64,000 nt of DNA. Source: a virus (Duplodnaviria > Heunggongvirae > Uroviricota > Caudoviricetes). Where the stretch lies: IMG/VR virus record IMGVR_UViG_3300037471_000830, one strand, 5' to 3'. The translations under genes were made by a program, and so were the position numbers. Below the pieces are notes generated by a model that saw nothing but the letters and a program-made list of their open reading frames with translations, searched no databases and had not been told where the DNA came from. Shown here piece after piece: positions 1 to 64,000 of this stretch (positions within the stretch are counted from its first letter, which is position 1; every line of letters starts with the position of its first letter).

Positions 1-32
1 CGAAGCGCCGGCTCGCGCAGGGCCAACACCCG

Positions 33-257
33 ATGACCACTGGCCGCCCCAAGTGGCTCGCCGAGCACTTCTCGGCGCTCATCGAAGCCAACGGCCAGGT
101 GGAGCGCAGCACGTTGCGTCAAGCGATGGAGCAGCGCATGCAGTGGAACAAGCAGACCGCCGACCCGCACACCTCCATGTTCGTGGCGATCGGGGTGGGC
201 CTTCGGCTGGTGGACTTCGACGGCGCAACGATAACGATCCGAAAGGACCAGGCATGA
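33..257 (+). CDS. hypothetical protein (frame is open upstream to the window edge; true start may lie outside)
   Basis: ORF track 33..257; ATGA overlap with next ORF; GC-rich coding-like composition. Confidence 0.4.
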   Translation: MTTGRPKWLAEHFSALIEANGQVERSTLRQAMEQRMQWNKQTADPHTSMFVAIGVGLRLVDFDGATITIRKDQA

Positions 258-463
258 GTCAGCCGAAACGGCCCTGGCGCAATGTGATGGGGTACGTCCG
301 CATCCCTGCGCTCTCCGGCACAGACGCCCGCGCCTACAACACCCTGGAGTGCGGCCACCGCACCGGAACATTCGTCGGCAGCGCCGCCATCGACGCCAAG
401 CACGCCAAGCGTCGGCGCTGTCCCGCGTGCGGCACCCAATCCCAAGATCAAAAGGAAACGTGA
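254..463 (+). CDS. small zinc-ribbon-like protein (Cys/His pairs CGH...CPAC)
   Basis: In-frame ATG at 254 inside ORF 53..463; start-stop coupling on both sides (ATGA). Confidence 0.4.
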   Translation: MSQPKRPWRNVMGYVRIPALSGTDARAYNTLECGHRTGTFVGSAAIDAKHAKRRRCPACGTQSQDQKET

Positions 464-3400
464 TGGAAATCTCGACCGCGCTGTCCGTGCGCAGTGACTT
501 CTCCGTGGGAGAGTCCATGCTGCAAGTGGACAAGATGGTGAGCAAGGCGCAGGAGCTGGGCCTCAAGACCCTGGGCCTGGTGGACACCAACCTGGGCGCG
601 ATGGTGGACTTCTCCAACCGCTGCAAGAAGGCGGGCATTCGTCCTGTGATTGGCTTTCGCGTCCGCGTTGCGCACGATCCGACTTACCGAAAACCCTCCA
701 AGAGCAGCGGCATCAAGCCGGTGGACAACCCGACGTGGATCGCCAAGGTCTATCTGAAGTCGGCCGCTGCGCTGGAGTCCGTGATGGCTTTGCTGACCAA
801 GGCCAACAGCCCCGAATACTTCTACTTCCACCCGCGCATCGGGCTCGATGACCTGATGACACTCAAGGACGTGGTGATCACGACCGGCGACCAGAACAGC
901 CTGTTCGCGACCAAGGACCACATGCCGGCGCTGCACCGGCTCATGGCGACCTTTGCCAACGACGTGTTCGTGGAGCTGTCGCCGGTGAACACGCCACTGC
1001 ACGACCGCATCAACCTGCTGGCGGCGCAAGCCGCGCGCTCCACGGGCCTGAACACCCTGGTGGGCTTGCCCGTGATGTACGCCAGCCGCGAAGACGCGGA
1101 CAGCCGCGACGTGCTGGCGGCCGTGACCACGAACACCAAGATGGACGCGCCGTTCCGCAGCGTGCCCTACGTCCGCGACTTCTCGCTGGAGAGCGCCAAG
1201 AAGCTCACCACGGCCGTCAAGGAGACCGTGTTGCGCCTGGGCCGGCTGGACCGTACCAACGTCGCGAAGGAGTTCGTTGAAGGACTCGCCAACATTGAGC
1301 GCGTCGTGGCGCGATGCGGCTACACCTTCGAGCGCCAGGAGGTCTCGCTGCCCAAGATGGCCGAGAACGAGTTTGACGCCTTGCAGCGCCTGTGCGTGCA
1401 GGGTTGGAACACGCGCTTCAAGCAGCCTGTGCTGGGTCACGTGCCGAGCGACCTGGGGCCGTACAAGGAGCGGCTGAAGTACGAGCTGGGCGTCCTGAAG
1501 AAGATGAACTTCTCCGGCTACTTCCTGCTGGTGGCCGACCTCGTGAAGTGGAGCAAGGACAACGGCATCCTGGTCGGCCCGGGACGCGGCTCCGTGGGCG
1601 GCTCGCTGGTGGCCTACCTGTGCGGCATCACGGACGTGGACCCGCTCCGGTTCAACCTGTTCTTCGAGCGTTTCATCAATCCTGACCGGATCGACCTGCC
1701 TGACGCCGACCTGGACTTCATGTCCTCGCGCCGGCACGAGGTCCAGGACTACCTCGTCGCCCGGTACGGGAAGGATCGCGTGGCGGGTATTTCCAACTAC
1801 GCTGCCCTGGGTCCGGCTTCCGCCATGCGTGACACCGGACGGGTGTTCGGGCTGCGCGACAGCGACCTCATGGCGACCAAGCTGGTCCCGAAGGAGCACG
1901 GCATCTCCACGCCGCTGGCGGAAGCCATCAAGGTGGTGCCGGAAATCGAGAAGTTCAGCGAGGACCATCCTGGCGTGTGGAACCACGCGCTCAAGCTTGA
2001 AGGCTCCATGCGCGCGTTTGGACGCCACGCGGCCGGCATCATCGTGGCGGGTGAGCCTGTGGTGAAGCGCGCGGTGCTGGAGACCCGCGACAAGGACGAG
2101 TCCATCCCTGCGGTGATTTGGGACAAGCGCGTGGTCGAGGATTGGGGCCTGATCAAGATGGACCTGCTGGGTCTCTCGACCCTGGACATCCTTGACATCG
2201 CCAAGCGGTACATCAAGAAGCGCCACGGGAAGGTGATCGACTACCTGCGCGTGCCGCTGGACGATCCGAAGGTGCTCGACGCCTTCGGGCGTGGCGAGAC
2301 CACCGGCGTCTTCCAGTTCGAGAGCCCTGGCATGCGCAAGCTCCTGCGCGATCTGCGCAAGGGTGGACCGCTGACCTTCGACGACATCACGGCCGCCACC
2401 GCCTTGTACCGCCCGGGTCCGATGGACTCCGGGATGATGCAGGACTTCGTGAACATCAAGCAGGGGGTGGACTCGCCGTACTACGAGCACCCCAACATGG
2501 AGCCCGCGCTGCGCGACACCTATGGCGTGATCGTGTACCAGGAACAGGTGATGCAGATCGCCCGCGACATTGCCGGCTACTCCATGTCCGGCGCTGACGC
2601 CCTGCGCAAGATCATGGGCAAGAAGGACAAGGAGAAGATGTCTGCGGAGCGCGAGACCTGGGTCAAGGGCTGTATGTCCACGTCCGGGCTCTCCGAGAGC
2701 GTGGCGGGCAACCTGTTCGACAAGATCGCCGCCTTCGCCGGCTACGGCTTCAACAAGAGCCACGCTTGCGAATACTCCATCATCTCCGTCTGGACGATGT
2801 GGCTGCGGGTGAACTACGCCGCCGAATACTTCGCCGCCTGCATGAGCATCGTGAAGGAGGAGAAGCTGCCGGGTCTGGTTTCCGACGCGCGCGAGGCGGG
2901 GATCGAAGTCCTGCCGCCCGACATCAACCTTTCAGGGGTCGAGTTCTCCATCCCCGACAGTGAGCATATCGTCGCGCCCTTCAGCGCCATGAAAGGGTGC
3001 AGCACTGCGACCGCTGCCCGAATCGTGGAGCTGCGCGAGCGCAACCGCGACTGGAAGCTGGTGCGGGTGAAGAAGAAGCGCGACGGCTCCACCGAGGACG
3101 TGTACGGCATGGACCTGGACACGCCGGTCAAGGGCCGCTTCGACTCCTTCAACGAGTTCTTGTGGACCTCCGAGCAGCCCGGCTCCAAGGTCAACGCCAA
3201 GGTGGTCGATGCTCTGCGCAAGGTGGGCGCCTTCGCGGGCGTGGACAGGAGCGAGCTGCCGGCCCGTCACCCCGACCGCCGCAAGGACCAGATGGAACTG
3301 CTGCCTGGTCTGATCATCGACACCCTGAAGGCGGATCGCACCACGGATGCCTCCGAGCCCTTCCTGCGCAAGAAGATTGTGGAGATCGTCCGCGACTACC

Positions 3401-3912
3401 GTGAATGCGATGGCTGCTCCCTGGCCGGCAATCCGCATCCATCCGTGCGCGTGAAGTCCAAGGTCAAGTTCATGGTGGTCTCGGACTGCCCGAGCTGGCC
3501 CGAGGAGAAGGCGGACAAGCTGCTGGAGGGCGACGGTGGCACCTTCGTCAAGAACGCCATCAAGAACGCAGGCTTGGAAGTCGGCGATGGCTACTACACC
3601 ACGCTGGTCAAGGCGAAGAAGACGGACAAGTTCCTCACCAACGAGCAACTCAACGGGTGCAGGAAGTTCCTCGACCGCGAGCTGGAGCTGATCAAGCCGC
3701 CCGCCATCGTGGCCCTGGGCTCCGCGTCGATACGCCGACTGCTGCCGGACGTGAAGGGCGGCACCGAGGAGCTGGCCGGCAAGGCGGTGTATGTGCCCGC
3801 TCTCGACGCCACGGTCATCTGTGGCATCAATCCGGCGCAGATCATCTTCAACGAGTCCAAGGGCGCCGTCCTGGACGCCATCTTTGAAAAGCTCGCCGAA
3901 GTCGTGCTCTGA
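463..3912 (+). CDS. dnaE: DNA polymerase III alpha-like (C-family, DnaE-type) replicative polymerase with N-terminal PHP domain and C-terminal uracil-DNA-glycosylase-like (family 4-like) domain
   Basis: PHP-like N-terminus (MEISTALSVRSDFS...), DnaE fingers motif FNKSHA..YS, GIEVLPPDIN segment, HhH-like region; last ~200 aa resemble UDG fold (VKFMVVSDCPSWPE ... CGINPAQI); start at ATG 463 with AAGGAAA RBS. Confidence 0.8.
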   Translation: MEISTALSVRSDFSVGESMLQVDKMVSKAQELGLKTLGLVDTNLGAMVDFSNRCKKAGIRPVIGFRVRVAHDPTYRKPSKSSGIKPVDNPTWIAKVYLKSAAALESVMALLTKANSPEYFYFHPRIGLDDLMTLKDVVITTGDQNSLFATKDHMPALHRLMATFANDVFVELSPVNTPLHDRINLLAAQAARSTGLNTLVGLPVMYASREDADSRDVLAAVTTNTKMDAPFRSVPYVRDFSLESAKKLTTAVKETVLRLGRLDRTNVAKEFVEGLANIERVVARCGYTFERQEVSLPKMAENEFDALQRLCVQGWNTRFKQPVLGHVPSDLGPYKERLKYELGVLKKMNFSGYFLLVADLVKWSKDNGILVGPGRGSVGGSLVAYLCGITDVDPLRFNLFFERFINPDRIDLPDADLDFMSSRRHEVQDYLVARYGKDRVAGISNYAALGPASAMRDTGRVFGLRDSDLMATKLVPKEHGISTPLAEAIKVVPEIEKFSEDHPGVWNHALKLEGSMRAFGRHAAGIIVAGEPVVKRAVLETRDKDESIPAVIWDKRVVEDWGLIKMDLLGLSTLDILDIAKRYIKKRHGKVIDYLRVPLDDPKVLDAFGRGETTGVFQFESPGMRKLLRDLRKGGPLTFDDITAATALYRPGPMDSGMMQDFVNIKQGVDSPYYEHPNMEPALRDTYGVIVYQEQVMQIARDIAGYSMSGADALRKIMGKKDKEKMSAERETWVKGCMSTSGLSESVAGNLFDKIAAFAGYGFNKSHACEYSIISVWTMWLRVNYAAEYFAACMSIVKEEKLPGLVSDAREAGIEVLPPDINLSGVEFSIPDSEHIVAPFSAMKGCSTATAARIVELRERNRDWKLVRVKKKRDGSTEDVYGMDLDTPVKGRFDSFNEFLWTSEQPGSKVNAKVVDALRKVGAFAGVDRSELPARHPDRRKDQMELLPGLIIDTLKADRTTDASEPFLRKKIVEIVRDYRECDGCSLAGNPHPSVRVKSKVKFMVVSDCPSWPEEKADKLLEGDGGTFVKNAIKNAGLEVGDGYYTTLVKAKKTDKFLTNEQLNGCRKFLDRELELIKPPAIVALGSASIRRLLPDVKGGTEELAGKAVYVPALDATVICGINPAQIIFNESKGAVLDAIFEKLAEVVL

Positions 3913-3995
3913 GGCGACTTCGCAAAACCCGTTGCGACTCCTGACCGGGGTCGCAACACTGAAAACCTGCTCACTCACCACTGAAGGAGAAACAG

Positions 3996-5006
3996 ATGAG
4001 CGAACCCACCGCAAAGGAAATTGACGACCTGATGGCGGAGCTCGAAGCCGAGCTTGACGGCCTGGACGACGGCCCCAAGCCGACCGAGCCGCAGCCCGCA
4101 CCCTCGGACGAGCACTCCGACCTCGACGTTGATCCGCCCGGTCAGGGCGCTGCCACGCCCGAACTCAAGCCCGCACCTGCCCCCGCGCCCGTGGCGGCCC
4201 GTAGCGAGCCCGTAGCGAGCCCGCCTGTGGTTGCAGCAGCACCCGCAGCAAGTGAGCCCGACGCTGACGAGCTGGCGGCCCTGGAGGCGGAACTGCGCGA
4301 GACCGAGCCCGCACCCGCTCCGGCCCCCAAGCCCACGCCGGCCGCACCGACGCTCGCCGAGAGCGCCAAGAAGCTCGCCGAAGCCCAGGTGACGGTGATC
4401 GAGGCAGTGAAGGCGGCCGACAAGCCAAAGCCCGCGCCGATCCACGACTCCGGCTTCAGCGAGGCGGAAATCGCCGACCCGGTGGGCGCACCCAAGAAAG
4501 CCGCGCTCAACTACTACGTGGACGTGGAAGCCTTCAAGCGCGAAACCGCCGTGTCCGATACGAACCTGGACGACTGCATGATCAAGCAGTCGGGCCTGCG
4601 GGCGTACTACGGCGCCCAGGCGGCTCACGCCGAAGCGCAGCATGCCCGCCTCAAGGTCCGCTTCGATGTGCTCGAAGCCAAGCTCTATGACACGCACCGC
4701 AAGCGCCTGGCCGAGACCGGCGAGAAGGTGACGGAGAAGGCGGTGGAGAACGCGGTCAAGCTCGATCCGCAGTGGCTCAAGGCCAAGAACGCGGTCATCG
4801 AGGCGGAGACCATCGCCAACGTCAACCGCAGCCTGGTGGTGTCGCTGTCCGACCGCAAGGACATGCTGGTCCAGCTCGGCGCGGATCGGCGTGAGGAGTT
4901 CAAGGGCCAACTGCGCATGGCGGGCGGCAGCGATGAAGTCGCTACCCGCAAGGCGGAATCCCTTGCAGCGAAGGCTCTGGCGGCGGCCCAGCGCGCGCAG
5001 GTTTGA
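3996..5006 (+). CDS. hypothetical protein, Ala/Pro/Glu-rich low-complexity N-terminus plus structured C-terminal domain
   Basis: ORF track; RBS GAAGGAG 8 nt upstream; follows polymerase gene. Confidence 0.6.
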   Translation: MSEPTAKEIDDLMAELEAELDGLDDGPKPTEPQPAPSDEHSDLDVDPPGQGAATPELKPAPAPAPVAARSEPVASPPVVAAAPAASEPDADELAALEAELRETEPAPAPAPKPTPAAPTLAESAKKLAEAQVTVIEAVKAADKPKPAPIHDSGFSEAEIADPVGAPKKAALNYYVDVEAFKRETAVSDTNLDDCMIKQSGLRAYYGAQAAHAEAQHARLKVRFDVLEAKLYDTHRKRLAETGEKVTEKAVENAVKLDPQWLKAKNAVIEAETIANVNRSLVVSLSDRKDMLVQLGADRREEFKGQLRMAGGSDEVATRKAESLAAKALAAAQRAQV

Positions 5007-5149
5007 TCAAAACTGCCTCAAAATAATAAGTCGCCACTGAGCTACAATAAGCCCGTGACGATGACGAGCTAAACACTCAGATTCGTCACATCCTTAGTCA
5101 CTCACAACTGACTGCTTTCATCTTCACGACAGATAGACTGGAACTTCAA

Positions 5150-5965
5150 ATGGATTTCTCCAAGCTCAAGCAGACCGCCAAGCAACAAAAGGCCGCCCTC
5201 GCCAAGCGCGAGCGCAACCTGACCCTCAAGCCGGGCAGCCAGCGCATCGTCCTGATGCCCGGCTGGAGCCCCGAACAGCGCGAGGTCTTCTTCCACGCCT
5301 ACGGTGCCCACTACGTCAAGAACGCTGCTGGTGAAGTGCAGGCTTTCCTGCCCTGCCCGAACGCCTCGTTCGGCGAGCCGTGCCCGGTGTGCGATGCCGT
5401 TGCCACCGCGATCAAGAACTCGCCGAGCGACGAGATGACCGAGATGCTCAAGGAAGCCAAGTCCGGCAAGCGTTTCCTCATCAACGTGCTGGCCCTGGAC
5501 GGCGAGGAGCCCAACACGCCCAAGACCCTGGAAGTGCCGAAGGTGGTGTTCGAGAACATCGTCGGCCTGATGGAAGATTGGGGCGAGGCGATCTTCGATC
5601 CCGAAAACCCGACCATCATCTCCATCGAGAAGACCGGCAAGGGCCTGGGCACCCGCTACACCGTGCAGGTGTCGCCGAAGAAGCACAAGCTGCCGGCCGC
5701 CGCGCTGTCGCAGATTCCGAACCTGGAAGAAGCCGTTCGCGCCTACAGCGACGAGGACATCAAGCGCGCCCTGGGTGCGGTCCACGCCGCTGCGGGTCTG
5801 CTGCCGGCCGCTGATGTGCCTCGCACCGCGTCCACCGCTCCGCGCCTGGCTCACAGCCGGCCCGCCGATGTGGAAGACGCCAAGCCGGCTGTGAAGCCCG
5901 CTGCACCGTCGCTGGACGACGACCTGGACTCGCTGCTGGGCGACGACCTCGAACTGGCCGCCTGA
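5150..5965 (+). CDS. putative ssDNA-binding protein (T4 gp32-like architecture: Cys-rich metal site, acidic DDDLDSLLGDDLELAA C-terminal tail)
   Basis: CPNASFGEPCPVCD zinc-site-like motif, RFLINVL core, acidic tail typical of SSB partner-binding tails; sits in replication module. Confidence 0.5.
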   Translation: MDFSKLKQTAKQQKAALAKRERNLTLKPGSQRIVLMPGWSPEQREVFFHAYGAHYVKNAAGEVQAFLPCPNASFGEPCPVCDAVATAIKNSPSDEMTEMLKEAKSGKRFLINVLALDGEEPNTPKTLEVPKVVFENIVGLMEDWGEAIFDPENPTIISIEKTGKGLGTRYTVQVSPKKHKLPAAALSQIPNLEEAVRAYSDEDIKRALGAVHAAAGLLPAADVPRTASTAPRLAHSRPADVEDAKPAVKPAAPSLDDDLDSLLGDDLELAA

Positions 5966-5984
5966 TCGGTCTTCAAGGCACCTG

Positions 5985-6014
5985 AAAGGGCTGGCTTCGG
6001 TCAGCCCTTTTTCA
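5985..6014 (+). terminator. rho-independent terminator hairpin (AAGGGCTG-gcttcggt-CAGCCCTT + TTTTC)
   Basis: perfect 8-bp GC stem followed by T-run immediately after CDS 5150..5965. Confidence 0.6.
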
Positions 6015-6027
6015 TCCAGGAACTTGC

Positions 6028-6936
6028 ATGAGCAAACTCGGACTCATCGACGGTAATTCGGTGGGCTACGCCTCGAATTACGCCATGAAACTCACCAGTG
6101 GCGACCAGGAGACCCAGGCGGTATTCGGGTTCCTGCGCACACTGCGAGAAGTGGCTGTGACCTACCCGGACTACGGCCTGATAACGCTGTGGGATGGTCG
6201 CGCCACCTGGCGCTTCGATATTTATCCCGACTACAAGTCCAATCGGGAAGCCGACGCCAAGAAGGTCGCCTTCAAGGACTCCTACGTGTCGCAGCGTCCG
6301 TATATCCAGCGTTGCTTGCAGCACCTGGGCGTGCGCCAAATCACTGCGATGACGCATGAGGCGGACGACATGGGTGGACTGCTGGTGAGCAATCTGTCCA
6401 AGGTTCCGGGCTCGAAGATCACGGTCTTCACCGGCGACCAGGATTGGCTGCAATTCGTCAAGGAAAACGTGAGTTGGCGCGACCTGCGCGACGACAGCCG
6501 CCAGATCAACGCCAAGAACTTCCAGGAGAAAACGGGCTACGCCAACCCAATGGCATTCCTCGAAGGGAAATGCCTGATGGGCGACACGTCGGACGTGATC
6601 CCTGGCGTGGGCGGCGTGGGCGAAAAGCGCGCGAAGGAGCTGCTGGCGGAATTCGGGTCCGTGCGCACCTTCTGGAAGAAGGTCGAAGCCGGCGAGCACG
6701 TTCCGCGTCTTGCTTGGCAGAAAAACCTTGCGACCAAGGAAGCGAAGGCTGCGTTCCTGCGCAACCTGAAGCTCATGCAACTGATGAAGGTGCCCAAGCC
6801 AAACCGTGAGGATATTCGCGACATCCGTGGCGGCTTCGATAAAGAGGCGTTCGCGAATGTCTGCGAAGAACTCGCATTCACATCCATCCTCCGCACGCTC
6901 GACAAGTTTGTCGAACCCTTCCAACCGAAACACTAG
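6028..6936 (+). CDS. 5'-3' exonuclease / flap endonuclease (RNase H-like, PIN-5'nuclease family)
   Basis: conserved acidic clusters (IDGNS..., TGDQDWLQF, MGDTSDVIPGVGGVGEKRA HhH segment) typical of Pol I 5'-exo/T4 RNase H/T5 D15. Confidence 0.8.
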   Translation: MSKLGLIDGNSVGYASNYAMKLTSGDQETQAVFGFLRTLREVAVTYPDYGLITLWDGRATWRFDIYPDYKSNREADAKKVAFKDSYVSQRPYIQRCLQHLGVRQITAMTHEADDMGGLLVSNLSKVPGSKITVFTGDQDWLQFVKENVSWRDLRDDSRQINAKNFQEKTGYANPMAFLEGKCLMGDTSDVIPGVGGVGEKRAKELLAEFGSVRTFWKKVEAGEHVPRLAWQKNLATKEAKAAFLRNLKLMQLMKVPKPNREDIRDIRGGFDKEAFANVCEELAFTSILRTLDKFVEPFQPKH

Positions 6937-6947
6937 GATAAAACATC

Positions 6948-7955
6948 GTGAGTCTCGAATCCTTCCTCAAAGAGCTGGACGAAGCAGTTGGCGAAAATGC
7001 CGACAACCAAATGGTGACGCAGTGGATTAACACCGGGAATCCGCTGCTCAACAAGATTATTTCCGGCAAGCACGACGGCGGCCTGCCCTACGGTCGGCTG
7101 CTGGAGATGTTCGGTGAGTCCAGCACGGGCAAGACGGCTCTGGCAACGCAGTGGATGGTGGAGGCGCAGCGCATGGGCGGCGTCGCTGGCTTCATTGATT
7201 GGGAGCGCAGCTTCAACGTGGAAATGGCGCGCGGCTTCGGGCTGAACGACAAGCGTCCGCACTGGTTCTACTTCAAGCCGAAGACTTGGGAGGAGGGTAA
7301 CAAGATCGCAACCAAGGCATGTCAGGCAATCCGCAAGCACAAGGGCATCCCCGACGACGCGCCGATCCTGTTCGTGTTCGACTCCATCGCCGCCGCTCTG
7401 CCCAAGTCGATGGCGGAAAAGGAGATCGACGAATACTCCATGAATGACACCACGGCGCTGGCTCGCGTGACCTCCACCACGCTCAAGGCCCAAGCGCAAT
7501 GGGCGGAAGAATTCAACGCCACCTTCCTGTACCTGAACCAGATTCGCCTGAAGCCGGGCGTGGTGTACGGCGATCCGCGGACCACCCCGGGCGGCAAGGC
7601 AATGGAGTATTACGCTTCCGCCCGCCTGGCCCTGGGTCGCCAGAAGATCATGGAGACCAAGGACGGCGAGAAGGAATTTGTGGGGCAGCAGATTTCGGTC
7701 CAATGCACCAAGTCCAAGTTCACCAAGCCGTTCAAGGAAACCAACCTGCGCATGTCCTTCAATGACGACGGCGTGGCGAGTTTCGACATGGCAACGTCCC
7801 TGCTGGAGCACGCGATCGAGCACAAGCTCCTGACCTCGGGCGGCCCGCGCGTAACCTGGACGGACGGCAAGGCGTATTTCAAGAAGCAATTGGCGCAGAA
7901 GATCAACGATGAAGGACTGATGCCTGAATTGGTCGCCATCGTGAAAGCTGCATAA
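6948..7955 (+). CDS. uvsX: RecA-family recombinase (UvsX-like)
   Basis: Walker A GESSTGKT, RecA-like core, GTG start; located between FEN and Mre11/Rad50 genes. Confidence 0.8.
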   Translation: MSLESFLKELDEAVGENADNQMVTQWINTGNPLLNKIISGKHDGGLPYGRLLEMFGESSTGKTALATQWMVEAQRMGGVAGFIDWERSFNVEMARGFGLNDKRPHWFYFKPKTWEEGNKIATKACQAIRKHKGIPDDAPILFVFDSIAAALPKSMAEKEIDEYSMNDTTALARVTSTTLKAQAQWAEEFNATFLYLNQIRLKPGVVYGDPRTTPGGKAMEYYASARLALGRQKIMETKDGEKEFVGQQISVQCTKSKFTKPFKETNLRMSFNDDGVASFDMATSLLEHAIEHKLLTSGGPRVTWTDGKAYFKKQLAQKINDEGLMPELVAIVKAA

Positions 7956-8024
7956 GCCAAGCTCCCCAAGTGCCCTTTCTGGCTATATTGACTTCATAGT
8001 CAATGTGTCAGGAGGGCACGATTC

Positions 8025-8375
8025 ATGGAGAGATACGTCATTGGTTTTGTCCCGCCTATGATTGGGTTGGACGGCGAATTCAACACGATTCGCCTGGGGA
8101 TGACTTACGCCAAGAAGCTCAATGCGGGCGACTTGGTTTTCCTTCTCGATGAGAAGGAGCGCAAGGTTTTCGGGACCGCCGAAGTGGTCTCCGTAGAAAC
8201 CGACAAATTGGGCGAGATTTGCCTGAACCACGCTGCTAAAAATCACACTGAGCTTGCGAGCACTGACGGGCACGAAGCGGAACGCCTGTTCAAGTTGCTT
8301 CAGAAGATATATGGCCCTCACATCGCCACTCCTGAGAAGAAGGCGACTGTGATTTACCTCCGTAGAACGGAATAA
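8025..8375 (+). CDS. hypothetical protein
   Basis: ORF track; RBS GGAGGG upstream. Confidence 0.5.
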   Translation: MERYVIGFVPPMIGLDGEFNTIRLGMTYAKKLNAGDLVFLLDEKERKVFGTAEVVSVETDKLGEICLNHAAKNHTELASTDGHEAERLFKLLQKIYGPHIATPEKKATVIYLRRTE

Positions 8376-8384
8376 GGAGAGAAC

Positions 8385-8870
8385 GTGAAATTTCATGGCG
8401 TCAGCGATACCGTCCCATTTGGCAAGTACAAGGGCAAGACGGTTGGCGAAGTGATGAAGGAGAACCCGAGTTACCTCGCCTGGTGGCGCCATGCGCAGAT
8501 GACCGAGAACGGCAGGCCGGCGTCCGAAGTCATGGTGCCGGAGCTGCACGTGGCGATCAACGTCGCCATCGAGCTGGACCCCAAGCTCAAAAAGAAGTTT
8601 CCGGCCGTGCCCGTGCCATCCATCCCCAACGCCGCCGACATGACTGTGGGCGAAGTTGCTGCGATGGTCGCGGCCACCGAAGTCACGCCCCCGAAAAAGG
8701 GCAGCAAAGCGGCCACGTCGGGCATCGCAAAGGGAGCCGCAGCCGCAGCAATGGCAGCCCTCAAAAGCGAATCTGAGCCCGCGCCCTGGGAAGGCAGCAG
8801 CACTACGGTCATCGCCCCGACGCAGCCCACGACGCCCGCCGAACGCTATGCGGATTGGGGTGGCTTCTGA
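8385..8870 (+). CDS. hypothetical protein with DUF3820-like N-terminus (KYKGKTVGEV...YLAWW)
   Basis: GTG start with AAGGAGAG RBS; conserved-looking N-terminal motif. Confidence 0.5.
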   Translation: MKFHGVSDTVPFGKYKGKTVGEVMKENPSYLAWWRHAQMTENGRPASEVMVPELHVAINVAIELDPKLKKKFPAVPVPSIPNAADMTVGEVAAMVAATEVTPPKKGSKAATSGIAKGAAAAAMAALKSESEPAPWEGSSTTVIAPTQPTTPAERYADWGGF

Positions 8871-9232
8871 TGCGCGTCGTGCCCGTGATCCGCGACTCCA
8901 AACCTGCGGGCGCCTTCTACCACCTGGACGACGGCCGGGTGATCTACCTGGCCCGTCGCCAGCGTCGGCACCTGATCATTCCAGGCAACGCCTGGGCCTT
9001 CGACACCATGATGCTGCGGCGCTGCGAGGCCGAAGGCGTCAGCGCCATCGGCGTGTTCGTCAAGACCGGCCGCCTGTTCTGGCTCACCCCGCTCAAGGAC
9101 ATCCGCGAATCGCCGAAGGCGTTCCGGCCCTGGGTCAAAGGCGAGCGCCTGTACGCGCTGCCAGCGGAAGCATTTCGCGTTCGCCCCTCCAAGCGGTTCG
9201 AGAACATCGAAAAAGCCATGCGCATCCGATGA
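8870..9232 (+). CDS. hypothetical protein
   Basis: ATG 8870 overlapping previous stop; ORF track 8855..9232. Confidence 0.5.
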   Translation: MRVVPVIRDSKPAGAFYHLDDGRVIYLARRQRRHLIIPGNAWAFDTMMLRRCEAEGVSAIGVFVKTGRLFWLTPLKDIRESPKAFRPWVKGERLYALPAEAFRVRPSKRFENIEKAMRIR

Positions 9233-9507
9233 CCAATCCTGAACTCATGCTGCACAATTCAAATCAGTCATCACTGAGCAACAAAGACGCAATGATCTAT
9301 TCAAAGGACAAGTCCATCAACACCACGGTGCGATGCCTGCTACGCGCGGGTTGGAGTGTGAAGTCGCGCAAGCGCCATTTAACGATCACGGACGGTCGCT
9401 ACACCGTTTCCGTGCCGACCTCGCCGAGCGACCACCGCACCGCGCTCAACTGGCACTCGCAAATCCAGCGCACGACCGGCGTGAACTTAGCCGCTCTCGG
9501 ATGCTGA
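9229..9507 (+). CDS. small hypothetical protein with weak HicA/YcfA-like pattern (GW..KRH..TVSVP)
   Basis: ATGA overlap with upstream gene; in-frame within ORF 8656..9507; family call is weak. Confidence 0.35.
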   Translation: MTNPELMLHNSNQSSLSNKDAMIYSKDKSINTTVRCLLRAGWSVKSRKRHLTITDGRYTVSVPTSPSDHRTALNWHSQIQRTTGVNLAALGC

Positions 9508-9917
9508 TCGCCACCGCTACTTTGTGCCTGGCTGTCAACGTGTACCAGGAGGCCCGTGGGGAACCCATCCCGGGCCAGTACGCGGTGGCGTTCGTGACGA
9601 TGCAGCGAGCCAAGCAGGACCGCAAGAAGGTCTGCAAGGCGGTGTTCGAGCCCTGGCAGTTCTCATGGACCGTCAAGGGCGCAAGGAAAGAGGGCATCGG
9701 CTGGCGAGTCGATACGCCCAAAGAGAAGGATGCGTGGAAAACGGCGCAGATCGTCGCCGACCAAGTGCTTGCGGGCCGGATACCGAACTGGCTGGGTCCG
9801 ATGACGCACTACCACGCGAGGGAAGTCAAGCCACGGTGGCGGCTGGCGATGACGCGCATCAAGACCATTGGCCGCCACATCTTTTACCGATCGAATCAGT
9901 CAGGAGTGACATCATGA
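9501..9917 (+). CDS. SleB/Hydrolase_2-family cell wall hydrolase (candidate endolysin)
   Basis: motif NVYQEARGEP...AVA.V..QRAKQ...WQFSWT matches SleB-type amidase signature; ATG 9501 in frame of ORF 9333..9917. Confidence 0.7.
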   Translation: MLIATATLCLAVNVYQEARGEPIPGQYAVAFVTMQRAKQDRKKVCKAVFEPWQFSWTVKGARKEGIGWRVDTPKEKDAWKTAQIVADQVLAGRIPNWLGPMTHYHAREVKPRWRLAMTRIKTIGRHIFYRSNQSGVTS

Positions 9918-10975
9918 TTTTTGGGGCTCTTTCGGACTCGCACAACCATTCGTGGTCAGCGTTCGCGTCCACCAACAAGGAGGGCGTGAATACGCGCTTG
10001 CAGGAAATCCTCGACGAGACCCTGCGCTGCGCTCAGGAGGTCAAGGACAAGGGCGGCAGGCTCATCCTGCACACGGGCGACCTGTTTCATGTGCGCGGCT
10101 CCGTCGCGCCCTCGGTCCTCAACCCGACGCTGGGCGTGTACCGCCACATCGTCAAGGACATGAGCATGGAAGTGTTCATGCTCGCCGGCAATCACGACCT
10201 GGAGGGACGCGAAGCCGAGCGCGTGGGCAACGCCATGACGGCGCTGGAGGAGGTCGGCGTGCATGTGATCCACGAGCCCTGGGCGGTCGATGCCTACGGG
10301 CTCGCGTTCATCCCGTGGATGCCGTCCGTGGCGGAGCTCAAGAAGCAGATCGAGGCGACACCGCGCCGCAAGGACGAAACGATCCTGCTGCTGCACGCGC
10401 CCATCGACGGCGTGATTCCGGGACTGCCTGACCACGGGCTCGATCCGGCCTGGCTGGCGGGCCTGGGCTTCAAGGCGATCTTCTCCGGCCATTACCACAA
10501 CCACCGCCACATGGGCGGCAATGTCTACAGCGTTGGCGCGCTCACGCACCAGACCTGGAGCGACGTGGGCAGCAAGGCGGGCTTCCTGATCGTGGACAGC
10601 GGCGCCGCTGGCGTCGATGTGACCTGGCGCTGCACCCGCGCGCCGCAGTTCGTGGACATTGGTGCGGGCATGAGCGAAGCGGACATGATGGCTGTCGCGG
10701 ACGGCAACTACGTGCGCGCCCGCATGTCCACGGGCAACAAGTCCGAAATCGAAGGGATGCGCGAGTTCCTGCTGGGCGCCGGCGCCAAGGGCGTCACGAT
10801 CCTGGCCGAGCCGCCCAAGACGACCGTGGCGCGCAGCGAGAGTGCGGTGAAGGCCGGCGCCACGATGGAGGCGTCCGTTTCCGACTACATCGACCGCAGC
10901 GCCTTCGACAGCAAGGAGAAGGTCAAGGCGCTGTGCCAGGACATCCTTCGCGAAGCGCAAGAGGTTGAGGCGTGA
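9914..10975 (+). CDS. sbcD: Mre11/SbcD-family nuclease (T4 gp47-like)
   Basis: calcineurin-like phosphoesterase motifs (SDSHN, HTGDLFH, GNHD, GHYH); directly upstream of Rad50-like gene. Confidence 0.8.
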   Translation: MIFGALSDSHNHSWSAFASTNKEGVNTRLQEILDETLRCAQEVKDKGGRLILHTGDLFHVRGSVAPSVLNPTLGVYRHIVKDMSMEVFMLAGNHDLEGREAERVGNAMTALEEVGVHVIHEPWAVDAYGLAFIPWMPSVAELKKQIEATPRRKDETILLLHAPIDGVIPGLPDHGLDPAWLAGLGFKAIFSGHYHNHRHMGGNVYSVGALTHQTWSDVGSKAGFLIVDSGAAGVDVTWRCTRAPQFVDIGAGMSEADMMAVADGNYVRARMSTGNKSEIEGMREFLLGAGAKGVTILAEPPKTTVARSESAVKAGATMEASVSDYIDRSAFDSKEKVKALCQDILREAQEVEA

Positions 10976-11388
10976 GCGGCGTCATCTGCCCCTACTGCGA
11001 GAAGCCGGCCAAGCTGGTGACTGGCGCGCAGATGTACCCGTACCGCCCGGACCTCGCCGATCTTCGCTTTTGGGACTGCCGGCCCTGCGACGCCTATGTC
11101 GGCTGTCACAAGAACGGCAGCGGTTATGGCGACGGTACGCGCCCGCTGGGGCGGCTTGCCAACGCCGAACTGCGCGATGCCAAACAAATGGCGCACCGCT
11201 TCTTCGATCAACTCTGGAAGTCTGGTGGGATGAAGCGTGGCAGCGCCTACGCCTGGTTGGCGGACGAGCTTCGTATTCCCAAGCAGGACTGTCACATTGG
11301 CATGTTCGACGTGCAGCGGTGCAAGGATGTGGTCAAGGCAGTGCAGCGTCGGTACGCAGGCATTCGAGCCAAAGGAGAACAAGCATGA
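10972..11388 (+). CDS. zinc-finger protein (CPYC...CRPC) inserted between sbcD-like and sbcC-like genes
   Basis: GTG start overlapping previous stop; Cys pairs; ORF track. Confidence 0.5.
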   Translation: MSGVICPYCEKPAKLVTGAQMYPYRPDLADLRFWDCRPCDAYVGCHKNGSGYGDGTRPLGRLANAELRDAKQMAHRFFDQLWKSGGMKRGSAYAWLADELRIPKQDCHIGMFDVQRCKDVVKAVQRRYAGIRAKGEQA

Positions 11389-13319
11389 ATTTCGAGCTGG
11401 TCAAGATCAAGAACTTCCTCACGCTGGCGGACGCCGAGCTGGGTCTGGCGGATCGCGGGCTGGTGCTCATCCAGGGCGCCAACCAGGATGACCCCAGCGC
11501 CAAGTCCAACGGGGCGGGTAAGTCGTCCATGGTGGATGCGATCTGCTGGGCGCTCTATGGCGTCACGGCCCGAGGCGTCACCGGCGACGCGGTGATCAAC
11601 AAGGTGGCGGGCAAGGGCTGCTGGGTGGAGCTGACGCTGCGCGACGACAAGACCGTGATCATGATCCGTCGCCACCGCAAAGACCCGACGCACAAGAACG
11701 CCTTGATGCTGTGGGTGGACGAGAAGGACTGCACCAAGGGCACCGACAAGGAGACCCAGGACGCCATCCTCAAGCTGGTGGGGTGCAGCCAGGATGTCTT
11801 CATGGCGAGCGTGTACGCGGGCCAAGAGCGCATGCCCGACCTGCCAGGCATGACGGACAAGCAGTTGAAGCTGCTGATCGAGGAGGCGGCCGGCGTCGAG
11901 CGGCTGGAGGCGGCCTACACCATCGCCCGCAGCAAACTCACCGTCGCCAAGAACGACCTGACGCTCAAGCAGGGCCTGCGTGCGTCACAAGCCACCACGC
12001 TGGCAAGCGAGGAGGCGTCGTTGCTCACCGCGCAGTCGAACTTCGCCGGCTTCGAGGACTCGCGCAAGGGCTTGGCCGAGAGCTACACCGGCAGCGTCAA
12101 GACGATCGGCGCCGAAGCCCTGGAGCTGGGTCGCAAGATCAAGACAGCGGACAAGCCGGCGCTGCTCAAGCGCCAGGGCGAGCTGGACACGGCTCTTGAT
12201 GGACACAAGGAGCGGGAGTGCAAGCGCGAGGAGCTGCGCGCTGCGGTTGTGGCAGCTGAGCGCGAACATGACCGGCGCACGCGCGAGGAGGAGAACTTCC
12301 TGACTTCCGCGCGTCGTCTCAAGCACGCCTATGAGCATCCCGAGGAGGCTGTGAAGGGCAACTGCGAGGCGTGCGGCAAGCCGCACGATGCGTCGGACGT
12401 GGAGAGCTACCGCACGCACATCAAGGGCCTGCTGGTCGAGGCAGTGAAGCAGGCAAAGGAGGCGAAGGCTAAGACCGCCAACGCCTACGAGGCGCTGGTG
12501 ACGGCGCAGAAGCGGCTGGACGAGTATGTCGCGGCCATGCCGGACATGAGCGCGCTGCTGGTGGAGCAGGGCGGCATTCGCACCAAGCTGGGCGAGGTCG
12601 AAAGCCTGGAGCGCAACTTCGTCCTCAAGCGCAAGGACATGGAACGCGAGAAGGCGAAGGCCGACCAGGCGCTCACCGAGCCCAATCCGCACGCCGCCAC
12701 CGTGAAGCTGCTGACCGAGCGAGTGAGCAAGATCGGCGACGCCATCACGAAGCTCAACACCGAAATCATCGAGCAGGAAGCTGCGGTCCAAGTCCACGAG
12801 CTTGCGTCCAAGGTCTTCGGGCCGGCAGGGGTGCGGGCACACATTCTGGACACCGTGACGCCCTACCTGAACGAGCGGACCAAGGAATACCTGGGCGCGC
12901 TGTCGGACGGGAACATCCACGCCACGTGGTCCACGCTCACCAAGAGCGCCAAGGGCGAGGCGAAGGAGAAGTTCTCCATCGAGGTCATCAACGAGAAGGG
13001 CGCCGAGTCCTTCGATGGTCTCAGCGGCGGGGAGAAGCGCAAGGTGCGCCTGGCGTGCGCGCTGGCCCTGCAAGACTTGGTGGCGTCCCGTGCGGCCAAG
13101 CCGATTTCCCTGTTCGTCGGCGACGAGATTGACGACGCTCTGGACGAAGCCGGTCTGGAGCGGTTGATGGGCATCCTGGAGCGCAAGGCGCGCGACCGGG
13201 GGACCGTGCTCATCATCAGCCACAACTCGCTTGCGGATTGGGTGGACCAGATCATCACCGTAACCAAGAAGGGTGGCGTGTCCACCATCGACGGCGCAAC
13301 CGGCGTGGGAGCCTGGTAA
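11385..13319 (+). CDS. sbcC: Rad50/SbcC-family ATPase (T4 gp46-like)
   Basis: N-terminal Walker A GANQDDPSAKSNGAGKSS, long coiled-coil with CxxC zinc hook (CEACGKPHD), C-terminal signature LSGGEKRKV and Walker B; ATG 11385 chosen over longer ORF. Confidence 0.85.
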   Translation: MNFELVKIKNFLTLADAELGLADRGLVLIQGANQDDPSAKSNGAGKSSMVDAICWALYGVTARGVTGDAVINKVAGKGCWVELTLRDDKTVIMIRRHRKDPTHKNALMLWVDEKDCTKGTDKETQDAILKLVGCSQDVFMASVYAGQERMPDLPGMTDKQLKLLIEEAAGVERLEAAYTIARSKLTVAKNDLTLKQGLRASQATTLASEEASLLTAQSNFAGFEDSRKGLAESYTGSVKTIGAEALELGRKIKTADKPALLKRQGELDTALDGHKERECKREELRAAVVAAEREHDRRTREEENFLTSARRLKHAYEHPEEAVKGNCEACGKPHDASDVESYRTHIKGLLVEAVKQAKEAKAKTANAYEALVTAQKRLDEYVAAMPDMSALLVEQGGIRTKLGEVESLERNFVLKRKDMEREKAKADQALTEPNPHAATVKLLTERVSKIGDAITKLNTEIIEQEAAVQVHELASKVFGPAGVRAHILDTVTPYLNERTKEYLGALSDGNIHATWSTLTKSAKGEAKEKFSIEVINEKGAESFDGLSGGEKRKVRLACALALQDLVASRAAKPISLFVGDEIDDALDEAGLERLMGILERKARDRGTVLIISHNSLADWVDQIITVTKKGGVSTIDGATGVGAW

Positions 13320-14257
13320 TGAACAAGGACGACGAGAGGATGAAGGTCTTCTCGTCGCTTGCGGTCCTCAAACCGGAAGCGGCGGGAAAGATCATCCTGA
13401 CCTCCACACCAAGCGGCGCCTCTGACCGCTTGATTCACCGCATGATGAAGGCCAAGCCGTTCGAGTTCACGCTGGACAAGCGAATGAACGAAATCGCCAA
13501 GTCGAGAAATCCCGCCTCGGAAGTGCCCATGATCACCGGGAGAACGTTCGACAAGGTGTGGATGGACGAGGCCGCCTCCATAAAGGCGGAGGACTTTGCG
13601 AAATTGTTCCTGACATCGCCCGACCTTGGCGGTTCTACAATCTCAACATCAGTCAGCACTGAAGCATCAAAGTCCGTCAGTTACGAGGACTTGATCGACC
13701 TCTCCAAGAGCCTGGAGAAGACGACGGGCAGGCACTACACGGCCAGCTCCATCAAAGACGCCACATCTGCAATGGAGGCGTTCTTTGCGCCCAAGAACAA
13801 GGATGAACCCATGACCACGCGCACCCTGGAAGACTTGCCCTGGAAGATTCAGAAGGCCGTTGCCGAAGACCATATCGCCGAACTCGACGCCGCCATTGGC
13901 ATGGGCGAGAACATCGACGTGGCCCTGTCTGGCCCGCGCAAGCTCACCGTGAAGGAGGGCAGCGGCTACAAGGTCAAGGCGCATATCGGCGGCGAGGACT
14001 TCCGACTGGTCGGTGCCTACATCGGATCGCGCAAAGGCCCGATCCTCAAATTCAAGCCGCTGAGCCCCAGCGCCTACGCTCACGCTGAAGTCCCTATCGC
14101 CGAGTGCATGGAAGCCTTCGACGGCAACTTGATGCGCCGGCTGTCGGACCTCATCGACACGAACATGGACCTGCCCGAGCCGGAACCGGCCACCGGCACG
14201 CCCGTGAAGCTCGACGCCCGGCGCGTCGCCACCTACGAAGACTTTGGATCGTTCTGA
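13319..14257 (+). CDS. hypothetical protein
   Basis: ATG 13319 overlapping previous stop (TAATG); ORF track 13238..14257. Confidence 0.55.
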   Translation: MNKDDERMKVFSSLAVLKPEAAGKIILTSTPSGASDRLIHRMMKAKPFEFTLDKRMNEIAKSRNPASEVPMITGRTFDKVWMDEAASIKAEDFAKLFLTSPDLGGSTISTSVSTEASKSVSYEDLIDLSKSLEKTTGRHYTASSIKDATSAMEAFFAPKNKDEPMTTRTLEDLPWKIQKAVAEDHIAELDAAIGMGENIDVALSGPRKLTVKEGSGYKVKAHIGGEDFRLVGAYIGSRKGPILKFKPLSPSAYAHAEVPIAECMEAFDGNLMRRLSDLIDTNMDLPEPEPATGTPVKLDARRVATYEDFGSF

Positions 14258-14260
14258 GCC

Positions 14261-14833
14261 ATGAAAATCAAGCTGGTGGGCTTTGACCCCGCAGTCCGCA
14301 ACCTGGGTATCGCCTGGGCCACTTACAACACCGACACGGGCGAACTGGATGTAGAGAAGTTGCGCCTGGTGAAGACGGAAAACCAGGCCGGCAAGACTGT
14401 GCGCAAAAGCTCCGACGATATGCGACGCGGTAGGATTCTTCACGAAGCCATGACCGATTGCTGTCGCACCGCAGCCATCGCCATCGCAGAGATACCGGAA
14501 GGCACACAGTCGGCGCGCGGCGCCATGTCCAACGGCATCTGTATCGGTGTGCTGGTGGGTTGCCCCATTCCGTTGATCGAAGTGGCGCCCAACGACACAA
14601 AGTTGGCGGCGGTAGGCATCAAGACCGCTACCAAGGGCGAGATGATTGCCTGGGCTGTAGCGAAGTACCCAGACCTCAACTGGCTGCGCCAGAAGCGCAA
14701 GGGCGTCATGGAGCTGATCAATGACAACGAGCACCTGGCCGACGCCATTGGCGTGCTGCACGCCGGCGTGAAGACCGCTGAGTTCAAGGCGGCGGTGGGC
14801 TTTTTCCGTTCCGCAGCAGTCAGTCACTCATGA
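14261..14833 (+). CDS. RuvC-like Holliday junction resolvase
   Basis: KLVGFDPAVRNLGIAWA (RuvC GIDPG.R.TG-like) and C-terminal DA.GV motif; in recombination module. Confidence 0.65.
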   Translation: MKIKLVGFDPAVRNLGIAWATYNTDTGELDVEKLRLVKTENQAGKTVRKSSDDMRRGRILHEAMTDCCRTAAIAIAEIPEGTQSARGAMSNGICIGVLVGCPIPLIEVAPNDTKLAAVGIKTATKGEMIAWAVAKYPDLNWLRQKRKGVMELINDNEHLADAIGVLHAGVKTAEFKAAVGFFRSAAVSHS

Positions 14834-15336
14834 AGAATCTCAAGGAGATAGGCGGCTGTGTCGCCGAAAAGATCGTGTCCTTCGATCTTCTGGTGGGCTC
14901 CCGGGGCGTCGAGCGTCGAGAGACCATCTTTAGGCAGGCCCAGGAAGCAGCCGCGCATCAGCTTCGGCACGACTACCTGAGCAAGCACGACGGCGACAAG
15001 GATTGTCTGGAGTGCGCTCACTGCAAGACCCGCATGGAGCAGCACGATCCCATGAGCTTTGAAGGCCCCAAGGCCCGCGCCTACATGCGGTGCGAGACTC
15101 GTGGCCCTTGCGTCAAGGAAATTCCAAGGGAAGTCTTCAGCTACCGGGACATGAAGATGACCACAACCACGGCGCCCCTGGTGGCGGACGTGCCTGACCA
15201 CGCCCTTGACGCGACCAAGTACGCCTTCGACGCCATGAAGGACAAGCTTGTCCCAGCCAAGGGCGGCTATGGTGGTCTGCCGCCACAGCCCGTAGTCAAC
15301 CGCGACTTGCCCGCGACCAGCGTGGACGCTTGGTAA
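14830..15336 (+). CDS. hypothetical Cys-rich protein
   Basis: ORF track; overlapping start-stop. Confidence 0.5.
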   Translation: MKNLKEIGGCVAEKIVSFDLLVGSRGVERRETIFRQAQEAAAHQLRHDYLSKHDGDKDCLECAHCKTRMEQHDPMSFEGPKARAYMRCETRGPCVKEIPREVFSYRDMKMTTTTAPLVADVPDHALDATKYAFDAMKDKLVPAKGGYGGLPPQPVVNRDLPATSVDAW

Positions 15337-15430
15337 GCGCAAATTTCATCTTCCGCACATAGTCAGTCACGACTGAGCTAAATTAGAATCTCGCCCCCGA
15401 TCAACCCGCAACACACTCAAGGAAGTACCT

Positions 15431-17704
15431 GTGCAAGTTTTCAAGCGCGATGGCTCTGTGGAGCCCTTCGACATGGAGAAGATCGAACGTCTGACCGAAT
15501 TCGCCACCCGCGAACTGAAAGTCGATGTCTCCAAGCTCAAGCGCGAAACCAAGCTCCTGATCTTCGACGGCATGAAGACGGAGGACATCTTCAAGGCGCA
15601 AGTCAGCGCCGCTGCTGGTCTGATTTCACAGGCTGAGCCGGACTTCACCTACGTGGCGGCCCGCTACCTCCTGTGCGACCTCTACAAGCGCGTCACGGGC
15701 AAGCCTGGCTACCACCACATCGCCACCGTGATCGACGCCGGCGTGAAGGACGGCCGCTACAGCAAGCGCATGGCGACCACCTTCGACCTGGACGCGATCA
15801 ACGCCGTCATCAAGCCCGAGCGCGACTTCCAGTTCCAATACTTCGGTCTCCAGAACGTCGTGGACCGCTACCTGATGCGGCTGACCACCGGCAAGATCAT
15901 CGAACTGCCGCAGCAGTTCCTGATGCGCGTGGCGATGGGCCTGGCGCTCAACGAAGCGGACGCGACCGGCAAGGCCATCGAGTTCTACGAACTGCTGTCC
16001 AGCTTCGACGGCATGGACTCCACGCCCACGCTGTTCAACTCCGGCACGGTGCGCAGCCAGCTCTCGTCCTGCTACCTCAACATCGTCGCCGACCAGATCA
16101 GCGCCGAAATCGAAGAAGGCGAGAACCGCTGGGCCTCCATCTACGGGACCATCGAGGAGTCGGCCCGCCTGTCCAAGTACGCGGGCGGCATCGGAACCTC
16201 GTGGAACCGCGTGCGCGGCGCGGGCTCGCTGATCAAAGGCACCAACGGCAAGTCCAGCGGCGTCATCCCGTACATCAAGGTGTGGAACGACACGGCGGTG
16301 GCGGTGAACCAGGGCGGCAAGCGCAAGGGCTCCTTTGCTCCGTACCTGGAGCCCTGGCACCCCGACTTCTGGAACTTCTGCGAGCTGAAGAAGGAGTTCG
16401 GCGACGACCGGCTGCGCGCCCATGACGTGTACCCCGCCTCCTGGCTGCCGGACCTGTTCATGCGCCGCGTGGAAGCTGGCGGCATGTGGTCCACCTTCGA
16501 CCCGCATGCTCACCCGGAGCTCCACGAGCTGTATGGCGAGGAGTTCGAGGAGCGGTACATCGAGCTGGAGAGCGAAGGCAAGTTCATGTCGCAGCGGCCG
16601 GCGATGGAGGTCTGGAAGCACATCCTGACCAACCTGTTCGAGACCGGCCATCCGTGGATCACGTTCAAGGACGAGTGCAACCGCCGCAACCCGCAGTCGC
16701 ACGCCGGCGTGGTGCATAGCTCCAACCTCTGCACGGAAATCACGCTCAACACGTCCGACGACGAAACGGCGGTGTGCAACCTGGGCAGCGTCAACCTCGC
16801 CAACCACGTCAAGGACGGCGAGATGGACTACGACAAGCTGCGCAGGACCGTCCGCACCATGGTTCGGATGCTGGACAACGTGATCGACCTCAACTACTAC
16901 CCGAGCGACCGCGCCAAGCACGCCAACCTGCGTCACCGCGCCATCGGCCTGGGCGTCATGGGCTACACCGAGGCGATGGTGGCTTGTGGCATTGATTGGG
17001 AGTCCACCGAGCACCTGGATTGGGCCGACGAACTGTTCGAGCGTTGGAGCTACTACGCCATCGAGGCGTCGTGCGACCTGGCCGCCGAGCGCGGCTCCTA
17101 CCAGACCTTCGAGGGCTCGAAGTGGAGCGAAGGCATCCTGCCTATCGACACTGCTCGCGAGCAGGACCAGACGATGCCCTGGCATGTCCTGCGCGACAAG
17201 GTGCAGCGCGTCGGGATGCGCAACTCCAACGTGATGGCCCTGGCCCCGACCGCGACCATCTCCATCATCGTCGGCACCACGCCTTGCATCGAGGCGCCGT
17301 TTGAGCTGGAGAGCATCGAGGGCAACATTTCCGGCACCTTCAAGGTCATCGACCCGTGCCTGCGCTACGGCCGTCCTGAACTGGTCAAGACCGTGTGGCA
17401 GATCGCGCCGGTGTGGGTGATCGAGGCTGCGGCGGTGCGTCAGAAGTGGATCGACCAGTCGCAGTCCGTGAACGTCTTCGCCAAGTGGGGCACCAAGGGC
17501 CGTGAGCTGGCGGAGATTTACATCCGAGCCTGGAAGCGCGGCCTGAAGACCACCTACTACCTGCGCACGCAGAGCAAGGAAGTCCAGGACTCCAAGCTCA
17601 AGGCGGTGGAGCAGCGCACCCAGCAGACCGCAGCCCCGGATGCGCTGGACCAGGCCGTCAACCTGTGCAGCATCGACAACCCTGGCTGCGAGAGCTGCCA
17701 ATAA
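15431..17704 (+). CDS. nrdA: ribonucleotide reductase class I large subunit
   Basis: N-terminal ATP cone (VFKRDGSVEPFDMEKI), catalytic motifs (SNLCTEI, CNLGS), C-terminal CESCQ tail; GTG start with AAGGAAG RBS. Confidence 0.9.
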   Translation: MQVFKRDGSVEPFDMEKIERLTEFATRELKVDVSKLKRETKLLIFDGMKTEDIFKAQVSAAAGLISQAEPDFTYVAARYLLCDLYKRVTGKPGYHHIATVIDAGVKDGRYSKRMATTFDLDAINAVIKPERDFQFQYFGLQNVVDRYLMRLTTGKIIELPQQFLMRVAMGLALNEADATGKAIEFYELLSSFDGMDSTPTLFNSGTVRSQLSSCYLNIVADQISAEIEEGENRWASIYGTIEESARLSKYAGGIGTSWNRVRGAGSLIKGTNGKSSGVIPYIKVWNDTAVAVNQGGKRKGSFAPYLEPWHPDFWNFCELKKEFGDDRLRAHDVYPASWLPDLFMRRVEAGGMWSTFDPHAHPELHELYGEEFEERYIELESEGKFMSQRPAMEVWKHILTNLFETGHPWITFKDECNRRNPQSHAGVVHSSNLCTEITLNTSDDETAVCNLGSVNLANHVKDGEMDYDKLRRTVRTMVRMLDNVIDLNYYPSDRAKHANLRHRAIGLGVMGYTEAMVACGIDWESTEHLDWADELFERWSYYAIEASCDLAAERGSYQTFEGSKWSEGILPIDTAREQDQTMPWHVLRDKVQRVGMRNSNVMALAPTATISIIVGTTPCIEAPFELESIEGNISGTFKVIDPCLRYGRPELVKTVWQIAPVWVIEAAAVRQKWIDQSQSVNVFAKWGTKGRELAEIYIRAWKRGLKTTYYLRTQSKEVQDSKLKAVEQRTQQTAAPDALDQAVNLCSIDNPGCESCQ

Positions 17705-17727
17705 TCATCAGTCACTACTGAGAAATG

Positions 17728-17752
17728 CAAAGGCCCTTCGGGGCCTTTCTCA
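17728..17752 (+). terminator. rho-independent terminator (GGCCC-TTCG-GGGCC + TTTCT)
   Basis: perfect GC hairpin with TTCG tetraloop and T-run 25 nt after nrdA stop. Confidence 0.65.
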
Positions 17753-17766
17753 ACGGAGAAGCAAGC

Positions 17767-18117
17767 ATGGCTGTGAAAACAACCGGAGTCGAGTGGAAGC
17801 GGTTCTACAACGACCAGGAGTATTGGCCCAAGGGGCGCTATCACGACGAGGAGGTCATCTATATCGACGGCGTAATGCCAGAAGAAGTCGATCTGGACAA
17901 CATCCCCGACGCCGCCGTCATGAAGATCGAAGGCGGCTATGTGGCCGACGACACGGTGGGCCAAATCAAGGACACCACCATCAACTCCCTGGAGGGCCAC
18001 TTCAAGAAGTGGCGCAAGAAGCAATCCACGGAGTCCATCGTCATCGAAGTGGACAAGTCCAAGGTCGAAGAACTCAAAGCGGCGCTCAAGAGCCTGGGCG
18101 CCAAGATCGTGAAGTAG
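17767..18117 (+). CDS. hypothetical protein (alternative upstream start at 17725 would read through the terminator hairpin)
   Basis: ATG 17767 with GGAGAAG RBS downstream of terminator; ORF track 17725..18117. Confidence 0.5.
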   Translation: MAVKTTGVEWKRFYNDQEYWPKGRYHDEEVIYIDGVMPEEVDLDNIPDAAVMKIEGGYVADDTVGQIKDTTINSLEGHFKKWRKKQSTESIVIEVDKSKVEELKAALKSLGAKIVK

Positions 18118-18131
18118 GAACGAGAGCAATC

Positions 18132-19136
18132 ATGGAATACCGCGAAATCATCAACGCCCGCCGCATCGCTTTTGGCGAGCCTGATCGCCTCATGAGCATG
18201 GCAGCCATCAAGTACAAGTGGGCGGAGGACATCTATGACGCGATGGAGAACAACACTTGGTTTCCCAAGTCCATCGCCCTGGGTGACGACAAGACCCTCT
18301 ACCGCAGCGGCGGCCTGTCCGAGCGCGAGAAGAACGCCTACGACAAGGCCCTGGCCTTCCTGTCCAACCTGGACGGCATCCAGTTCAACAACCTGATCAC
18401 CAATATCGGCCTGCACATCACGGCGCCGGAAGTCAGCCTGTGCATCGCACGTCAGGCGGCCGAGGAGGGCGTTCACGTCCGCTCGTATCAGTTCCTGGTG
18501 GAAGCGGTGTCGCTGGACCCGGAAGCCATCTACATGATGTTCCAGAAGGACGGGATGCTGGCGAAGAAGAACGCCTACATCATGCTTCAGTCCGACGTGC
18601 TGCGCGACGATCCGACGCCGGCCAACTTCGCCCGCGCCGTGGTGGGCAACATCCTGCTCGAAGGGGTCCACTTCTACGCGGGCTTCCTGGTGTTCTATGC
18701 CCTCGCGAAAGCAGGCAAGATGATCGCCAGTGCAGACATGATCAAGTACATCAACCGCGACGAGGGTGGCACTCACCTTGAGCTGTTTGCGCACATTCAC
18801 GACACCTTCCGAGCCGAGAATCCCGGGCTGTACGACCGACAGTTCTACTTGGATGCGGAGCGCATGTTCCGCGATGCGGTGGAGCTCGAAGTCGCTTGGG
18901 GCAAGTACATCATCCAAGGCGGCTTTCTGGCCCTGACCGATCAGGTCATGGAAGACCGGATCAAGTTCCTCGGCAACGAGCGGTGGAAGCTGGTGGCGCC
19001 ACATCTGCCTGCGCTGTACCCCGGCGTGAAGAATCCGTGCGCCTGGGTGGACGACTTCGCCAAGGTCAACGGCGGTCGCCAGAACTTTTTCGAGCGCAAG
19101 CCCACGGATTACGCCGTTGGCGGTCTTGACTGGTAA
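18132..19136 (+). CDS. nrdB: ribonucleotide reductase class I small subunit
   Basis: ferritin-like di-iron motifs (EEGVHVRSY, E..H), Tyr radical region, follows nrdA. Confidence 0.85.
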   Translation: MEYREIINARRIAFGEPDRLMSMAAIKYKWAEDIYDAMENNTWFPKSIALGDDKTLYRSGGLSEREKNAYDKALAFLSNLDGIQFNNLITNIGLHITAPEVSLCIARQAAEEGVHVRSYQFLVEAVSLDPEAIYMMFQKDGMLAKKNAYIMLQSDVLRDDPTPANFARAVVGNILLEGVHFYAGFLVFYALAKAGKMIASADMIKYINRDEGGTHLELFAHIHDTFRAENPGLYDRQFYLDAERMFRDAVELEVAWGKYIIQGGFLALTDQVMEDRIKFLGNERWKLVAPHLPALYPGVKNPCAWVDDFAKVNGGRQNFFERKPTDYAVGGLDW

Positions 19137-19191
19137 GTTTCCACAAAAGATCACTCATTGCTGATCTACAATAAGGGCATGCGGCTCAACA

Positions 19192-19407
19192 ATGAGCCCC
19201 GCGCCCTTAGAAGACCGCAGGGCACGTCGCCTTGCGGTTCACCTGGAGAACAACGTGCTCATCGAAATCAGTCCGCTGATCATCCTCACGATCGCGATCG
19301 TGTGCTTCCTGGCGGGACTTTTCGCTGGCTTCGTCTTTCGACTGCCCTTCATCGCCTGCGACAAGCTCCGCGCGAGCCTCCGCAAATCGCCCCAAACCGC
19401 CTCCTGA
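19192..19407 (+). CDS. small putative membrane protein
   Basis: one strong hydrophobic helix (ISPLIILTIAIVCFLAGLFAGFVF); directly upstream of SPFH gene. Confidence 0.35.
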   Translation: MSPAPLEDRRARRLAVHLENNVLIEISPLIILTIAIVCFLAGLFAGFVFRLPFIACDKLRASLRKSPQTAS

Positions 19408-19479
19408 ACTGCGGTTCTAAAGTTCAGTCATCGCTGAAGCGATAAGCGTTCAAATTTCACACACAAGGAGAAAGCGTTC

Positions 19480-20295
19480 ATGCAACTGAGCCCCAAAACC
19501 ATCGTCCGCAGCGCCATCGGTGGCGCTGCCGCCATCGTCGCGCTCAACCTCGCGATGGGCTCCTGGTTCATCACGCCGCCTGGTTATGTGTCCATCGTGA
19601 CCAACGCCGGCTCCGTGCAGTCCACGATCTACGAGGAGGGCTTGCACTTCAAGATGCCCTTCGTGGCGAAGGCTCACGACATCAACATCCAGGCGCTGAC
19701 CTACCAAAGCGCCGACGTGGATGCTGGTACGAAGGACTTGCAAGCGGTCAAGGCCAAGCTGGCGGTGCGCTACGTGGTGGACAAGCCCGACGCGCAGGAC
19801 GTGTACCGCAACTATCGCGACACGGAAACGCTGGTGTACCGCGTCCTGGGTCCGGCCGTCGAGGAGTCGTTCAAGGCCGTCGCCAGCAACTACAGCGCGG
19901 AGGAGCTGATCACCAAGCGCCAGGCCATGCGTGACGCCTTCATCGCCGCGCTGCGCACCAAGCTCAAGGACGGCTACATCAACGTGCAAGACGTGGCGGT
20001 CACGGACTTCGCGTTCGCCAAGGGCTACCAGGATGCGGTGGAAGCGAAGGTGACGGCCGAGCAGACCGCCAAGAAGGCCGAGCACGACCTCAACCGCATC
20101 CGTATCCAGGGCGAGCAGCGCGTGGCCCAGGCCGAAGCCGAAGCGAAGGCGATCAAGGCCCAGGCCGAAGCCATCACCAAGCAGGGCGGCGCGGAGTACG
20201 TCCAGCTCAAGTGGATCGAGAAGTGGAACGGCCAGCTTCCGCAGACCCAGCTCGGCGCCAACTCCAACATGCTGGTGAGCGTCGGCGCCAAGTAG
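19480..20295 (+). CDS. SPFH/band-7 (prohibitin/HflK-C-like) membrane protein
   Basis: N-terminal TM, SPFH core, long Ala/Glu/Lys coiled coil (AQAEAEAKAIKAQAEA) typical of band-7 proteins. Confidence 0.7.
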   Translation: MQLSPKTIVRSAIGGAAAIVALNLAMGSWFITPPGYVSIVTNAGSVQSTIYEEGLHFKMPFVAKAHDINIQALTYQSADVDAGTKDLQAVKAKLAVRYVVDKPDAQDVYRNYRDTETLVYRVLGPAVEESFKAVASNYSAEELITKRQAMRDAFIAALRTKLKDGYINVQDVAVTDFAFAKGYQDAVEAKVTAEQTAKKAEHDLNRIRIQGEQRVAQAEAEAKAIKAQAEAITKQGGAEYVQLKWIEKWNGQLPQTQLGANSNMLVSVGAK

Positions 20296-20411
20296 TAAGT
20301 CACGACTGAGAGCTAGGGCTTCGGCCCCGACTTTATCACGCAAGTCACAGTCCAACGACCGAGACTTCATGACGAAACCCTTTTCCAACCACAACAGAGG
20401 ATCACTCGCAA

Positions 20412-20846
20412 ATGGCTGACTTCAAGAAGATCACTGGCTTCCAGACCCCCGATGGCGTTGTCCACGACACCGAGAAGCAGGCGACGGAGCACGTCAAGAA
20501 CATCAAGATCAAGGCGGCTCTGAAGGACTTCGCCGAGACCGCCGATCTGCCCGGCGTCGAGGGTCACGATGCGGTTCACAGCGCCGACCTGGCCGAGTTC
20601 CTGTTCGCCAACAAGGACGCCATCGCCGCTGCCTTCAACCCCGAAATCCGCACGCGCGCGCCGCGCAAGGACAAGGGCGCCAAGCGCACGAAGAAGGACA
20701 CGCCGACGACCACGGACGTGACCGAAACCGCCACGCCGGAAGTGCCCACCGAGCCCGTGCCCACCGAGACCACGGCGCCGGCCGCCACCGAGGTCGATGA
20801 GCTGGACGCCCTGGCCGCCGAACTCGACAGCGCCATCGCCGGCTAG
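20412..20846 (+). CDS. hypothetical acidic protein
   Basis: ORF track; motif palindrome upstream. Confidence 0.5.
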   Translation: MADFKKITGFQTPDGVVHDTEKQATEHVKNIKIKAALKDFAETADLPGVEGHDAVHSADLAEFLFANKDAIAAAFNPEIRTRAPRKDKGAKRTKKDTPTTTDVTETATPEVPTEPVPTETTAPAATEVDELDALAAELDSAIAG

Positions 20847-20910
20847 TCCCTTCCGTCAACCGTCAAGGGCGCCGAGATGGCGCCCCTTCAAGTAGCTCCT
20901 GGAGAGAGTT

Positions 20911-21174
20911 TTGGAATACGCCAACCTGCAAGCCCGCGTCCTGACCTCGGACGAGAACGATCCTGAAATCAAGCTCACGGATCGCGGGTTGCAACAAGTC
21001 GCCATCACGGGCGGCTCCGAAGGAAACATCCACCTGCACCTGGACACCATCGCCATCGAGGGCGTGAAGTTCAACGCCACGCTCCAGATCAACGTGCTGG
21101 AGCTGATGGGTGTGCTGCTGGACGTGAAGAACATGAGCGGCGTCAAGGCGCTGCTGGAGGAAGACAAGCAATGA
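20911..21174 (+). CDS. hypothetical protein
   Basis: ORF track; ATGA coupling to thyX. Confidence 0.45.
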   Translation: MEYANLQARVLTSDENDPEIKLTDRGLQQVAITGGSEGNIHLHLDTIAIEGVKFNATLQINVLELMGVLLDVKNMSGVKALLEEDKQ

Positions 21175-22010
21175 GCGGCTTCCAAGCCATCGTCATCGAG
21201 GACAGCGTGAGCGAGCAGGGCGCTCGTCTGACCACGCTGCAACTGCGGTATCCCCGCTTCATCCATGCGGAGTTCATGACGCATCGGGTCTTTTCCCGAA
21301 ACGCCAGCTCCAGCCGCGCCATCCCGGTCGCCAAGATGATCGAGCAAGTGCGCAACGAGCCCGCCATGCCGGTGCATTGGGGCAAGAACATGCCCGGGAT
21401 GCAGGCGAAGGAGGAGCTGGACGGTCTGCCATTGGCGCTGGTCAAGGACGCCTGGTTCGCTGCTGCGCAAAACGCGGCGAACGCGGCCGAGTTCCTGATG
21501 AACCGAGGCGCTCACAAGCAGATCGCCAACCGGCTGCTGGAAAGTTTTCAGTGGATCAGCGTGGTCGTGACGGCGACGGAGTGGGCCAACTTCTTCGAGC
21601 TCCGAGACCACCCCGACGCGCAGCCGGAAATCCAGCACCTTGCCAAGCTCATGCGCGCGGCGATGGACGGCAGCAAGCCCGCTCTGCGCAAGCGTGACCG
21701 GCTCAACGCCTTCGCTTGGCACCTGCCCTACGTGTCACTGGAGGAGCGCATCGCCTTCATGGAGAAGCCGCCGCTGCTCGCCAAAGCCAGTGCCGCGCGC
21801 TCTGCCCGCGTGTCCTACCTGAAGCACGACGGCACCAATCCGAGCATCGAGGACGACCTGAAGCTCTACGAGCGCCTGGTTGGCAGCCGTCCGCTGCACG
21901 CCAGCCCGGTCGAGCACCAGGGCTATCCGCTGCCGCTGGCGAACCAGTGGGACAAGAACTTCAAGGGCTGGCGTCAGCACCGCAGCCTGGTTGAACAGGA
22001 GATTTTCTGA
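21171..22010 (+). CDS. thyX: flavin-dependent thymidylate synthase
   Basis: ThyX signature RHR....S.SSR (MTHRVFSRNASSSRAIP) and overall ThyX-like length. Confidence 0.8.
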   Translation: MSGFQAIVIEDSVSEQGARLTTLQLRYPRFIHAEFMTHRVFSRNASSSRAIPVAKMIEQVRNEPAMPVHWGKNMPGMQAKEELDGLPLALVKDAWFAAAQNAANAAEFLMNRGAHKQIANRLLESFQWISVVVTATEWANFFELRDHPDAQPEIQHLAKLMRAAMDGSKPALRKRDRLNAFAWHLPYVSLEERIAFMEKPPLLAKASAARSARVSYLKHDGTNPSIEDDLKLYERLVGSRPLHASPVEHQGYPLPLANQWDKNFKGWRQHRSLVEQEIF

Positions 22011-22195
22011 TGCCTAAGCTCCGCGTCACCATCACCGCCGTCGTCGAGTACGACGCAGATGCCAAGAATTACCCGGGCTGCGTCACGCCCGAGGAAATGC
22101 TGGCTGCGGACCTGAAGAACGCCGACGAGGACACCTTCACCTTTCTGGGAGGCGCGACCGAGTGGAAGATCGCCGGCGAGGTCGTGAAGGACTGA
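22010..22195 (+). CDS. hypothetical small protein
   Basis: ORF track; ATGA coupling both sides. Confidence 0.45.
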   Translation: MPKLRVTITAVVEYDADAKNYPGCVTPEEMLAADLKNADEDTFTFLGGATEWKIAGEVVKD

Positions 22196-22455
22196 TGAGC
22201 ATGGACCTGCTTCTCCAGATCAACACCTTCGTCACGCTGGCGATCACGGGCATGTGGATCGTCTTCCTGGTGCTCAACAACGACAGCATCGAGGACCGCG
22301 CCGTGGCTTGGCTGCTGTTCCTGTGCGTCATGCCGGTGGTCAACGCCTTCTTCCTGGCGGGCACGCTCGCCCTCCTGGGCTGGGGCATTTGGCACGAAGC
22401 CAGCCACAAGCTGCGCCTGTGGCATCTGCGGCGCAAGCAGCGCAAAGCCGCCTGA
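22195..22455 (+). CDS. small membrane protein (2-3 TM helices)
   Basis: hydrophobic helices; ATG 22195 overlapping previous stop. Confidence 0.5.
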   Translation: MSMDLLLQINTFVTLAITGMWIVFLVLNNDSIEDRAVAWLLFLCVMPVVNAFFLAGTLALLGWGIWHEASHKLRLWHLRRKQRKAA

Positions 22456-22531
22456 TTTCTTTCCTGAGTAGGTCAGTCAATGCTGACCTACTCTTAAACC
22501 ATCGCAACCAATAGCCGAGAGGACACAAACC

Positions 22532-23227
22532 ATGAACTTCAACGACTTCCAGCCGCTCGCGCTGAAGACCGAATCCAAGCCCGAGACCATCAAGGCCGCG
22601 CCGGCGACGCTGCTGACGCTGCTGGGCGTGGCGGTGTCCGCCGCCAACATGCTTGACCTCGCCAAGAAGGCGATCTTCTACGGCAAGCCCTTCAAGGCGG
22701 AGGAGTTCGGCGCACACGTCCTGGGCTCGGCCAACGCCCTGTACTTCCTGGCCGACATCGCCAACAAGGCGACCAGCGAGGAAGCTATGGGCGACTTCCT
22801 CACCGACCGCCAGTTCGAGGACGCGCTGCTCGCGGACATGAAGGGTAAGGAGGGCCACAACCAGCAGGGCATCGCGTTTCTTCAGACCCTGGACCCCTCC
22901 AAGCTCAATGTGCGGCTGCTGCATGCAGCCATCGGCAAGGTCACGGAGTCCGGCGAGTTCCTGGACGCGATCATGAAGGCGTGGATTCAGGGCGTGGAGC
23001 CGGATCGCGTCAACCTGGGCGAAGAAATCGCCGATGGGTCCTGGTACGACGCCATCGCCTGCGACGAACTGAAGCTGGACATGGGCACGCTGCTGGACAC
23101 CGTGATCGCCAAGCTCAAGGCCCGCTACGGCGACAAGTTCGACTCCGACAAGTCGGAACAGCGCAACCTGGACGCCGAGCGCGCGGTGCTGGAAGCCGGC
23201 ATCGAGGCAAAGGCGGAGGTTCTGTGA
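22532..23227 (+). CDS. mazG: MazG-like nucleoside triphosphate pyrophosphohydrolase
   Basis: all-alpha NTP-PPase motif EEIADGSWYDAIAC..L..V..KL..RY; typical phage auxiliary gene. Confidence 0.6.
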   Translation: MNFNDFQPLALKTESKPETIKAAPATLLTLLGVAVSAANMLDLAKKAIFYGKPFKAEEFGAHVLGSANALYFLADIANKATSEEAMGDFLTDRQFEDALLADMKGKEGHNQQGIAFLQTLDPSKLNVRLLHAAIGKVTESGEFLDAIMKAWIQGVEPDRVNLGEEIADGSWYDAIACDELKLDMGTLLDTVIAKLKARYGDKFDSDKSEQRNLDAERAVLEAGIEAKAEVL

Positions 23228-23484
23228 TGTTTGCCGACCCCACCTTTACCGTCGCCTGTGTCCTGGCGCTGATCGCGCTGGTCCTGCACACCATCGCCAT
23301 GAGCAGTTATCGCCGGCGCATCAAGCACTGGAGCGAGCGATTGGACCGTGCCCACCGGATGCTGGACGAGTCCCGTGCCCGCGAGGGCGTCTGGAAAGGC
23401 ATCTGCAAGGACGCGCTGGCTATCCTGCGCGAGTCCAACGACAACCTGGCTGCACTGGCCGCTGGCAAGGGGAAGCAGCAATGA
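23227..23484 (+). CDS. small membrane-anchored protein
   Basis: N-terminal TM (FTVACVLALIALVLHTIAM); start-stop coupling. Confidence 0.45.
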   Translation: MFADPTFTVACVLALIALVLHTIAMSSYRRRIKHWSERLDRAHRMLDESRAREGVWKGICKDALAILRESNDNLAALAAGKGKQQ

Positions 23485-24110
23485 TGGTCGCCCTGGCAGG
23501 CGCGCACCGCACGGGCAAGACCACACTGGCCCGTGAGTACGCAGCCAAGCACGGGGCGAGGTTCATGGAGACCCCGGTCTCCTTGATCTTCAAGGAGCTT
23601 GGCTACGACCCAGCGCAGAAGTTCGACTTCCCGACCCGCCTGATGATCCAGGAGGAAATCCTCAAGCGCCTGGACGCCATGTACCGCGATGTGGACCCGC
23701 GCGTGCTGACGATCACTGACCGCTCGCCACTCGACATGCTCGCGTACACCCTGGGCGAGTGCAGTGGCGCTGCTGTGGGCGATTCTGAGCAGTCCCGACT
23801 GCGGTCCTACATCGACCGCTGCTTCGAGGTCTGCAACATGCGCTTCTCCACGGTGGTTGTGGTGCAGCCTGGTATCGAGCTGGTGGAGCAGGAGGGCAAG
23901 GCCGTCGCCAACCCCGCCTACATCGAGCAGTTGAACACGCTCATCCTCGGTCTGACGGTGGGTGGTCGCCTGAAGGTCGCCCACTACTACGTTCCACGGC
24001 GCGTCACGTCGCTGGCGGATCGCATCAAGACCCTGGACTACGCCATCGGCAAGACCCGGTTCGACGCCCAGCAGGCGATGCTTTGCGACCGCGAGGTCGT
24101 CATCCAGTAA
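23481..24110 (+). CDS. P-loop nucleoside/nucleotide kinase-like protein (putative dNMP kinase)
   Basis: Walker A AGAHRTGKTTLA, DRSPLD motif reminiscent of dNK/dNMP kinase family; in nucleotide metabolism block. Confidence 0.5.
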   Translation: MMVALAGAHRTGKTTLAREYAAKHGARFMETPVSLIFKELGYDPAQKFDFPTRLMIQEEILKRLDAMYRDVDPRVLTITDRSPLDMLAYTLGECSGAAVGDSEQSRLRSYIDRCFEVCNMRFSTVVVVQPGIELVEQEGKAVANPAYIEQLNTLILGLTVGGRLKVAHYYVPRRVTSLADRIKTLDYAIGKTRFDAQQAMLCDREVVIQ

Positions 24111-24212
24111 GTCTGGAAAGGGGGTCAGGCAACCAGTTCGGAGCGACTGGTTTGTCCTGATCCCGGTGCTGACAATTCATGTCAGCGGGCAGGTCGCCCA
24201 CATGGAGAACAC

Positions 24213-24617
24213 ATGCCGGATTTTCCGAGTCTGCGGGAAGAACTGGACCGCAAGTCGTCCGAAGCGATGGAATGGCTGATCGGTTCCTGCGAGAAGGGAT
24301 TGATTTCTGAGGCGCAGTTTTCGACCGGCGTCGATGTGCTTTGGCTGGCCCTGGCGGGGCTGGTCAAAAAGGAATTTGTGGAGCTTGTCACCCAGGCAAC
24401 GGAATTGGCCCTGGACGCAGACAAGCGAGTATCCAAGACCCTGGTCAACGCAACGGGCAGCACGCTTCTGGTCGTTCGCTGGACGCCCGGTCAGGCGAAC
24501 GTGGAAATCATCACCGCAGACAAGTCCAAGACCGTGACTGCGGACCCCCATCAAGTTTTGGCAACGGTGAAGGGCCTGCTGGACCGCTTCACCGCTGCTG
24601 GCTACAAGGAAGTCTAG
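24213..24617 (+). CDS. hypothetical protein
   Basis: ORF track. Confidence 0.5.
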   Translation: MPDFPSLREELDRKSSEAMEWLIGSCEKGLISEAQFSTGVDVLWLALAGLVKKEFVELVTQATELALDADKRVSKTLVNATGSTLLVVRWTPGQANVEIITADKSKTVTADPHQVLATVKGLLDRFTAAGYKEV

Positions 24618-24655
24618 GAACTTCCGAAACATCACTCACTACTGAAGGAAAGAGA

Positions 24656-25492
24656 ATGAGCAAAGTCCAATGCCCCGTGGTTCGCGTGACCGCCGAGCGC
24701 GCCCGCTATCCCGGCTGGGCGACCGTGGAGGTTGGCGCCCTGGGCAAAGCCTTTGAAGCAGTCACTGGCACGTTCAAGGTCGGCGACCTGGCGGTGTACG
24801 TCCCCAGCGGCCAGGCAATCGGGCTGGGCAAGGGCGTGAGCCGCGAAATCATCGGCACCCAGGGTACGGCGACGGATCGCTTCTTGGTGCCGGGCCTGAC
24901 CACCGAGGGCGGGCTGATCCTGTCCAAGATGATCCAGATCGCGCCTGACTTCTCGGCGGGCTCGCTGGCCCACTTCGCGGAAGGCGACGACGCCGGCGAG
25001 TTCCTGGGCATCGCGACGAAGGAGCGGTTCACCGAGAAGGCGGTCAAGGCCGCGGTCCAGGCCACCGCCGACTGGCCGTTCCCGACCGACCGCAAGACCA
25101 AGGCTGACACGCCCAAGCCGCCCGCGAACGAGGACGCCAACAAGGTCGCCGCCATGCCGCTGGCTCAGGAGCTCAAGGAGATTGCGGCCAAAGCCGATCG
25201 CGAGAAAGAGGAGCTGATCAACAAGAACTGGAAGGTGACGGTCGAGAAGCTTGCCGACATCCTGCGCATGGCCGCTCAGCGCCAGCAGAGCCTGGTGTCG
25301 GTGGATGTCGCCGGCGCGCGTGTTCTCAGCCGCCTCAGCGATTGGGCCAAGAGCCAGGGCTTGATGACCTCCACGTCCGCAAGCAGCGTCTGGAAAGGTG
25401 GTGCGCTGGTGTGCCTGACGTGGAACATCGGCGGCATTCTCGGCACGCCGGCCACTTCGATTCGCATCACCGAAGAAGGTCGCCTGATCTGA
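24656..25492 (+). CDS. hypothetical protein
   Basis: ATG 24656 following CACTCACTACTGAAGGA motif plus RBS; ORF track 24341..25492. Confidence 0.55.
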   Translation: MSKVQCPVVRVTAERARYPGWATVEVGALGKAFEAVTGTFKVGDLAVYVPSGQAIGLGKGVSREIIGTQGTATDRFLVPGLTTEGGLILSKMIQIAPDFSAGSLAHFAEGDDAGEFLGIATKERFTEKAVKAAVQATADWPFPTDRKTKADTPKPPANEDANKVAAMPLAQELKEIAAKADREKEELINKNWKVTVEKLADILRMAAQRQQSLVSVDVAGARVLSRLSDWAKSQGLMTSTSASSVWKGGALVCLTWNIGGILGTPATSIRITEEGRLI

Positions 25493-25555
25493 CCCTTGCA
25501 TATCCTATCGTCAGTGCTGACAATCAGTCAGTGCTGACGATCTATAAGGAGCATC

Positions 25556-26092
25556 ATGAAAATCGCAGGGCTCGACCTGGAAACCACCGGGTTCGACGCA
25601 TCCACCGGGGACCGCATCGTCGAAGTGGCACTGGTCACTTGCACGATGGACGAGCATGGCCGCCTTACGCCGGTCGATGAGTACGTCCGGCGCGTGAACC
25701 CCGAGCGTCCCATTCCCGCCGAAGCCACCAACGTCCACGGGATCACCTACGAGCAGGTTGCCGCCTGTCCGAAGTGGATCGCGGTAGCGCCCGAGGTCCA
25801 GCGCCGGCTGCGGGGCCTCGACAAGATCATCATCCACAACGAGGACTTCGACGCCCCGTTCCTGGCGCATGAGCTGTTGCGGATGGAACTGGAGCTGCCC
25901 GAGGTCCAGACCTACTGCACGATGAAGAACGCCAGGTGGGCCACCTACGATGGCAAGTTCCCCAACCTTGGTGAGCTGGCTTTCGCCCTGGGCGTGGAGT
26001 TCGACCCGAGCAAGGCGCACGGTGCGGAGTACGACGTTCTGAAAATGCTGGAGTGCTACGCAGAAGGGCGGCGGAGGGGCTTCTATGAATGA
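25556..26092 (+). CDS. dnaQ: DnaQ-like 3'-5' proofreading exonuclease (DEDDh)
   Basis: Exo I LDLETTG, Exo II HNEDFDAPFL, Exo III HGAEYD motifs. Confidence 0.8.
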   Translation: MKIAGLDLETTGFDASTGDRIVEVALVTCTMDEHGRLTPVDEYVRRVNPERPIPAEATNVHGITYEQVAACPKWIAVAPEVQRRLRGLDKIIIHNEDFDAPFLAHELLRMELELPEVQTYCTMKNARWATYDGKFPNLGELAFALGVEFDPSKAHGAEYDVLKMLECYAEGRRRGFYE

Positions 26093-26444
26093 GAACCAGG
26101 CGCCGATTACGGTGGAGCTCGAACTGAAGCGGGCGTGGTTTCCGCACGAAGGCGGCATGGTCCTGGAGAAGACCTTCGTCAATCCCAATCGCCTGCATTC
26201 GCTGTGGCTGGGCCTGACCTTCCCGATCATCCATCTGCCGTTCGCGTTGTGGCACATGCTCTTGGTGCCGCTGTTCTTCCTGGTCCTGAACCTGCTGCTG
26301 TGGATGCCGAACTTCTGGCTCTATGGACTGGCGGGTTGGGCGCATGGTTGGAAGAACCCGGACGGCATCAACCTGAACGACCCGCAGTCCATCGCTGAGT
26401 GGGCGCAGAAAAAGGCGGCAGAGAAGCAAGGCGACGCTTCCTAA
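26085..26444 (+). CDS. hypothetical membrane protein
   Basis: hydrophobic helices; ATGA overlap with dnaQ-like gene. Confidence 0.5.
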   Translation: MNENQAPITVELELKRAWFPHEGGMVLEKTFVNPNRLHSLWLGLTFPIIHLPFALWHMLLVPLFFLVLNLLLWMPNFWLYGLAGWAHGWKNPDGINLNDPQSIAEWAQKKAAEKQGDAS

Positions 26445-26514
26445 ACTCAGTCAATAGTGAGATACTTGCATGGCGGTCAGGATGGTCGCCATGCCTCAAA
26501 ACAGGAGATGAACC

Positions 26515-26727
26515 ATGCCTAAGTACGAAGCCTGGAAGACAAGCGGTGGCCGTGAAGGCGTTCAGCGCACGCTGGATTCCAGTGACGCCGCAGACCGCGC
26601 CTTTCTTGAGAGTATGTCCGAAGCCGCCGCAATGTTTGGCGGCGAGCCTGTGTCGGCAGAGAAGGCCAACCGCATTGGAATTCGTCGCGTGATCAGCTCT
26701 AAGAACATTTGCGTGGAGCGCGAGTGA
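26515..26727 (+). CDS. hypothetical small protein
   Basis: ORF track; RBS AGGAGATG. Confidence 0.4.
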   Translation: MPKYEAWKTSGGREGVQRTLDSSDAADRAFLESMSEAAAMFGGEPVSAEKANRIGIRRVISSKNICVERE

Positions 26728-26975
26728 TGTTTTGGCCGTTCAGGAGCAAGCCGAAACAGACGTTCGAGGAAATGATCGCCGACAAGCCTGAGCCTGCTTG
26801 CGGAAAGAAAGTGTTCCATTACGAGTGGACAGAGTTGCAAGGCATGAGTTGCCCGATCTGCCACGCTCGTAAGGAAAAGGAACGCAAGGACCGCGAGCGA
26901 GAAGTCCTGGCAGAAACAATCGCCAGCGCTGTTATTCGCAAGCTCCAGGAAAAGAACCAGGATTTGCGACCGTAA
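26727..26975 (+). CDS. hypothetical small protein with CxxC...CxxC
   Basis: ATG 26727 coupled to previous stop; ORF 26709..26975. Confidence 0.4.
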   Translation: MFWPFRSKPKQTFEEMIADKPEPACGKKVFHYEWTELQGMSCPICHARKEKERKDREREVLAETIASAVIRKLQEKNQDLRP

Positions 26976-27038
26976 ACTAAGTCACTCCTGAGTTCTGGTG
27001 TGACCATTCAAGGGTTGAATCTGCTTTGAGAGGAGATT

Positions 27039-27227
27039 GTGAGCGAAGCCCCCGTCCTGACATTGCAACAGGAGCGCGAAATGCGCTACCACGAGGCGGC
27101 AATTGCCGTTGAGGAAGCAAGAAAAGCTTTGGATGAGGCCAAAGACTCATCCGTAGAAAAGAACAACGCGGCCCGAGAAGCCTATTTGAAGGCTGTGACC
27201 GCATATCACCGCACCAGGATTTACTAG
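27039..27227 (+). CDS. hypothetical small protein
   Basis: ORF track; GTG start. Confidence 0.35.
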   Translation: MSEAPVLTLQQEREMRYHEAAIAVEEARKALDEAKDSSVEKNNAAREAYLKAVTAYHRTRIY

Positions 27228-27241
27228 AGAAGGAGAAACGC

Positions 27242-27487
27242 ATGGAAGTGTTCAAGAAAGCCTATTCGCGTGCCCGCGCCCATATCCGTCGCGCCGAGTG
27301 GATTCAGCGCAATTTCAAGGCGCTCATTTGGCACGTCGGCACGGTGGCTGCGCTGCTGATGATGATCGTGGCGCTCAAGAACAAGGAATGGGAACTGGCG
27401 GGCGCCTACGGCTGGGCGATGACGCTGGAATATATCTGGACCGAATCGCGCCGTCCGAAGTCCGTCATCAAGGTCGTGGAGGTCTGA
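27242..27487 (+). CDS. small membrane protein
   Basis: ORF track; RBS GGAGAAACGCATG. Confidence 0.45.
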   Translation: MEVFKKAYSRARAHIRRAEWIQRNFKALIWHVGTVAALLMMIVALKNKEWELAGAYGWAMTLEYIWTESRRPKSVIKVVEV

Positions 27488-27488
27488 C

Positions 27489-28220
27489 GTGGCTGGTCCG
27501 AAACCCATCCCGCCGACCGTGACCGAGGAAGTCGGCTATGGCGGCACGACGCGCCAGGAGCTGAATCATCCCGCCTTCGGCAACATCATGGTCACGAAGC
27601 CGCAGGGCAACATTGGTGTGCTGCACGGCAGCGAGCTGAGGCACAGCTCCTGCGTGAAGATCACCATCTCCAACGCCAAGCTGGTGCGCGACCTGAGCAC
27701 CGACTGGCACCACTCGACGGACACGATCGTGGAAGTGGAGATGTCCGAAGCGCAGTGGGCAACCTTCATTTCCTCTATGGGCTATGGCGGTGGCGTGCCC
27801 TGCACGTTGGTCCACAAGCCGGAGGATGGCTTCAAGCTCCAGTGGGTGCCGTCCATCGAGCGCGTGGAGACCAGCCACGAGAAGTTCAGCCGCGAGATGC
27901 GCCGTGCCGTCCATGAGCGCCAGCAGGCCGTCAAGGACGGCGTGAAGCGCCTGCGCACGCTGCTGGAGACCGGCAAGCCCTCCATCAAGGAGCTGCGCGA
28001 AATCCTCAAGGCCCTGGAGAACAACCTGGACGGGATGCCGGGCACAGCGGCGTTCGTCATGGACTGCTTCCAGGAGGTCGTCGAGAAGGAGACCGAAGCG
28101 GCCAAGGTCGAGATTGAGGCGTTCGTCACCAACATGGCAATGCGTACCGGCATCAAGGCGCTGGCTGACGGGCACATGAACCTGCTGCCTGGCCCTGCGA
28201 AGAAGGAAGGTGAGAAATGA
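27489..28220 (+). CDS. hypothetical protein
   Basis: ORF track; GTG start 2 nt after previous stop. Confidence 0.55.
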   Translation: MAGPKPIPPTVTEEVGYGGTTRQELNHPAFGNIMVTKPQGNIGVLHGSELRHSSCVKITISNAKLVRDLSTDWHHSTDTIVEVEMSEAQWATFISSMGYGGGVPCTLVHKPEDGFKLQWVPSIERVETSHEKFSREMRRAVHERQQAVKDGVKRLRTLLETGKPSIKELREILKALENNLDGMPGTAAFVMDCFQEVVEKETEAAKVEIEAFVTNMAMRTGIKALADGHMNLLPGPAKKEGEK

Positions 28221-28567
28221 TCGAGAGCTTCATGGACGTGAAGGAGGGCGACGTTCTCGCTGAGGATCGTGGCCCTGGTCTTGGCGCCGCCCGGTGGGTG
28301 GAAGTCAGGGTAGTGAAAGTCACCGCCACGCAGATCAACTGCGGCCCGTATTCCAAGTTCCGTCGCAAGGACGGTTGGCAGCTTGGCGGTGGCTTGAATC
28401 CGCGCCGCCTGGCGCGGATCACCCCCGAGATTCGCCAGGCGCTCGATGACGAAAAGCTGCGCCTTTGGGGCAAGTACGGCGCGCAGCGTGACCTGGAGAA
28501 GCTGTCGCTGGAAGGGCTGAGAAAGGTCCGCGCCTTCGTGGAAGAACTGATCAAGGAGGAATCATGA
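28217..28567 (+). CDS. hypothetical protein
   Basis: ORF track; ATGA coupling. Confidence 0.5.
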   Translation: MIESFMDVKEGDVLAEDRGPGLGAARWVEVRVVKVTATQINCGPYSKFRRKDGWQLGGGLNPRRLARITPEIRQALDDEKLRLWGKYGAQRDLEKLSLEGLRKVRAFVEELIKEES

Positions 28568-28803
28568 AACGTCCTATTCACAAGGCGGGTGACACCGTTG
28601 TCCTCAACGACAAGGGCTTGGAGAACATCTTCGGCTCCAGCGTTGGCAAGAGCCATATGAAGACGCTGGAAATGAAGTTGACCTTCGTCGATCCAACTTC
28701 CATGACTGCCCCGGAGCCTTCGCATGTCGTGGAAGTGGACAACGAGGAAATCAACCAGTTCCTGCTCCATCACTGGTGTTTCGACGTGGTGAGGTCCGCA
28801 TGA
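28564..28803 (+). CDS. hypothetical protein
   Basis: ORF track; ATGA coupling. Confidence 0.45.
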   Translation: MKRPIHKAGDTVVLNDKGLENIFGSSVGKSHMKTLEMKLTFVDPTSMTAPEPSHVVEVDNEEINQFLLHHWCFDVVRSA

Positions 28804-29303
28804 GCCAGCTCTGGAGCATCACCGCTGTCCGGCCGCTCAAGAATCGCGAGCGCGTGCATACGACGGTCCACCTTGTTGCCCTGGGCGACACCGCAGACGA
28901 AGCCCTGGCGCGCGTCAAAGAGCACGACGACGGGCGTTCCTGCTGGTTCAGCAAGCCGTCACCGTGCGGCCCGGTGCAGACCACGGTCTATGGCACCTGG
29001 ACGCCGGCGCAGCTTGCGCAGGCCCGTGGCGAGCCGCTGCCCGAAGCCAAGCCCAAGAAGGAGCCCAAGCTCAGCACCAGGCCCCTTGGCGCTGCGCAGC
29101 GCGGCGTTCTGGAAGCCCTCAAGCGCAACGGCGGCAAGTGGCCCGCTGGCTGGGTATGGGATACCGAGTCCGGCACCTGCCGAGTCCTTGAGGGCTTGGC
29201 GCAGCGTTGCCTGGTGGACCGCGTGGACCGTGGCCCGAATGTTTGGCCGCTGTTCACCATCAACGCCAACGGCCTGGCCGAGCTGGAGAAGGGCAATGCC
29301 TGA
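28800..29303 (+). CDS. hypothetical protein
   Basis: ATG 28800 coupled to previous stop; ORF 28776..29303. Confidence 0.5.
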   Translation: MSQLWSITAVRPLKNRERVHTTVHLVALGDTADEALARVKEHDDGRSCWFSKPSPCGPVQTTVYGTWTPAQLAQARGEPLPEAKPKKEPKLSTRPLGAAQRGVLEALKRNGGKWPAGWVWDTESGTCRVLEGLAQRCLVDRVDRGPNVWPLFTINANGLAELEKGNA

Positions 29304-29478
29304 AGGCTGGCGGTTTCGCAGTGGCTTTAGCGGCACGCTGGTTCTTCAATGCGCCGACAGAAACACCTACGAGCCAACGATGGACGAGTGGCCGTGGATC
29401 AACTGGCATGACGCCAAGGTGGAAGACATGCATCGCTTTTTCGAGGCGTGTCAGGCGCTCAAAGGAGAAAAGTCATGA
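29296..29478 (+). CDS. hypothetical small protein
   Basis: in-frame ATG 29296 in ORF 28873..29478. Confidence 0.35.
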   Translation: MPEGWRFRSGFSGTLVLQCADRNTYEPTMDEWPWINWHDAKVEDMHRFFEACQALKGEKS

Positions 29479-29663
29479 ATCTGCATTTCGACGCCTGGTT
29501 CGGCTTCTGGATTTTCATGGCGGTGTTCATCGCTTGTGAATCCTGGCTCTACAGCAAGGGCCATGAGACCTTCTTTCACAAGCACAAGACGCCTGAAGAA
29601 AAGGAAATTCAGCGCGCATTGATCGAGCGCCTGAAAACTCGCCGAACCGAATCCGAAACCTGA
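29475..29663 (+). CDS. small membrane protein
   Basis: ATG 29475 with AAAGGAGAAAAG RBS; hydrophobic helix. Confidence 0.45.
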   Translation: MNLHFDAWFGFWIFMAVFIACESWLYSKGHETFFHKHKTPEEKEIQRALIERLKTRRTESET

Positions 29664-29725
29664 TCGCAACAATTCAACCCGTGCCCTGAGAAGCACATTG
29701 CAAACCTGAAACTCAGAGGATCAAT

Positions 29726-30811
29726 ATGACCACTGCCATTGTCTCCGCTCAAACTGTTTTCTTCCAAAAGGGCACCACCTTCACGCTGGGCGACGCCTCC
29801 GCCATGAACGCGAAGGAGAAGCTGCCGGGCGGCGTCTACACCGTGGACTTCAATCCGCTGCTGGGCGGCTACCACCTCCAGCAAGGCGAGAGCTTCATCC
29901 TGCCGTCCAAGCTGTACGGCGACACCACCAAGCATGCCGCGCGCATCTTCGACACCTTCGAGGATCGTCCGTTCGGGACCGGCGTGCTGCTCGCGGGCCT
30001 GGCTGGCAGTGGCAAGACGATGCTGTCCAAGAAGCTCGGCATGATGGCGGTCGAGAACCACATGCCTGTCCTGCTGGTCAACAACGCCTACTGCGACGAC
30101 GCCTTCTTCCGCTTCATCCAGTCCATCGCACAGCCGAAGGTCGTGTTCTTCGACGAGTTCGAGAAGGTCTACGACGCCGATGACCAGTCCAAGATGCTGA
30201 CGCTGCTGGACGGCAACTACCCGTCCAAGACGCTGTATCTGCTGACCTGCAACGACAAGTGGCGCATCAACTCCTACATGCGCAACCGTCCTGGCCGGCT
30301 GTACTACTGCCTGGACTTCTCGGGTCTGGATCAGGCGTTCGTCACGGAATACTGTCTGGACAACCTCAAGAACAAGCTCCACATCGACAGCGTGTGTCGC
30401 GTGGCCGCCGCCTTCGCGGAGTTCAACTTCGACATGCTCAAGGCGATCGTCGAGGAAATGAACCGCTACGGCGAAACCGCGCAGGAAGTGCTCAAGATGC
30501 TGAACGTCAAGCCGGCCTATGAGGACGACTCCAACTTCGACGTGGCGGTGTTCAAGAACGGCAAGCCGTATGGCGACAAGCTGTCGCCCTCCGTCGTCAA
30601 CAAGAACCCGCTGATGGACCCGAGCCAGCATGTCGCCGTGTACTTCAAGCACAAGGAGACCGGCCGCATGCACGACTGCCAGGAGCTCAGCTTCGAGCAG
30701 GAGCACATGCTGCCCCTGGACCCGAAGGCTGGCGAGTTCCGCTACAAGATGGGCGACGTGGAGCTGGTTCTGACGCGCGCCAAGTCAAAGATGCTGGATT
30801 TCGCCTTCTAA
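29726..30811 (+). CDS. AAA+ ATPase (classical AAA clade: Walker A GLAGSGKT, Walker B VVFFDEFE, second region of homology NRPGRL)
   Basis: motifs read directly from translation. Confidence 0.7.
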   Translation: MTTAIVSAQTVFFQKGTTFTLGDASAMNAKEKLPGGVYTVDFNPLLGGYHLQQGESFILPSKLYGDTTKHAARIFDTFEDRPFGTGVLLAGLAGSGKTMLSKKLGMMAVENHMPVLLVNNAYCDDAFFRFIQSIAQPKVVFFDEFEKVYDADDQSKMLTLLDGNYPSKTLYLLTCNDKWRINSYMRNRPGRLYYCLDFSGLDQAFVTEYCLDNLKNKLHIDSVCRVAAAFAEFNFDMLKAIVEEMNRYGETAQEVLKMLNVKPAYEDDSNFDVAVFKNGKPYGDKLSPSVVNKNPLMDPSQHVAVYFKHKETGRMHDCQELSFEQEHMLPLDPKAGEFRYKMGDVELVLTRAKSKMLDFAF

Positions 30812-30932
30812 CAGAAGTAAGTCAGAGCTGACATCCTGTGAGCTTGCCTGGGTCAGAACCGCAAAGTCCTGACCTGGGCTTTCATCATTTGCTCTATAGC
30901 AAGCCCACCACTCACAAGAAAGGAGATTTGGC

Positions 30933-31490
30933 ATGAGCCCGAAATTCTTTGACCCGCTCGGACGGGAATGCAGTTTTGAAGCTTGGCGCGAATGGAAGGA
31001 ACGCTCGGACCTGAAGATCGTGCGCGAGTTCACCGGCGAGCCGATGATCGCCGAAGGTCTTGGCACCGGCTACCGCGTGCGACTGCTTTGGAACGACGAG
31101 CCCCATCAGGTGTTCGCCGAGCCCAAGGTGTTCATGCTGGAGGTCTGTCGCCAGGACGCGGCCGGCAACATGAACATCGACGCGGTGGAGTCCAGCAAGG
31201 GCTGGAAGCGCCTGTCCGACGCCATCGACGGCTACCAGGACACGCTGGTCAGCCTGGGTCTCGCAGAGCGGCGCGTGGACGGCACGCTGGACGAGTCCAG
31301 CAACCAGTCCGAGCCCACCACGCACGAGCTGGAGTTCACCGTCATCGACGCTGAGGAAGCTGAGGAAGAAACCGGTGTGGACTTCGACATGCCGGCGCTC
31401 ACCGCCGCAGTGAAGGAGGAGATGGCCCTGCACACCGACAAGGTGGGCGTGGACTTCAAGAACATGCCGGACGGCAACGATGCCTGGTGA
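30933..31490 (+). CDS. hypothetical acidic protein
   Basis: ORF track; RBS AAAGGAGA. Confidence 0.5.
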   Translation: MSPKFFDPLGRECSFEAWREWKERSDLKIVREFTGEPMIAEGLGTGYRVRLLWNDEPHQVFAEPKVFMLEVCRQDAAGNMNIDAVESSKGWKRLSDAIDGYQDTLVSLGLAERRVDGTLDESSNQSEPTTHELEFTVIDAEEAEEETGVDFDMPALTAAVKEEMALHTDKVGVDFKNMPDGNDAW

Positions 31491-31758
31491 AAGCTCCTGC
31501 CCCGACTGTGAGCGATCCAATCAGGTCGCTCGCGCGCAGACCGCCAAGCTGATGGCGATGTTGGACAAGCCCGGCGCTCTGGAGCATCTGAGCGACGTGC
31601 TGACCGCCGCTCACAAAATGAGTCCTCCTGTGGGCTGGATGATCAAGCGCGGCGATGTGATTTTGGACATGGTTTGGAATAAGAAGCTTGCCGAAACCAT
31701 CAAGTCGCACCACCAAAATAACTACATCGTGGAGTTACACGAAGGCAAGCGCCTTTAA
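31480..31758 (+). CDS. hypothetical protein
   Basis: ORF track. Confidence 0.45.
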   Translation: MPGESSCPDCERSNQVARAQTAKLMAMLDKPGALEHLSDVLTAAHKMSPPVGWMIKRGDVILDMVWNKKLAETIKSHHQNNYIVELHEGKRL

Positions 31759-31785
31759 GTACGGCGCCAATCCTGGATTGATTCG

Positions 31786-31814
31786 GAAGCCGCCCGTGGG
31801 CGGCTTTCTTTTGG
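31786..31814 (+). terminator. rho-independent terminator (AAGCCGCCC-gtg-GGCGGCTT + TCTTTTG)
   Basis: 9-bp GC stem plus T-run after CDS 31480..31758. Confidence 0.6.
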
Positions 31815-31822
31815 AGAAAGAC

Positions 31823-32023
31823 ATGGACAAATTCCAATACGAGGCTGAGGCAAAGGATGCCCGGACTCTGGACGAGAAGCGCCAATATGGCGACAAACTG
31901 GAGCGCCTTGGAGTATGGACGGATGGACTGTCCATATCCAGTGAATATGAGCCTGGCTGGGCGCCTGCTTTCCGATTCAAGAAAGGTGAGAAATACAGGA
32001 TTACCATCGAGAAAGTGAAGTAG
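31823..32023 (+). CDS. hypothetical small protein
   Basis: ATG 31823 just after terminator with GGAGAAAG RBS. Confidence 0.4.
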   Translation: MDKFQYEAEAKDARTLDEKRQYGDKLERLGVWTDGLSISSEYEPGWAPAFRFKKGEKYRITIEKVK

Positions 32024-32104
32024 CCAACGAATCGCCTGCTCCCGGTTGTGATTATTCGTCTGTCGCGAATTGATCGTGACACCGATTCAACCCGTGGAGC
32101 TTGC

Positions 32105-32506
32105 ATGAAAGCCGTTATTCGCATCCAAAAGTCTCGTCGCCCGCAGTCTGGTGAAATCAAGGGTTTGCGCCTGCAAGCCTGCGTTCCCAACAAGCAAGGT
32201 CGCAAGTCCAAAGCGAATTTCAACGCGCTTGGAGAAGTGAATAACTTCTACGTCACGAACGAGGAGATTCCTTCTTTCAAGAAGCCCTACCTGATTTTGG
32301 AAACGGGCGACCTGTACGAAGTGGACAAGTTCTATTTCCAGCGATTCGTCCAGAACCTCAAGTGGGAGGGCTACACGGAGCTGGAGTTCTACGGTGAGGA
32401 GTGGGAGGACGTGGACTTCGACCTCACGCCCTGGGGTGGTCCTGTCACCGAAGCCGCCCTGATCGCCATGCAGCCCTCGATCCAAGCCGCGCGCATCGCG
32501 GGCTGA
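32105..32506 (+). CDS. hypothetical protein
   Basis: in-frame ATG in ORF 32048..32506. Confidence 0.45.
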   Translation: MKAVIRIQKSRRPQSGEIKGLRLQACVPNKQGRKSKANFNALGEVNNFYVTNEEIPSFKKPYLILETGDLYEVDKFYFQRFVQNLKWEGYTELEFYGEEWEDVDFDLTPWGGPVTEAALIAMQPSIQAARIAG

Positions 32507-32674
32507 CAGGAGGCGCGCGATGGACACCGGCCTGATCTTTCGCGCGCTGGAAATCTACCGCTCCCTGGGCACCAGGCGGGCGGCGGGTTTCCTGCGCAAC
32601 CGAGGCGTGCCCGTGGAGGCCGCGGTTCGACTACTGGCCGTTCGGCCGCACAAGGAATGCAGGAGGAAGGCGGC

Positions 32675-33193
32675 ATGAGCGCCAAAGCGAACTGGAACTA
32701 CTTCAGGCGGCCCAAGGTGGTGGACCGCTGCGTGCGTGCGGTGATCCAGGCCCGTGACGAGGCGCTGCTGCATCAGGACGTTGGCGACGCGCCCATGACG
32801 GCCGCAGCCGCCTATGACCTGGGTCGCGAGGGTGGCGCCTACGAGATGCGGCGCGTGCGGCGCTGGCTTCAGGCGGCGCCCACCAATCCGGCCCTGCCCA
32901 CCGACTGCATCCGTGCCTACGACGCCGGCCTGGCCCTGGACGAGAAGGACAGGGAGGAAGACAGGCGGCGCGACGAGTGGGACGACTGGAGCGAGCGCCA
33001 GTGGGAAATCGAGCATGGCGACCCTTTGCGCTACCCGCAGGCGACCCACGCCAGCGTGGAGTGGGAGCAGATGCTTCAAGAGGAGAGCCAGCGCAACGCC
33101 GCCTGGCAGCGGCACGAGGAAGGCTTCGAGGAGCCGCCCCTATTCATGATCCGCGTCGGCAAGGAGTACGGCGCGGACTTCGCGTCCTGGTGA
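32675..33193 (+). CDS. hypothetical protein (Trp/Arg-rich)
   Basis: ATG 32675 with AGGAGGAAGG RBS; ORF 32657..33193. Confidence 0.5.
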   Translation: MSAKANWNYFRRPKVVDRCVRAVIQARDEALLHQDVGDAPMTAAAAYDLGREGGAYEMRRVRRWLQAAPTNPALPTDCIRAYDAGLALDEKDREEDRRRDEWDDWSERQWEIEHGDPLRYPQATHASVEWEQMLQEESQRNAAWQRHEEGFEEPPLFMIRVGKEYGADFASW

Positions 33194-33224
33194 CGCGCAA
33201 CCAAGAAAGGCAAAAGGTAATCCA

Positions 33225-33404
33225 GTGACCATCAAGCACGACCTGACCATCACCGAGGACGAGATGGCGACGCTTGTCAGTGCGCTTTCTCAGGCCGCGA
33301 ATCAGCTTCAGCATGTCCCATTTTTGGCGGACGAGTACGCTAAGGTGGTCGCCTTGCTCAACAAGCTGGAGAAGGAGCAAGCCAACGGGTACGACGCGCC
33401 ATGA
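33225..33404 (+). CDS. hypothetical small protein
   Basis: GTG 33225, 59 codons, ATGA-type coupling to next ORF. Confidence 0.3.
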   Translation: MTIKHDLTITEDEMATLVSALSQAANQLQHVPFLADEYAKVVALLNKLEKEQANGYDAP

Positions 33405-33655
33405 TCCACCACACCGTAGGCGTCTATCCGAACGACGAGCACGGATGCGGACGCAAGCACAACGGCGTCACCTCCGAGAACCTGGCTCGCCACATCAAGT
33501 ACAACCTGGACTTCCGACCTGGCCGCAGCTTGTTCGTCGATGGCTGGTGCATCTACACCGGCATTGGCCGCACCCGGGAGCGGGACGAGGCGGTCGAGAA
33601 GGAACTTCAGGCGAACCCCAGGACGATGGAGCGCGACACCGCGCCATACCAATGA
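33401..33655 (+). CDS. hypothetical protein
   Basis: ORF track; followed by terminator. Confidence 0.45.
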   Translation: MIHHTVGVYPNDEHGCGRKHNGVTSENLARHIKYNLDFRPGRSLFVDGWCIYTGIGRTRERDEAVEKELQANPRTMERDTAPYQ

Positions 33656-33658
33656 TCC

Positions 33659-33682
33659 AGGAGCCTACGGGCTCCTTTTCTT
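33659..33682 (+). terminator. rho-independent terminator (GGAGCC-tacg-GGCTCC + TTTTCTT)
   Basis: perfect hairpin plus T-run. Confidence 0.6.
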
Positions 33683-33711
33683 CGACCACCACACCATCCT
33701 AGGAACACATC

Positions 33712-34089
33712 ATGAAGATCAAGACCGCCGAACTGACTGGCGTTGCGCTGGACTTTGCAGTGGCTCAGTGCGAGGGCTCGCTGCCTGCGAGCTTTGACGA
33801 TTGGAAGCAGACCTGGCCCCGCTACTCCGCCAACTGGAGCCAAGGCGGCCCGATCATCGAACAGCAAAGCCTGTGGGTGCGTGAGTCGGCAGTTGCCTCA
33901 CCTGCGGTTGCGCACCTTGTCACTCCAGACAAGAAGTGGTTCGCTTACGCGCAACGCAGCCACGATGGAACTGCGGCCAAGTGCTATTACGGCGCGACCT
34001 TCCTCATCGCCGCCATGCGCTGCTATGTCGCCAGCCGCCTCGGCGATGAAGTGAAAGTTCCTGACGAGCTTGCCAACTACGTCGCCTGA
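33712..34089 (+). CDS. hypothetical protein
   Basis: ORF track; RBS-like AGGAACACATCATG. Confidence 0.5.
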   Translation: MKIKTAELTGVALDFAVAQCEGSLPASFDDWKQTWPRYSANWSQGGPIIEQQSLWVRESAVASPAVAHLVTPDKKWFAYAQRSHDGTAAKCYYGATFLIAAMRCYVASRLGDEVKVPDELANYVA

Positions 34090-34288
34090 CCAAGCCCTTG
34101 TGGGCCTACCGAACTACGCTATAGTTCAGTCATCGCTGAGCGACACAAGACGAACAGCGCCGACGCCAAGCAGAGTGAAGATAGCCAAGCAAGACGCTTG
34201 CGAGTCCGAAGGTCGGTTGCGATAGTTCAGTCATCGCTGAAGCGATACCCGCAAACTGGAACGCGCAATGTTGCGCAAGGAGAAAGCA

Positions 34289-35161
34289 ATGAGCGAAGCC
34301 CAATCCACCGTCATCGAGTCCATCGACCCCGCGATCATCACCACTGTGCCTGCGTCCGACGTGAGCGCCGACGTGCTGGCCCTGGACGCGATGCTGGGCG
34401 ACGAGCTGGACCTGGACAGCGCCCTGAGCATGGATGTGCTGGGTGGCGAGGGCGAAATCCTCGAAGCGCCGGTCGATGACCTGGACGCCGCCCTGGGCGA
34501 AGTGACCATCGCCGAAGCGAAGATGGAGCTCTACCAGCAGCAAAGCGAGGAGCTGGAGAAGCGCGACGCCGAAGAAGCCGCGAAGGATGCGCCCAAGACC
34601 GACGCCGACGCGGTGGTCGTCGAAGGCGAAGCCAAGCCCAAGAAGGAGCGCAAGTCCGCTGCGCCGAAAGAGAAGAAGGAGCCGCGTCCGACCTTCGTGA
34701 CGCACGACAAGTCGGAAATCCTCCTGCACCGCGTCGGCGAGAAGCGCGAACTGCTCAACCTGGAACTCACCGACTTCGCCTTGCCTCCTGAAGAACAGCT
34801 CGCCAAGCAGAAGGCGCTGCTGGAGGACATCGACAAGAACACCGCCAAGAAGGTCGCGGAGAAGGCGCTCATGGTGTTCGCTGGCAAGTCGTCCACGCAG
34901 ACCGTGATCAAGATCGCCTTCGAGACCCTGGCCCGCGATGGCTACCTCACGTCCGGCAATGAGGGCAACTTGCACAAGGCGCTGCTTGCCAAGCCCTTCT
35001 CGCAGGGCACCGCAGCAAGCCAGGGGAACCAGATTTTCTGCCTGTTCCCGCTGCTGAAGATCGCGCACAAGTCCAAGGGTCGGCTCGATCCGAACCCCAA
35101 CAGCACGATCCTGGCGCAGACCCTGACGGAAATGGGCCTGACCCTCAAGACCGCCGAGTAA
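34289..35161 (+). CDS. hypothetical protein, acidic N-terminal half
   Basis: ATG 34289 with AAGGAGAAAG RBS; two upstream TTCAGTCATCGCTGA motif copies. Confidence 0.55.
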   Translation: MSEAQSTVIESIDPAIITTVPASDVSADVLALDAMLGDELDLDSALSMDVLGGEGEILEAPVDDLDAALGEVTIAEAKMELYQQQSEELEKRDAEEAAKDAPKTDADAVVVEGEAKPKKERKSAAPKEKKEPRPTFVTHDKSEILLHRVGEKRELLNLELTDFALPPEEQLAKQKALLEDIDKNTAKKVAEKALMVFAGKSSTQTVIKIAFETLARDGYLTSGNEGNLHKALLAKPFSQGTAASQGNQIFCLFPLLKIAHKSKGRLDPNPNSTILAQTLTEMGLTLKTAE

Positions 35162-35216
35162 CACGGTTTGGGCGGCTTCGTCCGCCCTGAACGATCATTC
35201 ACTACTGAGGAACCAA

Positions 35217-35651
35217 ATGAGCTTGGATACCTGGAAGCAGGAGTTCTACCCGGTGGCGGCCGTTGAATGCCCGGGAAACGTCGTCGATGCCATTGCCCAC
35301 TCCATCAGGAAGTGGACGGGGTTGACGAAGGAAAACTTGGAGCGGCACGGACTGAGAAAGGTCAGTGCCGACGGTATCGGCGAGGGCGATGAGCCATCTG
35401 TTAGCGATGGCACCAAGTTCTATACCTGCTCTTTCTCCTGCGCCCTCTGCGTGCATTTCTCCTGCGCCGCTTGCCCTTTGGCGCAGGCTCGCGGAGGCGA
35501 TGGTGATGGGCGCGGTCACGTGCCTTGCGACTCTCCAAGAAGCGACGAGAGCCTGATTCTGACGCCCTGGAGGTCGTGGACCGATAAGGCCGACCCACAA
35601 CCCATGCTGACCTGGCTGCGCAAGGCCGCTGACGCTAATACCCCTATCTGA
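35217..35651 (+). CDS. hypothetical Cys-rich protein
   Basis: ORF track; motif plus GAGGAACCAAATG upstream. Confidence 0.5.
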   Translation: MSLDTWKQEFYPVAAVECPGNVVDAIAHSIRKWTGLTKENLERHGLRKVSADGIGEGDEPSVSDGTKFYTCSFSCALCVHFSCAACPLAQARGGDGDGRGHVPCDSPRSDESLILTPWRSWTDKADPQPMLTWLRKAADANTPI

Positions 35652-35668
35652 TCCGACAAGGAAAACAA

Positions 35669-36103
35669 ATGCCCTGGAACAACGAGCTGGCGATCGCCTA
35701 CGAAATTCTGAGCGGGATTCCCGAGAACCGCTTCAACTTGGACCGCATCGTCCAAGTCAGCAGCTATCGCTCCAAGACGCCGAATCCCGCTTCGTGCGGA
35801 ACCATTGGCTGTGGTATTGGTTGGCTGCTTATGCACCCGCGATACAAGGCGCGTGGCTTCAAACTGACCGAAACGGCTGAAGAAACCTTGATGAAGTCGC
35901 CGAGTCGGCGGGCGCAAATGAGCCCGGGAGAATATCGTTTCATAGGCGCCGATATGTTCAATATCGACGTTGATGTGGCGCAGGATTTGTTCGCCAGCCG
36001 CGACTCTGGCAATCGCCGTTTCGACCCGCCTCGCAAGGAGTATGACCAGATGTCCGACAAGCAAATCCTCCTGCATCGGATCAAGACCTGTCTGTACCAG
36101 TAG
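35669..36103 (+). CDS. hypothetical protein
   Basis: ORF track. Confidence 0.5.
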   Translation: MPWNNELAIAYEILSGIPENRFNLDRIVQVSSYRSKTPNPASCGTIGCGIGWLLMHPRYKARGFKLTETAEETLMKSPSRRAQMSPGEYRFIGADMFNIDVDVAQDLFASRDSGNRRFDPPRKEYDQMSDKQILLHRIKTCLYQ

Positions 36104-36201
36104 GCGTGAATGACGCGGGCATTTCGCCCGCGTCCAAACCATAGCGGCCAGGAATAGGCCAGGCCGCTGCGTTTTGGATTCAACCGAAGGAGTAAGCCGA
36201 A

Positions 36202-36684
36202 ATGGCGAAAATTGGATACGACGACGTGAAGGACATGGATGTGGCGGACCTGTACGCCCTCAACAAGTCCATCGTGGAGCTCATCAAGGTCAAGAATCGC
36301 GAGCGCGAACTCCGCGCCGGCGCCGACTTCAGCACGGGCGACGTTGCCAAGTTCGATTCTGCGAAGGCGGGCCGCACGGTCTATATCGTCGTGGACACGG
36401 TGCTGCCGAAGTCGTTGCACGGCTTGGAGCTGCTGGCGGACGGAAGCAAAGGCACGCTCAAGTGGCGCGTGTCGCCCTCCATCTGCGTCAAGACCACGAA
36501 GGCGGACGCGATGGACGCGATGAAGCCCAAGGTCGTCACGCCACCGCCTTCTGTCCTCTCCACCGCGCCCTACATGGAGGAGGACGAGGAGGAAGAAAAG
36601 CCGGTCGCCAAGCCGGCCGTGCCGGAACCTGTGGCGGAGCCTGGTAGCGATCGTCCTTCGACCGACTACGGCAGCGACTGGTGA
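36202..36684 (+). CDS. hypothetical protein
   Basis: ORF track; RBS GAAGGAGTAAG. Confidence 0.5.
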   Translation: MAKIGYDDVKDMDVADLYALNKSIVELIKVKNRERELRAGADFSTGDVAKFDSAKAGRTVYIVVDTVLPKSLHGLELLADGSKGTLKWRVSPSICVKTTKADAMDAMKPKVVTPPPSVLSTAPYMEEDEEEEKPVAKPAVPEPVAEPGSDRPSTDYGSDW

Positions 36685-36712
36685 GCGCCTGAAACAGAAC
36701 TATTGCGGGATT

Positions 36713-36738
36713 GGCGGGGCTCCGGCCCCGTCCTTTTA
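36713..36738 (+). terminator. rho-independent terminator (GGCGGGGC-tcc-GGCCCCG + TCCTTTTA)
   Basis: GC hairpin plus T-run after CDS 36202..36684. Confidence 0.5.
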
Positions 36739-37017
36739 GGCCACAGTCAGTCCTAGGCAAGACCGATTTAAAGGGCTTGGCCTATGGGTTTGAATTTCTA
36801 GGTGTGCAGGTATCTGCCCACTTAGGCAAACCCCGTGTAGCGGGTTTTAGACCGTAGGCCAGGGTTGGCATATCTGCGGGCTGGTGAGGTATTTTGAGAT
36901 TGCAGGATGCGGTCCCTTGGTCCTAGGCAGTGTTCTAGGAAAATTGATTTCCAATGTGCGCTTCCTGAATTCGGTCGCGACACTGTATTTGTCGCAACTG
37001 ACAAGGGTATTTAAATC

Positions 37018-37218
37018 GTGTCCAGTCCTAAGTTTCTGAACGATCCCGAGGACGTACAGTGGCTGTTCGCCACGCACCTGAAGGACAAGAGCAATCCTGG
37101 TGTTCAGTCATTTCTGATCTATGGGAACGAGGACGCGCCGGAGCGGGTGATCGGCTTCGCGTCCAACGATCCCCTCCTGAGCGACGTGCCCGTCCTTGAC
37201 GTGGTGCTCGCCGCGTAA
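37018..37218 (+). CDS. hypothetical small protein
   Basis: GTG start preceded by TATTTAAAT; ORF track. Confidence 0.35.
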   Translation: MSSPKFLNDPEDVQWLFATHLKDKSNPGVQSFLIYGNEDAPERVIGFASNDPLLSDVPVLDVVLAA

Positions 37219-37315
37219 TCCGCCACACGGTCTTTCGGAGACCCACAGCTATGATCGTGAAGTTCACTCAGTACCGCCTGCGTTTGTAGGCATCTAAACA
37301 TTCGAGGGAGTCCCT

Positions 37316-37591
37316 ATGAAGTCCATCGCCATCGCTTTCGTATCCGCAGTCGTTCTGGCTGCCTGTGCTCCGATGCCGCCGCAGCCAAGGATCATGGCCG
37401 GCGAGCCCGTGGTGGACCTCAAAGGTGACTTCAAGCGCCGCAACCAGGAGCAACTGGACGCGGACCTGATGGAATGTCGTGATCTGGCTGCCCAGGTGGC
37501 GGCCAAGAATCAAGGGATTCCAGGCATCAACACCGAAGGCTTTGCCTTGAGGCAATGCCTGGCAGGGCGGGGCTGGAAAGTCCTTGGATGA
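37316..37591 (+). CDS. small lipoprotein (signal peptide plus lipobox VLAAC)
   Basis: MKSIAIAFVSAVVLAAC N-terminus; RBS GAGGGAG. Confidence 0.55.
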   Translation: MKSIAIAFVSAVVLAACAPMPPQPRIMAGEPVVDLKGDFKRRNQEQLDADLMECRDLAAQVAAKNQGIPGINTEGFALRQCLAGRGWKVLG

Positions 37592-37796
37592 GAAAATGCT
37601 GAAGGTTCTTCAGAACATCGAGCGCCAATTGCTTGAGTTGGCAAAGAGGCTCAACGACCCGGAGAATGAGGTCGCATTTGTAGGCGTGATGGACATTCAC
37701 GCCTATGTGGAGAAGGAGATTGTTCTGCTTCAAAACGAACAAGCGACCGGCTCCACTGTTGACGAAGCCTTGGAGAATTTGAAGCGCGTTGGCTGA
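37584..37796 (+). CDS. hypothetical small protein
   Basis: ORF track. Confidence 0.4.
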   Translation: MDEKMLKVLQNIERQLLELAKRLNDPENEVAFVGVMDIHAYVEKEIVLLQNEQATGSTVDEALENLKRVG

Positions 37797-37881
37797 GATA
37801 TTGGCGCGCTGAGATTCCTAGCCACGTTGTCTGATTCCTAAAATCACAATTCTCTCTGTCGCAACATGACAGGGACGAATT

Positions 37882-38262
37882 GTGAAGAACGAGGATTTTG
37901 TGCTGGTCTATCGGATCGAAAACAAAAATGGCTATGGCGCTTATCAAGTGGGCGCCAACTGGAGTTGGTCCGGCATGGTTGGCCCATACGACAACGCCCA
38001 ACACCCTCAGCCTGAAACCGATTCGGCGCTCGCCCCCTTTTGGAAAGAGCTGACCAATCGGATCGACTGGTATTTTGGCTTCGCTTCCAAAGAGCAAATG
38101 CGCGCCTGGTTTTACGCAGACGAATGGCTCCAGGCTCTGAAGGACGCCGGTGCCAGGTTGTCCATTTATAAAGTCCACAAAGCCCGATTCCATGCGGGCC
38201 ACACCCAGGCAATCTTCAAAAAGGGCCAAGCTGAATTGGTCGAAGTCGCCGATTTAATTTGA
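37882..38262 (+). CDS. hypothetical protein
   Basis: GTG start; ORF track. Confidence 0.45.
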   Translation: MKNEDFVLVYRIENKNGYGAYQVGANWSWSGMVGPYDNAQHPQPETDSALAPFWKELTNRIDWYFGFASKEQMRAWFYADEWLQALKDAGARLSIYKVHKARFHAGHTQAIFKKGQAELVEVADLI

Positions 38263-38320
38263 CTCAATCCTAAGTCAGCACTGAATAATCAATTCATCGC
38301 AACGAAGCGAGAACCCGCAA

Positions 38321-38728
38321 ATGGAAACCAACGTGATCAGCCTGCACACGCAGGGCAAGTTCCTCAAGCAATTCAGCGTCGGTGAGCACGCCTTCGCGGT
38401 CGTGTCCGACCCTGACATGCCCAGCACCCATTGGATCGAATGCACGGTCGGCAACGAGCCGGGCGCGGTCATCCTGCAATTCGAGAACGTGGGCCGGATG
38501 TGTGCGGTGCGCAAGATTTCCACCGCATCCAACCCGCGCGTGGGCTACCTGGAGGAACAGGCGCGCACTTGGATCGCTATCGAGCATCCGATTGTGACGC
38601 GCGTGGACTTGGGGCCGGACCTCGACTGCATCGACGCAGAGATCGCCTACGCCAAGAAGTTCATCGACGGCTTCGGCTTCCTGTCCAGCCGCTACGCGCT
38701 GGCGGACGAAGGCAATAGCGCGGACTGA
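38321..38728 (+). CDS. hypothetical protein
   Basis: ORF track. Confidence 0.5.
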   Translation: METNVISLHTQGKFLKQFSVGEHAFAVVSDPDMPSTHWIECTVGNEPGAVILQFENVGRMCAVRKISTASNPRVGYLEEQARTWIAIEHPIVTRVDLGPDLDCIDAEIAYAKKFIDGFGFLSSRYALADEGNSAD

Positions 38729-38732
38729 AGCC

Positions 38733-38957
38733 ATGCCGACCGTCATCAACGCCAACAGGCAGGTTTCGGTCGTCCTGACCGAGACCGGCGCCAACGCCAT
38801 GAACGCGATCTACGCCGAGTACGGACTCGCTCGGCGCTGGAGCGCGGGCGACGTACTCAAGGACCAACTGTGGAGCGTCATGCAGACGCTCGGCTCGGCT
38901 TTCGTGATGGGTGGCGAGCCGCCCGTCAAGGACTGCGAAATCACTTTGGAGGATTGA
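38733..38957 (+). CDS. hypothetical small protein
   Basis: ORF track. Confidence 0.45.
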   Translation: MPTVINANRQVSVVLTETGANAMNAIYAEYGLARRWSAGDVLKDQLWSVMQTLGSAFVMGGEPPVKDCEITLED

Positions 38958-38959
38958 AC

Positions 38960-39355
38960 ATGGACAAGATCAAGATCAAGCGGATCACGTTGATCCGTGC
39001 CGAGGGTCCGACCTACCAGTGCGGTCAGGTCCACGCGGTCGAAAACTGGACGCAAGCCAACTCGCTGCTGCTGGGCTGGAGCGACACGGCGCCCAAGGGT
39101 GGCGCGGCCGACAAGGTGGACTACCGCATCCGCTTCGCGGACGGCTTTGAATGCCCTGGCACCTACGCGCTCAGGCATTGGGAGGACGAGCGTCCCGACC
39201 TCCAGGGCCGGCTGCGCTCCATCGCCGACTTCTACATGGGCAAGCGATGCCCCGAAGGCTGGAGCATGGACCGCTTCAGACAGCATCTGGAGCAGCCCTA
39301 CACCCGGCGCCTGGCTGAAGCATACGGCGAGCTGCTGCACGCCTACGACATCTGA
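38960..39355 (+). CDS. hypothetical protein
   Basis: ATG 38960 in ORF 38870..39355. Confidence 0.5.
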   Translation: MDKIKIKRITLIRAEGPTYQCGQVHAVENWTQANSLLLGWSDTAPKGGAADKVDYRIRFADGFECPGTYALRHWEDERPDLQGRLRSIADFYMGKRCPEGWSMDRFRQHLEQPYTRRLAEAYGELLHAYDI

Positions 39356-39366
39356 GGAGGACTGCC

Positions 39367-39645
39367 ATGATCACCAGAACCGTGGAAGAAGTGCGCGAGC
39401 GCATGGCGCAGCTCCAGGTGCAAATCCAGACCAGCCAGGACTACACCCGGCAACTGGAGCAGGAGCAGCAAGAGCTCCAAAAGCTCATGGAGCCGGGCGA
39501 GGTCCGCGACGCAACCGACGAGGAAATTGACCTGGCCCGACAAGCCATCGTCTGCGACGAAATCCAGGTGGACAACTTCGCCAAAGCCTTCGACGACGGC
39601 TGCGTGTGGGTCTCGGCGTGGATTCGCATCAAGAAGGAGGACTGA
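39367..39645 (+). CDS. hypothetical protein
   Basis: ORF track; RBS GAGGAGGACTGCCATG. Confidence 0.5.
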   Translation: MITRTVEEVRERMAQLQVQIQTSQDYTRQLEQEQQELQKLMEPGEVRDATDEEIDLARQAIVCDEIQVDNFAKAFDDGCVWVSAWIRIKKED

Positions 39646-39647
39646 CG

Positions 39648-39830
39648 ATGCTCACGTCTAAGCAGATCAAGGCCCTGAAGTGGGCCGTCAAGGAGGCCGA
39701 AGCCTGGCGCGGCTCCCTCACCGGCGGCTTTGAGGGCGATCTCAGGAACTTCGACAAGAACGTCGCGGACGCCAAAGAGGCGCTGAAGGAAGTCCAGGCG
39801 ATGAACAAGCGGGAGAAGCAAGGTGCCTAA
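39648..39830 (+). CDS. hypothetical small protein
   Basis: ATG 39648 with AAGGAGGACTGACG upstream. Confidence 0.4.
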   Translation: MLTSKQIKALKWAVKEAEAWRGSLTGGFEGDLRNFDKNVADAKEALKEVQAMNKREKQGA

Positions 39831-40248
39831 GCTCACCCACGAATTCATGGCGACGGCCAAGCTGCCGTTGCTCGCCTACGAGACCACCTACACCTGGAGC
39901 AGCTCCGACATCAGCGATGCCCGCCTGGTGGGCGGTCAGGTTCGCTCGGTCCTGATCACGCGCTACGGCATTTCTCCGGGATGCAGCGCCCCGTCCATCG
40001 ACTTCAAGGACAGCGATCGGCGCCTGGCTCGCGGCTCGGCGGAAATGTTCTACCAGGACGAGGCGTCGGCCCAGGCGGAAATCGACGAGGCGATGAAGAA
40101 CGCAAAGGAGAACCCGCCCTACAAGGACTTGAAGGCGGAGCGCGATACCTACCGTGAGGCGCTGGAGCTGCTCGCCAACGGCCCGAACGGCTACATCCAC
40201 ATCAGTCTGCGCAAGATCGCCAGCGAAGCCCTGGAGAAGTTCAAGTGA
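39823..40248 (+). CDS. hypothetical protein
   Basis: ORF track. Confidence 0.5.
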   Translation: MPKLTHEFMATAKLPLLAYETTYTWSSSDISDARLVGGQVRSVLITRYGISPGCSAPSIDFKDSDRRLARGSAEMFYQDEASAQAEIDEAMKNAKENPPYKDLKAERDTYREALELLANGPNGYIHISLRKIASEALEKFK

Positions 40249-40436
40249 GCGCCGGCCAGCTCTACCAACTGGCGTCCAAGCGCCAGCTCCAGAAAGGCGA
40301 CTACGTGGCGGTGAACGGACCCTGGGACCGCTTCGGCGTGGTCTGGAAGTCCGAGCCGCAGCCCGATGGCGGCTTCCTCAACCTGATCCGTGGTGTGGCT
40401 GCGCGCCGCTTCACAAAGCCCGTGATGGAGTTCTGA
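40245..40436 (+). CDS. hypothetical small protein
   Basis: ORF track; start-stop coupling. Confidence 0.4.
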   Translation: MSAGQLYQLASKRQLQKGDYVAVNGPWDRFGVVWKSEPQPDGGFLNLIRGVAARRFTKPVMEF

Positions 40437-40664
40437 ATGAGCTTGCTCGCCATCGCCCTGGGCGGATACCCGCCAGGCTCCGTGATCACGCCGGCGATGC
40501 AGCAGGACATGCACGCGCGCCAGGAGGAAAACGGCTACCGGCCAATCTCCCACGCCGAGCAAGTCGCCAAGGTCCGGCCGGCGCGCTCCTGCACCAGCCA
40601 CGACTACTTCCTGGTCCAAGAAGGAATGCAGTGCGCCAACTGCCTGTGGGTGGAGCGGCGATGA
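40437..40664 (+). CDS. hypothetical small protein
   Basis: ORF track. Confidence 0.4.
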   Translation: MSLLAIALGGYPPGSVITPAMQQDMHARQEENGYRPISHAEQVAKVRPARSCTSHDYFLVQEGMQCANCLWVERR

Positions 40665-40954
40665 CCACACCCACCCAGGAAGCAGCCATCCAGGCGATGT
40701 ACGCCGCTGTGGACGAAGAAATCCGCGAGGACTTGGGCGCGGCGCTTGATTGGGCCAGGACCACGTTGACCAACCACGAAGGCGCCGGCCACATCTTCAA
40801 CGTCCTGCCCTACCTGACACTGAATCGGAAGTTCAAAGGACTGAGCTGCGAGTTTTCCAAGCCCGAGTGGTCAGGTTCGCACGCCAGCCGCCCGATGGCG
40901 ACCGCCTCTGAGGCTATGGTCATGGCGGTGTGCGAATACCTCAACGGAGCCTGA
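40661..40954 (+). CDS. hypothetical protein
   Basis: ATG 40661 overlapping previous stop in ORF 40154..40954. Confidence 0.45.
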   Translation: MTTPTQEAAIQAMYAAVDEEIREDLGAALDWARTTLTNHEGAGHIFNVLPYLTLNRKFKGLSCEFSKPEWSGSHASRPMATASEAMVMAVCEYLNGA

Positions 40955-40955
40955 A

Positions 40956-41162
40956 ATGGCTATGAGACCCAACATTCAACTGGACGAAAGCCACTTCCTG
41001 ACCGACAGCGGAATAGGCGACTACGAGCTGGTTTGCCGAGTCGCTGGACAACGCTATTTCGTGCCTCGCGTGGGAGAAAAGGCGTTCATCAGAAAGGAGC
41101 GCAGTTGTCCGCTGTGTTATCGGCGATTCCAACCTGAAAGCTCCGGCAAGGACAGCCCATGA
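40956..41162 (+). CDS. hypothetical small protein
   Basis: ORF track. Confidence 0.4.
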   Translation: MAMRPNIQLDESHFLTDSGIGDYELVCRVAGQRYFVPRVGEKAFIRKERSCPLCYRRFQPESSGKDSP

Positions 41163-41476
41163 CCACCTACGAGAACGCCAAGGCCAAGATCATCCACCGT
41201 CACGCCACAACCAAGGCGGACACCAGGAACGAGTTCTTCGGCTCCGTGCGCGAGGCGGTCTTGGCCGCCATCGCCATCACGGACAAGCCGGACAGGGAGC
41301 TGCGCACTGTGGCCCTGGAGCCGTTCGAGGACGACAAGGTGTCGCTCGGCAAGGGCGCCTTGTGGGACTACAAGTTCGACGACACGGAAAGTCTGTTCAA
41401 GCTCCTGGACAAGTTCGACGACATGCCGCCACCGCCGACCAACCCGGACAACTACAGCGCCTGGGGAGAGTTCTGA
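41159..41476 (+). CDS. hypothetical protein, paralog 1 of WGEF-tail family
   Basis: C-terminus ...NYSAWGEF; ATGA coupling. Confidence 0.55.
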   Translation: MTTYENAKAKIIHRHATTKADTRNEFFGSVREAVLAAIAITDKPDRELRTVALEPFEDDKVSLGKGALWDYKFDDTESLFKLLDKFDDMPPPPTNPDNYSAWGEF

Positions 41477-41784
41477 TGGTCGCCAAGGTCATGGTCCGCA
41501 ACCACGATTGGGGCGGCAAGGTCGAGTGGATCGAGCGCAACGACCCGAAGGACGCCATCCAGGCGGCTATCGGAATGCTGGATGCCTTCCGCACCACCAA
41601 CGGCAAGGTCGAGCCGATCCGGGTGTTCCTGAACTGGAACAGGGAGCAAACCAACTATGCGGATTGGGCTGAGGACGTGGACGGTCGAGACAAGCTGATC
41701 GAGCTGCTCGTGGAGCGCGGTGGTGAGTTCGTTCCATCGCCTAAGCAGCCGGCGCCCACCTATCCATCCTGGGGAGAGTTCTGA
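41476..41784 (+). CDS. hypothetical protein, paralog 2 of WGEF-tail family
   Basis: C-terminus ...YPSWGEF; ATG 41476 coupled to previous stop. Confidence 0.55.
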   Translation: MVAKVMVRNHDWGGKVEWIERNDPKDAIQAAIGMLDAFRTTNGKVEPIRVFLNWNREQTNYADWAEDVDGRDKLIELLVERGGEFVPSPKQPAPTYPSWGEF

Positions 41785-42050
41785 TGCCGACGCTGATCGT
41801 CCACGACCGGGTGTCATGCAAGATTCGTGAGTTCGCCTACAAGGACAAACGCACGGTCTTGGAGGCGGCGCTCGCCCTCATGGACAAGCCCGAGCCCCGG
41901 CTGGAGCCCAGGGCTATCTTCCTCACCAAAGGCGGTGGCAGAGATTGGGTCGCCGACATCGAGGGCAGGGAAGGGCTGCTGAGGATGCTGGCGGAACTGG
42001 ATAAGCCCCCGCAGCAGGCTACGAACTACGAAGCCTGGGGAGAATTCTGA
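41784..42050 (+). CDS. hypothetical protein, paralog 3 of WGEF-tail family
   Basis: C-terminus ...NYEAWGEF. Confidence 0.55.
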   Translation: MPTLIVHDRVSCKIREFAYKDKRTVLEAALALMDKPEPRLEPRAIFLTKGGGRDWVADIEGREGLLRMLAELDKPPQQATNYEAWGEF

Positions 42051-42071
42051 TTTCGTCCAACGTGACAGGAG

Positions 42072-42407
42072 ATGCCAATGCGATCCAAGAAGCAAGACGA
42101 CCCTGCGGCTAAATCCGTGGACCTCATTCGCGTCACGGTCGCGGAAATGCCCGACGAAGATATTTCTGCACAGGTGACGATTTGGCCCGCCGCCTTGGCC
42201 GTCAAGCGCAGTGATGGCAAGGTGGAGATGCACGAGTGGGGCGTCGTGATGGCAGACATCGTGCGCTATCTCGCCAACGGCGCGCAGCAGGAGCTCGGCA
42301 AGCCCGAAGCGGAGACCATCAACGAGGTCGTGGAGACCATGCTGCGCGAGCTTCGCGCCCCTGCGACGGACGCCGCAATGCATGTGATGGGCGATCCGAT
42401 GCACTGA
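42072..42407 (+). CDS. hypothetical protein
   Basis: ORF track. Confidence 0.45.
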   Translation: MPMRSKKQDDPAAKSVDLIRVTVAEMPDEDISAQVTIWPAALAVKRSDGKVEMHEWGVVMADIVRYLANGAQQELGKPEAETINEVVETMLRELRAPATDAAMHVMGDPMH

Positions 42408-42454
42408 CCTAGATCGCCGAACCAGCGCCTGAGACCCGTTCGCACAATGCTCTT

Positions 42455-42736
42455 GTGCAGATCGAATACGACCCCGCCAAACGCCAAGCGACCTTGACTC
42501 ACCGTCAGTTGGACTTCAACGACGCGCCCAAGGTCTTCTCCAGTGCCGCTACCGTGGAATTGGAGGACGACCGCATGGATTACGGAGAGCGGCGCATCAT
42601 CACGTATGGACCGCTGAACGGGCGTCTGGTCATGATCGTCTGGACCCAACGCGGCGCCTTTCGCCGCATCATCTCAATGAGGTACGCCAATGATCGAGAA
42701 GTTGCCAGATACCGCACCCGCCTGGGTGGACCCTGA
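42455..42736 (+). CDS. brnT: BrnT-family (DUF497) ribonuclease toxin
   Basis: IEYDPAKRQATL..HRQLDF..APKVF and RRIITYG...GRLVMIVWTQRG...RRIISMRYAN..E match the DUF497/BrnT pattern (feWD.aK...N..KHGvsFeeA..vF ... RIISARkA). Confidence 0.7.
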   Translation: MQIEYDPAKRQATLTHRQLDFNDAPKVFSSAATVELEDDRMDYGERRIITYGPLNGRLVMIVWTQRGAFRRIISMRYANDREVARYRTRLGGP

Positions 42737-42926
42737 CGAGGCCCCGGAACTCACCGAGGAGGCGCTGGACGAGCTGTTCAAGAACGGCGTCTGGAGAGTC
42801 GAAGGACGCATCGTGAGCAAGGAGGAGGGGATAGCCGCCATGCGTCAGGCTCTTGCGAAAGACCCCTCCAGCCGGCCGCAGGACTTCGCCAAGCCGACGA
42901 ACTTCTCCAAGAAATACCGCCTCTGA
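42690..42926 (+). CDS. brnA: BrnA-like (DUF4415) antitoxin
   Basis: immediately downstream of and overlapping BrnT gene; DEAPELTEEALDE resembles DUF4415 N-terminal motif; alternative GTG start at 42726. Confidence 0.5.
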   Translation: MIEKLPDTAPAWVDPDEAPELTEEALDELFKNGVWRVEGRIVSKEEGIAAMRQALAKDPSSRPQDFAKPTNFSKKYRL

Positions 42927-42941
42927 GGGCGCCACAAAGCA

Positions 42942-42971
42942 AGGGCCAGGATCACCACCTGGCCCTTTTCT
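42942..42971 (+). terminator. rho-independent terminator (AGGGCCAGG-atcaccac-CTGGCCCT + TTTCT)
   Basis: 9-bp stem and T-run directly after brnA-like stop. Confidence 0.6.
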
Positions 42972-43856
42972 ATTGCACAAGCGGAATTGCATAAGCCCAC
43001 CCACCAGGCCAAGGACAAATTCCAAGTCCTGACAGCCACTTAGAGCAATCCGCATCCAGAATTCTGCTCAAAACCGCAGTTCTGAATCAGACCAGAACCC
43101 GCAGCGAAGCCCTCAGAAAATCACACCCCAGCAAAGCCCATAGAACCGGGCTACAAGCGCGCCAAAACGCCCGGGAGTACCACGACAGCACCGAACCCGG
43201 CAAATCGCGCATAGAGCGTTTAAAGGGCTCGTCTCCAAAAGCCCAGGCGGGACCGAACTTCCCGCGATCTTCTTCCACCAAGGAAAGCTTCAAAGCCAAG
43301 GCTGCTTCCCCAAGCCGTCGCCGTAAAGATCAAAAGCTCTTACCTTCTTCTCTATATCTATATCTTTACGCTGAGGGGTGGATTCCCCAAGTCCCAAACT
43401 TCCACGCCAAGAAGGAAGACCTCACCGGAATCAGGAACCAACGCCTCAGCTGGATCGGCCAGGAAAACCGTAAGCGAGAAGACCTCGGCGGAATCCAACA
43501 CGGAGAAGGACACGGAGAGAAGACTGGACAGGCATGGAGAGAAGATCACCGGAGAGAAGGATCAACCCATAGGCTCAATGTAGGGAGAGAAGGCTGGATA
43601 GATCAGGAAGCCCATGTGTTCGGCTGTAGAGCTGGATATGCCTAGGAATGCGCCTGACCGTTCTCTTTGGCTTTTCGCCTCTCTGCCCTGTTCACCCGTT
43701 TTCCACCTCTCCGCCCTGTTTTCCATCCCTTCACCCGTTTTCCATTGGGTTGCCTATCCTGAAAAACCTCACATCGCCGCCAATCCTTGCACAGCCTCAC
43801 CCCGCGCCAAGGAAAGCCAAGGACTGCCTACACTCAGCAGCCAGAGGGAGAAAGCC

Positions 43857-44141
43857 ATGAACAATCCAAAGCCCGCCACATTCGTCCTGGTGATGCTCCG
43901 GGAGCTTGGCCGCGCCGAGATGTTCCTGACCACCGCCGAGGACGAACTTGCCCGCCACCAGATCATCTATGCCTTCTCTCCAAGGACGGAAGGCACCGGC
44001 TTTCAGATTCGCATCCGGCGTGAGTTCCTGGAGCCGGCCAACCTCATGGATGAGGAAAGCCTAGGCGCGGTGGAGCGCGCCATCGAGGCGGAGCTTCTGA
44101 CGCTGTTGACGCTCCACAGGGCCAAAGCCAAGGCTGCCTGA
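43857..44141 (+). CDS. hypothetical protein
   Basis: ATG 43857 with AGGGAGAAAGCC RBS inside ORF 43614..44141. Confidence 0.45.
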   Translation: MNNPKPATFVLVMLRELGRAEMFLTTAEDELARHQIIYAFSPRTEGTGFQIRIRREFLEPANLMDEESLGAVERAIEAELLTLLTLHRAKAKAA

Positions 44142-44275
44142 TTCATTCCTTCTTCTCTCCTGGGCCAAGGAAAGCCTAGGCGGGGTTGCAGGCGACGCAG
44201 CTCTCCTGTCTCTATCTCCTGAGTGCGGTCGGTGAAATACACCCATCGACAACAACGACACGGAGAGAAGAAGGA

Positions 44276-44578
44276 ATGCCCAAGATCATCCAAATCAAAG
44301 GTTTCTACGAAGGCGATCACATCGAGCACATCTTGGGCGAGCAGGCTGCGGAGCCAAGGGAGGACTGGAAGCGCATCCAGCGCGTTCCGCTCGTCGAGGG
44401 CCAGCCCTGGTTCAACGCCTACCCGATGACGGGTGGCGCGGTGATCGTCCAGCAGCACCGGATCGTGGAAGTGCGTGAGGCGACGCTGGACGACTTGGAG
44501 AAGGTCAAGCTGTGCATGCCCTTCAATCCTGCGTACCAGCGCGTCCTGGCGCTGTTCCAGGCTGAGGCGCCGGCATAG
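44276..44578 (+). CDS. hypothetical protein
   Basis: ATG 44276 with GGAGAGAAGAAGGA RBS; followed by terminator. Confidence 0.5.
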   Translation: MPKIIQIKGFYEGDHIEHILGEQAAEPREDWKRIQRVPLVEGQPWFNAYPMTGGAVIVQQHRIVEVREATLDDLEKVKLCMPFNPAYQRVLALFQAEAPA

Positions 44579-44602
44579 TCCTGGATGTGACCGGAGAGAA
44601 GG

Positions 44603-44622
44603 AGAGGGCTTCGGCCCTTTCA
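44603..44622 (+). terminator. terminator hairpin (AGGGC-TTCG-GCCCT + TTC)
   Basis: same GGGC-TTCG-GCCC core as other terminators in window. Confidence 0.5.
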
Positions 44623-44906
44623 TGAGCACGTCAGGGCCTAGGCATACGGCGGCGAGGCTGAAAATCCTTGGCTTCGAGGCCGGAAGCCGCCGTAGAGCTG
44701 CCGGAGTCCATGGAAAGCCTAGGCGCGGTTTTCCTATAAGACACTAGATGTAGTGTCCAGTCATGCCAAAAACTCGGGTTTTATGACTCCGTGGACACTA
44801 GATGTAGTGTTTGGCTGGTTCACAGGCGGCGTGCAGCGCCAGCGTGGCCTGCCTGGGGCTGACGGGCGTAATGAGGGCTCCCGAAACACGACCTGAGCCC
44901 GATTCC

Positions 44907-45152
44907 ATGAACATCCAGTTCGCGATCAATTCCACCCTGCATGCCGCTGCCTGTGGTCTCGATATGTCCGACTGCTGCGCAATAGGCATCCACGACAGCG
45001 AGGGCTGCATCCTGGCCCATGACGTGCTCCACCCCGAGACCCTGGAACGGCTGGTCTCGGCGGGCGTTCGCATCCTGCGCGGTCACGTCGCCATCCTGAG
45101 CTTGTGCGGTGTGGACTACGTGACGGTCAAGGCAGAGGTCACGGAGCTGTAA
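44907..45152 (+). CDS. hypothetical Cys-rich small protein
   Basis: in-frame ATG in ORF 44811..45152; followed by terminator. Confidence 0.4.
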   Translation: MNIQFAINSTLHAAACGLDMSDCCAIGIHDSEGCILAHDVLHPETLERLVSAGVRILRGHVAILSLCGVDYVTVKAEVTEL

Positions 45153-45155
45153 TCC

Positions 45156-45177
45156 GAGGGCTTCGGCCCTTTTGGGA
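45156..45177 (+). terminator. terminator hairpin (GAGGGC-TTCG-GCCCTT + TTGG)
   Basis: GC stem with TTCG loop and T-run. Confidence 0.5.
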
Positions 45178-45243
45178 ATCGACGCCATGGAAAGCCTAGG
45201 CGTGATGGTGTGCAAAAGAAAAGGAGCCGAAGCTCCTGGTCCT

Positions 45244-45468
45244 TCAGCCCGCCATTTCGGCGTGATACCGGGCGTCTGCCTGACGCTCGCGGTATATGGA
45301 AGCGTACTGTCCGATTTTCTTGATGGCGCCTTCCTTGGTTCGGCACTTCAGAATCACCTCCTCAATCTCCTTGTCCTCCCACGCTTCGACGATCACGTCC
45401 CAGCCTTCCTCGTAATGAGCGTTGGCGTGATCGCGGACGGCTTGGATCATTTCGTGCATCGGAACCAT
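45244..45468 (-). CDS. hypothetical small acidic protein (only minus-strand ORF in repeat region)
   Basis: ORF track; amino-acid composition more protein-like than overlapping + strand ORF 45172..45612. Confidence 0.45.
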   Translation of the reverse strand: MVPMHEMIQAVRDHANAHYEEGWDVIVEAWEDKEIEEVILKCRTKEGAIKKIGQYASIYRERQADARYHAEMAG

Positions 45469-45738
45469 GATGAATTTCGGTGTCGGTTGTTTCGGGAGCC
45501 CTCAGTATCTGAAGTGGGCGCAGGATCGTGGCGCTCCAAATTCAGGTTGCCTCAGAGGTCGCCGATGCCGGCAAGAAAGCCTAGGCATCTAAGCCCCAGC
45601 GCCAGGCTCTAAGCCGCTGTCCTAGGCTTTCCATGGCGCGCTTGCATGCCTGCGCAGCTTGCCTGGGGTCCGCCTGAAGCGGGCTTGCATAGTTCAGTCA
45701 TCGCTGAACTACAGCACAAACCAGACCGAGGAGTGATC

Positions 45739-45912
45739 CATGCAAGCCCTGAAGCCTTCCATCCTGCCCGCGCTGCCCATTGACGCCGACGCCCACGACG
45801 ACGAGCACTACGCCTACGAGCTGATGCAGGAGGAGCTGGAGATTCAGGAGCTGCGCAGCAAGCGCCAGCGCATCGCCCGTCCGCACTTTGCTGCCGGCAT
45901 GGAGCGCCACTG
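45739..45912 (+). CDS. hypothetical small acidic protein (57 aa)
   Basis: ATG 45739 preceded by GAGGAGTGATCC and the AGTTCAGTCATCGCTGAACT palindrome; translation read manually. Confidence 0.3.
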
Positions 45913-45914
45913 AA

Positions 45915-46130
45915 ATGCCGCGCTACTGGATTTTCAACGCCGACTACAAGCGCATCGCCGAAACCGACAGCCTGGCCGAAGCGCGCTTCTTCGCCGGCTT
46001 GGTGAGCTTCCACCCTGGCACGTCTATGGAGCGTCGCGTGTACGAGGCGGTGGACATGAAGACCACGCGCTGCATCCAGGCCCAGCCGCTGCTGCCTTTG
46101 GTGATGGCGGAGATGCTGGACAAGCAGTGA
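45915..46130 (+). CDS. hypothetical small protein
   Basis: ATG 45915 in ORF 45888..46130; followed by terminator. Confidence 0.4.
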   Translation: MPRYWIFNADYKRIAETDSLAEARFFAGLVSFHPGTSMERRVYEAVDMKTTRCIQAQPLLPLVMAEMLDKQ

Positions 46131-46140
46131 TCGCGCGACG

Positions 46141-46162
46141 GGAGCCTGTGGGCTCCTTCTCT
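46141..46162 (+). terminator. rho-independent terminator (GGAGCC-tgtg-GGCTCC + TTCTCT)
   Basis: perfect 6-bp GC stem plus T-rich tail. Confidence 0.55.
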
Positions 46163-46799
46163 ATGGGCCAGAGAACGCCTAGGACCGTCTGCCAGCGCCT
46201 TGGAGCGCGGCGGCATGGCTGGATTCCTTTGGCTTTGGAGAGCGCGGCGGCGCTGTAGAGGGCTCTGGAGAGGCTGCTGGTGCCTTGGAAAGCCGGCAAT
46301 GCCATGGAAAGCCTAGGCGTTGCTGGAGATGGATTTGGAGCTCTGGATTTCGGAGTACGGCGGACTGGCTGGAAATCCTTGGATTTTTGTGTACGGCGGC
46401 GAGGCTGGAAACGTTAGGAGTAATATCGCGCGGCGGGGCAGGGCGGTCGCTCAAAACCGCAGGTCGCCTTTTCGAGCGCGAGCGGCCGAATCCACGACAG
46501 AAGCCAAAATCCGCGTCAGAAGTCATTTCCACTGGAAATGCGAAAAACCGCAGGAGTCGCGGTTTTCACCGGAAAAGCGAATATGCGCAGGAGTCGCAGT
46601 TATTGCGACTGACGCGGGTTCCATGGGTTTTACGGGTCCACCAGTCTTTACGCTTTTTGGGTTTATTCCAGAAAGTTCGTTCCGCGTTGAATGGGGGCAT
46701 GCATAAGTCAGCAGTGAGTGCATAATGGGCACCAGTTCGCAGCACGGTGCAGCGAACGAAGCAGAGCAAAGTTGCTCAGTCACTAGTGAAAGGTTTCAC

Positions 46800-47703
46800 C
46801 ATGAACGCTCAAGCCGCAAAGCCCGCCCGCAAGACTGCTTCCCGCAAGACCGCAGCGCGCAAGCAAGAGCAAGCCGCAGTTGCTCCCTCGTTCGCCCTTG
46901 TCGTTGCGGGCGAACTGGTGCAGCACGTTAACGGTGATGACGTGTACGCAGCAAAGCAAGCCCTCGCACTGCCCGCACCGCAACCCTTGATTATTGACGG
47001 TGCAGACCTTGTGCGGGAAGTTGCAGACACGTTGCAAGCCGCTGAGATTGAATCGCCCGCTGACTTCACGACTACCGAAACCATCGCCCCCGCTACCGTT
47101 GAAACCACTACCGAAGCCGCACCTATGAGCACTGAAAACACTTTCACCGCGCGCATGCTGCACGCCCTTGCTGCACGCCCGCAAGCAAGCAAAGATATTG
47201 ATCTCACTGTCAGCGCAATCAAAAAGGGCGAGCGCGCGCTAAATATGCTCGCTGCTCGCCCTGAGTGGTCAGATGTCTGTGAATCGCTTGTGAAGCGCGC
47301 AAGCGTTGCAGACAAGGGCAATAGCGGCTTTGTCGCGGTGAAAGCATGGGTAAAGATCATTCACGCAATGACGGGCATAAGCGCGGGCATCAAGGGCTAT
47401 TTTGACCCGTATTCCCGCACCATCATTGCGAACCTTGCAGCGGGCGTGAATCTCACGAACAAGGGCGCGCTGGTCTCGCTGAGTAAGTCAATTGAATTCA
47501 CTGCGCTTGACACTGAGCAAGCCCTTAAAGCCCGCTATAACTGCGGTGCGAGCACTGCAACCACTCAAGCAAGCAGCACGCGCATGATGCTGCAAGCCCT
47601 GGGTTTGTACGCGGTGCAAAAGGGCAAGGTCGGTGACGTTATCACCCCGCTTGAGAATGCGCGCACTGCGGCTTTGGTTGCAATGTTCAAAACGGGCGAG
47701 TAA
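46800..47703 (+). CDS. hypothetical protein in lower-GC island
   Basis: ATG 46800 in ORF 46747..47703; local GC visibly lower than genome average. Confidence 0.5.
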
Positions 47704-47774
47704 ATAATAAGTCAGTGGTGACTGTTTCACGTGAAACGGTCACCCCGCAAGTAAATCAGCAAAGCACTCAGATC

Positions 47775-48032
47775 ATGAACCACAGCACTCCCGAAACCCG
47801 CGCGCTGCGCGCTTTCTACTCCCTGCGTCACAGTGCAAAGCGCGTGCGTAAAGCGCATGGGTCTAAGCATCTTGCTTATCGTTTGCTGCTTGCGCATCAA
47901 GGGCATGCTGCTTATCACGCGCTGCCCACCTGTGAAGCCCGCGCGGTGCAAGGTATTGGGCGATACATCATGAACCCGCTTCACTCCCTTGCAATGCGCA
48001 CCATGCGCGCCCATTTTCCCGCTGGGTACTGA
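47775..48032 (+). CDS. hypothetical His/Arg-rich small protein
   Basis: in-frame ATG in ORF 47715..48032; weak. Confidence 0.25.
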   Translation: MNHSTPETRALRAFYSLRHSAKRVRKAHGSKHLAYRLLLAHQGHAAYHALPTCEARAVQGIGRYIMNPLHSLAMRTMRAHFPAGY

Positions 48033-48307
48033 CCGCCCGGGTCTGTCAAGCGAAACCCGAAGTCTTAGCGGGTTTCGTGCCGCTTGGCTCCCTTGCCTTC
48101 CTCATTCCAGGTCAAAACCCACCCTCCTTATACAGCCTGGCCAGGCACCGAATATCCGGTCCTTATAGAGCCAATCCCGGGCTGTCCAATATCCCATCCT
48201 TACAGAGCCAGGACTCCACAGTCCAATTTCCCAGGCTCCAATTTCCCAAAGTCCACTCTCCAACAGCCGAAACTCCAGGCTGGGATAATTCAGGCGTGAA
48301 TGTTCAC

Positions 48308-48637
48308 ATGCCCAAAGGAGATACGACGTTGTTCCAACACAAGCTCACGCGCGAGGAACAAGGCTGGGAGAAACCCACCGCCCCTGCGAGCAAGGAGTCG
48401 ATGCGTGCCCGCATCGCAGAGTTGAAAGCCGAGCTGGAGCCGCTGGAGCGCCAACTGGCCGAAGTCGAGGATCAGGAGCGCCTGGAGGCGATCGTCAGAA
48501 TCAGAAACCTCATGCGTGGCTTCGAGCTGTCCTGGGCTGACATCCTCCCGAAGAAAAAGCGCCGTGGACGCCCCAGGAAGGTCGAGAGCGCCGCCAACGA
48601 CGCTGTGATGGGTGACGCGAGCACGTCCGAGGCGTGA
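48308..48637 (+). CDS. coiled-coil plus AT-hook (KKKRRGRPRK) DNA-binding protein, H-NS/xenogeneic-silencer-like architecture
   Basis: N-terminal coiled coil (RARIAELKAELEPLERQLAEVED), C-terminal RGRP AT-hook; ATG 48308 with AAAGGAGATACGACG. Confidence 0.45.
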   Translation: MPKGDTTLFQHKLTREEQGWEKPTAPASKESMRARIAELKAELEPLERQLAEVEDQERLEAIVRIRNLMRGFELSWADILPKKKRRGRPRKVESAANDAVMGDASTSEA

Positions 48638-48671
48638 GTTCGGCGGCGCTTGATGCGCCACTGAGAGGTGG

Positions 48672-48851
48672 TCAGGTGCTCTTGCTCTGCCACGCCTTGC
48701 GCAGCAGTTCTTCCAGCTCAGCCAGCTTGCGCTTGCCAAGGTCGGCCCCGGAGTTGGTCTCCCACCAGCCGCCTTCGGGCTCGTCCATCTCCGTGCGGTC
48801 GATGCCGTCGAGCGTCTCCCTGACGCTGGCGATGAGCGTGTCGATGTCCAT
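48672..48851 (-). CDS. hypothetical small protein (last gene of minus-strand operon)
   Basis: ATG at 48851 overlapping upstream stop; part of ORF 48672..49106(-). Confidence 0.4.
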   Translation of the reverse strand: MDIDTLIASVRETLDGIDRTEMDEPEGGWWETNSGADLGKRKLAELEELLRKAWQSKST

Positions 48852-49180
48852 CACCGGCGAGCCTTGCGGCCCTTGACCTTGAGAATGGCCTCCACGAAGG
48901 CGAAGTCCGCTTCGTCCATGCCGGCGAACTGATTCAGCGCCTTCTTCTGCGCCCGCTCGATGACCTTCTTCCTGCGCGTCTCCTCGATCGCGGCTTGCAG
49001 GGCCTTCTCGTCCTTCGTGGCGAGCTGCATGAGGGCATCCAGCACGTCGGCGATGCTCAGGTTGTTCTCGCGGCACCAGCGCACGATGCGGTAGTAGTGC
49101 CGCCACTTGGCCTCGATGGTGGTGCGGACGAGTTCGTCCGAGTCGGCCATCTTGGGGTCGAGGGTCATGCGGCGGGGCAT
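48851..49180 (-). CDS. hypothetical protein
   Basis: ORF track minus strand; 2 nt after helicase stop. Confidence 0.5.
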   Translation of the reverse strand: MPRRMTLDPKMADSDELVRTTIEAKWRHYYRIVRWCRENNLSIADVLDALMQLATKDEKALQAAIEETRRKKVIERAQKKALNQFAGMDEADFAFVEAILKVKGRKARR

Positions 49181-49182
49181 GG

Positions 49183-50796
49183 TCAGGCCGCCTTCTTCAG
49201 GTCGGGGAAGCCTTCGGCGTCGTAATCGAAGTCCGCGCCGCCCAACAGGATGCCTTCGGCAAAGCCTGGGGTGTTGGACACGATCTCTCGGCGCTGCTTG
49301 GCGTGCTTCATCAGGTTCTCGTTGAAGCGGTCCTCGAAGTCCACGATGAAGCAGGTGTTCGGCCCCGCCTTCTTCGCCCGCAGGCCGCGACCGACACGCT
49401 GACGCAGCGCGACCTCGGCCTTGCCGCCACCGGCCAGGATCACCATCCCCACAGCCGGCACGTCCACACCCACATCCAGGATGGTCGTGCCAATGAGCAC
49501 GTCGAGCTTGCCGCTGCTCAGGGCTTGCAGCGCCCGCTTGCGCCCGACCTGATCGTCCTCACCCTGGATAAAGCTCGCCCGCAGACCCCGAGCCTCCAGC
49601 AGCTCCATCAGCCGCTCGCCGTGCTTCTTGTGCTGAACCAGCGCCATGACGGTGAGGCCACGGCCGACCGCGCGGTGAGCCTCGAAGGCAATCGCCTGGT
49701 TGCGCTCCTCGTTCTGCACGATGCCCAGCCGGTAAGCCGCCTGCCAGGCGGTGTTGCGCATCAGGTGCTCGGGCTTGGTGTGGAGCTGCACGAACTTGAA
49801 GATCGGGCGGGCCAGGATGCCGCGCTCGATGAGGGTCTGCTCCGAGACACGGATGGCGATCGGGCCGGAGGACGCCATCAGCCGCATGTTGGCTTCTTCG
49901 TCGCTGCGCATGAACGGCGTGGCGGTCAGCGCCAGCCGGTAGTGCGCGTTGATGCAGTGGCGCAGGATGTCGTAGTACGAGTTGCCGCCCGCCTCGTGGG
50001 CTTCCTCCAGGATCACGAACTCGAACTTGGACAGCAGGTTGATGGTCTGCTCGCGCAGCAGGGCTTGCTGACGCTGCTTTTCCGGCGTGTCCTTCGGGTC
50101 AGGCTCTGCCAGGCGAGCCACCAGGGTCTGCACCATGCCCACGGACATTTTCTTGATCGCGCTGCGCTCACGGCCATCGGCACCGACGATGGTGTGACCA
50201 AACTGGCCGTCGCCGAGCACGGACACCGACTGCTTCAAGTCCTTCTCGAACGTGTCCTTCATTTGGTACATGAGGACCGAGCGCGTGGTCAGGAACAGGG
50301 TGGGGCGGTTGATGCGGGCGAATGCCAGGCGGGCGATGCGTGATTTGCCGCCACCCGTGGCGACCTGGGCAATGATTTGGCCGTGCTTCACCAGCCGGCG
50401 CACAACTTCGGGCTGATAGTCGTAGCGCGGGTCTTCCGGGAACTCATCGACCACGGGATTCTCGGGACCAAGTGGCGCGGGCATGGGCTTTCTGACAAGC
50501 CGCACTTCGTAGCCATCGCGCTTCAGGTGCGCAGTGACGAAATGCACGAACCCGGCAGGGAAGGTGCCCTTTTTGAAATCGAGAAAACTGGATTTGCCAT
50601 CCCAGCGGCCGGTCTTAAACAGCATCGTGTTTTCGTGACCGGCCACGGTGTACGAAAGCGCGGTCTGGACCAGCAATTTGGCGTCGCGGTCGGGCTCGTG
50701 CAACTTGGCCGTGACGGCATTGGCAAGAATGGTGATCGTCTTCATTTTGGCTGTGGCTTGACCGCGCTCCATAAGGACATTATTATAAGTCATCAC
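49183..50796 (-). CDS. SF2 DEAD/DEAH-box DNA helicase (UvsW-like)
   Basis: motif I ATGGGKS, motif II ILEEAH, motif III LTATP, motif VI QRVGRGLR; alternative start at 50745 (MKTITIL). Confidence 0.8.
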   Translation of the reverse strand: MMTYNNVLMERGQATAKMKTITILANAVTAKLHEPDRDAKLLVQTALSYTVAGHENTMLFKTGRWDGKSSFLDFKKGTFPAGFVHFVTAHLKRDGYEVRLVRKPMPAPLGPENPVVDEFPEDPRYDYQPEVVRRLVKHGQIIAQVATGGGKSRIARLAFARINRPTLFLTTRSVLMYQMKDTFEKDLKQSVSVLGDGQFGHTIVGADGRERSAIKKMSVGMVQTLVARLAEPDPKDTPEKQRQQALLREQTINLLSKFEFVILEEAHEAGGNSYYDILRHCINAHYRLALTATPFMRSDEEANMRLMASSGPIAIRVSEQTLIERGILARPIFKFVQLHTKPEHLMRNTAWQAAYRLGIVQNEERNQAIAFEAHRAVGRGLTVMALVQHKKHGERLMELLEARGLRASFIQGEDDQVGRKRALQALSSGKLDVLIGTTILDVGVDVPAVGMVILAGGGKAEVALRQRVGRGLRAKKAGPNTCFIVDFEDRFNENLMKHAKQRREIVSNTPGFAEGILLGGADFDYDAEGFPDLKKAA

Positions 50797-50810
50797 TGAC
50801 TTCTATAAGC

Positions 50811-51470
50811 ATGTCCAGACTCAAGATCGAATATGGGCCGCCGACGCGGCTCGTGGCGAACGACTACAACGTCAATGTCGTCAGCCCGGAGAACCAGGCG
50901 AAGATCGACGCTTCCGTGTCGAGGTTTGGTTTCTTCAAGCCGATCCTCTGTCGGGAACTGCCTGACGGTCGGCTTGAAATCATCGGCGGCGAACACCGAT
51001 GGCAGGCCGCGCAACGCCTGGGCATTGCCGAGGTTCCCTTCATCAATCTCGGACCCCTGAGCGACGCGAAGGCCAAGGAAATTGGCATCGTGGACAACGG
51101 CCGCTATGGCGCCGACGACACGCTGCGCATGGCGGAATTGCTGGAGAGCATTGGTCTGGATGCCGATGAACTCGCCTCCTTCATGCCGTATTCCGAGAGC
51201 GACTTCAACGCGATCTTCTCGTCAGTCACTATAGAACTCGACGAGTTGGATCTTGACGAGGACGAGGCGAAGAAGCCCGAGTCGCCTCGCGAAAAGCCTG
51301 CCCAAACCGCCCAGGTGCTGCGTTTCAAGGTCGGCTTGGAAGACGCCGACTGGATTTCCAAGCTTGTGACCCGAACCATGAAGACGCAGGGCTTCAAGGA
51401 GGCCGACGAGCTGACCAACGCCGGCGACGCGCTGGTTCATCTGCTGCGAGGGATCAAGGATGCCGCGTGA
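50811..51470 (+). CDS. ParB N-terminal-domain (ParB/Srx) nuclease-like protein
   Basis: IIGGEHRWQAAQRLG matches ParB GxxRxxA box. Confidence 0.6.
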   Translation: MSRLKIEYGPPTRLVANDYNVNVVSPENQAKIDASVSRFGFFKPILCRELPDGRLEIIGGEHRWQAAQRLGIAEVPFINLGPLSDAKAKEIGIVDNGRYGADDTLRMAELLESIGLDADELASFMPYSESDFNAIFSSVTIELDELDLDEDEAKKPESPREKPAQTAQVLRFKVGLEDADWISKLVTRTMKTQGFKEADELTNAGDALVHLLRGIKDAA

Positions 51471-51651
51471 GAAAGCCCATGGCCCGCGCGGCTTCGCCGA
51501 GTGCCGCCGCTGCATGAACGCCGAGTACGACCCCTTCGCCTGCAATGGCTGCGCGAACGGGTCGGCCTTTGAAGCCTACGAGGAGGAGCAAGACGCCGAG
51601 GACTTCTCGCTGTCCGAGTTCATCTCCACCTACCGCGAGGAGCTGTCGTGA
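51460..51651 (+). CDS. hypothetical small Cys-containing protein
   Basis: ORF track. Confidence 0.4.
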   Translation: MPREKAHGPRGFAECRRCMNAEYDPFACNGCANGSAFEAYEEEQDAEDFSLSEFISTYREELS

Positions 51652-51803
51652 AGCTGGTTGTCCGCATGAACGACGGCAGCGTCCAGAAATTCGAGGACGA
51701 GCTGCTGGATCAGGTCTTCGAGGAGTCTGGTCCTGCCTCCGCCATCGGCCTGATCAAGCGCGAGCTGATCGACGCCGCCACCGTGCTCCTGCGCATCAAG
51801 TAA
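51648..51803 (+). CDS. hypothetical small protein (51 aa)
   Basis: GTG 51648 overlapping previous stop; manual translation. Confidence 0.25.
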   Translation: MKLVVRMNDGSVQKFEDELLDQVFEESGPASAIGLIKRELIDAATVLLRIK

Positions 51804-51810
51804 GAAGCCC

Positions 51811-52017
51811 ATGGCTACCACGACCATCAAGTATTTCTCCTACGCCCATTTGCCGCCGTTCTTGCAAATGGTGAGCAAGCCCTTTCACGAGTTGGCGCAC
51901 CAGCTCGAAGCCATGCTTCCTGACGGCCCGGAAAAGAGCGCCGGCCTGCGCAAGCTGCTGGAAGCCAAGGACTGCATGGTGCGCGCCACCCTCGACGCCA
52001 TGGAGACCAAGAAGTGA
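51811..52017 (+). CDS. hypothetical small protein
   Basis: ORF track. Confidence 0.45.
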   Translation: MATTTIKYFSYAHLPPFLQMVSKPFHELAHQLEAMLPDGPEKSAGLRKLLEAKDCMVRATLDAMETKK

Positions 52018-52406
52018 GACTTCCCCGACTGTTCCTGATGACCGCCGCGCTGGCGGCTTCCCTGAGCCTGACCGCCTGCCAGCCTGAAGTGGTGGCCGCC
52101 GCGCCGGCTGCTTCCGCGCCCCAGGTGGTTCCCGTACCCCAGGCGGCCGACAGCTTCGACACCGGCGACGCGGCCCTGGGTGCCGTGGCCGGCGCTGCGG
52201 CGGGCTACATGCTGGGCAAGGCCGCCTCGCCGAGCTACGCCCACCCGCCCCAACCGCAGACCGTGGTGGTGCATCAGCCGCCCCCGCAGAGCGCCTACTA
52301 CGGCCAGCGCAACGCCTACACGACCACGACGACCACCGTGCGCCGCAGCGGCTTCGGCGGCAAGACCGTGACCACCACGCGCACCGTGACGAGGGGCCGG
52401 CGATGA
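52014..52406 (+). CDS. lipoprotein with glycine-zipper (lipobox SLTAC; GAVAGAAAGYMLG) and Thr-rich C-terminus
   Basis: signal peptide plus LTAC lipobox read from translation. Confidence 0.55.
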   Translation: MRLPRLFLMTAALAASLSLTACQPEVVAAAPAASAPQVVPVPQAADSFDTGDAALGAVAGAAAGYMLGKAASPSYAHPPQPQTVVVHQPPPQSAYYGQRNAYTTTTTTVRRSGFGGKTVTTTRTVTRGRR

Positions 52407-53044
52407 AACCCAACATCCAAGTCTGGTCCGTCGAGGACGTGAAGCCCTACGAGGCCAACGCCAAGAAGCACCCACCCGAGCAGATTCGTCGCATCGCCAA
52501 GTCGATCAAGGAGTTCGGCTGGACGCAGGCCATCTCCGTGGACAAGGACGGCGTGATCATCGCCGGCCACGGCCGCCGCCTGGCTGCGATGGAGCTGGGG
52601 CTGAAGCAAGTGCCGGTGTGGGTGCGTGACGACCTCACGCCGGAGCAGGTCCGCGCCGCGCGGCTGGCCGACAACCGCGTGGCCGAGTCCGAGATCGACA
52701 CCAACCTCCTGCAAGCCGAGCTTCGCGCGTTGGACTTCGACCTCTCTGGCATCTTCGACGACAAGGAGCTGGCCTTCCTGGATGCCGACTTGGCCGAGCT
52801 CAACGCCGACGCCTTCGTCGCTGATCTGGACGCCGAAGTGGAGCGCCAGGCCGAGGAGACCCGCGCCAAGATCAAGGAAGTGGACGAGCGCACGATCCGG
52901 CTGGACCAGGCGTTCGGCTTCAAGAGCATCAAGGGCGCCGATGAGCGGGCGATTGCCATGTTCATGGCGCAGATCGAGAGCGAGACCGGCAAGGAGGGCG
53001 CCGAGGCCCTGGTCGAGCACGTCAAAACCTACCGCGGAAAGTAA
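52403..53044 (+). CDS. ParB N-terminal-domain nuclease-like protein (second copy)
   Basis: VIIAGHGRRLAAMELG ParB box. Confidence 0.6.
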   Translation: MKPNIQVWSVEDVKPYEANAKKHPPEQIRRIAKSIKEFGWTQAISVDKDGVIIAGHGRRLAAMELGLKQVPVWVRDDLTPEQVRAARLADNRVAESEIDTNLLQAELRALDFDLSGIFDDKELAFLDADLAELNADAFVADLDAEVERQAEETRAKIKEVDERTIRLDQAFGFKSIKGADERAIAMFMAQIESETGKEGAEALVEHVKTYRGK

Positions 53045-53051
53045 GTCATAA

Positions 53052-53459
53052 ATGACTGCCAAAAAAGTTGCCGCCAAGACCGAGGCCGTTGCCGCTACGA
53101 CGCGCGGCCTCATTACCGACGAGCAGGTTTATGCCGCCATGCCGCGCGTCGTGAAGGTCGGCTGCTATGACTTCACCATCGAGGTCATGGACGAAATCGA
53201 GGGCAACGCCAGCGATGCCTTTGGCTACTGCTATCCCGGCAAGCAGACGATTCGTCTCCTGTCTGGACTCAAGCGCCAAAAGCTCGCCAACGTCTTCCTG
53301 CACGAAGTCCTGCACGGCATCCACTGGTTTCACGGCCTGGGTGACGAGAACAACGAGGAGGACTTCACCCTGCTGGGCGCCAACGGCATGTGCGCCTTCT
53401 TCCAGGACAACCCGGACGCCGCGGCCTGGTTCATGGCGGCCAACAAGGGGGCGCGATGA
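53052..53459 (+). CDS. small HExxH zinc metallopeptidase-like protein (SprT-like)
   Basis: FLHEVLHGIHW motif with upstream GY.YPG..IRL pattern reminiscent of SprT/WLM family. Confidence 0.45.
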   Translation: MTAKKVAAKTEAVAATTRGLITDEQVYAAMPRVVKVGCYDFTIEVMDEIEGNASDAFGYCYPGKQTIRLLSGLKRQKLANVFLHEVLHGIHWFHGLGDENNEEDFTLLGANGMCAFFQDNPDAAAWFMAANKGAR

Positions 53460-53587
53460 CCATCGCCTTTGCCCTGCCCGAGTGGCTGGTGTGGCTGCTG
53501 CTGGGCTGGAGCCTGGTCTGCGGCGTGGGCGTCCTGTGGTTCGGCTACCAGCTCTACCGGATGTTCTGGAAGGGGGACCGCGCGTGA
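53456..53587 (+). CDS. very small membrane protein (43 aa)
   Basis: ATG 53456 overlapping previous stop; single TM helix. Confidence 0.3.
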   Translation: MTIAFALPEWLVWLLLGWSLVCGVGVLWFGYQLYRMFWKGDRA

Positions 53588-54258
53588 CCACCTACGTCAT
53601 CAACAAGCGGTTCTCCACCCACGTCCAGCGCAGCGACCGCGTGCTGGAGATCGCCGAGGCGTTCGGGCTGGGCCTGGACGACAAGGAGTTCGTCGTTTAC
53701 GACAACCTGGCGCTGGAGGTTCGCCGAGGCGACGTGGTTTACATCACGGGCCAGAGCGGCAGCGGCAAGTCCACGATCCTGCGTGAGCTGATCGGCGCCA
53801 TGAAGGCCGAGGGCCTGCTGGTGGCCGACATCGACCGCGTGGAGCTGCGTGAAGTGCCGCTGATCGACCAGATCGGCGACACCACCCAGCGCGGCCTGGA
53901 ACTGCTGTCCATCGCCGGCATGAACGACGCCAACCTGTTCGTGCGCAAGCCCAGTGAGCTTTCGGACGGCCAGCGGTATCGCTTCCGGCTTGCCAAGGTC
54001 ATCGAGTCCGGCGCCCAGGTGTGGGCGGCCGACGAGTTCATGGCCGTGCTGGACCGCGACACCGCCAAGGTCATCGCCTACGCCATCCAGAAGTGCGCCC
54101 GAAAGATGGGCGCAACGCTCATGGTCGCCACCACGCACACCGACATGGTGGCCGACCTGGCGCCCTCCATCACCATCACCAAGAAGTACCGCGAGAAGGT
54201 CCACATCGAGAGCGTGTGGGTCAAGGAACACAACGAAGAAAGCAAGGAAGCGCAATGA
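53584..54258 (+). CDS. minimal ABC-type ATPase (nucleotide-binding domain only, 224 aa)
   Basis: Walker A GQSGSGKST, Q-loop, signature LSDGQRYR, Walker B VWAADEFMAVLD, H-loop ATTH; GTG start overlapping previous stop. Confidence 0.7.
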   Translation: MTTYVINKRFSTHVQRSDRVLEIAEAFGLGLDDKEFVVYDNLALEVRRGDVVYITGQSGSGKSTILRELIGAMKAEGLLVADIDRVELREVPLIDQIGDTTQRGLELLSIAGMNDANLFVRKPSELSDGQRYRFRLAKVIESGAQVWAADEFMAVLDRDTAKVIAYAIQKCARKMGATLMVATTHTDMVADLAPSITITKKYREKVHIESVWVKEHNEESKEAQ

Positions 54259-54716
54259 CGCACCGCTACATCGGAACGAAAGAAATCATGGCCTGGCCGA
54301 CCGAAAAAGACGGCAAGCCAGGCTACAGCGTCAAGTACGCAGATGGCTACATAAGCTGGAGTCCGGCTTCCGCGTTCGAGCCGGCCTACCGTCGCGCTGA
54401 AGGCGGAGACCAGCGCCTGACCTTTGGCGATGCGCTGCACTTCCTGAAGCTGGGGCGACGCGTCGCCCGCGCTGGCTGGAATGGCAAGGGCATGTGGTTG
54501 GCCTATACGCCTGGCAGCCATATCGGGCGCGAATGCGTCAAGCCCGGCCACGCATTGAGCCAGGTTGCGGTCGATCTGCCTGAGCGCGACCTGTTCCGCA
54601 TTGAAGCGCACATCGACATGCGGACCTCTGACGGCTCGCTGATGGTCGGCTGGACGCCAAACACACTGGACGTGCTGGCCGAGGACTGGATGGTCATCGC
54701 GGAGGGCGCGCAATGA
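54255..54716 (+). CDS. DUF2829-family protein (Thoeris anti-defense Tad2-like fold) with N-terminal extension
   Basis: FGDAL.FLK.GRRVARAGWNGKGMWL and HIDMRTSDGSLM.GW..N..D.LAEDWMVI resemble the DUF2829 signature. Confidence 0.55.
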   Translation: MTHRYIGTKEIMAWPTEKDGKPGYSVKYADGYISWSPASAFEPAYRRAEGGDQRLTFGDALHFLKLGRRVARAGWNGKGMWLAYTPGSHIGRECVKPGHALSQVAVDLPERDLFRIEAHIDMRTSDGSLMVGWTPNTLDVLAEDWMVIAEGAQ

Positions 54717-55048
54717 TCGAAGTCACCTCCACCCGCCAATTCACCGAGCAAGCCATCACGGCTTCGCACCATGCCGCTGTGGTCGTGCTGTTCGGTGCGC
54801 CCTGGTGCGGCCCGTGCAAGAGCTACAAGCCGCTGCTTGCGCGCCTTTGCGACGAGCGCGGGGTCAAGCTGTACTACGTCGATGCGGACGCGCTGCGCGA
54901 GCTTGCCGGGCTGTACGGCGTGCGCGCGGTGCCCACCACCGTCGTCCTCAAGGGCGGTGGCGAGCTGGGCCGGCAGTCGGGCGGCCTGGCCGAAGCCGCC
55001 GTGAAGCACCTGTTCGCCAAGCACGGCGTTCCGATGCTGGAGTTCTGA
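54713..55048 (+). CDS. thioredoxin
   Basis: active site WCGPC in VVLFGAPWCGPCKSY context. Confidence 0.85.
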   Translation: MIEVTSTRQFTEQAITASHHAAVVVLFGAPWCGPCKSYKPLLARLCDERGVKLYYVDADALRELAGLYGVRAVPTTVVLKGGGELGRQSGGLAEAAVKHLFAKHGVPMLEF

Positions 55049-55050
55049 GC

Positions 55051-55248
55051 GTGCCGACGATCATCGAACGCGGCGAACTGCCGGAAGCAAAGGTCCACGA
55101 GGCCCGCTGCACCCGCTGCAAGACGCTGTTCAGCTTCAAGACGGCCGAGGCGCGGGCGAGCAATGACCCGCGCGATGGCGCGCTGCTGGTGATCCGCTGC
55201 CCGCTGCCTGGCTGCAACAACGAGGTTTGGCACGATGCGCGCCGCTGA
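55051..55248 (+). CDS. small zinc-ribbon protein (CTRC...CPLPGC)
   Basis: GTG start 2 nt after trx stop; ORF 54805..55248 frame. Confidence 0.4.
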   Translation: MPTIIERGELPEAKVHEARCTRCKTLFSFKTAEARASNDPRDGALLVIRCPLPGCNNEVWHDARR

Positions 55249-56170
55249 AGTCCTGCTGGACAACGAGGAGCTGCGCGTCGAGCGCCGGGAGGTTCCCAAG
55301 GACCACCGGCTCTCGCTGCTGTCGCGCTGCTACATCGAGGCGGGCACCAAGGACGATTGGAACCTGCTGCACGAGCTCCACTACAAGGCGGAGCGGCTGG
55401 GCATCGGCCCGCGCTACTGGCGCTGCGTCATGGACGGGCAGACCATCGGCGTGGGCGTCATGACCGTGCCCAAGATGCTCCTGTCCGGGCGCAACAAGGC
55501 GTTCAAGCACCTGAAGCCCAACCAGGGTGGCGGGCGCGACACCAAGCTCATGAACCGCCACCGCGCCGTGTGGATGAACGAGGTCATCTGCACCAACTCG
55601 CGCCTGGTCCTGGACACCATGTATCGCGGCGCCGGCCTGGCGTACCGGATGCAGAACCTGATGATGCGCATGACGGGCTGCCAGAGCATCGAGTTCCAGT
55701 CCTCGATGTCCAAGTTCAACCCGTTTGCAGAACGGGCTGGCATGCGCTTCACCAAGCCGTCGCGCGCTCAACACTACGAGCGGGGCCTGAAATGGTTCCG
55801 CCGCTGGTTCGAGTGCAACCCGTCCGACTTCGTGGGCCTGATGGACGAGCTGCAAGCCATGCCGGAGCGAGCCAGAGACAAGTGCGTCGCCGAGATGCGC
55901 CATCTTTATTACGCATGCTCTGCCATGGAGAAGTCCGGCGACAACCGCATGAACGGCACTTCGCGGGTGGATGGCATGTCCGTGCCTTACCTGATCAAGT
56001 CCTTGCAGCAGTTGATCCTCGCCAGCCCGCTTTATGGCGTGTACCTCAACCCTGATTTCGGCCGCGAGCTGCCTGATCGCATTCCTGTGCTCGCCTTTGA
56101 TCTCCAGGCCGTCGATCAACCGCTGAACCTTGAGGGCGTAAATCGCCTGAGCGCCGAAATAAATCAGTGA
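55235..56170 (+). CDS. hypothetical protein with GNAT-like motif A (LDTMYRGAGLAYRM)
   Basis: ORF track; GNAT call is weak, single-motif based. Confidence 0.5.
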   Translation: MRAAEVLLDNEELRVERREVPKDHRLSLLSRCYIEAGTKDDWNLLHELHYKAERLGIGPRYWRCVMDGQTIGVGVMTVPKMLLSGRNKAFKHLKPNQGGGRDTKLMNRHRAVWMNEVICTNSRLVLDTMYRGAGLAYRMQNLMMRMTGCQSIEFQSSMSKFNPFAERAGMRFTKPSRAQHYERGLKWFRRWFECNPSDFVGLMDELQAMPERARDKCVAEMRHLYYACSAMEKSGDNRMNGTSRVDGMSVPYLIKSLQQLILASPLYGVYLNPDFGRELPDRIPVLAFDLQAVDQPLNLEGVNRLSAEINQ

Positions 56171-56535
56171 CCGCCGTGACTAGCTCCGCAGACCTCTACC
56201 TGACCACCAAGCAGATTCAGCTTATCTCCGTGGTGGGCCAGCGTAATGACGATGGTTCCGCCATCGACCTTGACGAGTTGCTCGAAAGGCTGCCGTACCA
56301 GCCCTCCAAGCAGAGCGTGCAGTTCAGCCTCAGAGCCCTGGTCAAGCGCGGACTGCTCGCCAAGTCCGAGGCCACGGAGCTGCGGCGCGGCCGCAAACGC
56401 CGGCTCCTGGAGCTGACCGAGGCCGGCAAGACCTTCCTTGGAAGCCGCGCCCGCTCCCATTCCGCGACTTCCTTCATGGTTGCGGCTGACGAAGACGAGG
56501 GCTTGGAAGCCCTTGAGGCGCTGAAAATTGGTTGA
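56167..56535 (+). CDS. winged-helix (PadR/MarR-like) DNA-binding protein
   Basis: QFSLRALVKRGLLAKSE...RRGRKRRLLELTEAGK helix-wing pattern. Confidence 0.45.
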   Translation: MTAVTSSADLYLTTKQIQLISVVGQRNDDGSAIDLDELLERLPYQPSKQSVQFSLRALVKRGLLAKSEATELRRGRKRRLLELTEAGKTFLGSRARSHSATSFMVAADEDEGLEALEALKIG

Positions 56536-56822
56536 CTTCGACAACTTGTTTTTTTACCCCCTCAGCGTAAATATATATAGATAAGAAGAAGAACAGAGAA
56601 AGCTAAAACGTTTACGCTGAGCGAGGCGAAAAACAAGTCCAAGCTAAGTCAACGCTGACAGGGCGGAACGGAAAACGCAGCCCCAAAGAAGCCGCCAACA
56701 TGACCCGAAGCTACCCACGCCGCCCCTCACCGGATTGGCGGTCTCCCAAGCCCCTCAAAACGCGCCGGAACGTGACCGCGCTCGCGGTGCTCGCCCCGGT
56801 CTTCTCGTTGCATCAAAGATCA

Positions 56823-56863
56823 GTCAGCACTGACTTGACAAACGCCAAGGCATCGGTTATCTT
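56823..56863 (+). promoter_or_regulatory. sigma70-like promoter (TTGACA - 17 nt - TATCTT) overlapped by GTCAGCACTGAC palindrome, upstream of terS
   Basis: TTGACA 56835..56840; -10-like 56858..56863. Confidence 0.4.
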
Positions 56864-56932
56864 TGGCGCTCCTTTCAAAGTCATATCCCAGGGCGCCTTC
56901 TCCAGCGCCCATTTTTTTGCCCATTCGAGCCC

Positions 56933-57565
56933 ATGAGCGAAACGCCCGCCAAGAAGCCGCTGACGCCGCGCCTCAAGGCGATTGCGGAAGCCCTGTGGAA
57001 GACCGGCGAGTTCAAGAGCCGCCGCGAGCTGGCAAAGCACCTGGAGGTCAGCGAGAGCGCCCTGGCCGCCTTCATCAAGATCGAGGACAAGGGCAAGGCC
57101 GTCGAGAAGGTCAAGGAGGCGGTCGAGGAGGCTGCGGTCGAGGCTGCGGTCGAGGAGCTGACGCTGCACCAGCGCCGCGTCCAGGACACCAAGGAGCAGC
57201 ACTACAAGATGGCCGAGCACATCGCCGGCTTCGTGTGGAAGGAGCTGCTCAAGGCCAAGTCCGAAGGCATCCCGTTCGGCGTGGTTGCGCCCAACATCAA
57301 GGCGCTGCACGAGGCGATGGCCGTGCTCAACAAGGCACGTGTCGAACGCTACGCGACCTTGGGCATCTCCGAGGACGACGTGGGCGAGGAGGAAGTGCCG
57401 GAGCTGTTCATCTCCGAGCTGACCCAGGAGCAGGTCGAGGAAATGCGCCTGGCTCAAGAAGATGACGACTCGGTAGGCGAAATGCCCGATCCCGAGGAAG
57501 ACCCTGGCAAGGGCGTCGTGGACACCACCGACGACGAGGACGACGGCGTGGAGGAGCTGTCCTGA
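56933..57565 (+). CDS. terS: terminase small subunit (putative)
   Basis: N-terminal HTH-like segment, highly acidic C-terminus, immediately upstream of and coupled to terL (ATGA). Confidence 0.55.
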   Translation: MSETPAKKPLTPRLKAIAEALWKTGEFKSRRELAKHLEVSESALAAFIKIEDKGKAVEKVKEAVEEAAVEAAVEELTLHQRRVQDTKEQHYKMAEHIAGFVWKELLKAKSEGIPFGVVAPNIKALHEAMAVLNKARVERYATLGISEDDVGEEEVPELFISELTQEQVEEMRLAQEDDDSVGEMPDPEEDPGKGVVDTTDDEDDGVEELS

Positions 57566-58839
57566 TGGCTGTCATGCGTCGTCGCTTCGACCTGCGTCTG
57601 CACGCCAAGCAGATGGAGGTCTTCCGTTGCAAGGCGCGCTTTCGGGTTGTGGTCGCCGGCCGACGCTGGGGCAAGACGGCCCTGTCGCGCGTGCTCATGA
57701 TCAAGGCCGCGCAGAAGCCGCGCCAGAAAATCTGGTACATCGCGCCGACCTACCGGATGGCAAAGCAGATCATGTGGACCGATCTGCTGGAAGCCATCCC
57801 GAAGAAGTGGATCGCCAAGGTCAACGAGACCACGCTGATGATCCGCCTGATCAACGGGTCGCGGATCGAGCTCAAGGGCGCCGACAAGTCCGACACGCTG
57901 CGCGGCGTGGGCATTCACTTCCTCGTGCTCGACGAGTTCCAGGACATGACGCCCGACACCTGGACCAAGGTGCTGCGCCCGACCCTGGCCGACACCCAGG
58001 GCGACGCCATCTTCATCGGCACCCCCAAGGCGTACAACTACCTCTACGAGCTTTACAAGCTCGGCCAGCGCGGCGACTTCTACACGGACAACAAGGGCAA
58101 GGTCCGCAAGAACCACTGGATGAGCTGGCAGTTCATGACTGCCACGAGCCCCTTCATTCCGCTGTCGGAGCTGGAGGCGGCCAAGCGCGACATGGACGAG
58201 AAGTCCTACAAGCAGGAGTTCGAGGCGTCCTTCGAGACCATGAGCGGCCGGGTGTACTACCCGTTCGACCGCAACGTCCACGTCGGCAGCTACGCCTTCA
58301 ACCCCAAGCTGCCGATTTGGGTGGGCATGGACTTCAACATCGACCCCATGTCGGCCGTGATCCTGCAAAAGCAGCCGGACGGCGCACTGTGGGCGGTGGA
58401 TGAGGTTGTGCTGGGCAGCTCCAACACCGAGGAGGTCTGCGAGGAGCTGGAGAAGCGGTACTGGCGCCACCAGGACCACACCGTCATCTACCCCGACCCC
58501 GCAGGCGGCCAGCGCCAGCACGCGCGAGGCGAGACCGACATCGACATCCTGCGCGAGAAAGGCTTTCGCAAGGTCAAGTACCGCCGCAAGCACCCCGCCG
58601 TCGCCGATCGCGTCAACGCCGTCAACCGCATGCTGCGCGCTGCGGACGGCTCCGTGCGCATGTTCGTCAACGAGAAGTGCAAGCACTTCATCGGCGCGCT
58701 GGAGCAGACCATCTACAAGAAGGGCTCCCGCGACGTGGACAAGGACGCCGGCGTGGAACACGCAGCGGACGCGGCCGGCTACTGCATCGAGCTGGAATTC
58801 CCGCTGCGCAAGATCGCTATCGCTGGCCTTTCGCGCTGA
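57565..58839 (+). CDS. terL: terminase large subunit
   Basis: Walker A VVVAGRRWGKT, Walker B/DE (FLVLDEFQDM), C-terminal RNaseH-like nuclease acidic residues; size 424 aa. Confidence 0.85.
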   Translation: MAVMRRRFDLRLHAKQMEVFRCKARFRVVVAGRRWGKTALSRVLMIKAAQKPRQKIWYIAPTYRMAKQIMWTDLLEAIPKKWIAKVNETTLMIRLINGSRIELKGADKSDTLRGVGIHFLVLDEFQDMTPDTWTKVLRPTLADTQGDAIFIGTPKAYNYLYELYKLGQRGDFYTDNKGKVRKNHWMSWQFMTATSPFIPLSELEAAKRDMDEKSYKQEFEASFETMSGRVYYPFDRNVHVGSYAFNPKLPIWVGMDFNIDPMSAVILQKQPDGALWAVDEVVLGSSNTEEVCEELEKRYWRHQDHTVIYPDPAGGQRQHARGETDIDILREKGFRKVKYRRKHPAVADRVNAVNRMLRAADGSVRMFVNEKCKHFIGALEQTIYKKGSRDVDKDAGVEHAADAAGYCIELEFPLRKIAIAGLSR

Positions 58840-58870
58840 CGCCTTTGTAAGTCATCACTGAGCTACAATC

Positions 58871-60520
58871 ATGGACGTGAAGAATCTCAAGCCCGGCGAA
58901 AGCGTCGTCGTCGATCTGACCAAGCTCTCTGCGGAGCAGGAACGCCTGCTCACCGGCGAGCAAAAGCGCCTGCGCCGGCTGATCGAGCGTCGCCACCCCG
59001 AGTACAAAAACAGCCTGTCGCACTGGCGCTTCCTTGAAGCCACCTATGAGGGCGGCCGAGACTGGTTCGACCGCAACGTCTTCAAGTTCTACAAGGAAGG
59101 CAAGGACGAGTTCGGCGATCGTGTTGCGCGGGCCTACCGCTTCAATCACACGAAGGAGGTTGTGGACTTGCTGAACAAGTACCTGTTCAAGCAGGCCATC
59201 GACCGAAACGACACTGCCCCGGAGAGTCTTCGGGCGTTCTGGAAGCGCGCCACGCGCAAGGGCCTGTCGATGACGGAGCTCGCGCGCCAAGTGAGCAAGC
59301 TCACGTCCATCGGCGGGCGCGTGGGCATCGTCGTGGACCGACCCAACACGTCCGCGCTGTCCGTGGCCGAGGCCAAGAAGGTCGAGAACCAGCCCTACGC
59401 CTATGTGGTCACGCAGCAGCAGTTGCTGGACTACTCGTTCGCCGAGGACGGCAAGCTCAATTGGGTGCTGATCCTGGAGTGCAAGCGCGACGACGAAGAC
59501 CCGATGGAGTCCGGTGGCGACGTGAAGGAGCGGTATCGCCTTTGGACCCGCAGTGGCTGGGAACTCTACGAGGAGCGCACCGAGGGCCGCAGGAAGAAGG
59601 TGGTCCTGATCGACAGCGGCGATCACAGCCTGGGCGAAGTGCCCGTCATCCTGGCCGACCACATCATCGGCGATGACGACTACGAGGCCCCGTCCCTGAT
59701 CGACGACATCGCCTACCTGGACCGCGCGGTCGCCAACTACCTCAGCAACCTGGACGCGATCATCCAGGACCAGACCTTCAGCCAGCTCGCCATGCCGGCG
59801 CAGAACCTGCTGCCTGGCGAGGAGGCGGCCAACAAGGTGATGGAGATGTCCACCAAGCGAGTCTTCCTCTACGACGGCGAGAACGGCGGCAAGCCCGAGT
59901 ACCTGTCGCCCGATCCGAAGCAGGCCGAGCTGATCCTGGCGGTGATCAACAAGATCATCTCCGAGATTTACCACACGGTCGGCCTCGCCGGCGAGCGCAC
60001 CAAGCAGGACAACGCCGTGGGCATCGACAACTCCAGCGGCGTGGCGAAGGCGTTCGACTTCGAGCGCGTGAACGCGCTGCTGGCGTCCAAGGCCGACGCG
60101 CTGGAGCTGGTGGAGAACCAGATCGCGCGCCTGGTGTGCCTGTGGAACGGCGAGAAGTACGAGGAAGACCTCGTGTCCTACGCCGACAACTTCGACACCC
60201 GCGATCTGTACGACGAATTCGACATCGCCAGCCGCCTGGTGCTCGTGGAGGCCCCGGACGCCGTGCGCCGCGTGCAGATGGCGACCCTGGTGGACAAGCT
60301 GTTCCCGCAGCTCAAGGCCGACATTCGCAAGGAGTTCGAGAAGGAGCTCAAGGACTGGCCGGCTGACCCCATGGAGGAAGCCATGAAGCTGGCCCAGGCC
60401 GCAGGCAAGGCTCCTACGGGCAGCATCAGCGCCAGCAAGGGCGGTGACAGTGCCAAGCCTGCGGCCGGATCGCCCAAGACCCCGACCCGCCAGGGTCAGG
60501 TCACGAAGGACACCAAGTAA
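58871..60520 (+). CDS. portal protein (putative)
   Basis: 549-aa protein immediately after terL and before scaffold/MCP; synteny-based. Confidence 0.6.
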   Translation: MDVKNLKPGESVVVDLTKLSAEQERLLTGEQKRLRRLIERRHPEYKNSLSHWRFLEATYEGGRDWFDRNVFKFYKEGKDEFGDRVARAYRFNHTKEVVDLLNKYLFKQAIDRNDTAPESLRAFWKRATRKGLSMTELARQVSKLTSIGGRVGIVVDRPNTSALSVAEAKKVENQPYAYVVTQQQLLDYSFAEDGKLNWVLILECKRDDEDPMESGGDVKERYRLWTRSGWELYEERTEGRRKKVVLIDSGDHSLGEVPVILADHIIGDDDYEAPSLIDDIAYLDRAVANYLSNLDAIIQDQTFSQLAMPAQNLLPGEEAANKVMEMSTKRVFLYDGENGGKPEYLSPDPKQAELILAVINKIISEIYHTVGLAGERTKQDNAVGIDNSSGVAKAFDFERVNALLASKADALELVENQIARLVCLWNGEKYEEDLVSYADNFDTRDLYDEFDIASRLVLVEAPDAVRRVQMATLVDKLFPQLKADIRKEFEKELKDWPADPMEEAMKLAQAAGKAPTGSISASKGGDSAKPAAGSPKTPTRQGQVTKDTK

Positions 60521-60589
60521 TCAATACCCGGCCGAGAGAGCGGCCGGTCTTCAACCCCCAACGACCGAGAGAAAGGTCAAGGAGTAAAC

Positions 60590-61426
60590 ATGCCTCTGTG
60601 GAAACAAGCCCTTCTGGCTCGCCTGAAGATGAACAAGGCCGACGACGGCCTGGGTGGCGGTGGTGGCGGTGGCGGCACCGACGACAAGGGCGGCGCTGAC
60701 AAGACCCCGCCCGAAGACAAGGGCGGCGACAAGAAGCCCACGGACGAGGAGGCCAAGCTGATCAAGGAGGTCATGAAGCGCAAGGAGGAAGCCCAGGCGC
60801 TCAAGGCCCAGCTCGACCAGGCCAATGGTCTCAAGGCTCAGCTCGACGCCCTGGGCGGCCTGGAGGCGCTGCAAGCACTGGTCAAGGAGCGCCAGGATGC
60901 CGAGACCAAGGCCCTGGAAGCCAAGGGCGACTACGAGCGCCTGAAGGGCAAGATGGCCGAGGCTCACGCCAAGGAAATCGACACCCTCAAGGCTCAGGTT
61001 GCCGAAGCCGGCAAGGCCGTCGAGGGTCTGAAGGCGCAGCTCATGGAAGCCACCGTGGGCAGCGAGTTCGGTCAGTCCTCGTTCATCAAGGACGAGCTGC
61101 TGCTGACGCCCTCCAAGACGCGCGCCCTGTACGGCTCGCATTTCGACTTCGTGGACGGCAAGGTGGTGGGCTATGACAAGCCGCGTGGTGCCGCCAGTCG
61201 CACGCCGCTGGTCGATGGTGCGGGCGTGCCCGTGAGTTTCGACGCCGCGATGAAGGCGATCATCGAAGCCGATCCCGAAAAGGATCACGTGCTCAAGAGC
61301 AAGGCCAAGCCTGGCGCCGGTAGCGATTCCAATCGCGGCGGCTCAACGCCGAAGAAGCCGGAATACTCCAGCGGCCTGGATCGTATTTCTGCAGGCCTGG
61401 CCCAATTGACCAAGGGCCAGAAGTAA
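60590..61426 (+). CDS. scaffolding protein (putative)
   Basis: Gly-run then long Ala/Lys/Glu coiled coil, located between portal and MCP. Confidence 0.55.
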   Translation: MPLWKQALLARLKMNKADDGLGGGGGGGGTDDKGGADKTPPEDKGGDKKPTDEEAKLIKEVMKRKEEAQALKAQLDQANGLKAQLDALGGLEALQALVKERQDAETKALEAKGDYERLKGKMAEAHAKEIDTLKAQVAEAGKAVEGLKAQLMEATVGSEFGQSSFIKDELLLTPSKTRALYGSHFDFVDGKVVGYDKPRGAASRTPLVDGAGVPVSFDAAMKAIIEADPEKDHVLKSKAKPGAGSDSNRGGSTPKKPEYSSGLDRISAGLAQLTKGQK

Positions 61427-61458
61427 TTCTGATCGCTGCCTTAATAAGTCACTGATGA

Positions 61459-61488
61459 CTTGACAATTTGGCATTGTCCATGTTATAT
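61459..61488 (+). promoter_or_regulatory. sigma70-like promoter (TTGACA - 17 nt - TTATAT) flanked by two copies of the AAGTCA-N4-TGACTT palindrome
   Basis: -35 TTGACA 61459..61464, -10 TTATAT 61482..61487; palindrome 61445..61460 overlaps -35, second palindrome 61491..61507. Confidence 0.55.
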
Positions 61489-61561
61489 TGTCAGTCATCG
61501 GTGACTAAGAGCGACGTTAGCCTCCGAAGCAATCCACCCCAATCTGTAGAAGGACACTGAG

Positions 61562-62479
61562 ATGCCTTTGCTTCGTGCTGTGGCTGACAAGCTCAGCGAG
61601 AACGATCTGGTTGCTGGCGTGATCACCGAGATCATCGACCGCGACGAACTGTTTGCCCTGGTGCCGTTCACCAAGACCAGCGGCAAGGCTTACGTTTACA
61701 ACCGTGAGCACCCCGACAACCTGGCGAACGAGATGTCCGGCTTCATCGCTTCCGGCGATGAGATCCAGGAGTCGAGCGCCGACTTCAACACCGTCACGAG
61801 CCTGCTCAAGATTCTGGCTGGCGACGTGGACGTGGACAAGTTCTCGATGGAAGTCGAGAGCGACGTGAACGACCAACTGGCGATCCAGATCGCCCTGAAG
61901 GCCAAGTACGTCGCCCGCAAGTTCCGCGAGAAGCTGATCAACGGCGACAGCGCGGTGAACCCGCTGGAGTTCGACGGCCTGAAGAAGTACGTGTCGCAGA
62001 CCGGCCGCGAGTTCGCTGCCGGTGCCAACGGCGCGGCTCTGAGCCTGGGCATGCTGGACGAGCTGGTGGACATGGTGCCGGCTGGCGTCGATGCGCTGAT
62101 GATGAACGGCCGCACGATCCGCAAGTACCGCGCCCTGCTGCGCGCCACGGGCGGCAACGACGCGGCGATGATGGAAATCCCCAACTTCGGCGTGCCGGTG
62201 CTGGGCTTCAACGGCATTCCCATCATCCGCAACGACTTCATCGCCACCAACGAGGCCCAGGGCACCGCGAACGACGCCACGTCGATCTACGCGCTGCGCC
62301 TGAACGAGCTGGACGGCTTCCATGCCCTGTTCGGCGGCGACGCTGCCGGCCTGCGCATCGAGTCGATCGGCACGGTGCAGAACAAGGACGCGCTGCGCAC
62401 CCGCGTGAAGTGGTACTGCGGCACCGCGCTGAAGTCCACGCTGAGCCTGGCCCGCCTGAAGGGCGTGACCGCTGCCTGA
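61562..62479 (+). CDS. major capsid protein (HK97-fold, putative)
   Basis: 305 aa, follows scaffold, strong promoter and RBS (GAAGGACACTGAGATG), strong terminator downstream; HK97-like composition. Confidence 0.65.
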   Translation: MPLLRAVADKLSENDLVAGVITEIIDRDELFALVPFTKTSGKAYVYNREHPDNLANEMSGFIASGDEIQESSADFNTVTSLLKILAGDVDVDKFSMEVESDVNDQLAIQIALKAKYVARKFREKLINGDSAVNPLEFDGLKKYVSQTGREFAAGANGAALSLGMLDELVDMVPAGVDALMMNGRTIRKYRALLRATGGNDAAMMEIPNFGVPVLGFNGIPIIRNDFIATNEAQGTANDATSIYALRLNELDGFHALFGGDAAGLRIESIGTVQNKDALRTRVKWYCGTALKSTLSLARLKGVTAA

Positions 62480-62505
62480 TAATAAGTCAGCACTGACGTA
62501 AAATA

Positions 62506-62533
62506 GGGCGTGAGGCAACTCACGCCCTTTTTC
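62506..62533 (+). terminator. rho-independent terminator (GGGCGTGAG-gcaac-CTCACGCCC + TTTTTC)
   Basis: perfect 9-bp stem plus T-run right after capsid gene. Confidence 0.7.
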
Positions 62534-62547
62534 ATGGAGCATACGAA

Positions 62548-63033
62548 ATGAAGCTGCGAGTCCCTGGCAACTACACCGGCGAATACGGCACGGTTCCCTT
62601 TGAAAACGGCGTGAGCACGCGCCTGGTGAGCCCGCGCGAGGCCAACCTGCTGCGCGCCATCATGACCGGCGTGGAGGTGCTGCAAGACGACGGCGAGACC
62701 GTGGACGAAGTGCTCAACGCCATGTTCCCGATCCTGCCGCTGGGCAACTACCTGGACGCCGGCACGGAGCCGCCCAGCCCCTATCTGACGCAGTGGGACG
62801 GCACCTATCCGCCCAAGCCTGACGCCGAAGCCATCGAGGCTGTCGTGCAGGCCGCGCCCGAAGCGCAGAAGCAGGTCGTGGCAGCCGGCGCCTGGACCCG
62901 CGAAGCCCTGGAGGCTGTGGCGGACGAGAAGGGCATCAACGGTTTGCGCGCCATTGGCGAGCCAGTGGGCGTCAAGGGTCGCTCCATCCCGGACCTGATC
63001 ACCGCGATCCTGGAAGCGCAGGCGAAGGGCTGA
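62548..63033 (+). CDS. hypothetical structural-module protein
   Basis: ORF track; RBS GGAGCATACGAAATG. Confidence 0.5.
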   Translation: MKLRVPGNYTGEYGTVPFENGVSTRLVSPREANLLRAIMTGVEVLQDDGETVDEVLNAMFPILPLGNYLDAGTEPPSPYLTQWDGTYPPKPDAEAIEAVVQAAPEAQKQVVAAGAWTREALEAVADEKGINGLRAIGEPVGVKGRSIPDLITAILEAQAKG

Positions 63034-63037
63034 TGCC

Positions 63038-63826
63038 ATGAACGTGATCCTTGCAGGAACCCCGTGCGAAGTCGCCAAGTCGTTCGAGGACAGCGCGGGG
63101 AACACGTTCAGCGTCCAGGCCGTGCGCTGGAGTGTGGTCAACGAGGAAGGTGTCGCGCTGACTGCCGTGACCGCGCTGGGCAGCTTCGTGGCGGGGTCGG
63201 CGGACGTGACGGTGACGGTGCCGGCAGAGGTCAATGCCCTGGCGGCGGGTGTCCCCAAGGGCTTGCGCGTGGTGCGCTTCGAGTGCCAGCTTGACAGTGG
63301 CGAGTGGGTCACGTTCGAGGAGGGCTATGTCGTCCAGGCCGCGCAGGCGCTCATCGTGGGGGTGAACTCGTTCCAGACCTACGCGCACGCGCAGATGACG
63401 GCGCTGGACCTGTCCCGCCTCAAGATGTGGGAGGGCGCCACCGAGGCACAGCGCGTAGCGGCCTTGAGCGAAGCCTTCCGCCGCCTGCGTCAGTACCGCT
63501 ACTACGTGGAGGTCGGACCCGCGCAAAACCGCCTGGCCGATACCTTCCAGGGCATGCTCGACGAGCTACTGCCAAGCGAATACCAAGCCCTGCCGGAAGT
63601 CTTCAAGCGCGCCCTGCGGCTGGCACAGGTGGCTGAAGCCGATGCAATCCTGGCCGGTCCAGACGAGACCGAGGAAAAGCGCGACGCCGGCATGACGATG
63701 GATTCCATCGACACCGTGAAGCAGATGTTCCGCTCCACGGTCAAGGTGCGGACCTATGTCTCCAAGGCTGCGCTGATGTGCGTGGGCCGCTACATCGACT
63801 ACTCCGTGAGGACTACCCGAGGATGA
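63038..63826 (+). CDS. hypothetical structural-module protein (head completion/connector candidate)
   Basis: ORF track. Confidence 0.5.
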   Translation: MNVILAGTPCEVAKSFEDSAGNTFSVQAVRWSVVNEEGVALTAVTALGSFVAGSADVTVTVPAEVNALAAGVPKGLRVVRFECQLDSGEWVTFEEGYVVQAAQALIVGVNSFQTYAHAQMTALDLSRLKMWEGATEAQRVAALSEAFRRLRQYRYYVEVGPAQNRLADTFQGMLDELLPSEYQALPEVFKRALRLAQVAEADAILAGPDETEEKRDAGMTMDSIDTVKQMFRSTVKVRTYVSKAALMCVGRYIDYSVRTTRG

Positions 63827-64000
63827 GCCCGCACCGTCAAGCCGCCATGGCGGCCCTTGCCACCTATCGGATGTTCCTCAGCGGGCTGCACGGCCGCGTG
63901 TTGGCACACCTGCCCAACGGCCAGGTCACGATGGCGGGGCTGCGCCAGCTCAACGCCGAGGCCATCGCCATGACGGGCACCTTGGTTCACGGGCTGACAG
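63823..64000 (+). CDS. hypothetical protein, 3' truncated by window end
   Basis: ATG 63823 overlapping previous stop (GGATGA); open to window end. Confidence 0.4.
   Translation, partial: MSPHRQAAMAALATYRMFLSGLHGRVLAHLPNGQVTMAGLRQLNAEAIAMTGTLVHGLT

Follow-up and report, generated by a model that had tools for sequence, protein, structure and literature searches.

The origins oriF and oriG of phage T4, like its MotA-dependent middle promoters, combine a promoter without a -35 box, an activator site and an AT-rich unwinding element downstream; the promoter of the origin also drives the gene located behind it, and UvsW clears origin R-loops. In the P1 sites pac and parS, short hexamer or heptamer repeats stand around a central AT-rich region and are read by a phage DNA-binding protein, the central region of pac being flanked by hexamers. 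Herpesvirus origins oriS and oriL display an AT-rich centre with inverted initiator-binding boxes and a spacer of ~18 bp, and occur in several copies in different orientations. The closest described parallel to the elements reported here, by analogy and not homology, comes from phage T5, whose IRC-spacer-IRD and IRD'-spacer-IRC' units of 131 bp are situated within the untranslated repeat regions of its left terminal repeat (Davison, bioRxiv 10.1101/866236).

The phage and its relatives

The window analysed here is a single stretch of 64,000 nucleotides of phage DNA with a GC content of 62%. DNA and protein searches assigned the phage to the ~105-115 kb Nickievirus / RHEph10 / phage-plasmid assemblage (PMC7969092, PMC5537653), the nearest members being Pseudomonas phage nickie/Nican01, the Rhizobium phages RHEph10, RHph_N1_10 and B1VFA, and the plasmid-prophages pLM21S1 and pRlX6. 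No close relatives were encountered in IMG/VR, JGI metagenomes or GTDB genomes, where the best helicase identity was 71%, so that fine-scale footprinting of the elements was impossible; an exact-pattern scan of IMG/VR for their motif returned no matches. Matches to ~110-kb Klebsiella phages were initially taken for Sugarland (T5-like) kin and were dropped after a protein search with terL, which showed that T5-like terminases are only remotely related (27-29% amino-acid identity over about half of the protein). Because of this remoteness the comparison with T5 serves purely as an analogy. The searched parts of the family papers (PMC8537276, PMC11256456, PMC12509600, PMC5537653 and PMC7969092) do not mention the elements.

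Two related copies in the window

Element A (43321-43385) reads on the minus strand as CTCAGCGTAAAGAT, ATAGATATAGAGAAGAAGGTAAGAGCTTTTG and ATCTTTACG in succession, exactly as given in the initial annotation of this DNA, and its partner, element B, occupies 56536-56640 on the plus strand. A had been described as an imperfect duplicate of B in inverted orientation, and this was confirmed here by pairwise alignment. The best local match (43344-43378, minus, against 56558-56591, plus) displayed 31 identical nucleotides out of 35 and a score of 23.5, an identity well above that of random AT-rich sequence. When the AT-rich core and the flanks were shuffled separately, none of 5000 shuffles reached this score (mean 7.8, sd 1.4, maximum 16.5), and the runner-up match of B elsewhere in the window scored only 11.5. 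Islands with at least 18 A+T in 24 nt numbered only five in the 64 kb, A and B being the two richest. Given the 35-nt match, the shuffles, the lack of a near rival match and the AT-island rank, the similarity between A and B is real and specific; it is far beyond chance and unique within the window.

The block in common follows the layout CCCCTCAGCGTAAA-[G/T]ATATAGATA..AGAAGAAG. Three shared words had been listed earlier, the third of which is actually AGAAGAAG, and B carries AAGAAGAAG in place of GAGAAGAAG. The 14-mer CCCCTCAGCGTAAA occurs exactly twice in the window, at 43365-43378 (minus) and 56558-56571 (plus); a lone exact 14-mer pair could be due to chance in 64 kb, and the 35-nt extension goes beyond it. 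The features of the two elements are as follows.

43344-43378, minus strand: block of element A in common with B, CCCCTCAGCGTAAA-GATATAGATATAGAGAAGAAG, 31/35 identical to 56558-56591
43340-43369, no strand assigned: AT-rich core of A, 19/24 A+T in a genome of 62% GC
43322-43370, no strand assigned: inner inverted repeat of A, CGTAAAGAT / ATCTTTACG, 9 bp with a 31-nt spacer
43306-43391, no strand assigned: 9-mer direct repeat TTCCCCAAG flanking A, copies at 43306-43314 and 43383-43391
43410-43744, plus strand: short-repeat arrays adjoining A, consisting of GAAGACCTC..GGAATC twice, CGGAGAGAAG four times (43513-43592) and TTCACCCGTTTTCCA twice (43691-43744)
56544-56638, plus strand: entire element B, 28-nt arms (56544-56571 / 56611-56638) around a 39-nt AT-rich spacer
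56558-56591, plus strand: block of element B in common with A, CCCCTCAGCGTAAA-TATATATAGATAAGAAGAAG
56647-56660, plus strand: operator-like palindrome AGTCAACGCTGACA, 8 nt past the right arm of B, of the AGTCA-N4-TGACT family of this phage

The arms of B were 82% complementary over 28 nt, with inner arms perfect over 11 bp (CTCAGCGTAAA, 56561-56571, and TTTACGCTGAG, 56611-56621). Its inverted repeat stood out from shuffles (z = 6.5) and its fold was significant as DNA or RNA on either strand (z of -3.3 to -4.9). The inverted repeat of A (z = 2.2) extends imperfectly to 43315-43330 / 43362-43377, and its 9-bp stem remained at shuffle level (z of -0.9 to -1.5 for the DNA and the plus-strand RNA, +0.26 for the minus-strand RNA). 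The description of both copies as one complex hairpin was therefore overstated: fold prediction revealed a structural signal at B and none at A. On the minus strand, the flanking 9-mer TTCCCCAAG of A reads CTTGGGGAA, which is the flanking hexamer encountered family-wide.

A structured non-coding RNA downstream of either copy was also considered and is unsupported, the regions downstream of A and B folding no better than shuffles (z of -1.9 and +1.4, respectively). An Rfam scan of the window gave no match at gathering score, and a tRNA scan gave none either. Consensus boxes for DnaA, IHF and CtrA were not found at A or B.

Genomic surroundings

Third-position GC and ORF analysis indicated that plus-strand genes run to 42926. 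Downstream of them, A lies in an 890-nt non-coding gap (42970-43857), with the short-repeat arrays to its right, and precedes the first gene (43858) of a poorly coding block of small genes that reaches ~48800. It had been placed at the end of this small-gene block; its actual site is the gap between the terminator at 42941-42967 and position 43858. ORFs of the region 42930-44200 had no homologue in the relatives. Beyond the block, a UvsW-like SF2 helicase is encoded on the minus strand (49183-50796), followed by two ParB-N-domain proteins, an ABC-type ATPase and the 122-aa protein p122, directly after which comes B. The landmarks of these surroundings are listed below.

42941-42967, plus strand: strong intrinsic terminator closing the upstream plus-strand cluster; left limit of the non-coding region of A
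56167-56535, plus strand: p122, with a weak winged-helix match (PadR/HTH_27; phrog_900; E 5e-5, below the Pfam cut-off)
56822-56918, plus strand: separate module between B and terS, outside the repeat, with operator AGTCAGCACTGACT, TTGACA-17-TATCTT and hairpin GGGCGCCTTCTCCAGCGCCC followed by T7

The protein p122 is a candidate binding protein for the element. The terS gene starts at 56933, 340 nt downstream of B; B had been located just before terS, but a separate promoter and a hairpin with T-run intervene. The more general claim of two related copies at module boundaries was upheld, the same arrangement being found in relatives, each with its own sequence. The remainder of the window contains genes for a DNA polymerase, an SSB, a UvsX-like recombinase, an SbcCD-like nuclease, a ribonucleotide reductase and a thymidylate synthase, among others. 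No gene for a sigma factor or an RNA polymerase was present among the 40 annotated proteins of the phage. Its ordinary promoters combine a sigma-70 match with an AGTCA-N4-TGACT operator, for which 18 sites were counted against 1.5 expected, and its own late promoter attained a sigma-70 score of 10/12.

Element B across relatives

Out of 44 qualifying loci, 33 non-redundant relatives were retained for comparison. With the core in each relative taken as the AT-richest stretch of the p122-terS gap, an AT-rich island was found between p122 and terS in all 33, and p122 stood directly upstream of it in every relative. Among loci read directly, the island lay 80-370 nt, mostly 150-240 nt, past the p122 stop codon. 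Its anatomy recurs from phage to phage; its sequence is not conserved between them. G-rich hexamers flank the core on one side or on both, with a spacing of ~10 nt in several loci (L086, L135 and L146); next come a C-rich stretch and CGTA, and then the TATA-rich core of 35-60 nt with its purine-rich 3' end. CTTGGG was found 36 times within 110 nt of B cores against 4.5 expected (8.1-fold, P 8e-21), and GGGGAA was enriched 8.9-fold over the same distance. Phage-specific inverted arms spanning the core were significant in about 13 of 30 elements, with spacers of 39-96 nt, and reached 26 bp of perfect pairing in one of them (L105). Several relatives also displayed perfect palindromes of 15-16 bp, such as CTTGGGAsTCCCAAG, at both A and B.

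In most of the relatives read directly, a gene of 90-145 aa (ATGAAT...) starts within the purine-rich 3' edge of the core or at most 40 nt past it; this small gene had no homologue in the window and belonged to no known family. A gene, a promoter and a terminator-like hairpin stand between B and terS in most relatives. The order terL-terS-(gap)-p122-ABC-ParB2-ParB1, with the divergent helicase, was the same and identically oriented in 35 out of 35 long helicase-anchored loci, which indicates that the 13-kb segment between the elements was never inverted.

The second copy across relatives

B, found in every relative, is probably the ancestral copy, and A would be a duplicate bordering the small-gene block, which is presumed to be early. 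A second copy of the phage's own element was detected in 7 of 33 genomes and, by direct inspection, in the isolates B1VFA and RHph_N1_10. It was located 7.3-9.9 kb past the helicase start, in the non-coding DNA that precedes the small genes. This A region consists of 0.9-1.5 kb of repeat-dense non-coding DNA with its own iterons in each relative. Within the DNA compared, no second copy was detected in nickie or in ~70% of the metagenomic relatives.

Controls consisted in aligning each B core with its own distal flank and with those of the 32 other genomes. The self score exceeded all 32 cross-genome scores in the window (23.5) and in loci L105 (29.5), L106 (19), L120 (32.5), L123 (18.5), L146 (21.5) and L153 (21). 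The two copies within a phage are thus alike, and copies of different phages are unlike. They are inverted relative to each other in the window, L105, L106, L120 and L146, and direct in L123, L153, B1VFA and RHph_N1_10. Both copies of B1VFA, 14.2 kb apart (A-like at record positions 40,013-40,113, B-like at 54,243-54,363), display a perfect TATAAT, and its B core has the operator-in-spacer layout of that phage's ordinary promoters. The A-like copy of RHph_N1_10 ends 25 nt ahead of the first gene of the small block.

Possible functions

We regard A and B as functional rather than chance sequences. Elements of this type are probably protein-controlled DNA-opening sites, either a special promoter or a replication origin, the actual function being unproven. 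The reading favoured here, tentatively and short of an even chance, is that of a factor-dependent promoter or regulatory element without a -35 box. A regulated promoter was absent from the functions proposed in the initial annotation and is at least as likely as an origin. A and B would be two copies of one cis element specific to the phage lineage, each with an easily melted TATA-rich core of 30-45 bp. This core would be bracketed by sites for a phage-encoded DNA-binding protein, namely the arms (here CAGCGTAAA) and the family hexamers CTTGGG and GGGGAA. Host RNA polymerase would be recruited to the AT-rich core, or blocked there, through this bound protein and not by contact with a -35 box. 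A and B would be switched together; in most relatives B is placed directly ahead of a small gene that precedes the late promoter.

That a phage DNA-binding protein co-evolves with the element is suggested by the conserved position, the phage-specific sequence, the likeness of copies within a genome and the symmetric flanking motifs. Likeness within each genome is what would be expected if one such factor read both copies, and candidate binders are encoded nearby (the winged-helix p122, an HTH TerS-like protein and the two ParB-like proteins). A promoter is further favoured by the tight coupling of the universal copy B to a gene start in relatives, by the TATAAT and operator layout of the B1VFA cores, by the 25-nt distance to the first small gene in RHph_N1_10 and by the lack of an ordinary operator-type promoter upstream of the small genes from 43858 in the window. 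The enriched hexamers and inverted arms around the cores, the similarity of A and B far beyond chance, their rank as the top two AT-rich spots and the island at the B position in 33 out of 33 relatives point the same way.

Several observations fit a promoter less well. A canonical sigma-70 promoter, with a TTGACA-like -35 and a TATAAT-like -10 separated by 16-18 nt, was rejected: neither A nor B matched this consensus, and the B cores of the family displayed no enrichment (forward matches in 6 of 32, against 5.9 expected from shuffles). No credible ORF follows either copy in the window, A pointing left towards converging genes across 370 nt of non-coding DNA and B being followed by 240 nt and then a separate promoter. 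Most relatives read directly have B upstream of a gene and oriented towards it, and RHph_N1_10 and B1VFA have A so placed; neither copy of the window is. The orientation of A relative to neighbouring genes varies among phages, an odd trait in a promoter that acts in one direction. Genes for a sigma factor or an RNA polymerase were not found in the annotated parts of the genome, and a second copy is detectable in only seven of the 33 genomes.

The main rival is that A and B are replication origins, each an AT-rich unwinding element flanked by initiator-binding repeats; this is possible but rather unlikely. The two richest AT islands in 64 kb would provide the unwinding elements, and the symmetric arms and the hexamers spaced by ~10 nt in several loci would suit an initiator. 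Variable orientation of the copies fits a function that is independent of orientation, A stands in a repeat-dense non-coding region with iterons particular to each relative, and the UvsW-like, UvsX-like and SbcCD-like proteins, SSB and DNA polymerase form a T4-style replication and recombination set. However, no initiator gene was recognised, the DnaA, IHF and CtrA boxes are missing, iteron arrays adjoin A only, GC skew was uninformative, most relatives have a single copy, and the universal copy B has packaging genes around it and, in relatives, is tightly linked to the start of a gene. The origin could be of the oriF/oriG type, in which a promoter without -35 box makes an R-loop in the adjacent unwinding element, and this form is compatible with the promoter reading. 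That A and B are transcription-activated (R-loop) origins throughout the large and widespread Nickievirus / RHEph10 / AB- and SSU5-related assemblage of phages and phage-plasmids is, in our estimation, unlikely. If so, a phage protein on the CTTGGG hexamers and the phage-specific arms would open the TATA-rich core without a -35 box, and the UvsW-like helicase encoded between A and B would later shut both off, as in T4. Differences in orientation and copy number would then reflect the way in which fork direction is set in a given lineage.

Architectural or partition-type binding sites, for instance for the two ParB-like proteins or p122, which would organise or silence DNA, are improbable. Every relative has genes for two ParB-N-domain proteins between A and B, the 15-16 bp palindromes of several relatives are of parS size and independent of orientation, and some family members are phage-plasmids with ParA (PMC12509600, PMC5537653); but ParA is absent from the window, its elements display no clean 16-bp palindrome, and the long AT-rich core and the coupling to start codons would be left unexplained. 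Terminase recognition (pac) sites, as had been proposed earlier, or boundaries of direct terminal repeats, with one copy acting in packaging or at genome ends, deserve little credence. B stands upstream of terS in all relatives, the hexamer repeats around a central region are reminiscent of pac in P1, A is in a non-coding region where genome ends would be expected, and packaging in the family involves long direct terminal repeats, Nican01 being classed as 'DTR (long)' (PMC11256456) and repeats of 3,605 bp in B1VFA (PhageTerm) and ~3,939 bp in V1VFA-S (coverage) having been published (PMC12509600). Repeats of 3.6-3.9 kb are nevertheless too short for the 14.2 kb that separate A and B in B1VFA, so that A and B as the two boundaries of one terminal repeat were dropped, and the packaging idea is also weakened by the gene, promoter and terminator-like hairpin between B and terS in most relatives. 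Relative orientation varies, and contig ends displayed no consistent pile-up at A or B; since these ends are scattered and the GenBank starts of nickie, Nican01, B1VFA and RHph_N1_10 are arbitrary, they are uninformative on physical ends. Fainter still is the chance of a small mobile or duplicative cassette, either MITE-like or of the T4 promoter/stem-loop type, copied to a second intergenic site where it would do little by itself. A is found sporadically (7/33) and in either orientation, with imperfect 16-nt terminal inverted repeats and the 9-bp direct repeat TTCCCCAAG, and B has terminal inverted repeats of 28 nt. Against a cassette, B keeps the same syntenic position in all relatives despite its diverged sequence and lacks a target-site duplication, the apparent 9-bp duplication at A is none other than the CTTGGGG motif of the family, whose enrichment extends to the surroundings of B in other phages, and the A copies are confined to one and the same non-coding region instead of being scattered at random. 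Crossover sites inverting the 13-kb segment, or bidirectional intrinsic terminators, both suggested in the initial annotation, are scarcely credible and are refuted as far as sequence can show. The inverted orientation of the window copies and the strong hairpin of B at an operon end would suit them, but no inversion was seen in the 35 loci, no recombinase is encoded in the 13-kb segment and the copies are direct in four relatives (B1VFA, RHph_N1_10, L123 and L153). Intrinsic terminators were defined by a G+C-rich stem, a loop of 3-8 nt and a T-run behind it; A and B have AT-rich loops of 31 and 39 nt without T-run and were not called by the terminator scan.

Whether it serves as the factor-dependent promoter favoured here or as an origin, a conserved and easily recognised cis element that co-evolves with each phage offers a concrete experimental handle. 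It marks the borders of the helicase/ParB block and could be used for mapping the early-to-late switch or the origin, for finding the cognate DNA-binding protein and for engineering phages of the family. This family is abundant, more than 600 IMG/VR contigs having the phage's terminase in common, and it includes biocontrol candidates (the Nickieviruses of Pseudomonas syringae) as well as rhizobial and Acinetobacter phage-plasmids.

Comparison with known systems

The likeness to T5 lies in two inverted copies of an inverted repeat, a ~50-bp spacer and a second inverted repeat, placed kilobases apart in repeat-dense non-coding regions, conserved family-wide, present as a single copy in some relatives and of unproven function. 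T5 elements, in contrast, carry paired DnaA boxes, of which A and B have none, and lie 3.2 kb apart inside a terminal repeat, and the phage described here is not T5-like. With the P1 sites, A and B have in common the hexamer repeats on both sides of an AT-rich centre; they differ in the lack of an IHF consensus and in being two copies 13 kb apart, a spacing that the terminal-repeat sizes do not fit. Herpesvirus origins resemble them in the AT-rich centre with inverted flanks, the copies in varying orientation and the encoded SF2 helicase. That lineage is unrelated, however, the spacers measure 31-96 bp here against ~18 bp, and there is no sign that the helicase binds a specific sequence. As in the T4 origins and middle promoters, a promoter lacking a -35 box and dependent on an activator would be joined to an AT-rich unwinding element, in a phage that encodes UvsW- and UvsX-type proteins; unlike in T4, the flanking sites are symmetric about the core, and neither MotA and AsiA homologues nor a MotA box were found. 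An AT-rich melting site bracketed by protein-binding repeats is an already known kind of element, which we judge to be real and conserved in this phage family.

Non-coding region before the small-gene block

A non-coding region of 0.9-1.5 kb located 5' of the small-gene block was a conserved feature of the window and of its relatives nickie, B1VFA and RHph_N1_10. It was filled with short iterons which differed by phage, each phage having its own. The origin or the genome ends may lie there.

Repeat-bearing non-coding regions and their iterons
Window, 43410-43744: CGGAGAGAAG and TTCACCCGTTTTCCA
nickie record, 100,393-101,484: GCCGCGG
B1VFA, 38,842-40,334: CCTTTACA
RHph_N1_10, 6455-7545: GTTGACA

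In the window, element A (minus-strand copy of the AT-rich element) was flanked on both sides by an exact 9-mer, TTCCCCAAG (43306-43314 and 43383-43391), forming a direct repeat 77 nt apart. The pair could be read as a target site duplication, a reading weakened by the fact that TTCCCCAAG corresponds to the CTTGGGG motif found family-wide. Six copies of GGAAAGCCTAGGCG (43806-46328) were scattered across the small-gene block. Since some of them overlapped ATG starts (ATGGAAAGCCTAGGCG), GGAAAGCCTAGGCG may either encode a recurrent N-terminus or act as a signal in DNA or RNA.

Contig structure and recombination genes

One metagenome contig of a relative, Ga0209310_1000059 (216,877 nt; L178/L179), displayed two helicase copies spaced by 108,012 nt. 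This contig is a dimer assembled head to tail, as would fit replicative DNA that is concatemeric or circular. An Illumina adapter sequence, AGATCGGAAGAGCG, was encountered at the contig end of another relative (first bases of L137, end of IMGVR_UViG_3300045988_155863), reflecting either an artefact of assembly or adapter attached to a genuine DNA terminus.

The window phage encoded a T4-style recombination set composed of a UvsX-like recombinase, an SbcCD/gp46-47-like nuclease and a UvsW-like helicase (6948-7955, 9524-13319 and 49183-50796), here within a siphovirus/phage-plasmid lineage. Long palindromes such as element B, the plus-strand copy, were present alongside an SbcCD-like nuclease in the same phage.

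Probable operator family and module in front of terS

The palindrome AGTCA-N4-TGACT was found in 18 copies window-wide versus 1.5 expected (at most one mismatch allowed), and the copies looked at, such as those at 50788 and 56822 and the TAGTTCAGTCATCGCTGA set, were adjoined by promoter-like hexamers. A global regulator encoded by the phage probably uses this palindrome as its operator; the B1VFA counterpart, AAGTAAG-N4-CTTACTT, was located within B1VFA promoters.

Copies of AGTCA-N4-TGACT in the window
Examples: 47710-47723, 50788-50801, 53044-53057, 56822-56835, 61447-61460, 61493-61506
TAGTTCAGTCATCGCTGA copies: 19420, 22469, 34122, 34223, 45690

Upstream of terS, a module with an operator palindrome was common to the window and eight related loci (L087, L094, L096, L097, L104, L109, L146 and L153), immediately preceded in most relatives by a gene of unknown function (90-145 aa).

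Module upstream of terS
Window, 56822-56918: operator palindrome and TTGACA-17-TAnnnT, then hairpin and T-run

Throughout these loci, the hairpin GGGCGyCTTCTCCAnCGCCC was nearly invariant and followed by a run of seven to nine T, ~20 nt 5' of the terS start. The module looks like a promoter-proximal terminator ahead of the late operon, recalling lambda pR'/tR', where Q acts as antiterminator.

Follow-up and report, generated by a model that had tools for sequence, protein, structure and literature searches.

Several described DNA-modification systems resemble parts of the locus reported here. Mom of phage Mu has a GNAT fold and counters restriction by modifying adenine in dsDNA at a late stage of infection; it gives a precedent for a GNAT acting on dsDNA (PMC13219725). 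The ParB-superfamily protein DndB works with the ABC ATPase DndD (PMC10853773), and another member, DpdB, works with DpdA (PMC12839542). The Dnd (DndB, DndD and DndC) and Dpd (DpdA and the ParB-like ATPase DpdB) systems, whose chemistry is phosphorothioate and 7-deazaguanine, are mostly cellular defence systems. Fusions of ParB and DNA methyltransferase domains are found in phages and plasmids, likewise near terminase genes. The nearest relatives are the ABC-GNAT fusions (COG2401 or 'MK0520-type'; 'ABC-type ATPase fused to a predicted acetyltransferase domain'), which, like the system described below, are found in viruses. According to Iyer et al. (2021, PMC7824862), who cite Iyer et al. (2013), ABC-GNAT proteins are computationally predicted to acylate DNA bases.

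We analysed a window of 64,000 nucleotides of DNA from a virus of the Caudoviricetes (IMGVR_UViG_3300037471_000830). A preliminary description had treated eight tightly coupled genes at 52403-56535 as one unit. All eight genes are present on the + strand at the positions it gave, and the junctions between genes are indeed ATGA/GTGA overlaps or gaps of 2-7 nt. The unit, however, is larger. The chain of co-directional, overlapping genes starts with ParB1 at 50811 and ends at 56535; 52403-56535 is the downstream two-thirds of this single operon of 15 ORFs. Within the former limits there is also a ninth ORF missing from the earlier list, which encodes a 43-aa single-pass membrane peptide (53456-53587, +) and fits the gap between the HExxH and ABC genes exactly, with ATGA and GTGA overlaps with its two neighbours. 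Comparable small hydrophobic ORFs occupy the same slot in relatives (clusters S25, S28, S31 and S35). The operon likely starts at a promoter-like site, TTGACC-17-TATTAT (50758-50786, +), which was identified solely by its 10/12 match to the consensus and lies where the helicase gene and ParB1 diverge.

The operon is mostly an uncharacterised phage machine, with a conserved core of ParB1, ParB2, an ABC ATPase, a GNAT protein and a winged-helix (wHTH) protein. ParB1 (50811-51470, +, 219 aa), which falls outside 52403-56535, has a ParB/Srx N-terminal domain (PF02195, 9.3e-12, 45.3 bits, above the cut-off; phrog_723, 2.9e-56). The ParB/Srx-domain protein ParB2 (52403-53044, +, 213 aa; phrog_930, 1.3e-84) scores 25.7 bits against Pfam ParB_N, for which the cut-off is 26.3, and matches ParB proteins in the PDB at 1e-4. 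It also matches the N-terminal ParB domain of the methyltransferase fusions (phrog_498 'DNA methyltransferase', 2.2e-38, N-terminal part only; PADLOC MTase_II, 8.3e-25, residues 5-150). The window differs from these fusions in having no methyltransferase domain, and the ABC-GNAT pair stands in the place of the catalytic domain. The ABC ATPase (53584-54258, +, GTG start, 224 aa; PF00005, 6.6e-13) has no membrane partner, and its motifs are complete (Walker A GQSGSGKS, signature LSDGQ, Walker B VWAADEF, H-loop ATTH). The GNAT-fold acyltransferase (55235-56170, +, 311 aa) has its GNAT fold, with an intact acyl-CoA motif, at about residues 30-175, followed by a helical C-terminal domain. The winged-helix protein (56167-56535, +, 122 aa) matches phrog_900 (1.7e-24) and, weakly, PadR, HTH_27 and MarR_2.

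The ABC ATPase corresponds to the N-terminal half of the ABC-GNAT fusions and the 311-aa protein to the C-terminal half, and the distant homologues of the latter are ABC+GNAT proteins of 450-560 aa. When concatenated, the two window proteins align end to end with the fusions, both halves being homologous (28-36% identity over the concatenated sequence); the AF2 model of this artificial fusion was confident, with a pLDDT of 88.8 and a pTM of 0.85. The ATPase motifs, the H-Y residues, the acyl-CoA motif and a C-terminal Y-x-W/Y-x-N-P are common to both. In contrast to the fusions, the two halves are encoded separately in the window, 977 nt apart and with three cargo genes in the interval, and two separate ParB proteins and the wHTH protein accompany them. 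We found ParB fused N-terminally to ABC-GNAT in at least six cluster representatives and in L077:7011-9011 (our own HMMs, 1e-6 to 1e-11; Pfam ParB_N weak), and in the triple fusions ParB and ABC are separated by a segment that weakly resembles a Zn ribbon. We regard the window core as a split form, not described before, of the predicted and still uncharacterised ABC-GNAT system. The earlier view that the arrangement had not been described is superseded by the DNA-acylation prediction cited above.

We then compared 85 related SSU5/Nickievirus-like loci (counts for the HExxH and thioredoxin proteins are out of 79). These belong to phages of Salmonella, Klebsiella, Escherichia, Pseudomonas, Stenotrophomonas and Rhizobium, to Burkholderiales genomes and to uncultured viral contigs. 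The order is invariant: helicase (- strand), ParB1, ParB2, ABC ATPase, GNAT, wHTH, TerS-like protein and TerL. ParB1 was detected in 72 of the 85 loci, first in every one, and ParB2 in 75; the wHTH gene (78/85) is always immediately 3' of GNAT and is the last core gene of the operon. This synteny, together with the ABC+GNAT and ParB+ABC+GNAT fusions, contradicts the claim that these domains are not normally co-operonic. In the window, the operon is followed by a DNA-binding TerS-like gene (56933-57565, +, phrog_867) and the large terminase gene (57565-58839, +). At least four virus groups that are unrelated to one another have the module beside TerS/TerL. The ABC-GNAT gene is immediately 3' of TerL in 54 of 80 uncultured viral contigs; in Firmicutes prophages it lies on the 5' side of TerL. 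The Gordonia phage Axumite, which is unrelated, encodes a ParB-like protein as gp1, an ABC-GNAT fusion as gp2 (4.5e-38) and the terminase as gp4.

Following the prediction of the Aravind group, we hold with moderate confidence that the best explanation is an acyl mark on a base of phage DNA. The fuller proposal, to which we give a little less than an even chance, is that ParB1, ParB2, the ABC ATPase, GNAT and probably wHTH form a multi-subunit, nucleic-acid-directed acyltransferase whose late mark on phage DNA blunts restriction. The ParB/Srx-domain proteins, and possibly wHTH, would recruit the complex to phage DNA; the ABC domains would dimerise in an ATP-driven manner and clamp or remodel the substrate; and the GNAT domain would transfer an acyl group from acyl-CoA to the exocyclic amine of a base. 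Acting late in infection and encoded beside the packaging genes, the complex would mark packaged genomes, and host restriction would be blunted. This proposal is supported by the invariant core order in the 85 loci, by the ABC-GNAT and ParB-ABC-GNAT fusions as Rosetta-stone evidence, by the gene order in Axumite and the terminase proximity elsewhere, and by the likeness of ParB2 to methyltransferase-fused ParB domains. The basic GNAT subunit (pI 9.2), the ParB-superfamily partners in Dnd and Dpd and the precedent of Mom point in the same direction. With Dnd and Dpd there is a common logic, in which a ParB-superfamily protein and/or an ABC ATPase is coupled to a DNA-modifying enzyme; their catalytic subunits, however, are not homologous to those of the window, and the coiled-coil insert of DndD is missing from the window ABC. 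Mom works alone with Gly-tRNA, whereas the window GNAT family retains the pyrophosphate-binding motif for acyl-CoA and is predicted to require ABC ATPase and ParB partners; a search of this family against Mom detected no sequence homology. The proposal is weakened by the ABC domain, which resembles a plain transporter-type nucleotide-binding domain and not the DNA-clamping SMC/Rad50/MutS type, and by the two ParB proteins, which are acidic overall (pI 4.7-4.9) and have no HTH recognisable in profile searches, the N-terminal domain alone being detected. Their DNA binding is assumed from the superfamily, members of which also act on nucleotides and proteins. No report of a modified base in SSU5-like phages was found in the literature searched.

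A location beside the terminase would fit a packaging role, or the modification of a protein, just as well. In the latter case, a ParB-recruited ABC-GNAT would acetylate a host or phage protein, for example a nucleoid protein, RNA polymerase, terminase, portal or a defence protein, and serve host takeover or packaging tuning. We regard this as rather unlikely, for it leaves unexplained the ParB-superfamily fusion, the obligate pairing and the likeness of ParB2 to methyltransferase-linked ParB domains, and no gene for a candidate substrate varies along with the module.

The preliminary description had read the eight-gene cluster as a candidate accessory island for anti-defence or host manipulation; on this reading its genes would act independently. 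A Tad2-family gene in the cluster, sponge genes in the same operon of relatives and a high cargo turnover (including membrane peptides, an SPFH protein and a GIY-YIG endonuclease) are in its favour. However, five genes keep a constant order over 85 loci from several host phyla and three of them are fused into a single protein elsewhere, which argues for one conserved machine and not for independent accessory genes; PADLOC also yielded no meaningful defence-system match. We therefore consider an island improbable for the cluster as a whole. The anti-defence reading applies to the cargo only, and not to the core, which is strictly syntenic beside the terminase.

The cargo genes lie in three variable slots (A, B and C) that interrupt the core genes, and they are independent of the core and swappable: the DUF2829, zinc-ribbon, HExxH and thioredoxin genes are scattered or absent in relatives, and the core is not. 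The window cargo comprises the HExxH protein, the membrane peptide, the Tad2-like signal sponge, the thioredoxin and small zinc-finger proteins. Slot A (51460-52406, +), between ParB1 and ParB2, holds four small ORFs on the + strand, encoding a 63-aa Cys-rich protein (51460-51651) of a type that recurs in 30-45 relatives, a 51-aa product (51648-51803), a 68-aa phrog_1761 protein (51811-52017) and a 130-aa lipoprotein-like protein (52014-52406). In relatives, slot A contains Tad2-like or Acb2/Tad1-like genes. The DUF2829 protein of slot C (54255-54716, +, 153 aa; PF11195, 2.6e-19) had been called Tad2-like, and its matches to solved Tad2s and AcrIIA7 (1e-9 to 2.5e-14; SptTad2 8wjd, 2.5e-14; HgmTad2/AcrIIA7 8kbi, 2.7e-13) bear this out, indicating a genuine homologue of the Tad2 sponges. 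It shares the PF11195 domain, well above threshold, with SPO1 Tad2, HgmTad2/AcrIIA7 and SptTad2, and keeps the G-W-N-G-K-G motif with the gcADPR-contacting Trp-Asn and the C-terminal Asp. It differs in an N-terminal extension of about 50 aa and, relative to HgmTad2, at two of five gcADPR-contact positions (S90 to N and T92 to L, S-Q-T-D motif); its ligand binding is only predicted. DUF2829/Tad2-like genes behave as mobile cargo, occurring in 10 of the 85 loci in slot A or C (likewise 3' of ABC in Rhizobium phages), and Acb2/Tad1-hairpin proteins of the sponge type occur in the same slots in about 10 loci. In relatives, anti-defence genes of the sponge type have repeatedly settled in this operon.

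The other domain calls were also correct, but the SprT-like family assignment is not supported for the HExxH metallopeptidase-like protein in slot B (53052-53459, +, 135 aa; phrog_1233, 1.2e-13). Its Pfam matches are all sub-threshold (SprT-like 13.1 bits against 25.6; DUF6782 19 against 27), and it has no sequence match in the PDB. It is semi-conserved, being immediately 3' of ParB2 in each of the 44 of 79 loci that have it, and the HExxH motif (HEVLH at residue 84 of the window protein) is retained in 32/32 distinct sequences. The zinc-ribbon-like protein (55051-55248, +, 65 aa, CTRC ... CPLPGC) matches weakly (Zn_ribbon_4, 0.024; phrog_2834, 1.8e-5) and is found in the window only, none of the 85 loci having a sequence relative there. 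The slot C thioredoxin (54713-55048, +, 111 aa, WCGPC; PF00085, 6.8e-17; TIGR01068, 1.4e-17) is lineage-specific: it is 3' of ABC in all 59 of 79 loci that have it and is missing from the SSU5, nickie and BUCTxx99 loci. NrdA and NrdB are also encoded in the window.

The core might instead be a packaging accessory, with ParB-like nucleases or NTPases and the ATPase aiding terminase in the recognition or processing of genome ends and GNAT in a regulatory role. Consistent with this, 24 of 75 uncultured viral contigs end within 350 nt downstream of the ABC-GNAT gene and none upstream, long direct terminal repeats are present in Nickievirus genomes (PMC11256456), and the position beside TerS/TerL recurs as described above. 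We nevertheless find a packaging role quite improbable. The strictly conserved acyl-CoA motif, together with the H-Y and Arg residues, favours real acyl-transfer chemistry, a separate TerS-like gene exists, and DNA-modifying genes are typically beside terminases too, as in the Heliorestis prophage with two DNA methylases in the region upstream of ABC-GNAT.

It is very unlikely that the substrate is RNA, either cytidine in tRNA/rRNA as for TmcA/NAT10 or aminoacyl-tRNA as for GNAT toxins. TmcA follows an ATPase+GNAT logic (PMC13219725) and in nickie the genes for tRNA-Met and tRNA-Asn lie some 2 kb away from the module; however, there are no tRNA genes within the 64-kb window, we found no similarity to the helicase-type ATPase or tRNA-binding domain of TmcA, the ParB partners indicate DNA, and the size and missing antitoxin are unlike GNAT toxin-antitoxin pairs. 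Segregation of a prophage-plasmid by two ParBs and an ATPase is hardly credible: SSU5 relatives are phage-plasmids, and Pfeifer et al. (2021, PMC7969092) list duplicated ParB genes of related Acinetobacter phage-plasmids under partition, but those carry a separate parA (PMC7969092), the window ATPase is of the ABC type, GNAT-fused elsewhere, and not ParA, the HTH and dimerisation domains that characterise partition ParBs are missing from the ParBs here, and the module is also found in Nickievirus phages in which no temperate behaviour was seen (PMC8537276), Gordonia lytic-type phages and archaeal viruses.

Downstream of the operon, an imperfect 28-nt inverted repeat (56544-56638, unstranded; 82% complementary, 39-nt A+T-rich spacer) begins a non-coding gap of about 400 nt 5' of the TerS-like gene. 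Relatives have a gap of about 230-1260 nt (mostly 300-650) between wHTH and the TerS-like gene. A second promoter-like site is located at 56835-56863, 5' of the TerS-like gene, and the portal gene follows the large terminase at 58871.

The eight genes described in the preliminary description at 52403-56535 were all found with the domains given there, the SprT-like label excepted, and they are tightly coupled, with start/stop overlaps or gaps of 2-7 nt. The cluster is not the whole unit. The chain of overlapping genes starts with the first ParB gene (50811), behind a promoter-like site, and ends at 56535, before a 28-nt inverted repeat. Thus, the unit is an operon of 15 ORFs (50811-56535), in which a 43-aa membrane peptide (53456-53587) fills the gap between the HExxH and ABC genes.

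Megablast against 50,697 phage records gave no close nucleotide relative of the region; relatives were therefore sought by protein-level searches. The 85 related loci came from annotated phages, two assembled contigs and 80 IMG/VR contigs, and the window proteins were mapped onto each of them. Our analysis showed an invariant order in all 85: helicase (- strand), ParB1, slot A, ParB2, slot B, ABC, slot C, GNAT, wHTH, a non-coding gap, a TerS-like gene (phrog_867), TerL and portal, where the three slots are variable positions. Counting the loci that reach each position, we found the core genes GNAT, ABC, wHTH, ParB2 and ParB1 in 85, 79, 78, 75 and 72 loci, respectively. The comparison of gene neighbourhoods thus divided the cluster into a core fixed in order and cargo genes present in only some loci. 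Thioredoxin was found in 59 loci, always with ABC immediately upstream, and the HExxH protein in 44, always with ParB2 immediately upstream. A small Cys-rich protein follows ParB1 in 30-45 loci, and DUF2829 occurs in 10 (six after ParB1, the rest after ABC). The zinc-ribbon ORF was present in the window alone (0 loci); its conservation 5' of GNAT was sought twice in the relatives and none was found. SSU5, nickie and BUCTxx99 have a bare core. In nickie (L001), genes for tRNA-Met and tRNA-Asn lie at 1267-1428, about 2 kb 5' of the module.

ABC-GNAT proteins are fusions of the COG2401/MK0520 type. The ABC ATPase of the window has intact motifs (GQSGSGKS at 56-63, LSDGQ at 126-130, VWAADEF at 146-152 and ATTH at 182-185; PF00005, 6.6e-13), and the 311-aa protein has no Pfam match and matches phrog_886 over its full length. 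We searched 1.84 billion representatives exhaustively for homologues of the 311-aa protein. Its distant relatives are 450-560 aa long and match it in their C-terminal half; by Pfam, these fused proteins have an ABC ATPase in the N-terminal half, followed by weak GNAT matches. The 311-aa protein corresponds by homology to the C-terminal half of the fusions and contains a GNAT-fold domain bearing an acyl-CoA binding motif, and the window ABC protein is the counterpart of the N-terminal half. Concatenated, the two window proteins were 28-36% identical to 49 fused proteins. AlphaFold2 gave a mean pLDDT of 88.8 and a pTM of 0.85 for the concatenation with the 49-protein alignment, and a pLDDT of 89.7 for the 311-aa protein by itself. 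From this homology, the two proteins are predicted to be one enzyme in split form. They are not one polypeptide: the ABC (53584-54258) and GNAT (55235-56170) genes are separate, with three ORFs between them, and all 85 SSU5-like relatives are equally split. Because there are two genes here and in every SSU5-like relative, we regard the pair as a split variant of ABC-GNAT.

Residues H49-Y50, R86, R123, R131, G134, E153, M158 and G169 are invariant in the split and fused families, and R131-x-x-G134 and the ATPase motifs are retained in essentially all distinct relatives. The R131-x-x-G134 element is the motif by which GNATs bind pyrophosphate, and it points to an acyl-CoA as the donor. By sequence, the GNAT family matched neither Mom nor any solved protein, a generic motif A/B match aside. 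The ATPase half resembles plain nucleotide-binding domains, lacks a coiled-coil insert and is not of the DNA-clamping type; the domains it resembles include soluble, non-transport ones such as ABCE1, PhnK/L, the methyl-coenzyme M reductase activation component and ABC-F.

Two other identities were considered and rejected. An ABC transporter is contradicted by an operon without a permease or multi-pass membrane protein (the 43-aa single-pass peptide is the sole membrane ORF) and by homologues fused to GNAT; NCBIfam gave the ATPase transporter-type matches, all of them sub-threshold. The name "ABC transporter", routinely used for both the ATPase and the 311-aa protein, is wrong. GNAT toxin-antitoxins of the TacT/AtaT type are mobile two-gene modules of a GNAT of about 170 aa and an adjacent small antitoxin. 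The protein here has 311 aa, an extra C-terminal domain and no Pfam or PADLOC match, and it is fixed in a five-gene core.

The PF02195-type domain of ParB1 scored 45.3 bits, above the cut-off of 26.3, and that of ParB2 was just under it (25.7 bits), with phrog_930 at 1.3e-84 and PDB ParBs at 1e-4. The ParB/Srx motif G-x-x-R-x-x-A is present (GGEHRWQAA and AGHGRRLAA). Both proteins are acidic and have no HTH, and ParB2 resembles ParB domains fused to DNA methyltransferases; PADLOC found the methyltransferase ParB domain and generic P-loop matches in the operon, and nothing more. Using profiles built from 60-odd ParB1 and ParB2 sequences, we detected an N-terminal ParB domain (1e-6 to 1e-11) in six longer ABC-GNAT representatives (627-699 aa) and in one contig ORF (L077:7011-9011). 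Pfam gave these fusions a weak ParB_N match and a weak Zn-ribbon match between ParB and ABC. Gordonia phage Axumite, an unrelated actinophage, has the module among the first genes of its genome: gp1 is ParB-like (1e-9 against our profiles), gp2 is an ABC-GNAT fusion (4.5e-38, with HHY and QGAGIG motifs), gp3 is a methyltransferase and gp4 a terminase. Thus, ParB, ABC and GNAT are linked in three ways, by a conserved operon, an independent gene pairing and a fusion. ParB is predicted to be part of the ABC-GNAT machine.

In a passage of Iyer et al. (2021; PMC7824862), citing Iyer et al. (2013), ABC-GNAT is predicted to acylate a DNA base. We propose that the core would perform an ATP-driven, ParB-assisted, acyl-CoA-dependent acylation of phage DNA, which we tentatively take as its best explanation, with confidence not quite reaching an even level. 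This reading is based on the obligate ParB partners, which point to DNA, the methyltransferase-like ParB2, the parallel with Dnd and Dpd, the neighbourhood of packaging genes and the precedent of Mom, a GNAT shown to act on dsDNA (PMC13219725). Dnd (DndB/DndD/DndC; PMC10853773) and Dpd (DpdB/DpdA; PMC12839542) are architecturally parallel to a core of ParB and ABC proteins. It is possible, and we say this more tentatively, that SSU5-type phage-plasmids, Nickievirus, some actinophages and many archaeal viruses share a ParB-coupled, ATP-driven, acyl-CoA-dependent complex adding an unseen acyl mark (e.g., N4-acyl-dC or N6-acyl-dA) to genomic DNA around packaging. Several points speak against DNA acylation: the fold match of the GNAT protein is generic, the ATPase is not of the DNA-clamping type, and the ParBs are acidic and have no HTH. 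In addition, no report of modified or restriction-resistant DNA was found in the searchable Nickievirus or RHEph10/phage-group papers.

Other explanations of the core were weighed against DNA acylation. The core may be a protein acetylation enzyme, which we consider unlikely; the ParB partners point to DNA. It is doubtful that the cluster is purely an accessory island. The preliminary description had suggested a candidate anti-defense or host-manipulation island, and the anti-defense reading holds for the cargo, in which Tad2-like and Acb2/Tad1-like proteins occupy the slots, but not for the core, whose order never varied in the 85 loci. A direct role in packaging is improbable: the core does adjoin the terminase genes, and phage DNA-modifying genes often lie beside packaging genes. 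RNA acetylation is decidedly improbable, and its link to tRNA was dropped because the window has no tRNA genes. The weakest rival, a partition module, is very hard to credit, since of the three domains of a partition ParB (ParABS; N-terminal, central HTH and C-terminal dimerisation) the first alone was detected (TIGR00180, 33-41 bits; cut-off, 58), the neighbouring ATPase is ABC and not ParA, the module is found in phages without temperate behaviour (PMC8537276), and related Acinetobacter phage-plasmids have a separate parA (PMC7969092). Annotation of the duplicated ParBs as partition genes is unsupported.

The view that the arrangement is not a described system does not hold for the ABC-GNAT family, which had already been predicted computationally. 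Within this family, known from computational prediction only, the core represents a split variant with several subunits. For the split form, the two ParB partners, the wHTH and the variable anti-defence slots, we found no description in the searchable literature, with Iyer 2013 (NAR 41:7635) and Krishnan 2020 (ABC ATPase classification) outside its coverage; a literature search for COG2401/MK0520 gave no result. If DNA acylation is true, both the base modification and its class of DNA hypermodification would be new, and this would be the first GNAT known to require an ABC ATPase and ParB partners for acting on DNA. ParB-superfamily proteins and ABC ATPases would then power DNA modification in a third way, after Dnd and Dpd. 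The modification would occur in medically relevant Salmonella, Klebsiella and E. coli phage-plasmids and in archaeal viruses, with a bearing on restriction evasion, sequencing artefacts and phage engineering. The ABC-GNAT core is widespread and its carriers include culturable phages, so that the proposal is directly testable.

The three variable slots are a predictable place to search for new anti-defence genes, with Tad2-like and Acb2/Tad1-like sponges recurring there. The DUF2829 protein scored 69.9 bits for PF11195 (cut-off 25) and matched solved Tad2/AcrIIA7 structures (8wjd, 2.5e-14; 8kbi, 2.7e-13; 9eib and 8v3e, 1.2e-12). It is, on these matches, a genuine Tad2-family member, with predicted sponge activity. 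HgmTad2 contacts gcADPR through W21, N22, S90, T92 and D93 (PMC10680739). The Trp, Asn and Asp are retained here, whereas the Ser and Thr positions hold Asn and Leu, respectively; therefore, the ligand is uncertain. The protein has an N-terminal extension of about 50 aa, and in Rhizobium phages DUF2829 also lies immediately 3' of ABC. Acb2/Tad1-hairpin proteins (PF24729, 56 bits) occupy slots in nine loci and in L084. Further slot contents in the relatives are an SPFH/Band-7 lipoprotein, a GIY-YIG homing endonuclease, an N4-gp49-like protein and many small membrane peptides. In slot A of the window, a 130-aa ORF (52014-52406) combines a lipoprotein-type signal (LSLTAC) with a low-complexity body rich in Thr, Pro and Ala; the ORF has no PHROG match and lies between the two ParB genes.

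The thioredoxin (PF00085, 61.8 bits; WCGPC at 31-35) matched TIGR01068 at 1.4e-17 (63.7 bits, under the equivalog cut-off of 96.8). The window encodes a class I ribonucleotide reductase and ThyX, which give it an ordinary candidate role or partner. As a part of the machine it was rejected, being missing from SSU5, nickie, BUCTxx99 and the Rhizobium phages in addition to the presence of that reductase. The HExxH protein is conserved and metallopeptidase-like. Its scores were under the gathering thresholds (SprT-like, 13.1 against 25.6 bits; DUF6782, 19 against 27 bits), no PDB sequence matched it, and the HExxH motif is all that it shares with SprT-like peptidases; that label was withdrawn. The protein may be functionally part of the core in the lineages that carry it.

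The window is a segment of a tailed-phage genome with a G+C content of about 62%. Its large terminase (57565-58839) shares 59-64% identity with the terminases of Pseudomonas phages nickie and hairong, Rhizobium RHEph10, Salmonella SSU5 and Klebsiella/Escherichia phage-plasmids. The 311-aa protein has its closest homologues (65-74% identity) on 105-112-kb contigs and in genomes of Burkholderiales (Cupriavidus, Burkholderia gladioli, Duganella, Polaromonas and Herbaspirillum), and the host is therefore probably a betaproteobacterium. The window encodes NrdA (15431-17704) and NrdB (ending at 19136), the large and small subunits of the class I ribonucleotide reductase, a ThyX-type thymidylate synthase (21171-22010), a Pol III alpha-like polymerase (349-3912), a UvsX/RecA-like recombinase (6948-7955) and SbcCD (9524-13319). 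This gene content gives the phage ample means for nucleotide metabolism. At 42000-48900, 5' of the helicase gene, convincing ORFs are scarce, strands are mixed and G+C falls to 0.57-0.60; this may be a regulatory, early or replication-origin region.

Proximity to the terminase is also seen beyond the SSU5-like phages. Among 80 uncultured viral contigs carrying a fused ABC-GNAT gene, 54 have it immediately 3' of a Terminase_6-type TerL, where it is the last gene of the structural operon; the closest homologues of the fused gene were mostly from Nitrososphaerota/Bathyarchaeia MAGs. In 24 of 75 loci (L004-L083), at most 350 nt separate the ABC-GNAT stop codon from the downstream end of the contig, whereas no locus has a contig end that close on the upstream side. 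Apparently, the fused gene directly follows TerL as the final gene of a genome or provirus. Prophages of Desulfofarcimen and Heliorestis have the order ABC-GNAT, Amidoligase_2, GGACT, TerL and portal, with DNA methylases upstream of ABC-GNAT in Heliorestis; the acyl group might be elaborated further in these elements. In these prophages (L166, 9542-11328; L168, 9534-11338; L006, 9516-11338), the genes between ABC-GNAT and TerL encode Amidoligase_2 (PF12224) and a gamma-glutamyl cyclotransferase-like protein (PF06094).

Other fusions and insertions were observed among ABC-GNAT proteins. A family-B DNA polymerase is fused to ABC-GNAT in ORFs of 1260-1310 aa (L024:5595-9377 and L058:5445-9377; representatives P0235 and P0205). 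One representative has a C-terminal TFIIB repeat (P0169), and another an intein with a LAGLIDADG domain within the ATPase (P0196).

Between the wHTH and TerS-like genes of the window is a non-coding gap of about 400 nt (56536-56932). It starts with the 28-nt repeat, which is imperfect and has an A+T-rich spacer (TATATATA), and contains a promoter-like site at 56835-56863. The relatives have a gap of roughly 230-1260 nt (mostly 300-650) at the same position. A terminator, a late promoter or the packaging site could lie there. In several relatives, the TerL ORF is about twice the usual length (2.5 against 1.25 kb; L118, 4112-6649; L150, 7505-10072; L153, 8256-10832; L155 and L160, 8256-10820; L142, 8621-10468), which suggests an intein or other insertion in the terminase gene.

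Follow-up and report, generated by a model that had tools for sequence, protein, structure and literature searches.

A Tad2-like protein with a conserved, unannotated N-terminal module encoded by a large lytic phage

The gene and its genomic context

The window analysed here is the whole 64,000-nt stretch of DNA taken from the tailed phage record IMGVR_UViG_3300037471_000830. It encodes terminase, portal, ParB-like genes, Pol III alpha, RNR, RecA and gp32, and the phage is related to Nickievirus and the RHph phages. A megablast search of the 10 kb around the gene of interest against phages gave short matches only, to the terminase and portal, and therefore there is no close cultured relative. 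The features discussed below are as follows.

54255–54716, + strand: complete CDS of 153 aa plus stop codon, the Tad2-like gene of this large lytic phage
54244–54249, + strand: AAGGAA, a Shine-Dalgarno-like sequence 5 nt before the ATG, read from the sequence
54255–54398, + strand: N-terminal module (N-module), residues 1–48 (YIGTK...GY.V.Y.DGY.SWSP..FE.AY), delimited by AlphaFold2 (AF2) and phmmer, without Pfam or NCBIfam annotation
54399–54413, + strand: linker, residues 49–53 (EGGDQ), from the end of the N-module helix to the first residue aligned with solved Tad2 chains
54414–54701, + strand: Tad2-like (DUF2829, PF11195) domain, residues 54–149, from Pfam, phmmer against PDB and Foldseek
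54474–54491, + strand: GWNGKG motif, residues 74–79, mapped by alignment to characterised Tad2 proteins
54510–54608, + strand: variable insertion separating core strands two and three, residues 86–118 (33 aa), from alignment to HgmTad2 residues 32–72
54651–54671, + strand: pocket loop and start of the following helix, W133-T-P-N-T-L-D139, from column counts over 117 homologues
50758–50786: promoter-like site flanking the ParB / ABC-ATPase / terminase cluster
56891–56910: terminator-like site flanking the same cluster

The 153-aa ORF proposed by the first-pass annotation was also predicted by a separate gene call on a second, independent assembly, and an identical protein is present in a public collection (P0001). 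M1 and T2 are invariant among homologues, which supports the ATG at 54255 as the start. ATGA overlaps are found at both ends, joining the start codon to the upstream stop and the stop codon to the downstream start, and the gene is thus translationally coupled with both of its neighbours. The motifs on which the annotation had relied are all present in the protein, namely ARAGWNGKGMWL (residues 71–82), HIDMRTSDGS (119–128) and LAEDW (141–145).

The gene lies within a co-directional ParB / ABC-ATPase / terminase cluster that is conserved in Pseudomonas phage ZY21 and the RHph phages, and not within an obvious early anti-defence island. Rhizobium phage RHph_Y2_11 carries a single-domain DUF2829 gene in the equivalent slot. 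ZY21 keeps the whole module with an unrelated gene in that slot and no DUF2829 gene, and the cargo of the slot also includes unrelated genes (a thioredoxin, a HAD-like gene). These contents fit exchangeable accessory cargo at an accessory insertion site.

The C-terminal domain belongs to the Tad2 family

The first-pass annotation had recognised DUF2829, the family of the Thoeris anti-defence sponge Tad2, and suggested a search against PF11195. Residues 56–148 match this family, now named 'Tad2-like' in Pfam, over profile positions 2–73 of 73 (E = 2.6e-19; 69.9 bits against a gathering cut-off of 25 bits). Moreover, phmmer against PDB sequences retrieved five different Tad2 proteins of solved structure, with E-values from 2.5e-14 to 2e-9. 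A full-length AF2 model (pLDDT 94.6, pTM 0.84) was matched by Foldseek to SptTad2, HgmTad2, ModTad2 and SPO1 Tad2, with probability 1.00 and target-normalised TM-scores of 0.69–0.88 for 8WJD, 8KBI, 9EIB, 8V3E and 8SME, the query structure here being predicted rather than experimental. Taken together, Pfam, PDB sequence matches and predicted fold are three independent lines that place the 153-aa protein clearly in the Tad2 family, and its size and phage origin fit that family. The protein matches no NCBIfam family, and it has no PADLOC match, as expected given that PADLOC models cover defence systems and not anti-defence.

The best sequence and fold matches, covering residues 53–149, are SptTad2 (8WJD) and HgmTad2, also known as AcrIIA7 (8KBI–8KBM, 8WJC), with E = 2.5e-14 and 2.7e-13 and target-normalised TM-scores of 0.71–0.77. 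They share with our protein an identical GWNGKGM, W133 and D139 as well as an insertion of intermediate to long length, but they are single-domain proteins of 101–104 aa and their insertions are 35–41 aa. SPO1 Tad2 (gp34.65; 8SME/8SMF/8SMG), the founding member, has the same fold and conserved equivalents of W25, N26, W73 and D79; however, it is 89 aa long, lacks the N-module, has an insertion of 24 aa and shows weaker similarity (E = 2e-9). ModTad2 from a Myroides odoratus prophage (8V3E, 9EIB) also shares the fold (target-normalised TM-score 0.81–0.88) and has a pocket loop that likewise opens with W-T-P, but is a single domain of 88 aa whose loop continues SVS rather than NTL.

The ligand pocket has a complete core and an unusual loop

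The roles of ligand-contact residues are taken from the published work on SPO1 Tad2 and HgmTad2. The GWNGKG motif had been put forward as a small-molecule pocket, and its GWNG does align with contacting residues: W75, N76 and G77 correspond to W25/N26 of SPO1 Tad2 and to W21/N22/G23 of HgmTad2. With W133 and D139 (W73 and D79 in SPO1 Tad2; W87 and D93 in HgmTad2) the core clamp is complete. W75, G77, W133 and D139 are invariant among the 117 subfamily homologues and N76 is present in 116 of them.

The loop between W133 and D139 departs from the rest of the subfamily. Residues 134–138 read TPNTL, against a subfamily consensus of LASQT, and this sequence is unique among the 117 members. At column 136 serine is found in 113/117 homologues and here is Asn (shared by 2/117), at column 137 glutamine is found in 103/117 and here is Thr, and at column 138 Thr or Ser is found in 95/117 and here is Leu (shared by 1/117). 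In the alignment, the secondary Ser/Thr contacts (S76/T78 of SPO1 Tad2; S90/T92 of HgmTad2) are absent and replaced by N136 and L138. Residues S90/T92/D93 bind ligand in HgmTad2, as do S76/T78/D79 in SPO1 Tad2, and mutating the Ser/Thr together with the Asp markedly lowered binding by HgmTad2.

The substitutions N136 and L138 bear on ligand choice and not on membership of the Tad2 family. Because the loop lacks the Ser/Thr contacts of SPO1 Tad2 and HgmTad2, the ligand is not predictable. Judged from its sequence, the protein could bind 3'cADPR poorly, or could bind another ligand. Tested Tad2 homologues have five different target classes, and His-ADPR, N7-cADPR, cUMP/cCMP and cyclic dinucleotides are ligands that replace or add to 3'cADPR; ModTad2, for example, binds His-ADPR and cUMP/cCMP. 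The earlier suggestion of small-molecule sponge activity agrees with the family assignment and the pocket core, but gcADPR as the ligand is not assured.

The insertion at residues 86–118 corresponds to the cyclic-dinucleotide pocket region of HgmTad2 and SptTad2. The residues that contact cyclic-di-GMP and cGAMP there are not conserved in the alignment to HgmTad2 (R31, S47, F70 and N85 are T85, A100, I116 and V131 in our protein), and we therefore rejected cyclic-dinucleotide binding through this pocket. The dual-pocket subclass of Tad2 combines these four residues with an insertion of 35–41 aa, and the present protein, with its 33-aa insertion, falls outside it.

The N-terminal module is a widespread mini-domain

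Both the Pfam and the PDB alignments start at residues 53–56, that is, after a domain of ~48 aa and a 5-aa linker. The N-terminal extension reported by the first-pass annotation is therefore real. It had been called untypical of Tad2, which is correct for the characterised proteins only, since in a large subfamily it is the norm. The N-module is predicted by AF2 to form three to four beta-strands and a C-terminal helix, with a pLDDT of 92.7 when modelled alone and 94–98 inside the full-length model. The strand at residues 3–6 is seen in the full-length model only. In that model the N-module packs rigidly against the Tad2 domain (pTM 0.84; linker pLDDT about 96). It has no marked positive charge.

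Pfam returned no match for residues 1–48, no NCBIfam family matched any of ten N-module proteins, and the N-module alone gave zero matches to PDB sequences even at E <= 10. Its nearest structural neighbours are the RNAP-interacting domain of Mfd, the N-domains of CarD/CdnL, and chromo and Tudor domains, and a fold search of BFVD recovered only true homologues, all uncharacterised. We also considered whether the N-module is a partial duplicate of that half of Tad2 which binds ligand, the C-terminal one, which it resembles in the pattern DG..W[ST]P...E.[WY]. This was rejected, as hhalign aligned 19 columns with P = 0.53 and a probability of 0.1%.

A single-sequence, word-indexed search with a 53-aa N-module found 3 matches, and counts were taken from exhaustive phmmer and profile searches. 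Using phmmer, homologues were found in 824 representative clusters at 50% identity. Among the best 146 matches the Pfam partners are Tad2-like (33), Sequestin PF21825 (23) and Acb4 PF13876 (17), the only other being one marginal EcoEI_R_C (E = 2.2e-4). The N-module is nearly always on the N-terminal side, and the partner begins 8–10 aa after it. A profile built from stand-alone N-modules finds 2106 proteins, the best 120 of which are nearly all of 55–87 aa (four are 98–116 aa), none with a Pfam domain. Stand-alone versions of 55–72 aa number in the thousands. These stand-alone genes occupy accessory positions with no adjoining sponge gene, one of them being located two genes from a Sequestin gene.

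Approximately 19 N-module positions are at least 90% conserved whatever the context and all are present here, among them Y5, G7, K9, G23, Y24, Y28, D30, Y32, S34, W35, S36, P37, F41, E42 and Y45. The same residues are conserved with Tad2, Acb4, Sequestin or no partner, and the folds of these partners are unrelated. The N-module is an independent, autonomous mini-domain, widespread and unannotated in Pfam and NCBIfam.

The two-domain layout of N-module plus Tad2 is that of PHROG 872 (phrog_872 matches residues 12–148 at E = 4.9e-35), of the top ~115 database matches, of 92 cultured-phage records and of Escherichia phage N4 gp49 (YP_950527; 160 aa; RefSeq 'DUF2829 domain-containing protein'). 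The last can be aligned with our protein over the whole length at 33% identity (E = 1e-24), and the two agree in architecture. It differs in a ~25-aa insertion inside the N-module, a shorter Tad2 insertion and a pocket loop, WVPSQSD, that retains the Ser. The location also differs, as gp49 lies in the 'anti-signalling hotspot' of N4-like phages, where its neighbours are gp48, a homologue of Acb4, and the virion RNA polymerase. We found no published test of N4 gp49.

Fusions between sponges are common, and Sequestin was discovered via its fusion to Tad2 and Acb4. Known examples are Acb4-Tad2 (Pasteurella phage Pm86), Tad2-Sequestin, Sequestin-Acb4 and Acb4-Sequestin (Pseudomonas phage Ab09). 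Fusions of this kind resemble our protein in having an extra small domain and a Tad2 domain in one polypeptide, and the partners of the N-module are those through which Sequestin was discovered. Tal et al. include among their criteria for sponges that a protein is short and fused to known sponge families, and the N-module is both. Their criteria further describe sponges as homo-oligomers that bind a nucleotide signal in several positively charged pockets between protomers.

Proposed function and alternatives

Our direct results are that the protein belongs to the family, has its predicted fold and keeps the core of its pocket, together with the domain architecture and how that architecture is distributed. 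From these we infer that the protein is probably a Tad2-family immune-signal sponge with a separate N-terminal mini-domain that may add a second activity. By homology, residues 54–149 would fold as helix alpha1 and an antiparallel sheet, and four such chains would be expected to form a homotetramer whose ligand pockets lie where protomers meet. A nucleotide-derived immune signal would be gripped between W75, N76 and G77 of one chain and W133 and D139 of another; the likeliest signal is an ADP-ribose derivative made by a TIR protein (3'cADPR, His-ADPR or N7-cADPR). This assignment is tentative because characterised Tad2 proteins contact adenine and ribose through the loop at 134–138, and here that loop has an unusual sequence. 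Once the signal is captured the host effector would never be activated, and abortive infection would be prevented. The N-module may add a second activity, most plausibly the binding of a further small-molecule signal as in the known fusions; alternatively it could assist assembly or bind a host protein. The following observations count against the sponge reading: N136 and L138 stand in place of the Ser/Thr contacts, roughly one in four of the sponge homologues that have been tested blocked not one of seven signalling systems, and the gene sits inside a ParB / ABC-ATPase / terminase cluster and not in an obvious early anti-defence island.

A tentative variant, which refines the sponge explanation and does not replace it, is that the protein is a working Tad2 sponge re-tuned through its WTPNTLD loop from 3'cADPR to His-ADPR (type II Thoeris), N7-cADPR (type IV) or another signal. 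The uniqueness of this loop in the subfamily and the five target classes of tested homologues agree with such re-tuning, as does the precedent of ModTad2, which sequesters His-ADPR without blocking type I Thoeris and whose loop is WTPSVSD, compared with WLASQTD in HgmTad2 and SptTad2. However, likeness to the ModTad2 loop stops at W-T-P and the final D, and for the domain as a whole SptTad2 and HgmTad2 are the closest matches. It is improbable that this DUF2829 protein has a non-immune role, such as binding a nucleotide or metabolite for the packaging module in which it lies. Its translational coupling within a conserved, co-directional cluster bracketed by promoter- and terminator-like sites, and the DUF2829 gene in the equivalent slot of RHph_Y2_11, would suit such a role, but ZY21 dispenses with the gene, the slot takes unrelated cargo, and the DUF2829 proteins characterised so far are all immune-signal sponges. 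An anti-CRISPR activity of the AcrIIA7 type is largely refuted and very unlikely. HgmTad2 was first reported as AcrIIA7, and some GenBank homologues, including two-domain phage records, are labelled 'anti-CRISPR protein'; however, Li et al. could not reproduce the inhibition of Cas9, either in vitro or in vivo, with HgmTad2 or with other homologues of Tad2, and the label has been propagated by annotation pipelines.

For the N-module itself we entertain, with reservation, that it represents a family of counter-defence domains of phages that has so far gone undescribed, either a further immune-signal sponge or a module that extends specificity, which would make our protein and N4 gp49 bivalent inhibitors. 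The size (~48 aa), charge, N-terminal position and rigid packing of the N-module are as compatible with a structural accessory as with a second sponge. It is an equally tentative suggestion that the N-module is such an accessory with no ligand of its own, one that helps the sponge domain to oligomerise, covers its pocket as a lid or keeps it soluble. Its near-constant place directly N-terminal to the partner across a linker of 8–10 aa points in this direction, as do the rigid full-length model and the strand that forms only there. Against this are the many stand-alone N-module proteins, usually with no adjoining sponge gene, and the conservation of the same residues across unrelated partners or none. 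Rather less likely is a protein-binding domain of chromo, Tudor or SH3-like type that docks the sponge onto a host protein or directly inhibits one; candidate targets would be RNA polymerase, an effector, or the TIR or CD-NTase protein that produces the signal. The structural neighbours of the N-module are in keeping with protein binding, its conserved aromatics Y24, Y28, Y32, W35 and Y45 resemble those of aromatic-cage binders, and Tad3–Tad8 are reported to bind TIR domains or effectors.

As a Tad2 homologue the gene is a routine annotation, and it implies that a large GC-rich phage probably must evade TIR/Thoeris-type signalling immunity of its host. The aberrant pocket loop makes the protein a candidate for catching a signal different from 3'cADPR, and new immune messengers have repeatedly been discovered with sponges as the tool. 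Of broader interest is the N-module, which is unannotated, very conserved and, bar one marginal match, detectably fused to three unrelated sponge families only. The fusion search that found Sequestin used Pfam families and was therefore blind to it. The guilt-by-fusion logic that uncovered Sequestin applies equally to the N-module, which the model phage N4 carries in gp49, and the N-module may belong to the same counter-defence toolkit as Tad2, Sequestin and Acb4.

Results and Discussion

The Tad2-like gene

The gene is well defined. It is a 153-codon ORF with an AAGGAA ribosome-binding site 5 nt upstream of its ATG, and it shares an ATGA overlap both with the stop of the upstream gene and with the start of the downstream gene. 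The same ORF was predicted independently on a second public assembly, and an identical protein is present on five contigs. Since M1 and T2 are invariant among the homologues, the annotated start is correct. One identical copy (P0001) sits on a 223,709-bp JGI contig, approximately twice the genome length of its closest cultured relatives (112–117 kb); this contig may represent a far larger phage or a concatemer produced in assembly.

The first-pass annotation assigned the product to the DUF2829/Tad2 family from three motifs, all of which are present (residues 71–82, 119–128 and 141–145). This assignment is correct on the evidence of Pfam score, PDB matches and predicted fold. Residues 56–148 match PF11195, now named 'Tad2-like' (E = 2.6e-19, 69.9 bits; gathering cut-off 25 bits). 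A phmmer search against all PDB chains placed Tad2 matches always within residues ~53–149: SptTad2 (8WJD, E = 2.5e-14), HgmTad2/AcrIIA7 (8KBI, E = 2.7e-13), ModTad2 (9EIB and 8V3E, E ~1e-12) and SPO1 Tad2 (8SME and 8WJE, E ~2e-9). An AlphaFold2 model built with 117 homologues as input reached a pLDDT of 94.6 and a pTM of 0.84. In Foldseek its C-terminal domain fits every solved Tad2 chain (probability 1.00, target-normalised TM-score 0.69–0.88), and the model matched nothing besides Tad2 chains at E < 0.5. We identify the C-terminal domain as Tad2; as a homologue of that family, the protein is ordinary.

The published gcADPR pocket of SPO1 Tad2 comprises W25, N26, W73 and D79 together with I63, T65, D67, H71, S76 and T78. 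That of HgmTad2 comprises W21, N22, G23, M76, A78, T82, V84, W87, L88, S90, T92 and D93, and binding is lost in the W21A/N22A and S90A/T92A/D93A mutants. Mapped by alignment, W75, N76, G77, M122, W133 and D139 of our protein are identical to the HgmTad2 pocket and T124, S128 and M130 are conservative changes, whilst L88, S90 and T92 become T134, N136 and L138. Across 117 members of the subfamily W75, G77, W133 and D139 never vary and N76 occurs in 116, whereas N136, T137 and L138 each occur in only one or two, the consensus at this loop being L-A-S-Q-T. Thus, the clamp is intact and the adenine/ribose-reading loop is idiosyncratic, and this outlier loop would leave the ligand choice of the putative sponge open. 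The loop starts W-T-P, as in the WTPSVSD of ModTad2, a sponge for His-ADPR that leaves type I Thoeris unblocked; we take this as a hint rather than a prediction. HgmTad2 and SptTad2 bind cyclic dinucleotides in a second pocket via R31, S47, F70 and N85. In our alignment these residues are not kept (T85, A100, I116 and V131); at 33 aa, the insertion is also shorter than in those two proteins (35–41 aa). Ligands reported for the family include 3'cADPR, His-ADPR, N7-cADPR, cUMP/cCMP and cyclic dinucleotides, and approximately one quarter of assayed sponge homologues inhibited none of seven systems. Because of this diversity and these inactive homologues we name no particular ligand, and propose that the protein is probably an immune-signal sponge.

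Genomic setting

The phage is large, GC-rich (about 62%) and of virulent type, and has Pseudomonas phage ZY21 (Nickievirus) and the Rhizobium RHph phages as distant relatives. It encodes terminase and portal, and scanning 60 further ORFs (window 1–52000) against Pfam showed a module for replication and nucleotide metabolism: Pol III alpha, class I/II RNR, RecA, gp32, ThyX and exonucleases (SbcCD-like and 5'-3'). Of these 60 ORFs, one has a BrnT ribonuclease-toxin domain (E = 8.6e-22) and one an SPFH/Band 7 domain; the scan found 30 Pfam families, and the 25 listed do not include Sequestin or Acb4. The Tad2-like gene lies in a co-directional, tightly packed cluster in the order ParB-like, ParB-like, HExxH protein, ABC-ATPase-like, Tad2-like, thioredoxin, zinc-ribbon-like ORF, phrog_886 and PadR-like. 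Features of this region are as follows.

Features of the gene cluster (window positions)
50758-50786, +, sigma-70-like promoter match (10/12; consensus match only), shortly before the first ParB-like gene
53052-53459, +, HExxH protein, 135 aa, phrog_1233, upstream of the ABC-ATPase-like gene; weak DUF6782 metallopeptidase match below cut-off (E = 9e-4)
53456-53587, +, 43-aa hydrophobic ORF resembling a single transmembrane helix, between the HExxH and ABC-ATPase-like genes
53584-54258, +, ABC-ATPase-like protein, phrog_293; also matches PADLOC mad3/mad8 ATPase models via its P-loop region
54255-54716, +, Tad2-like gene
54713-55048, +, thioredoxin (WCGPC active site; PF00085, E = 6.8e-17), translationally coupled to the Tad2-like stop codon; a possible processivity or redox factor
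55051-55248, +, 65-aa ORF with CxxC...CPxxGC spacing and a zinc-ribbon-like look, between thioredoxin and phrog_886; also called on the independent assembly
55235-56170, +, phrog_886 protein, 311 aa, no Pfam domain
56891-56910, +, terminator-like site with a strong GC hairpin and then a T-run (consensus match only), after the PadR-like gene

The promoter-like and terminator-like sites could delimit a ~6-kb transcription unit holding the Tad2-like gene. ZY21 and RHph_Y2_11 show synteny with this cluster, except that the slot following the ABC-ATPase gene varies (window 53584-56170 against L002:4213-6051 of ZY21 and L003:3540-5826 of RHph_Y2_11). In RHph_Y2_11 the slot holds a HAD-like gene and a 100-aa single-domain DUF2829 protein, 36% identical to our Tad2 domain; in ZY21 it holds an unrelated 111-aa ORF, and in our phage the two-domain Tad2-like gene, the thioredoxin and the 65-aa ORF. 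The flanking ABC-ATPase-like and phrog_886 genes are conserved beside terminase in related phages. This arrangement fits an accessory-gene insertion site or hotspot beside the packaging genes, inside a conserved ParB/ABC-ATPase-like/phrog_886/terminase module. The variable cargo argues against a packaging role for the Tad2-like gene.

A widespread N-terminal module

The annotation had also singled out an N-terminal extension as atypical of Tad2. The extension (residues ~1–48, hereafter the N-module) is real; it is no oddity, being a widespread mobile domain of a known subfamily. PHROG 872 spans residues 12–148, and the extension therefore belongs to a family. The best 120 database matches are almost all 131–157 aa with 97% query coverage, and of the 316 records that match among cultured phages, 92 reach at least 80% coverage. 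Carriers of N-module plus Tad2 include N4-like coliphages, Klebsiella phages, Vibrio phages and Ruegeria phage 45A6. The gp49 protein of phage N4 and our protein align over their full lengths (33% identity, E = 1e-24). It has as neighbours gp48, which is an Acb4 homologue, and the virion RNA polymerase; recent work describes this region as a hotspot of anti-signalling genes that includes 'Tad2'. The genes for gp48 and gp49 lie side by side, their stop and start codons overlapping (L004:2106-2959, the N4 locus); the Pfam name 'N4 Gp49/Sf6 gene 66 family' (PF13876) denotes RefSeq gp48, a confusing numbering.

An exhaustive phmmer search with residues 1–53 alone yielded 824 representative clusters. 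Of the best 149, 32 are N-module plus Tad2, ~41 consist of little besides the module and 76 carry another partner. A Pfam scan of the 146 best matches found Tad2-like (33), Sequestin PF21825 (23) and Acb4 PF13876 (17), the fourth partner being a single marginal EcoEI_R_C match (E = 2.2e-4). In longer proteins the sponge domain begins 8–10 residues past the module, and we observe N-Sequestin, N-Acb4, N-Sequestin-Acb4 and X-N-Sequestin architectures. Clostridium phage CP51 gp007 combines the module with Acb4; in Kosakonia phage Kc237 and Pseudomonas phage phi1 it precedes a helical, Sequestin-like tail, judged by eye from the sequence and not by Pfam scan. We conclude that the N-module, which carries no annotation, is widespread and specifically linked to three sponge families.

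It also opens proteins of 223–398 aa, such as the 398-aa Xanthomonas phage Xoo-sp14 gp45 (L005:2495-3691) and the homologues P0139, P0147, P0167 and P0169, most of which continue with Sequestin. These end in large C-terminal regions lacking Pfam domains, which may be further unrecognised anti-defence domains.

Moreover, a profile from 14 stand-alone members retrieves 2106 proteins, the best 120 of which are nearly all 55–87 aa (four are 98–116 aa) and contain no Pfam domain. In gut phages the stand-alone genes directly follow the endolysin gene, with no sponge gene nearby in the inspected loci; others lie within small-ORF clusters, and one is two genes away from a Sequestin gene. At the gut-phage loci L009–L014 a 56–57-aa stand-alone N-module (4001-4174) is directly 3′ of a CHAP endolysin and is followed by ~0.7–0.9 kb without called genes. 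A reverse transcriptase gene (RVT_1, possibly part of a DGR) lies ~2.6–2.7 kb upstream, 3.8 kb start to start.

Possible roles of the N-module

Some 19 N-module positions show conservation of 90% or more irrespective of the partner, and all are present in our protein (Y5, G7, K9, A13, G20, G23, Y24, V26, Y28, D30, G31, Y32, S34, W35, S36, P37, F41, E42 and Y45). The module has no match in Pfam or NCBIfam, a PDB sequence search found no relative and a BFVD fold search returned uncharacterised homologues only. Its likeness to the C-terminal half of Tad2 was not significant (hhalign P = 0.53). Nor does it match any sponge family listed in the literature searched (Tad1, Tad2, Acb2, Acb4, Sequestin, Lockin, TadIV-1 and RyR-like Tad). 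Sequestin was itself discovered via the fusion of its Pfam family to Tad2 and Acb4; because that screen relied on Pfam family fusions, a domain lacking a Pfam entry would have been missed.

The N-module might be a further ligand-binding unit, given that sponge-sponge fusions are common, that stand-alone forms are abundant and that its polar and aromatic residues are strongly conserved; its small size and lack of positive charge argue against a classical sponge role. Alternatively, it might be a structural accessory. It almost always occupies the N-terminus and is followed by a short linker; the AlphaFold2 model of the whole protein is rigid, and a strand at residues 3–6 is present in this full-length model only. 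Against a purely accessory function are the autonomous stand-alone genes and the identical conservation pattern ahead of three unrelated folds. A third reading, based on weak fold neighbours, is that it might be a protein-binding domain. On balance, we regard a new sponge or specificity module as a tentative and rather unlikely identity for the N-module. Its recognition is nonetheless a testable lead, of moderate novelty.
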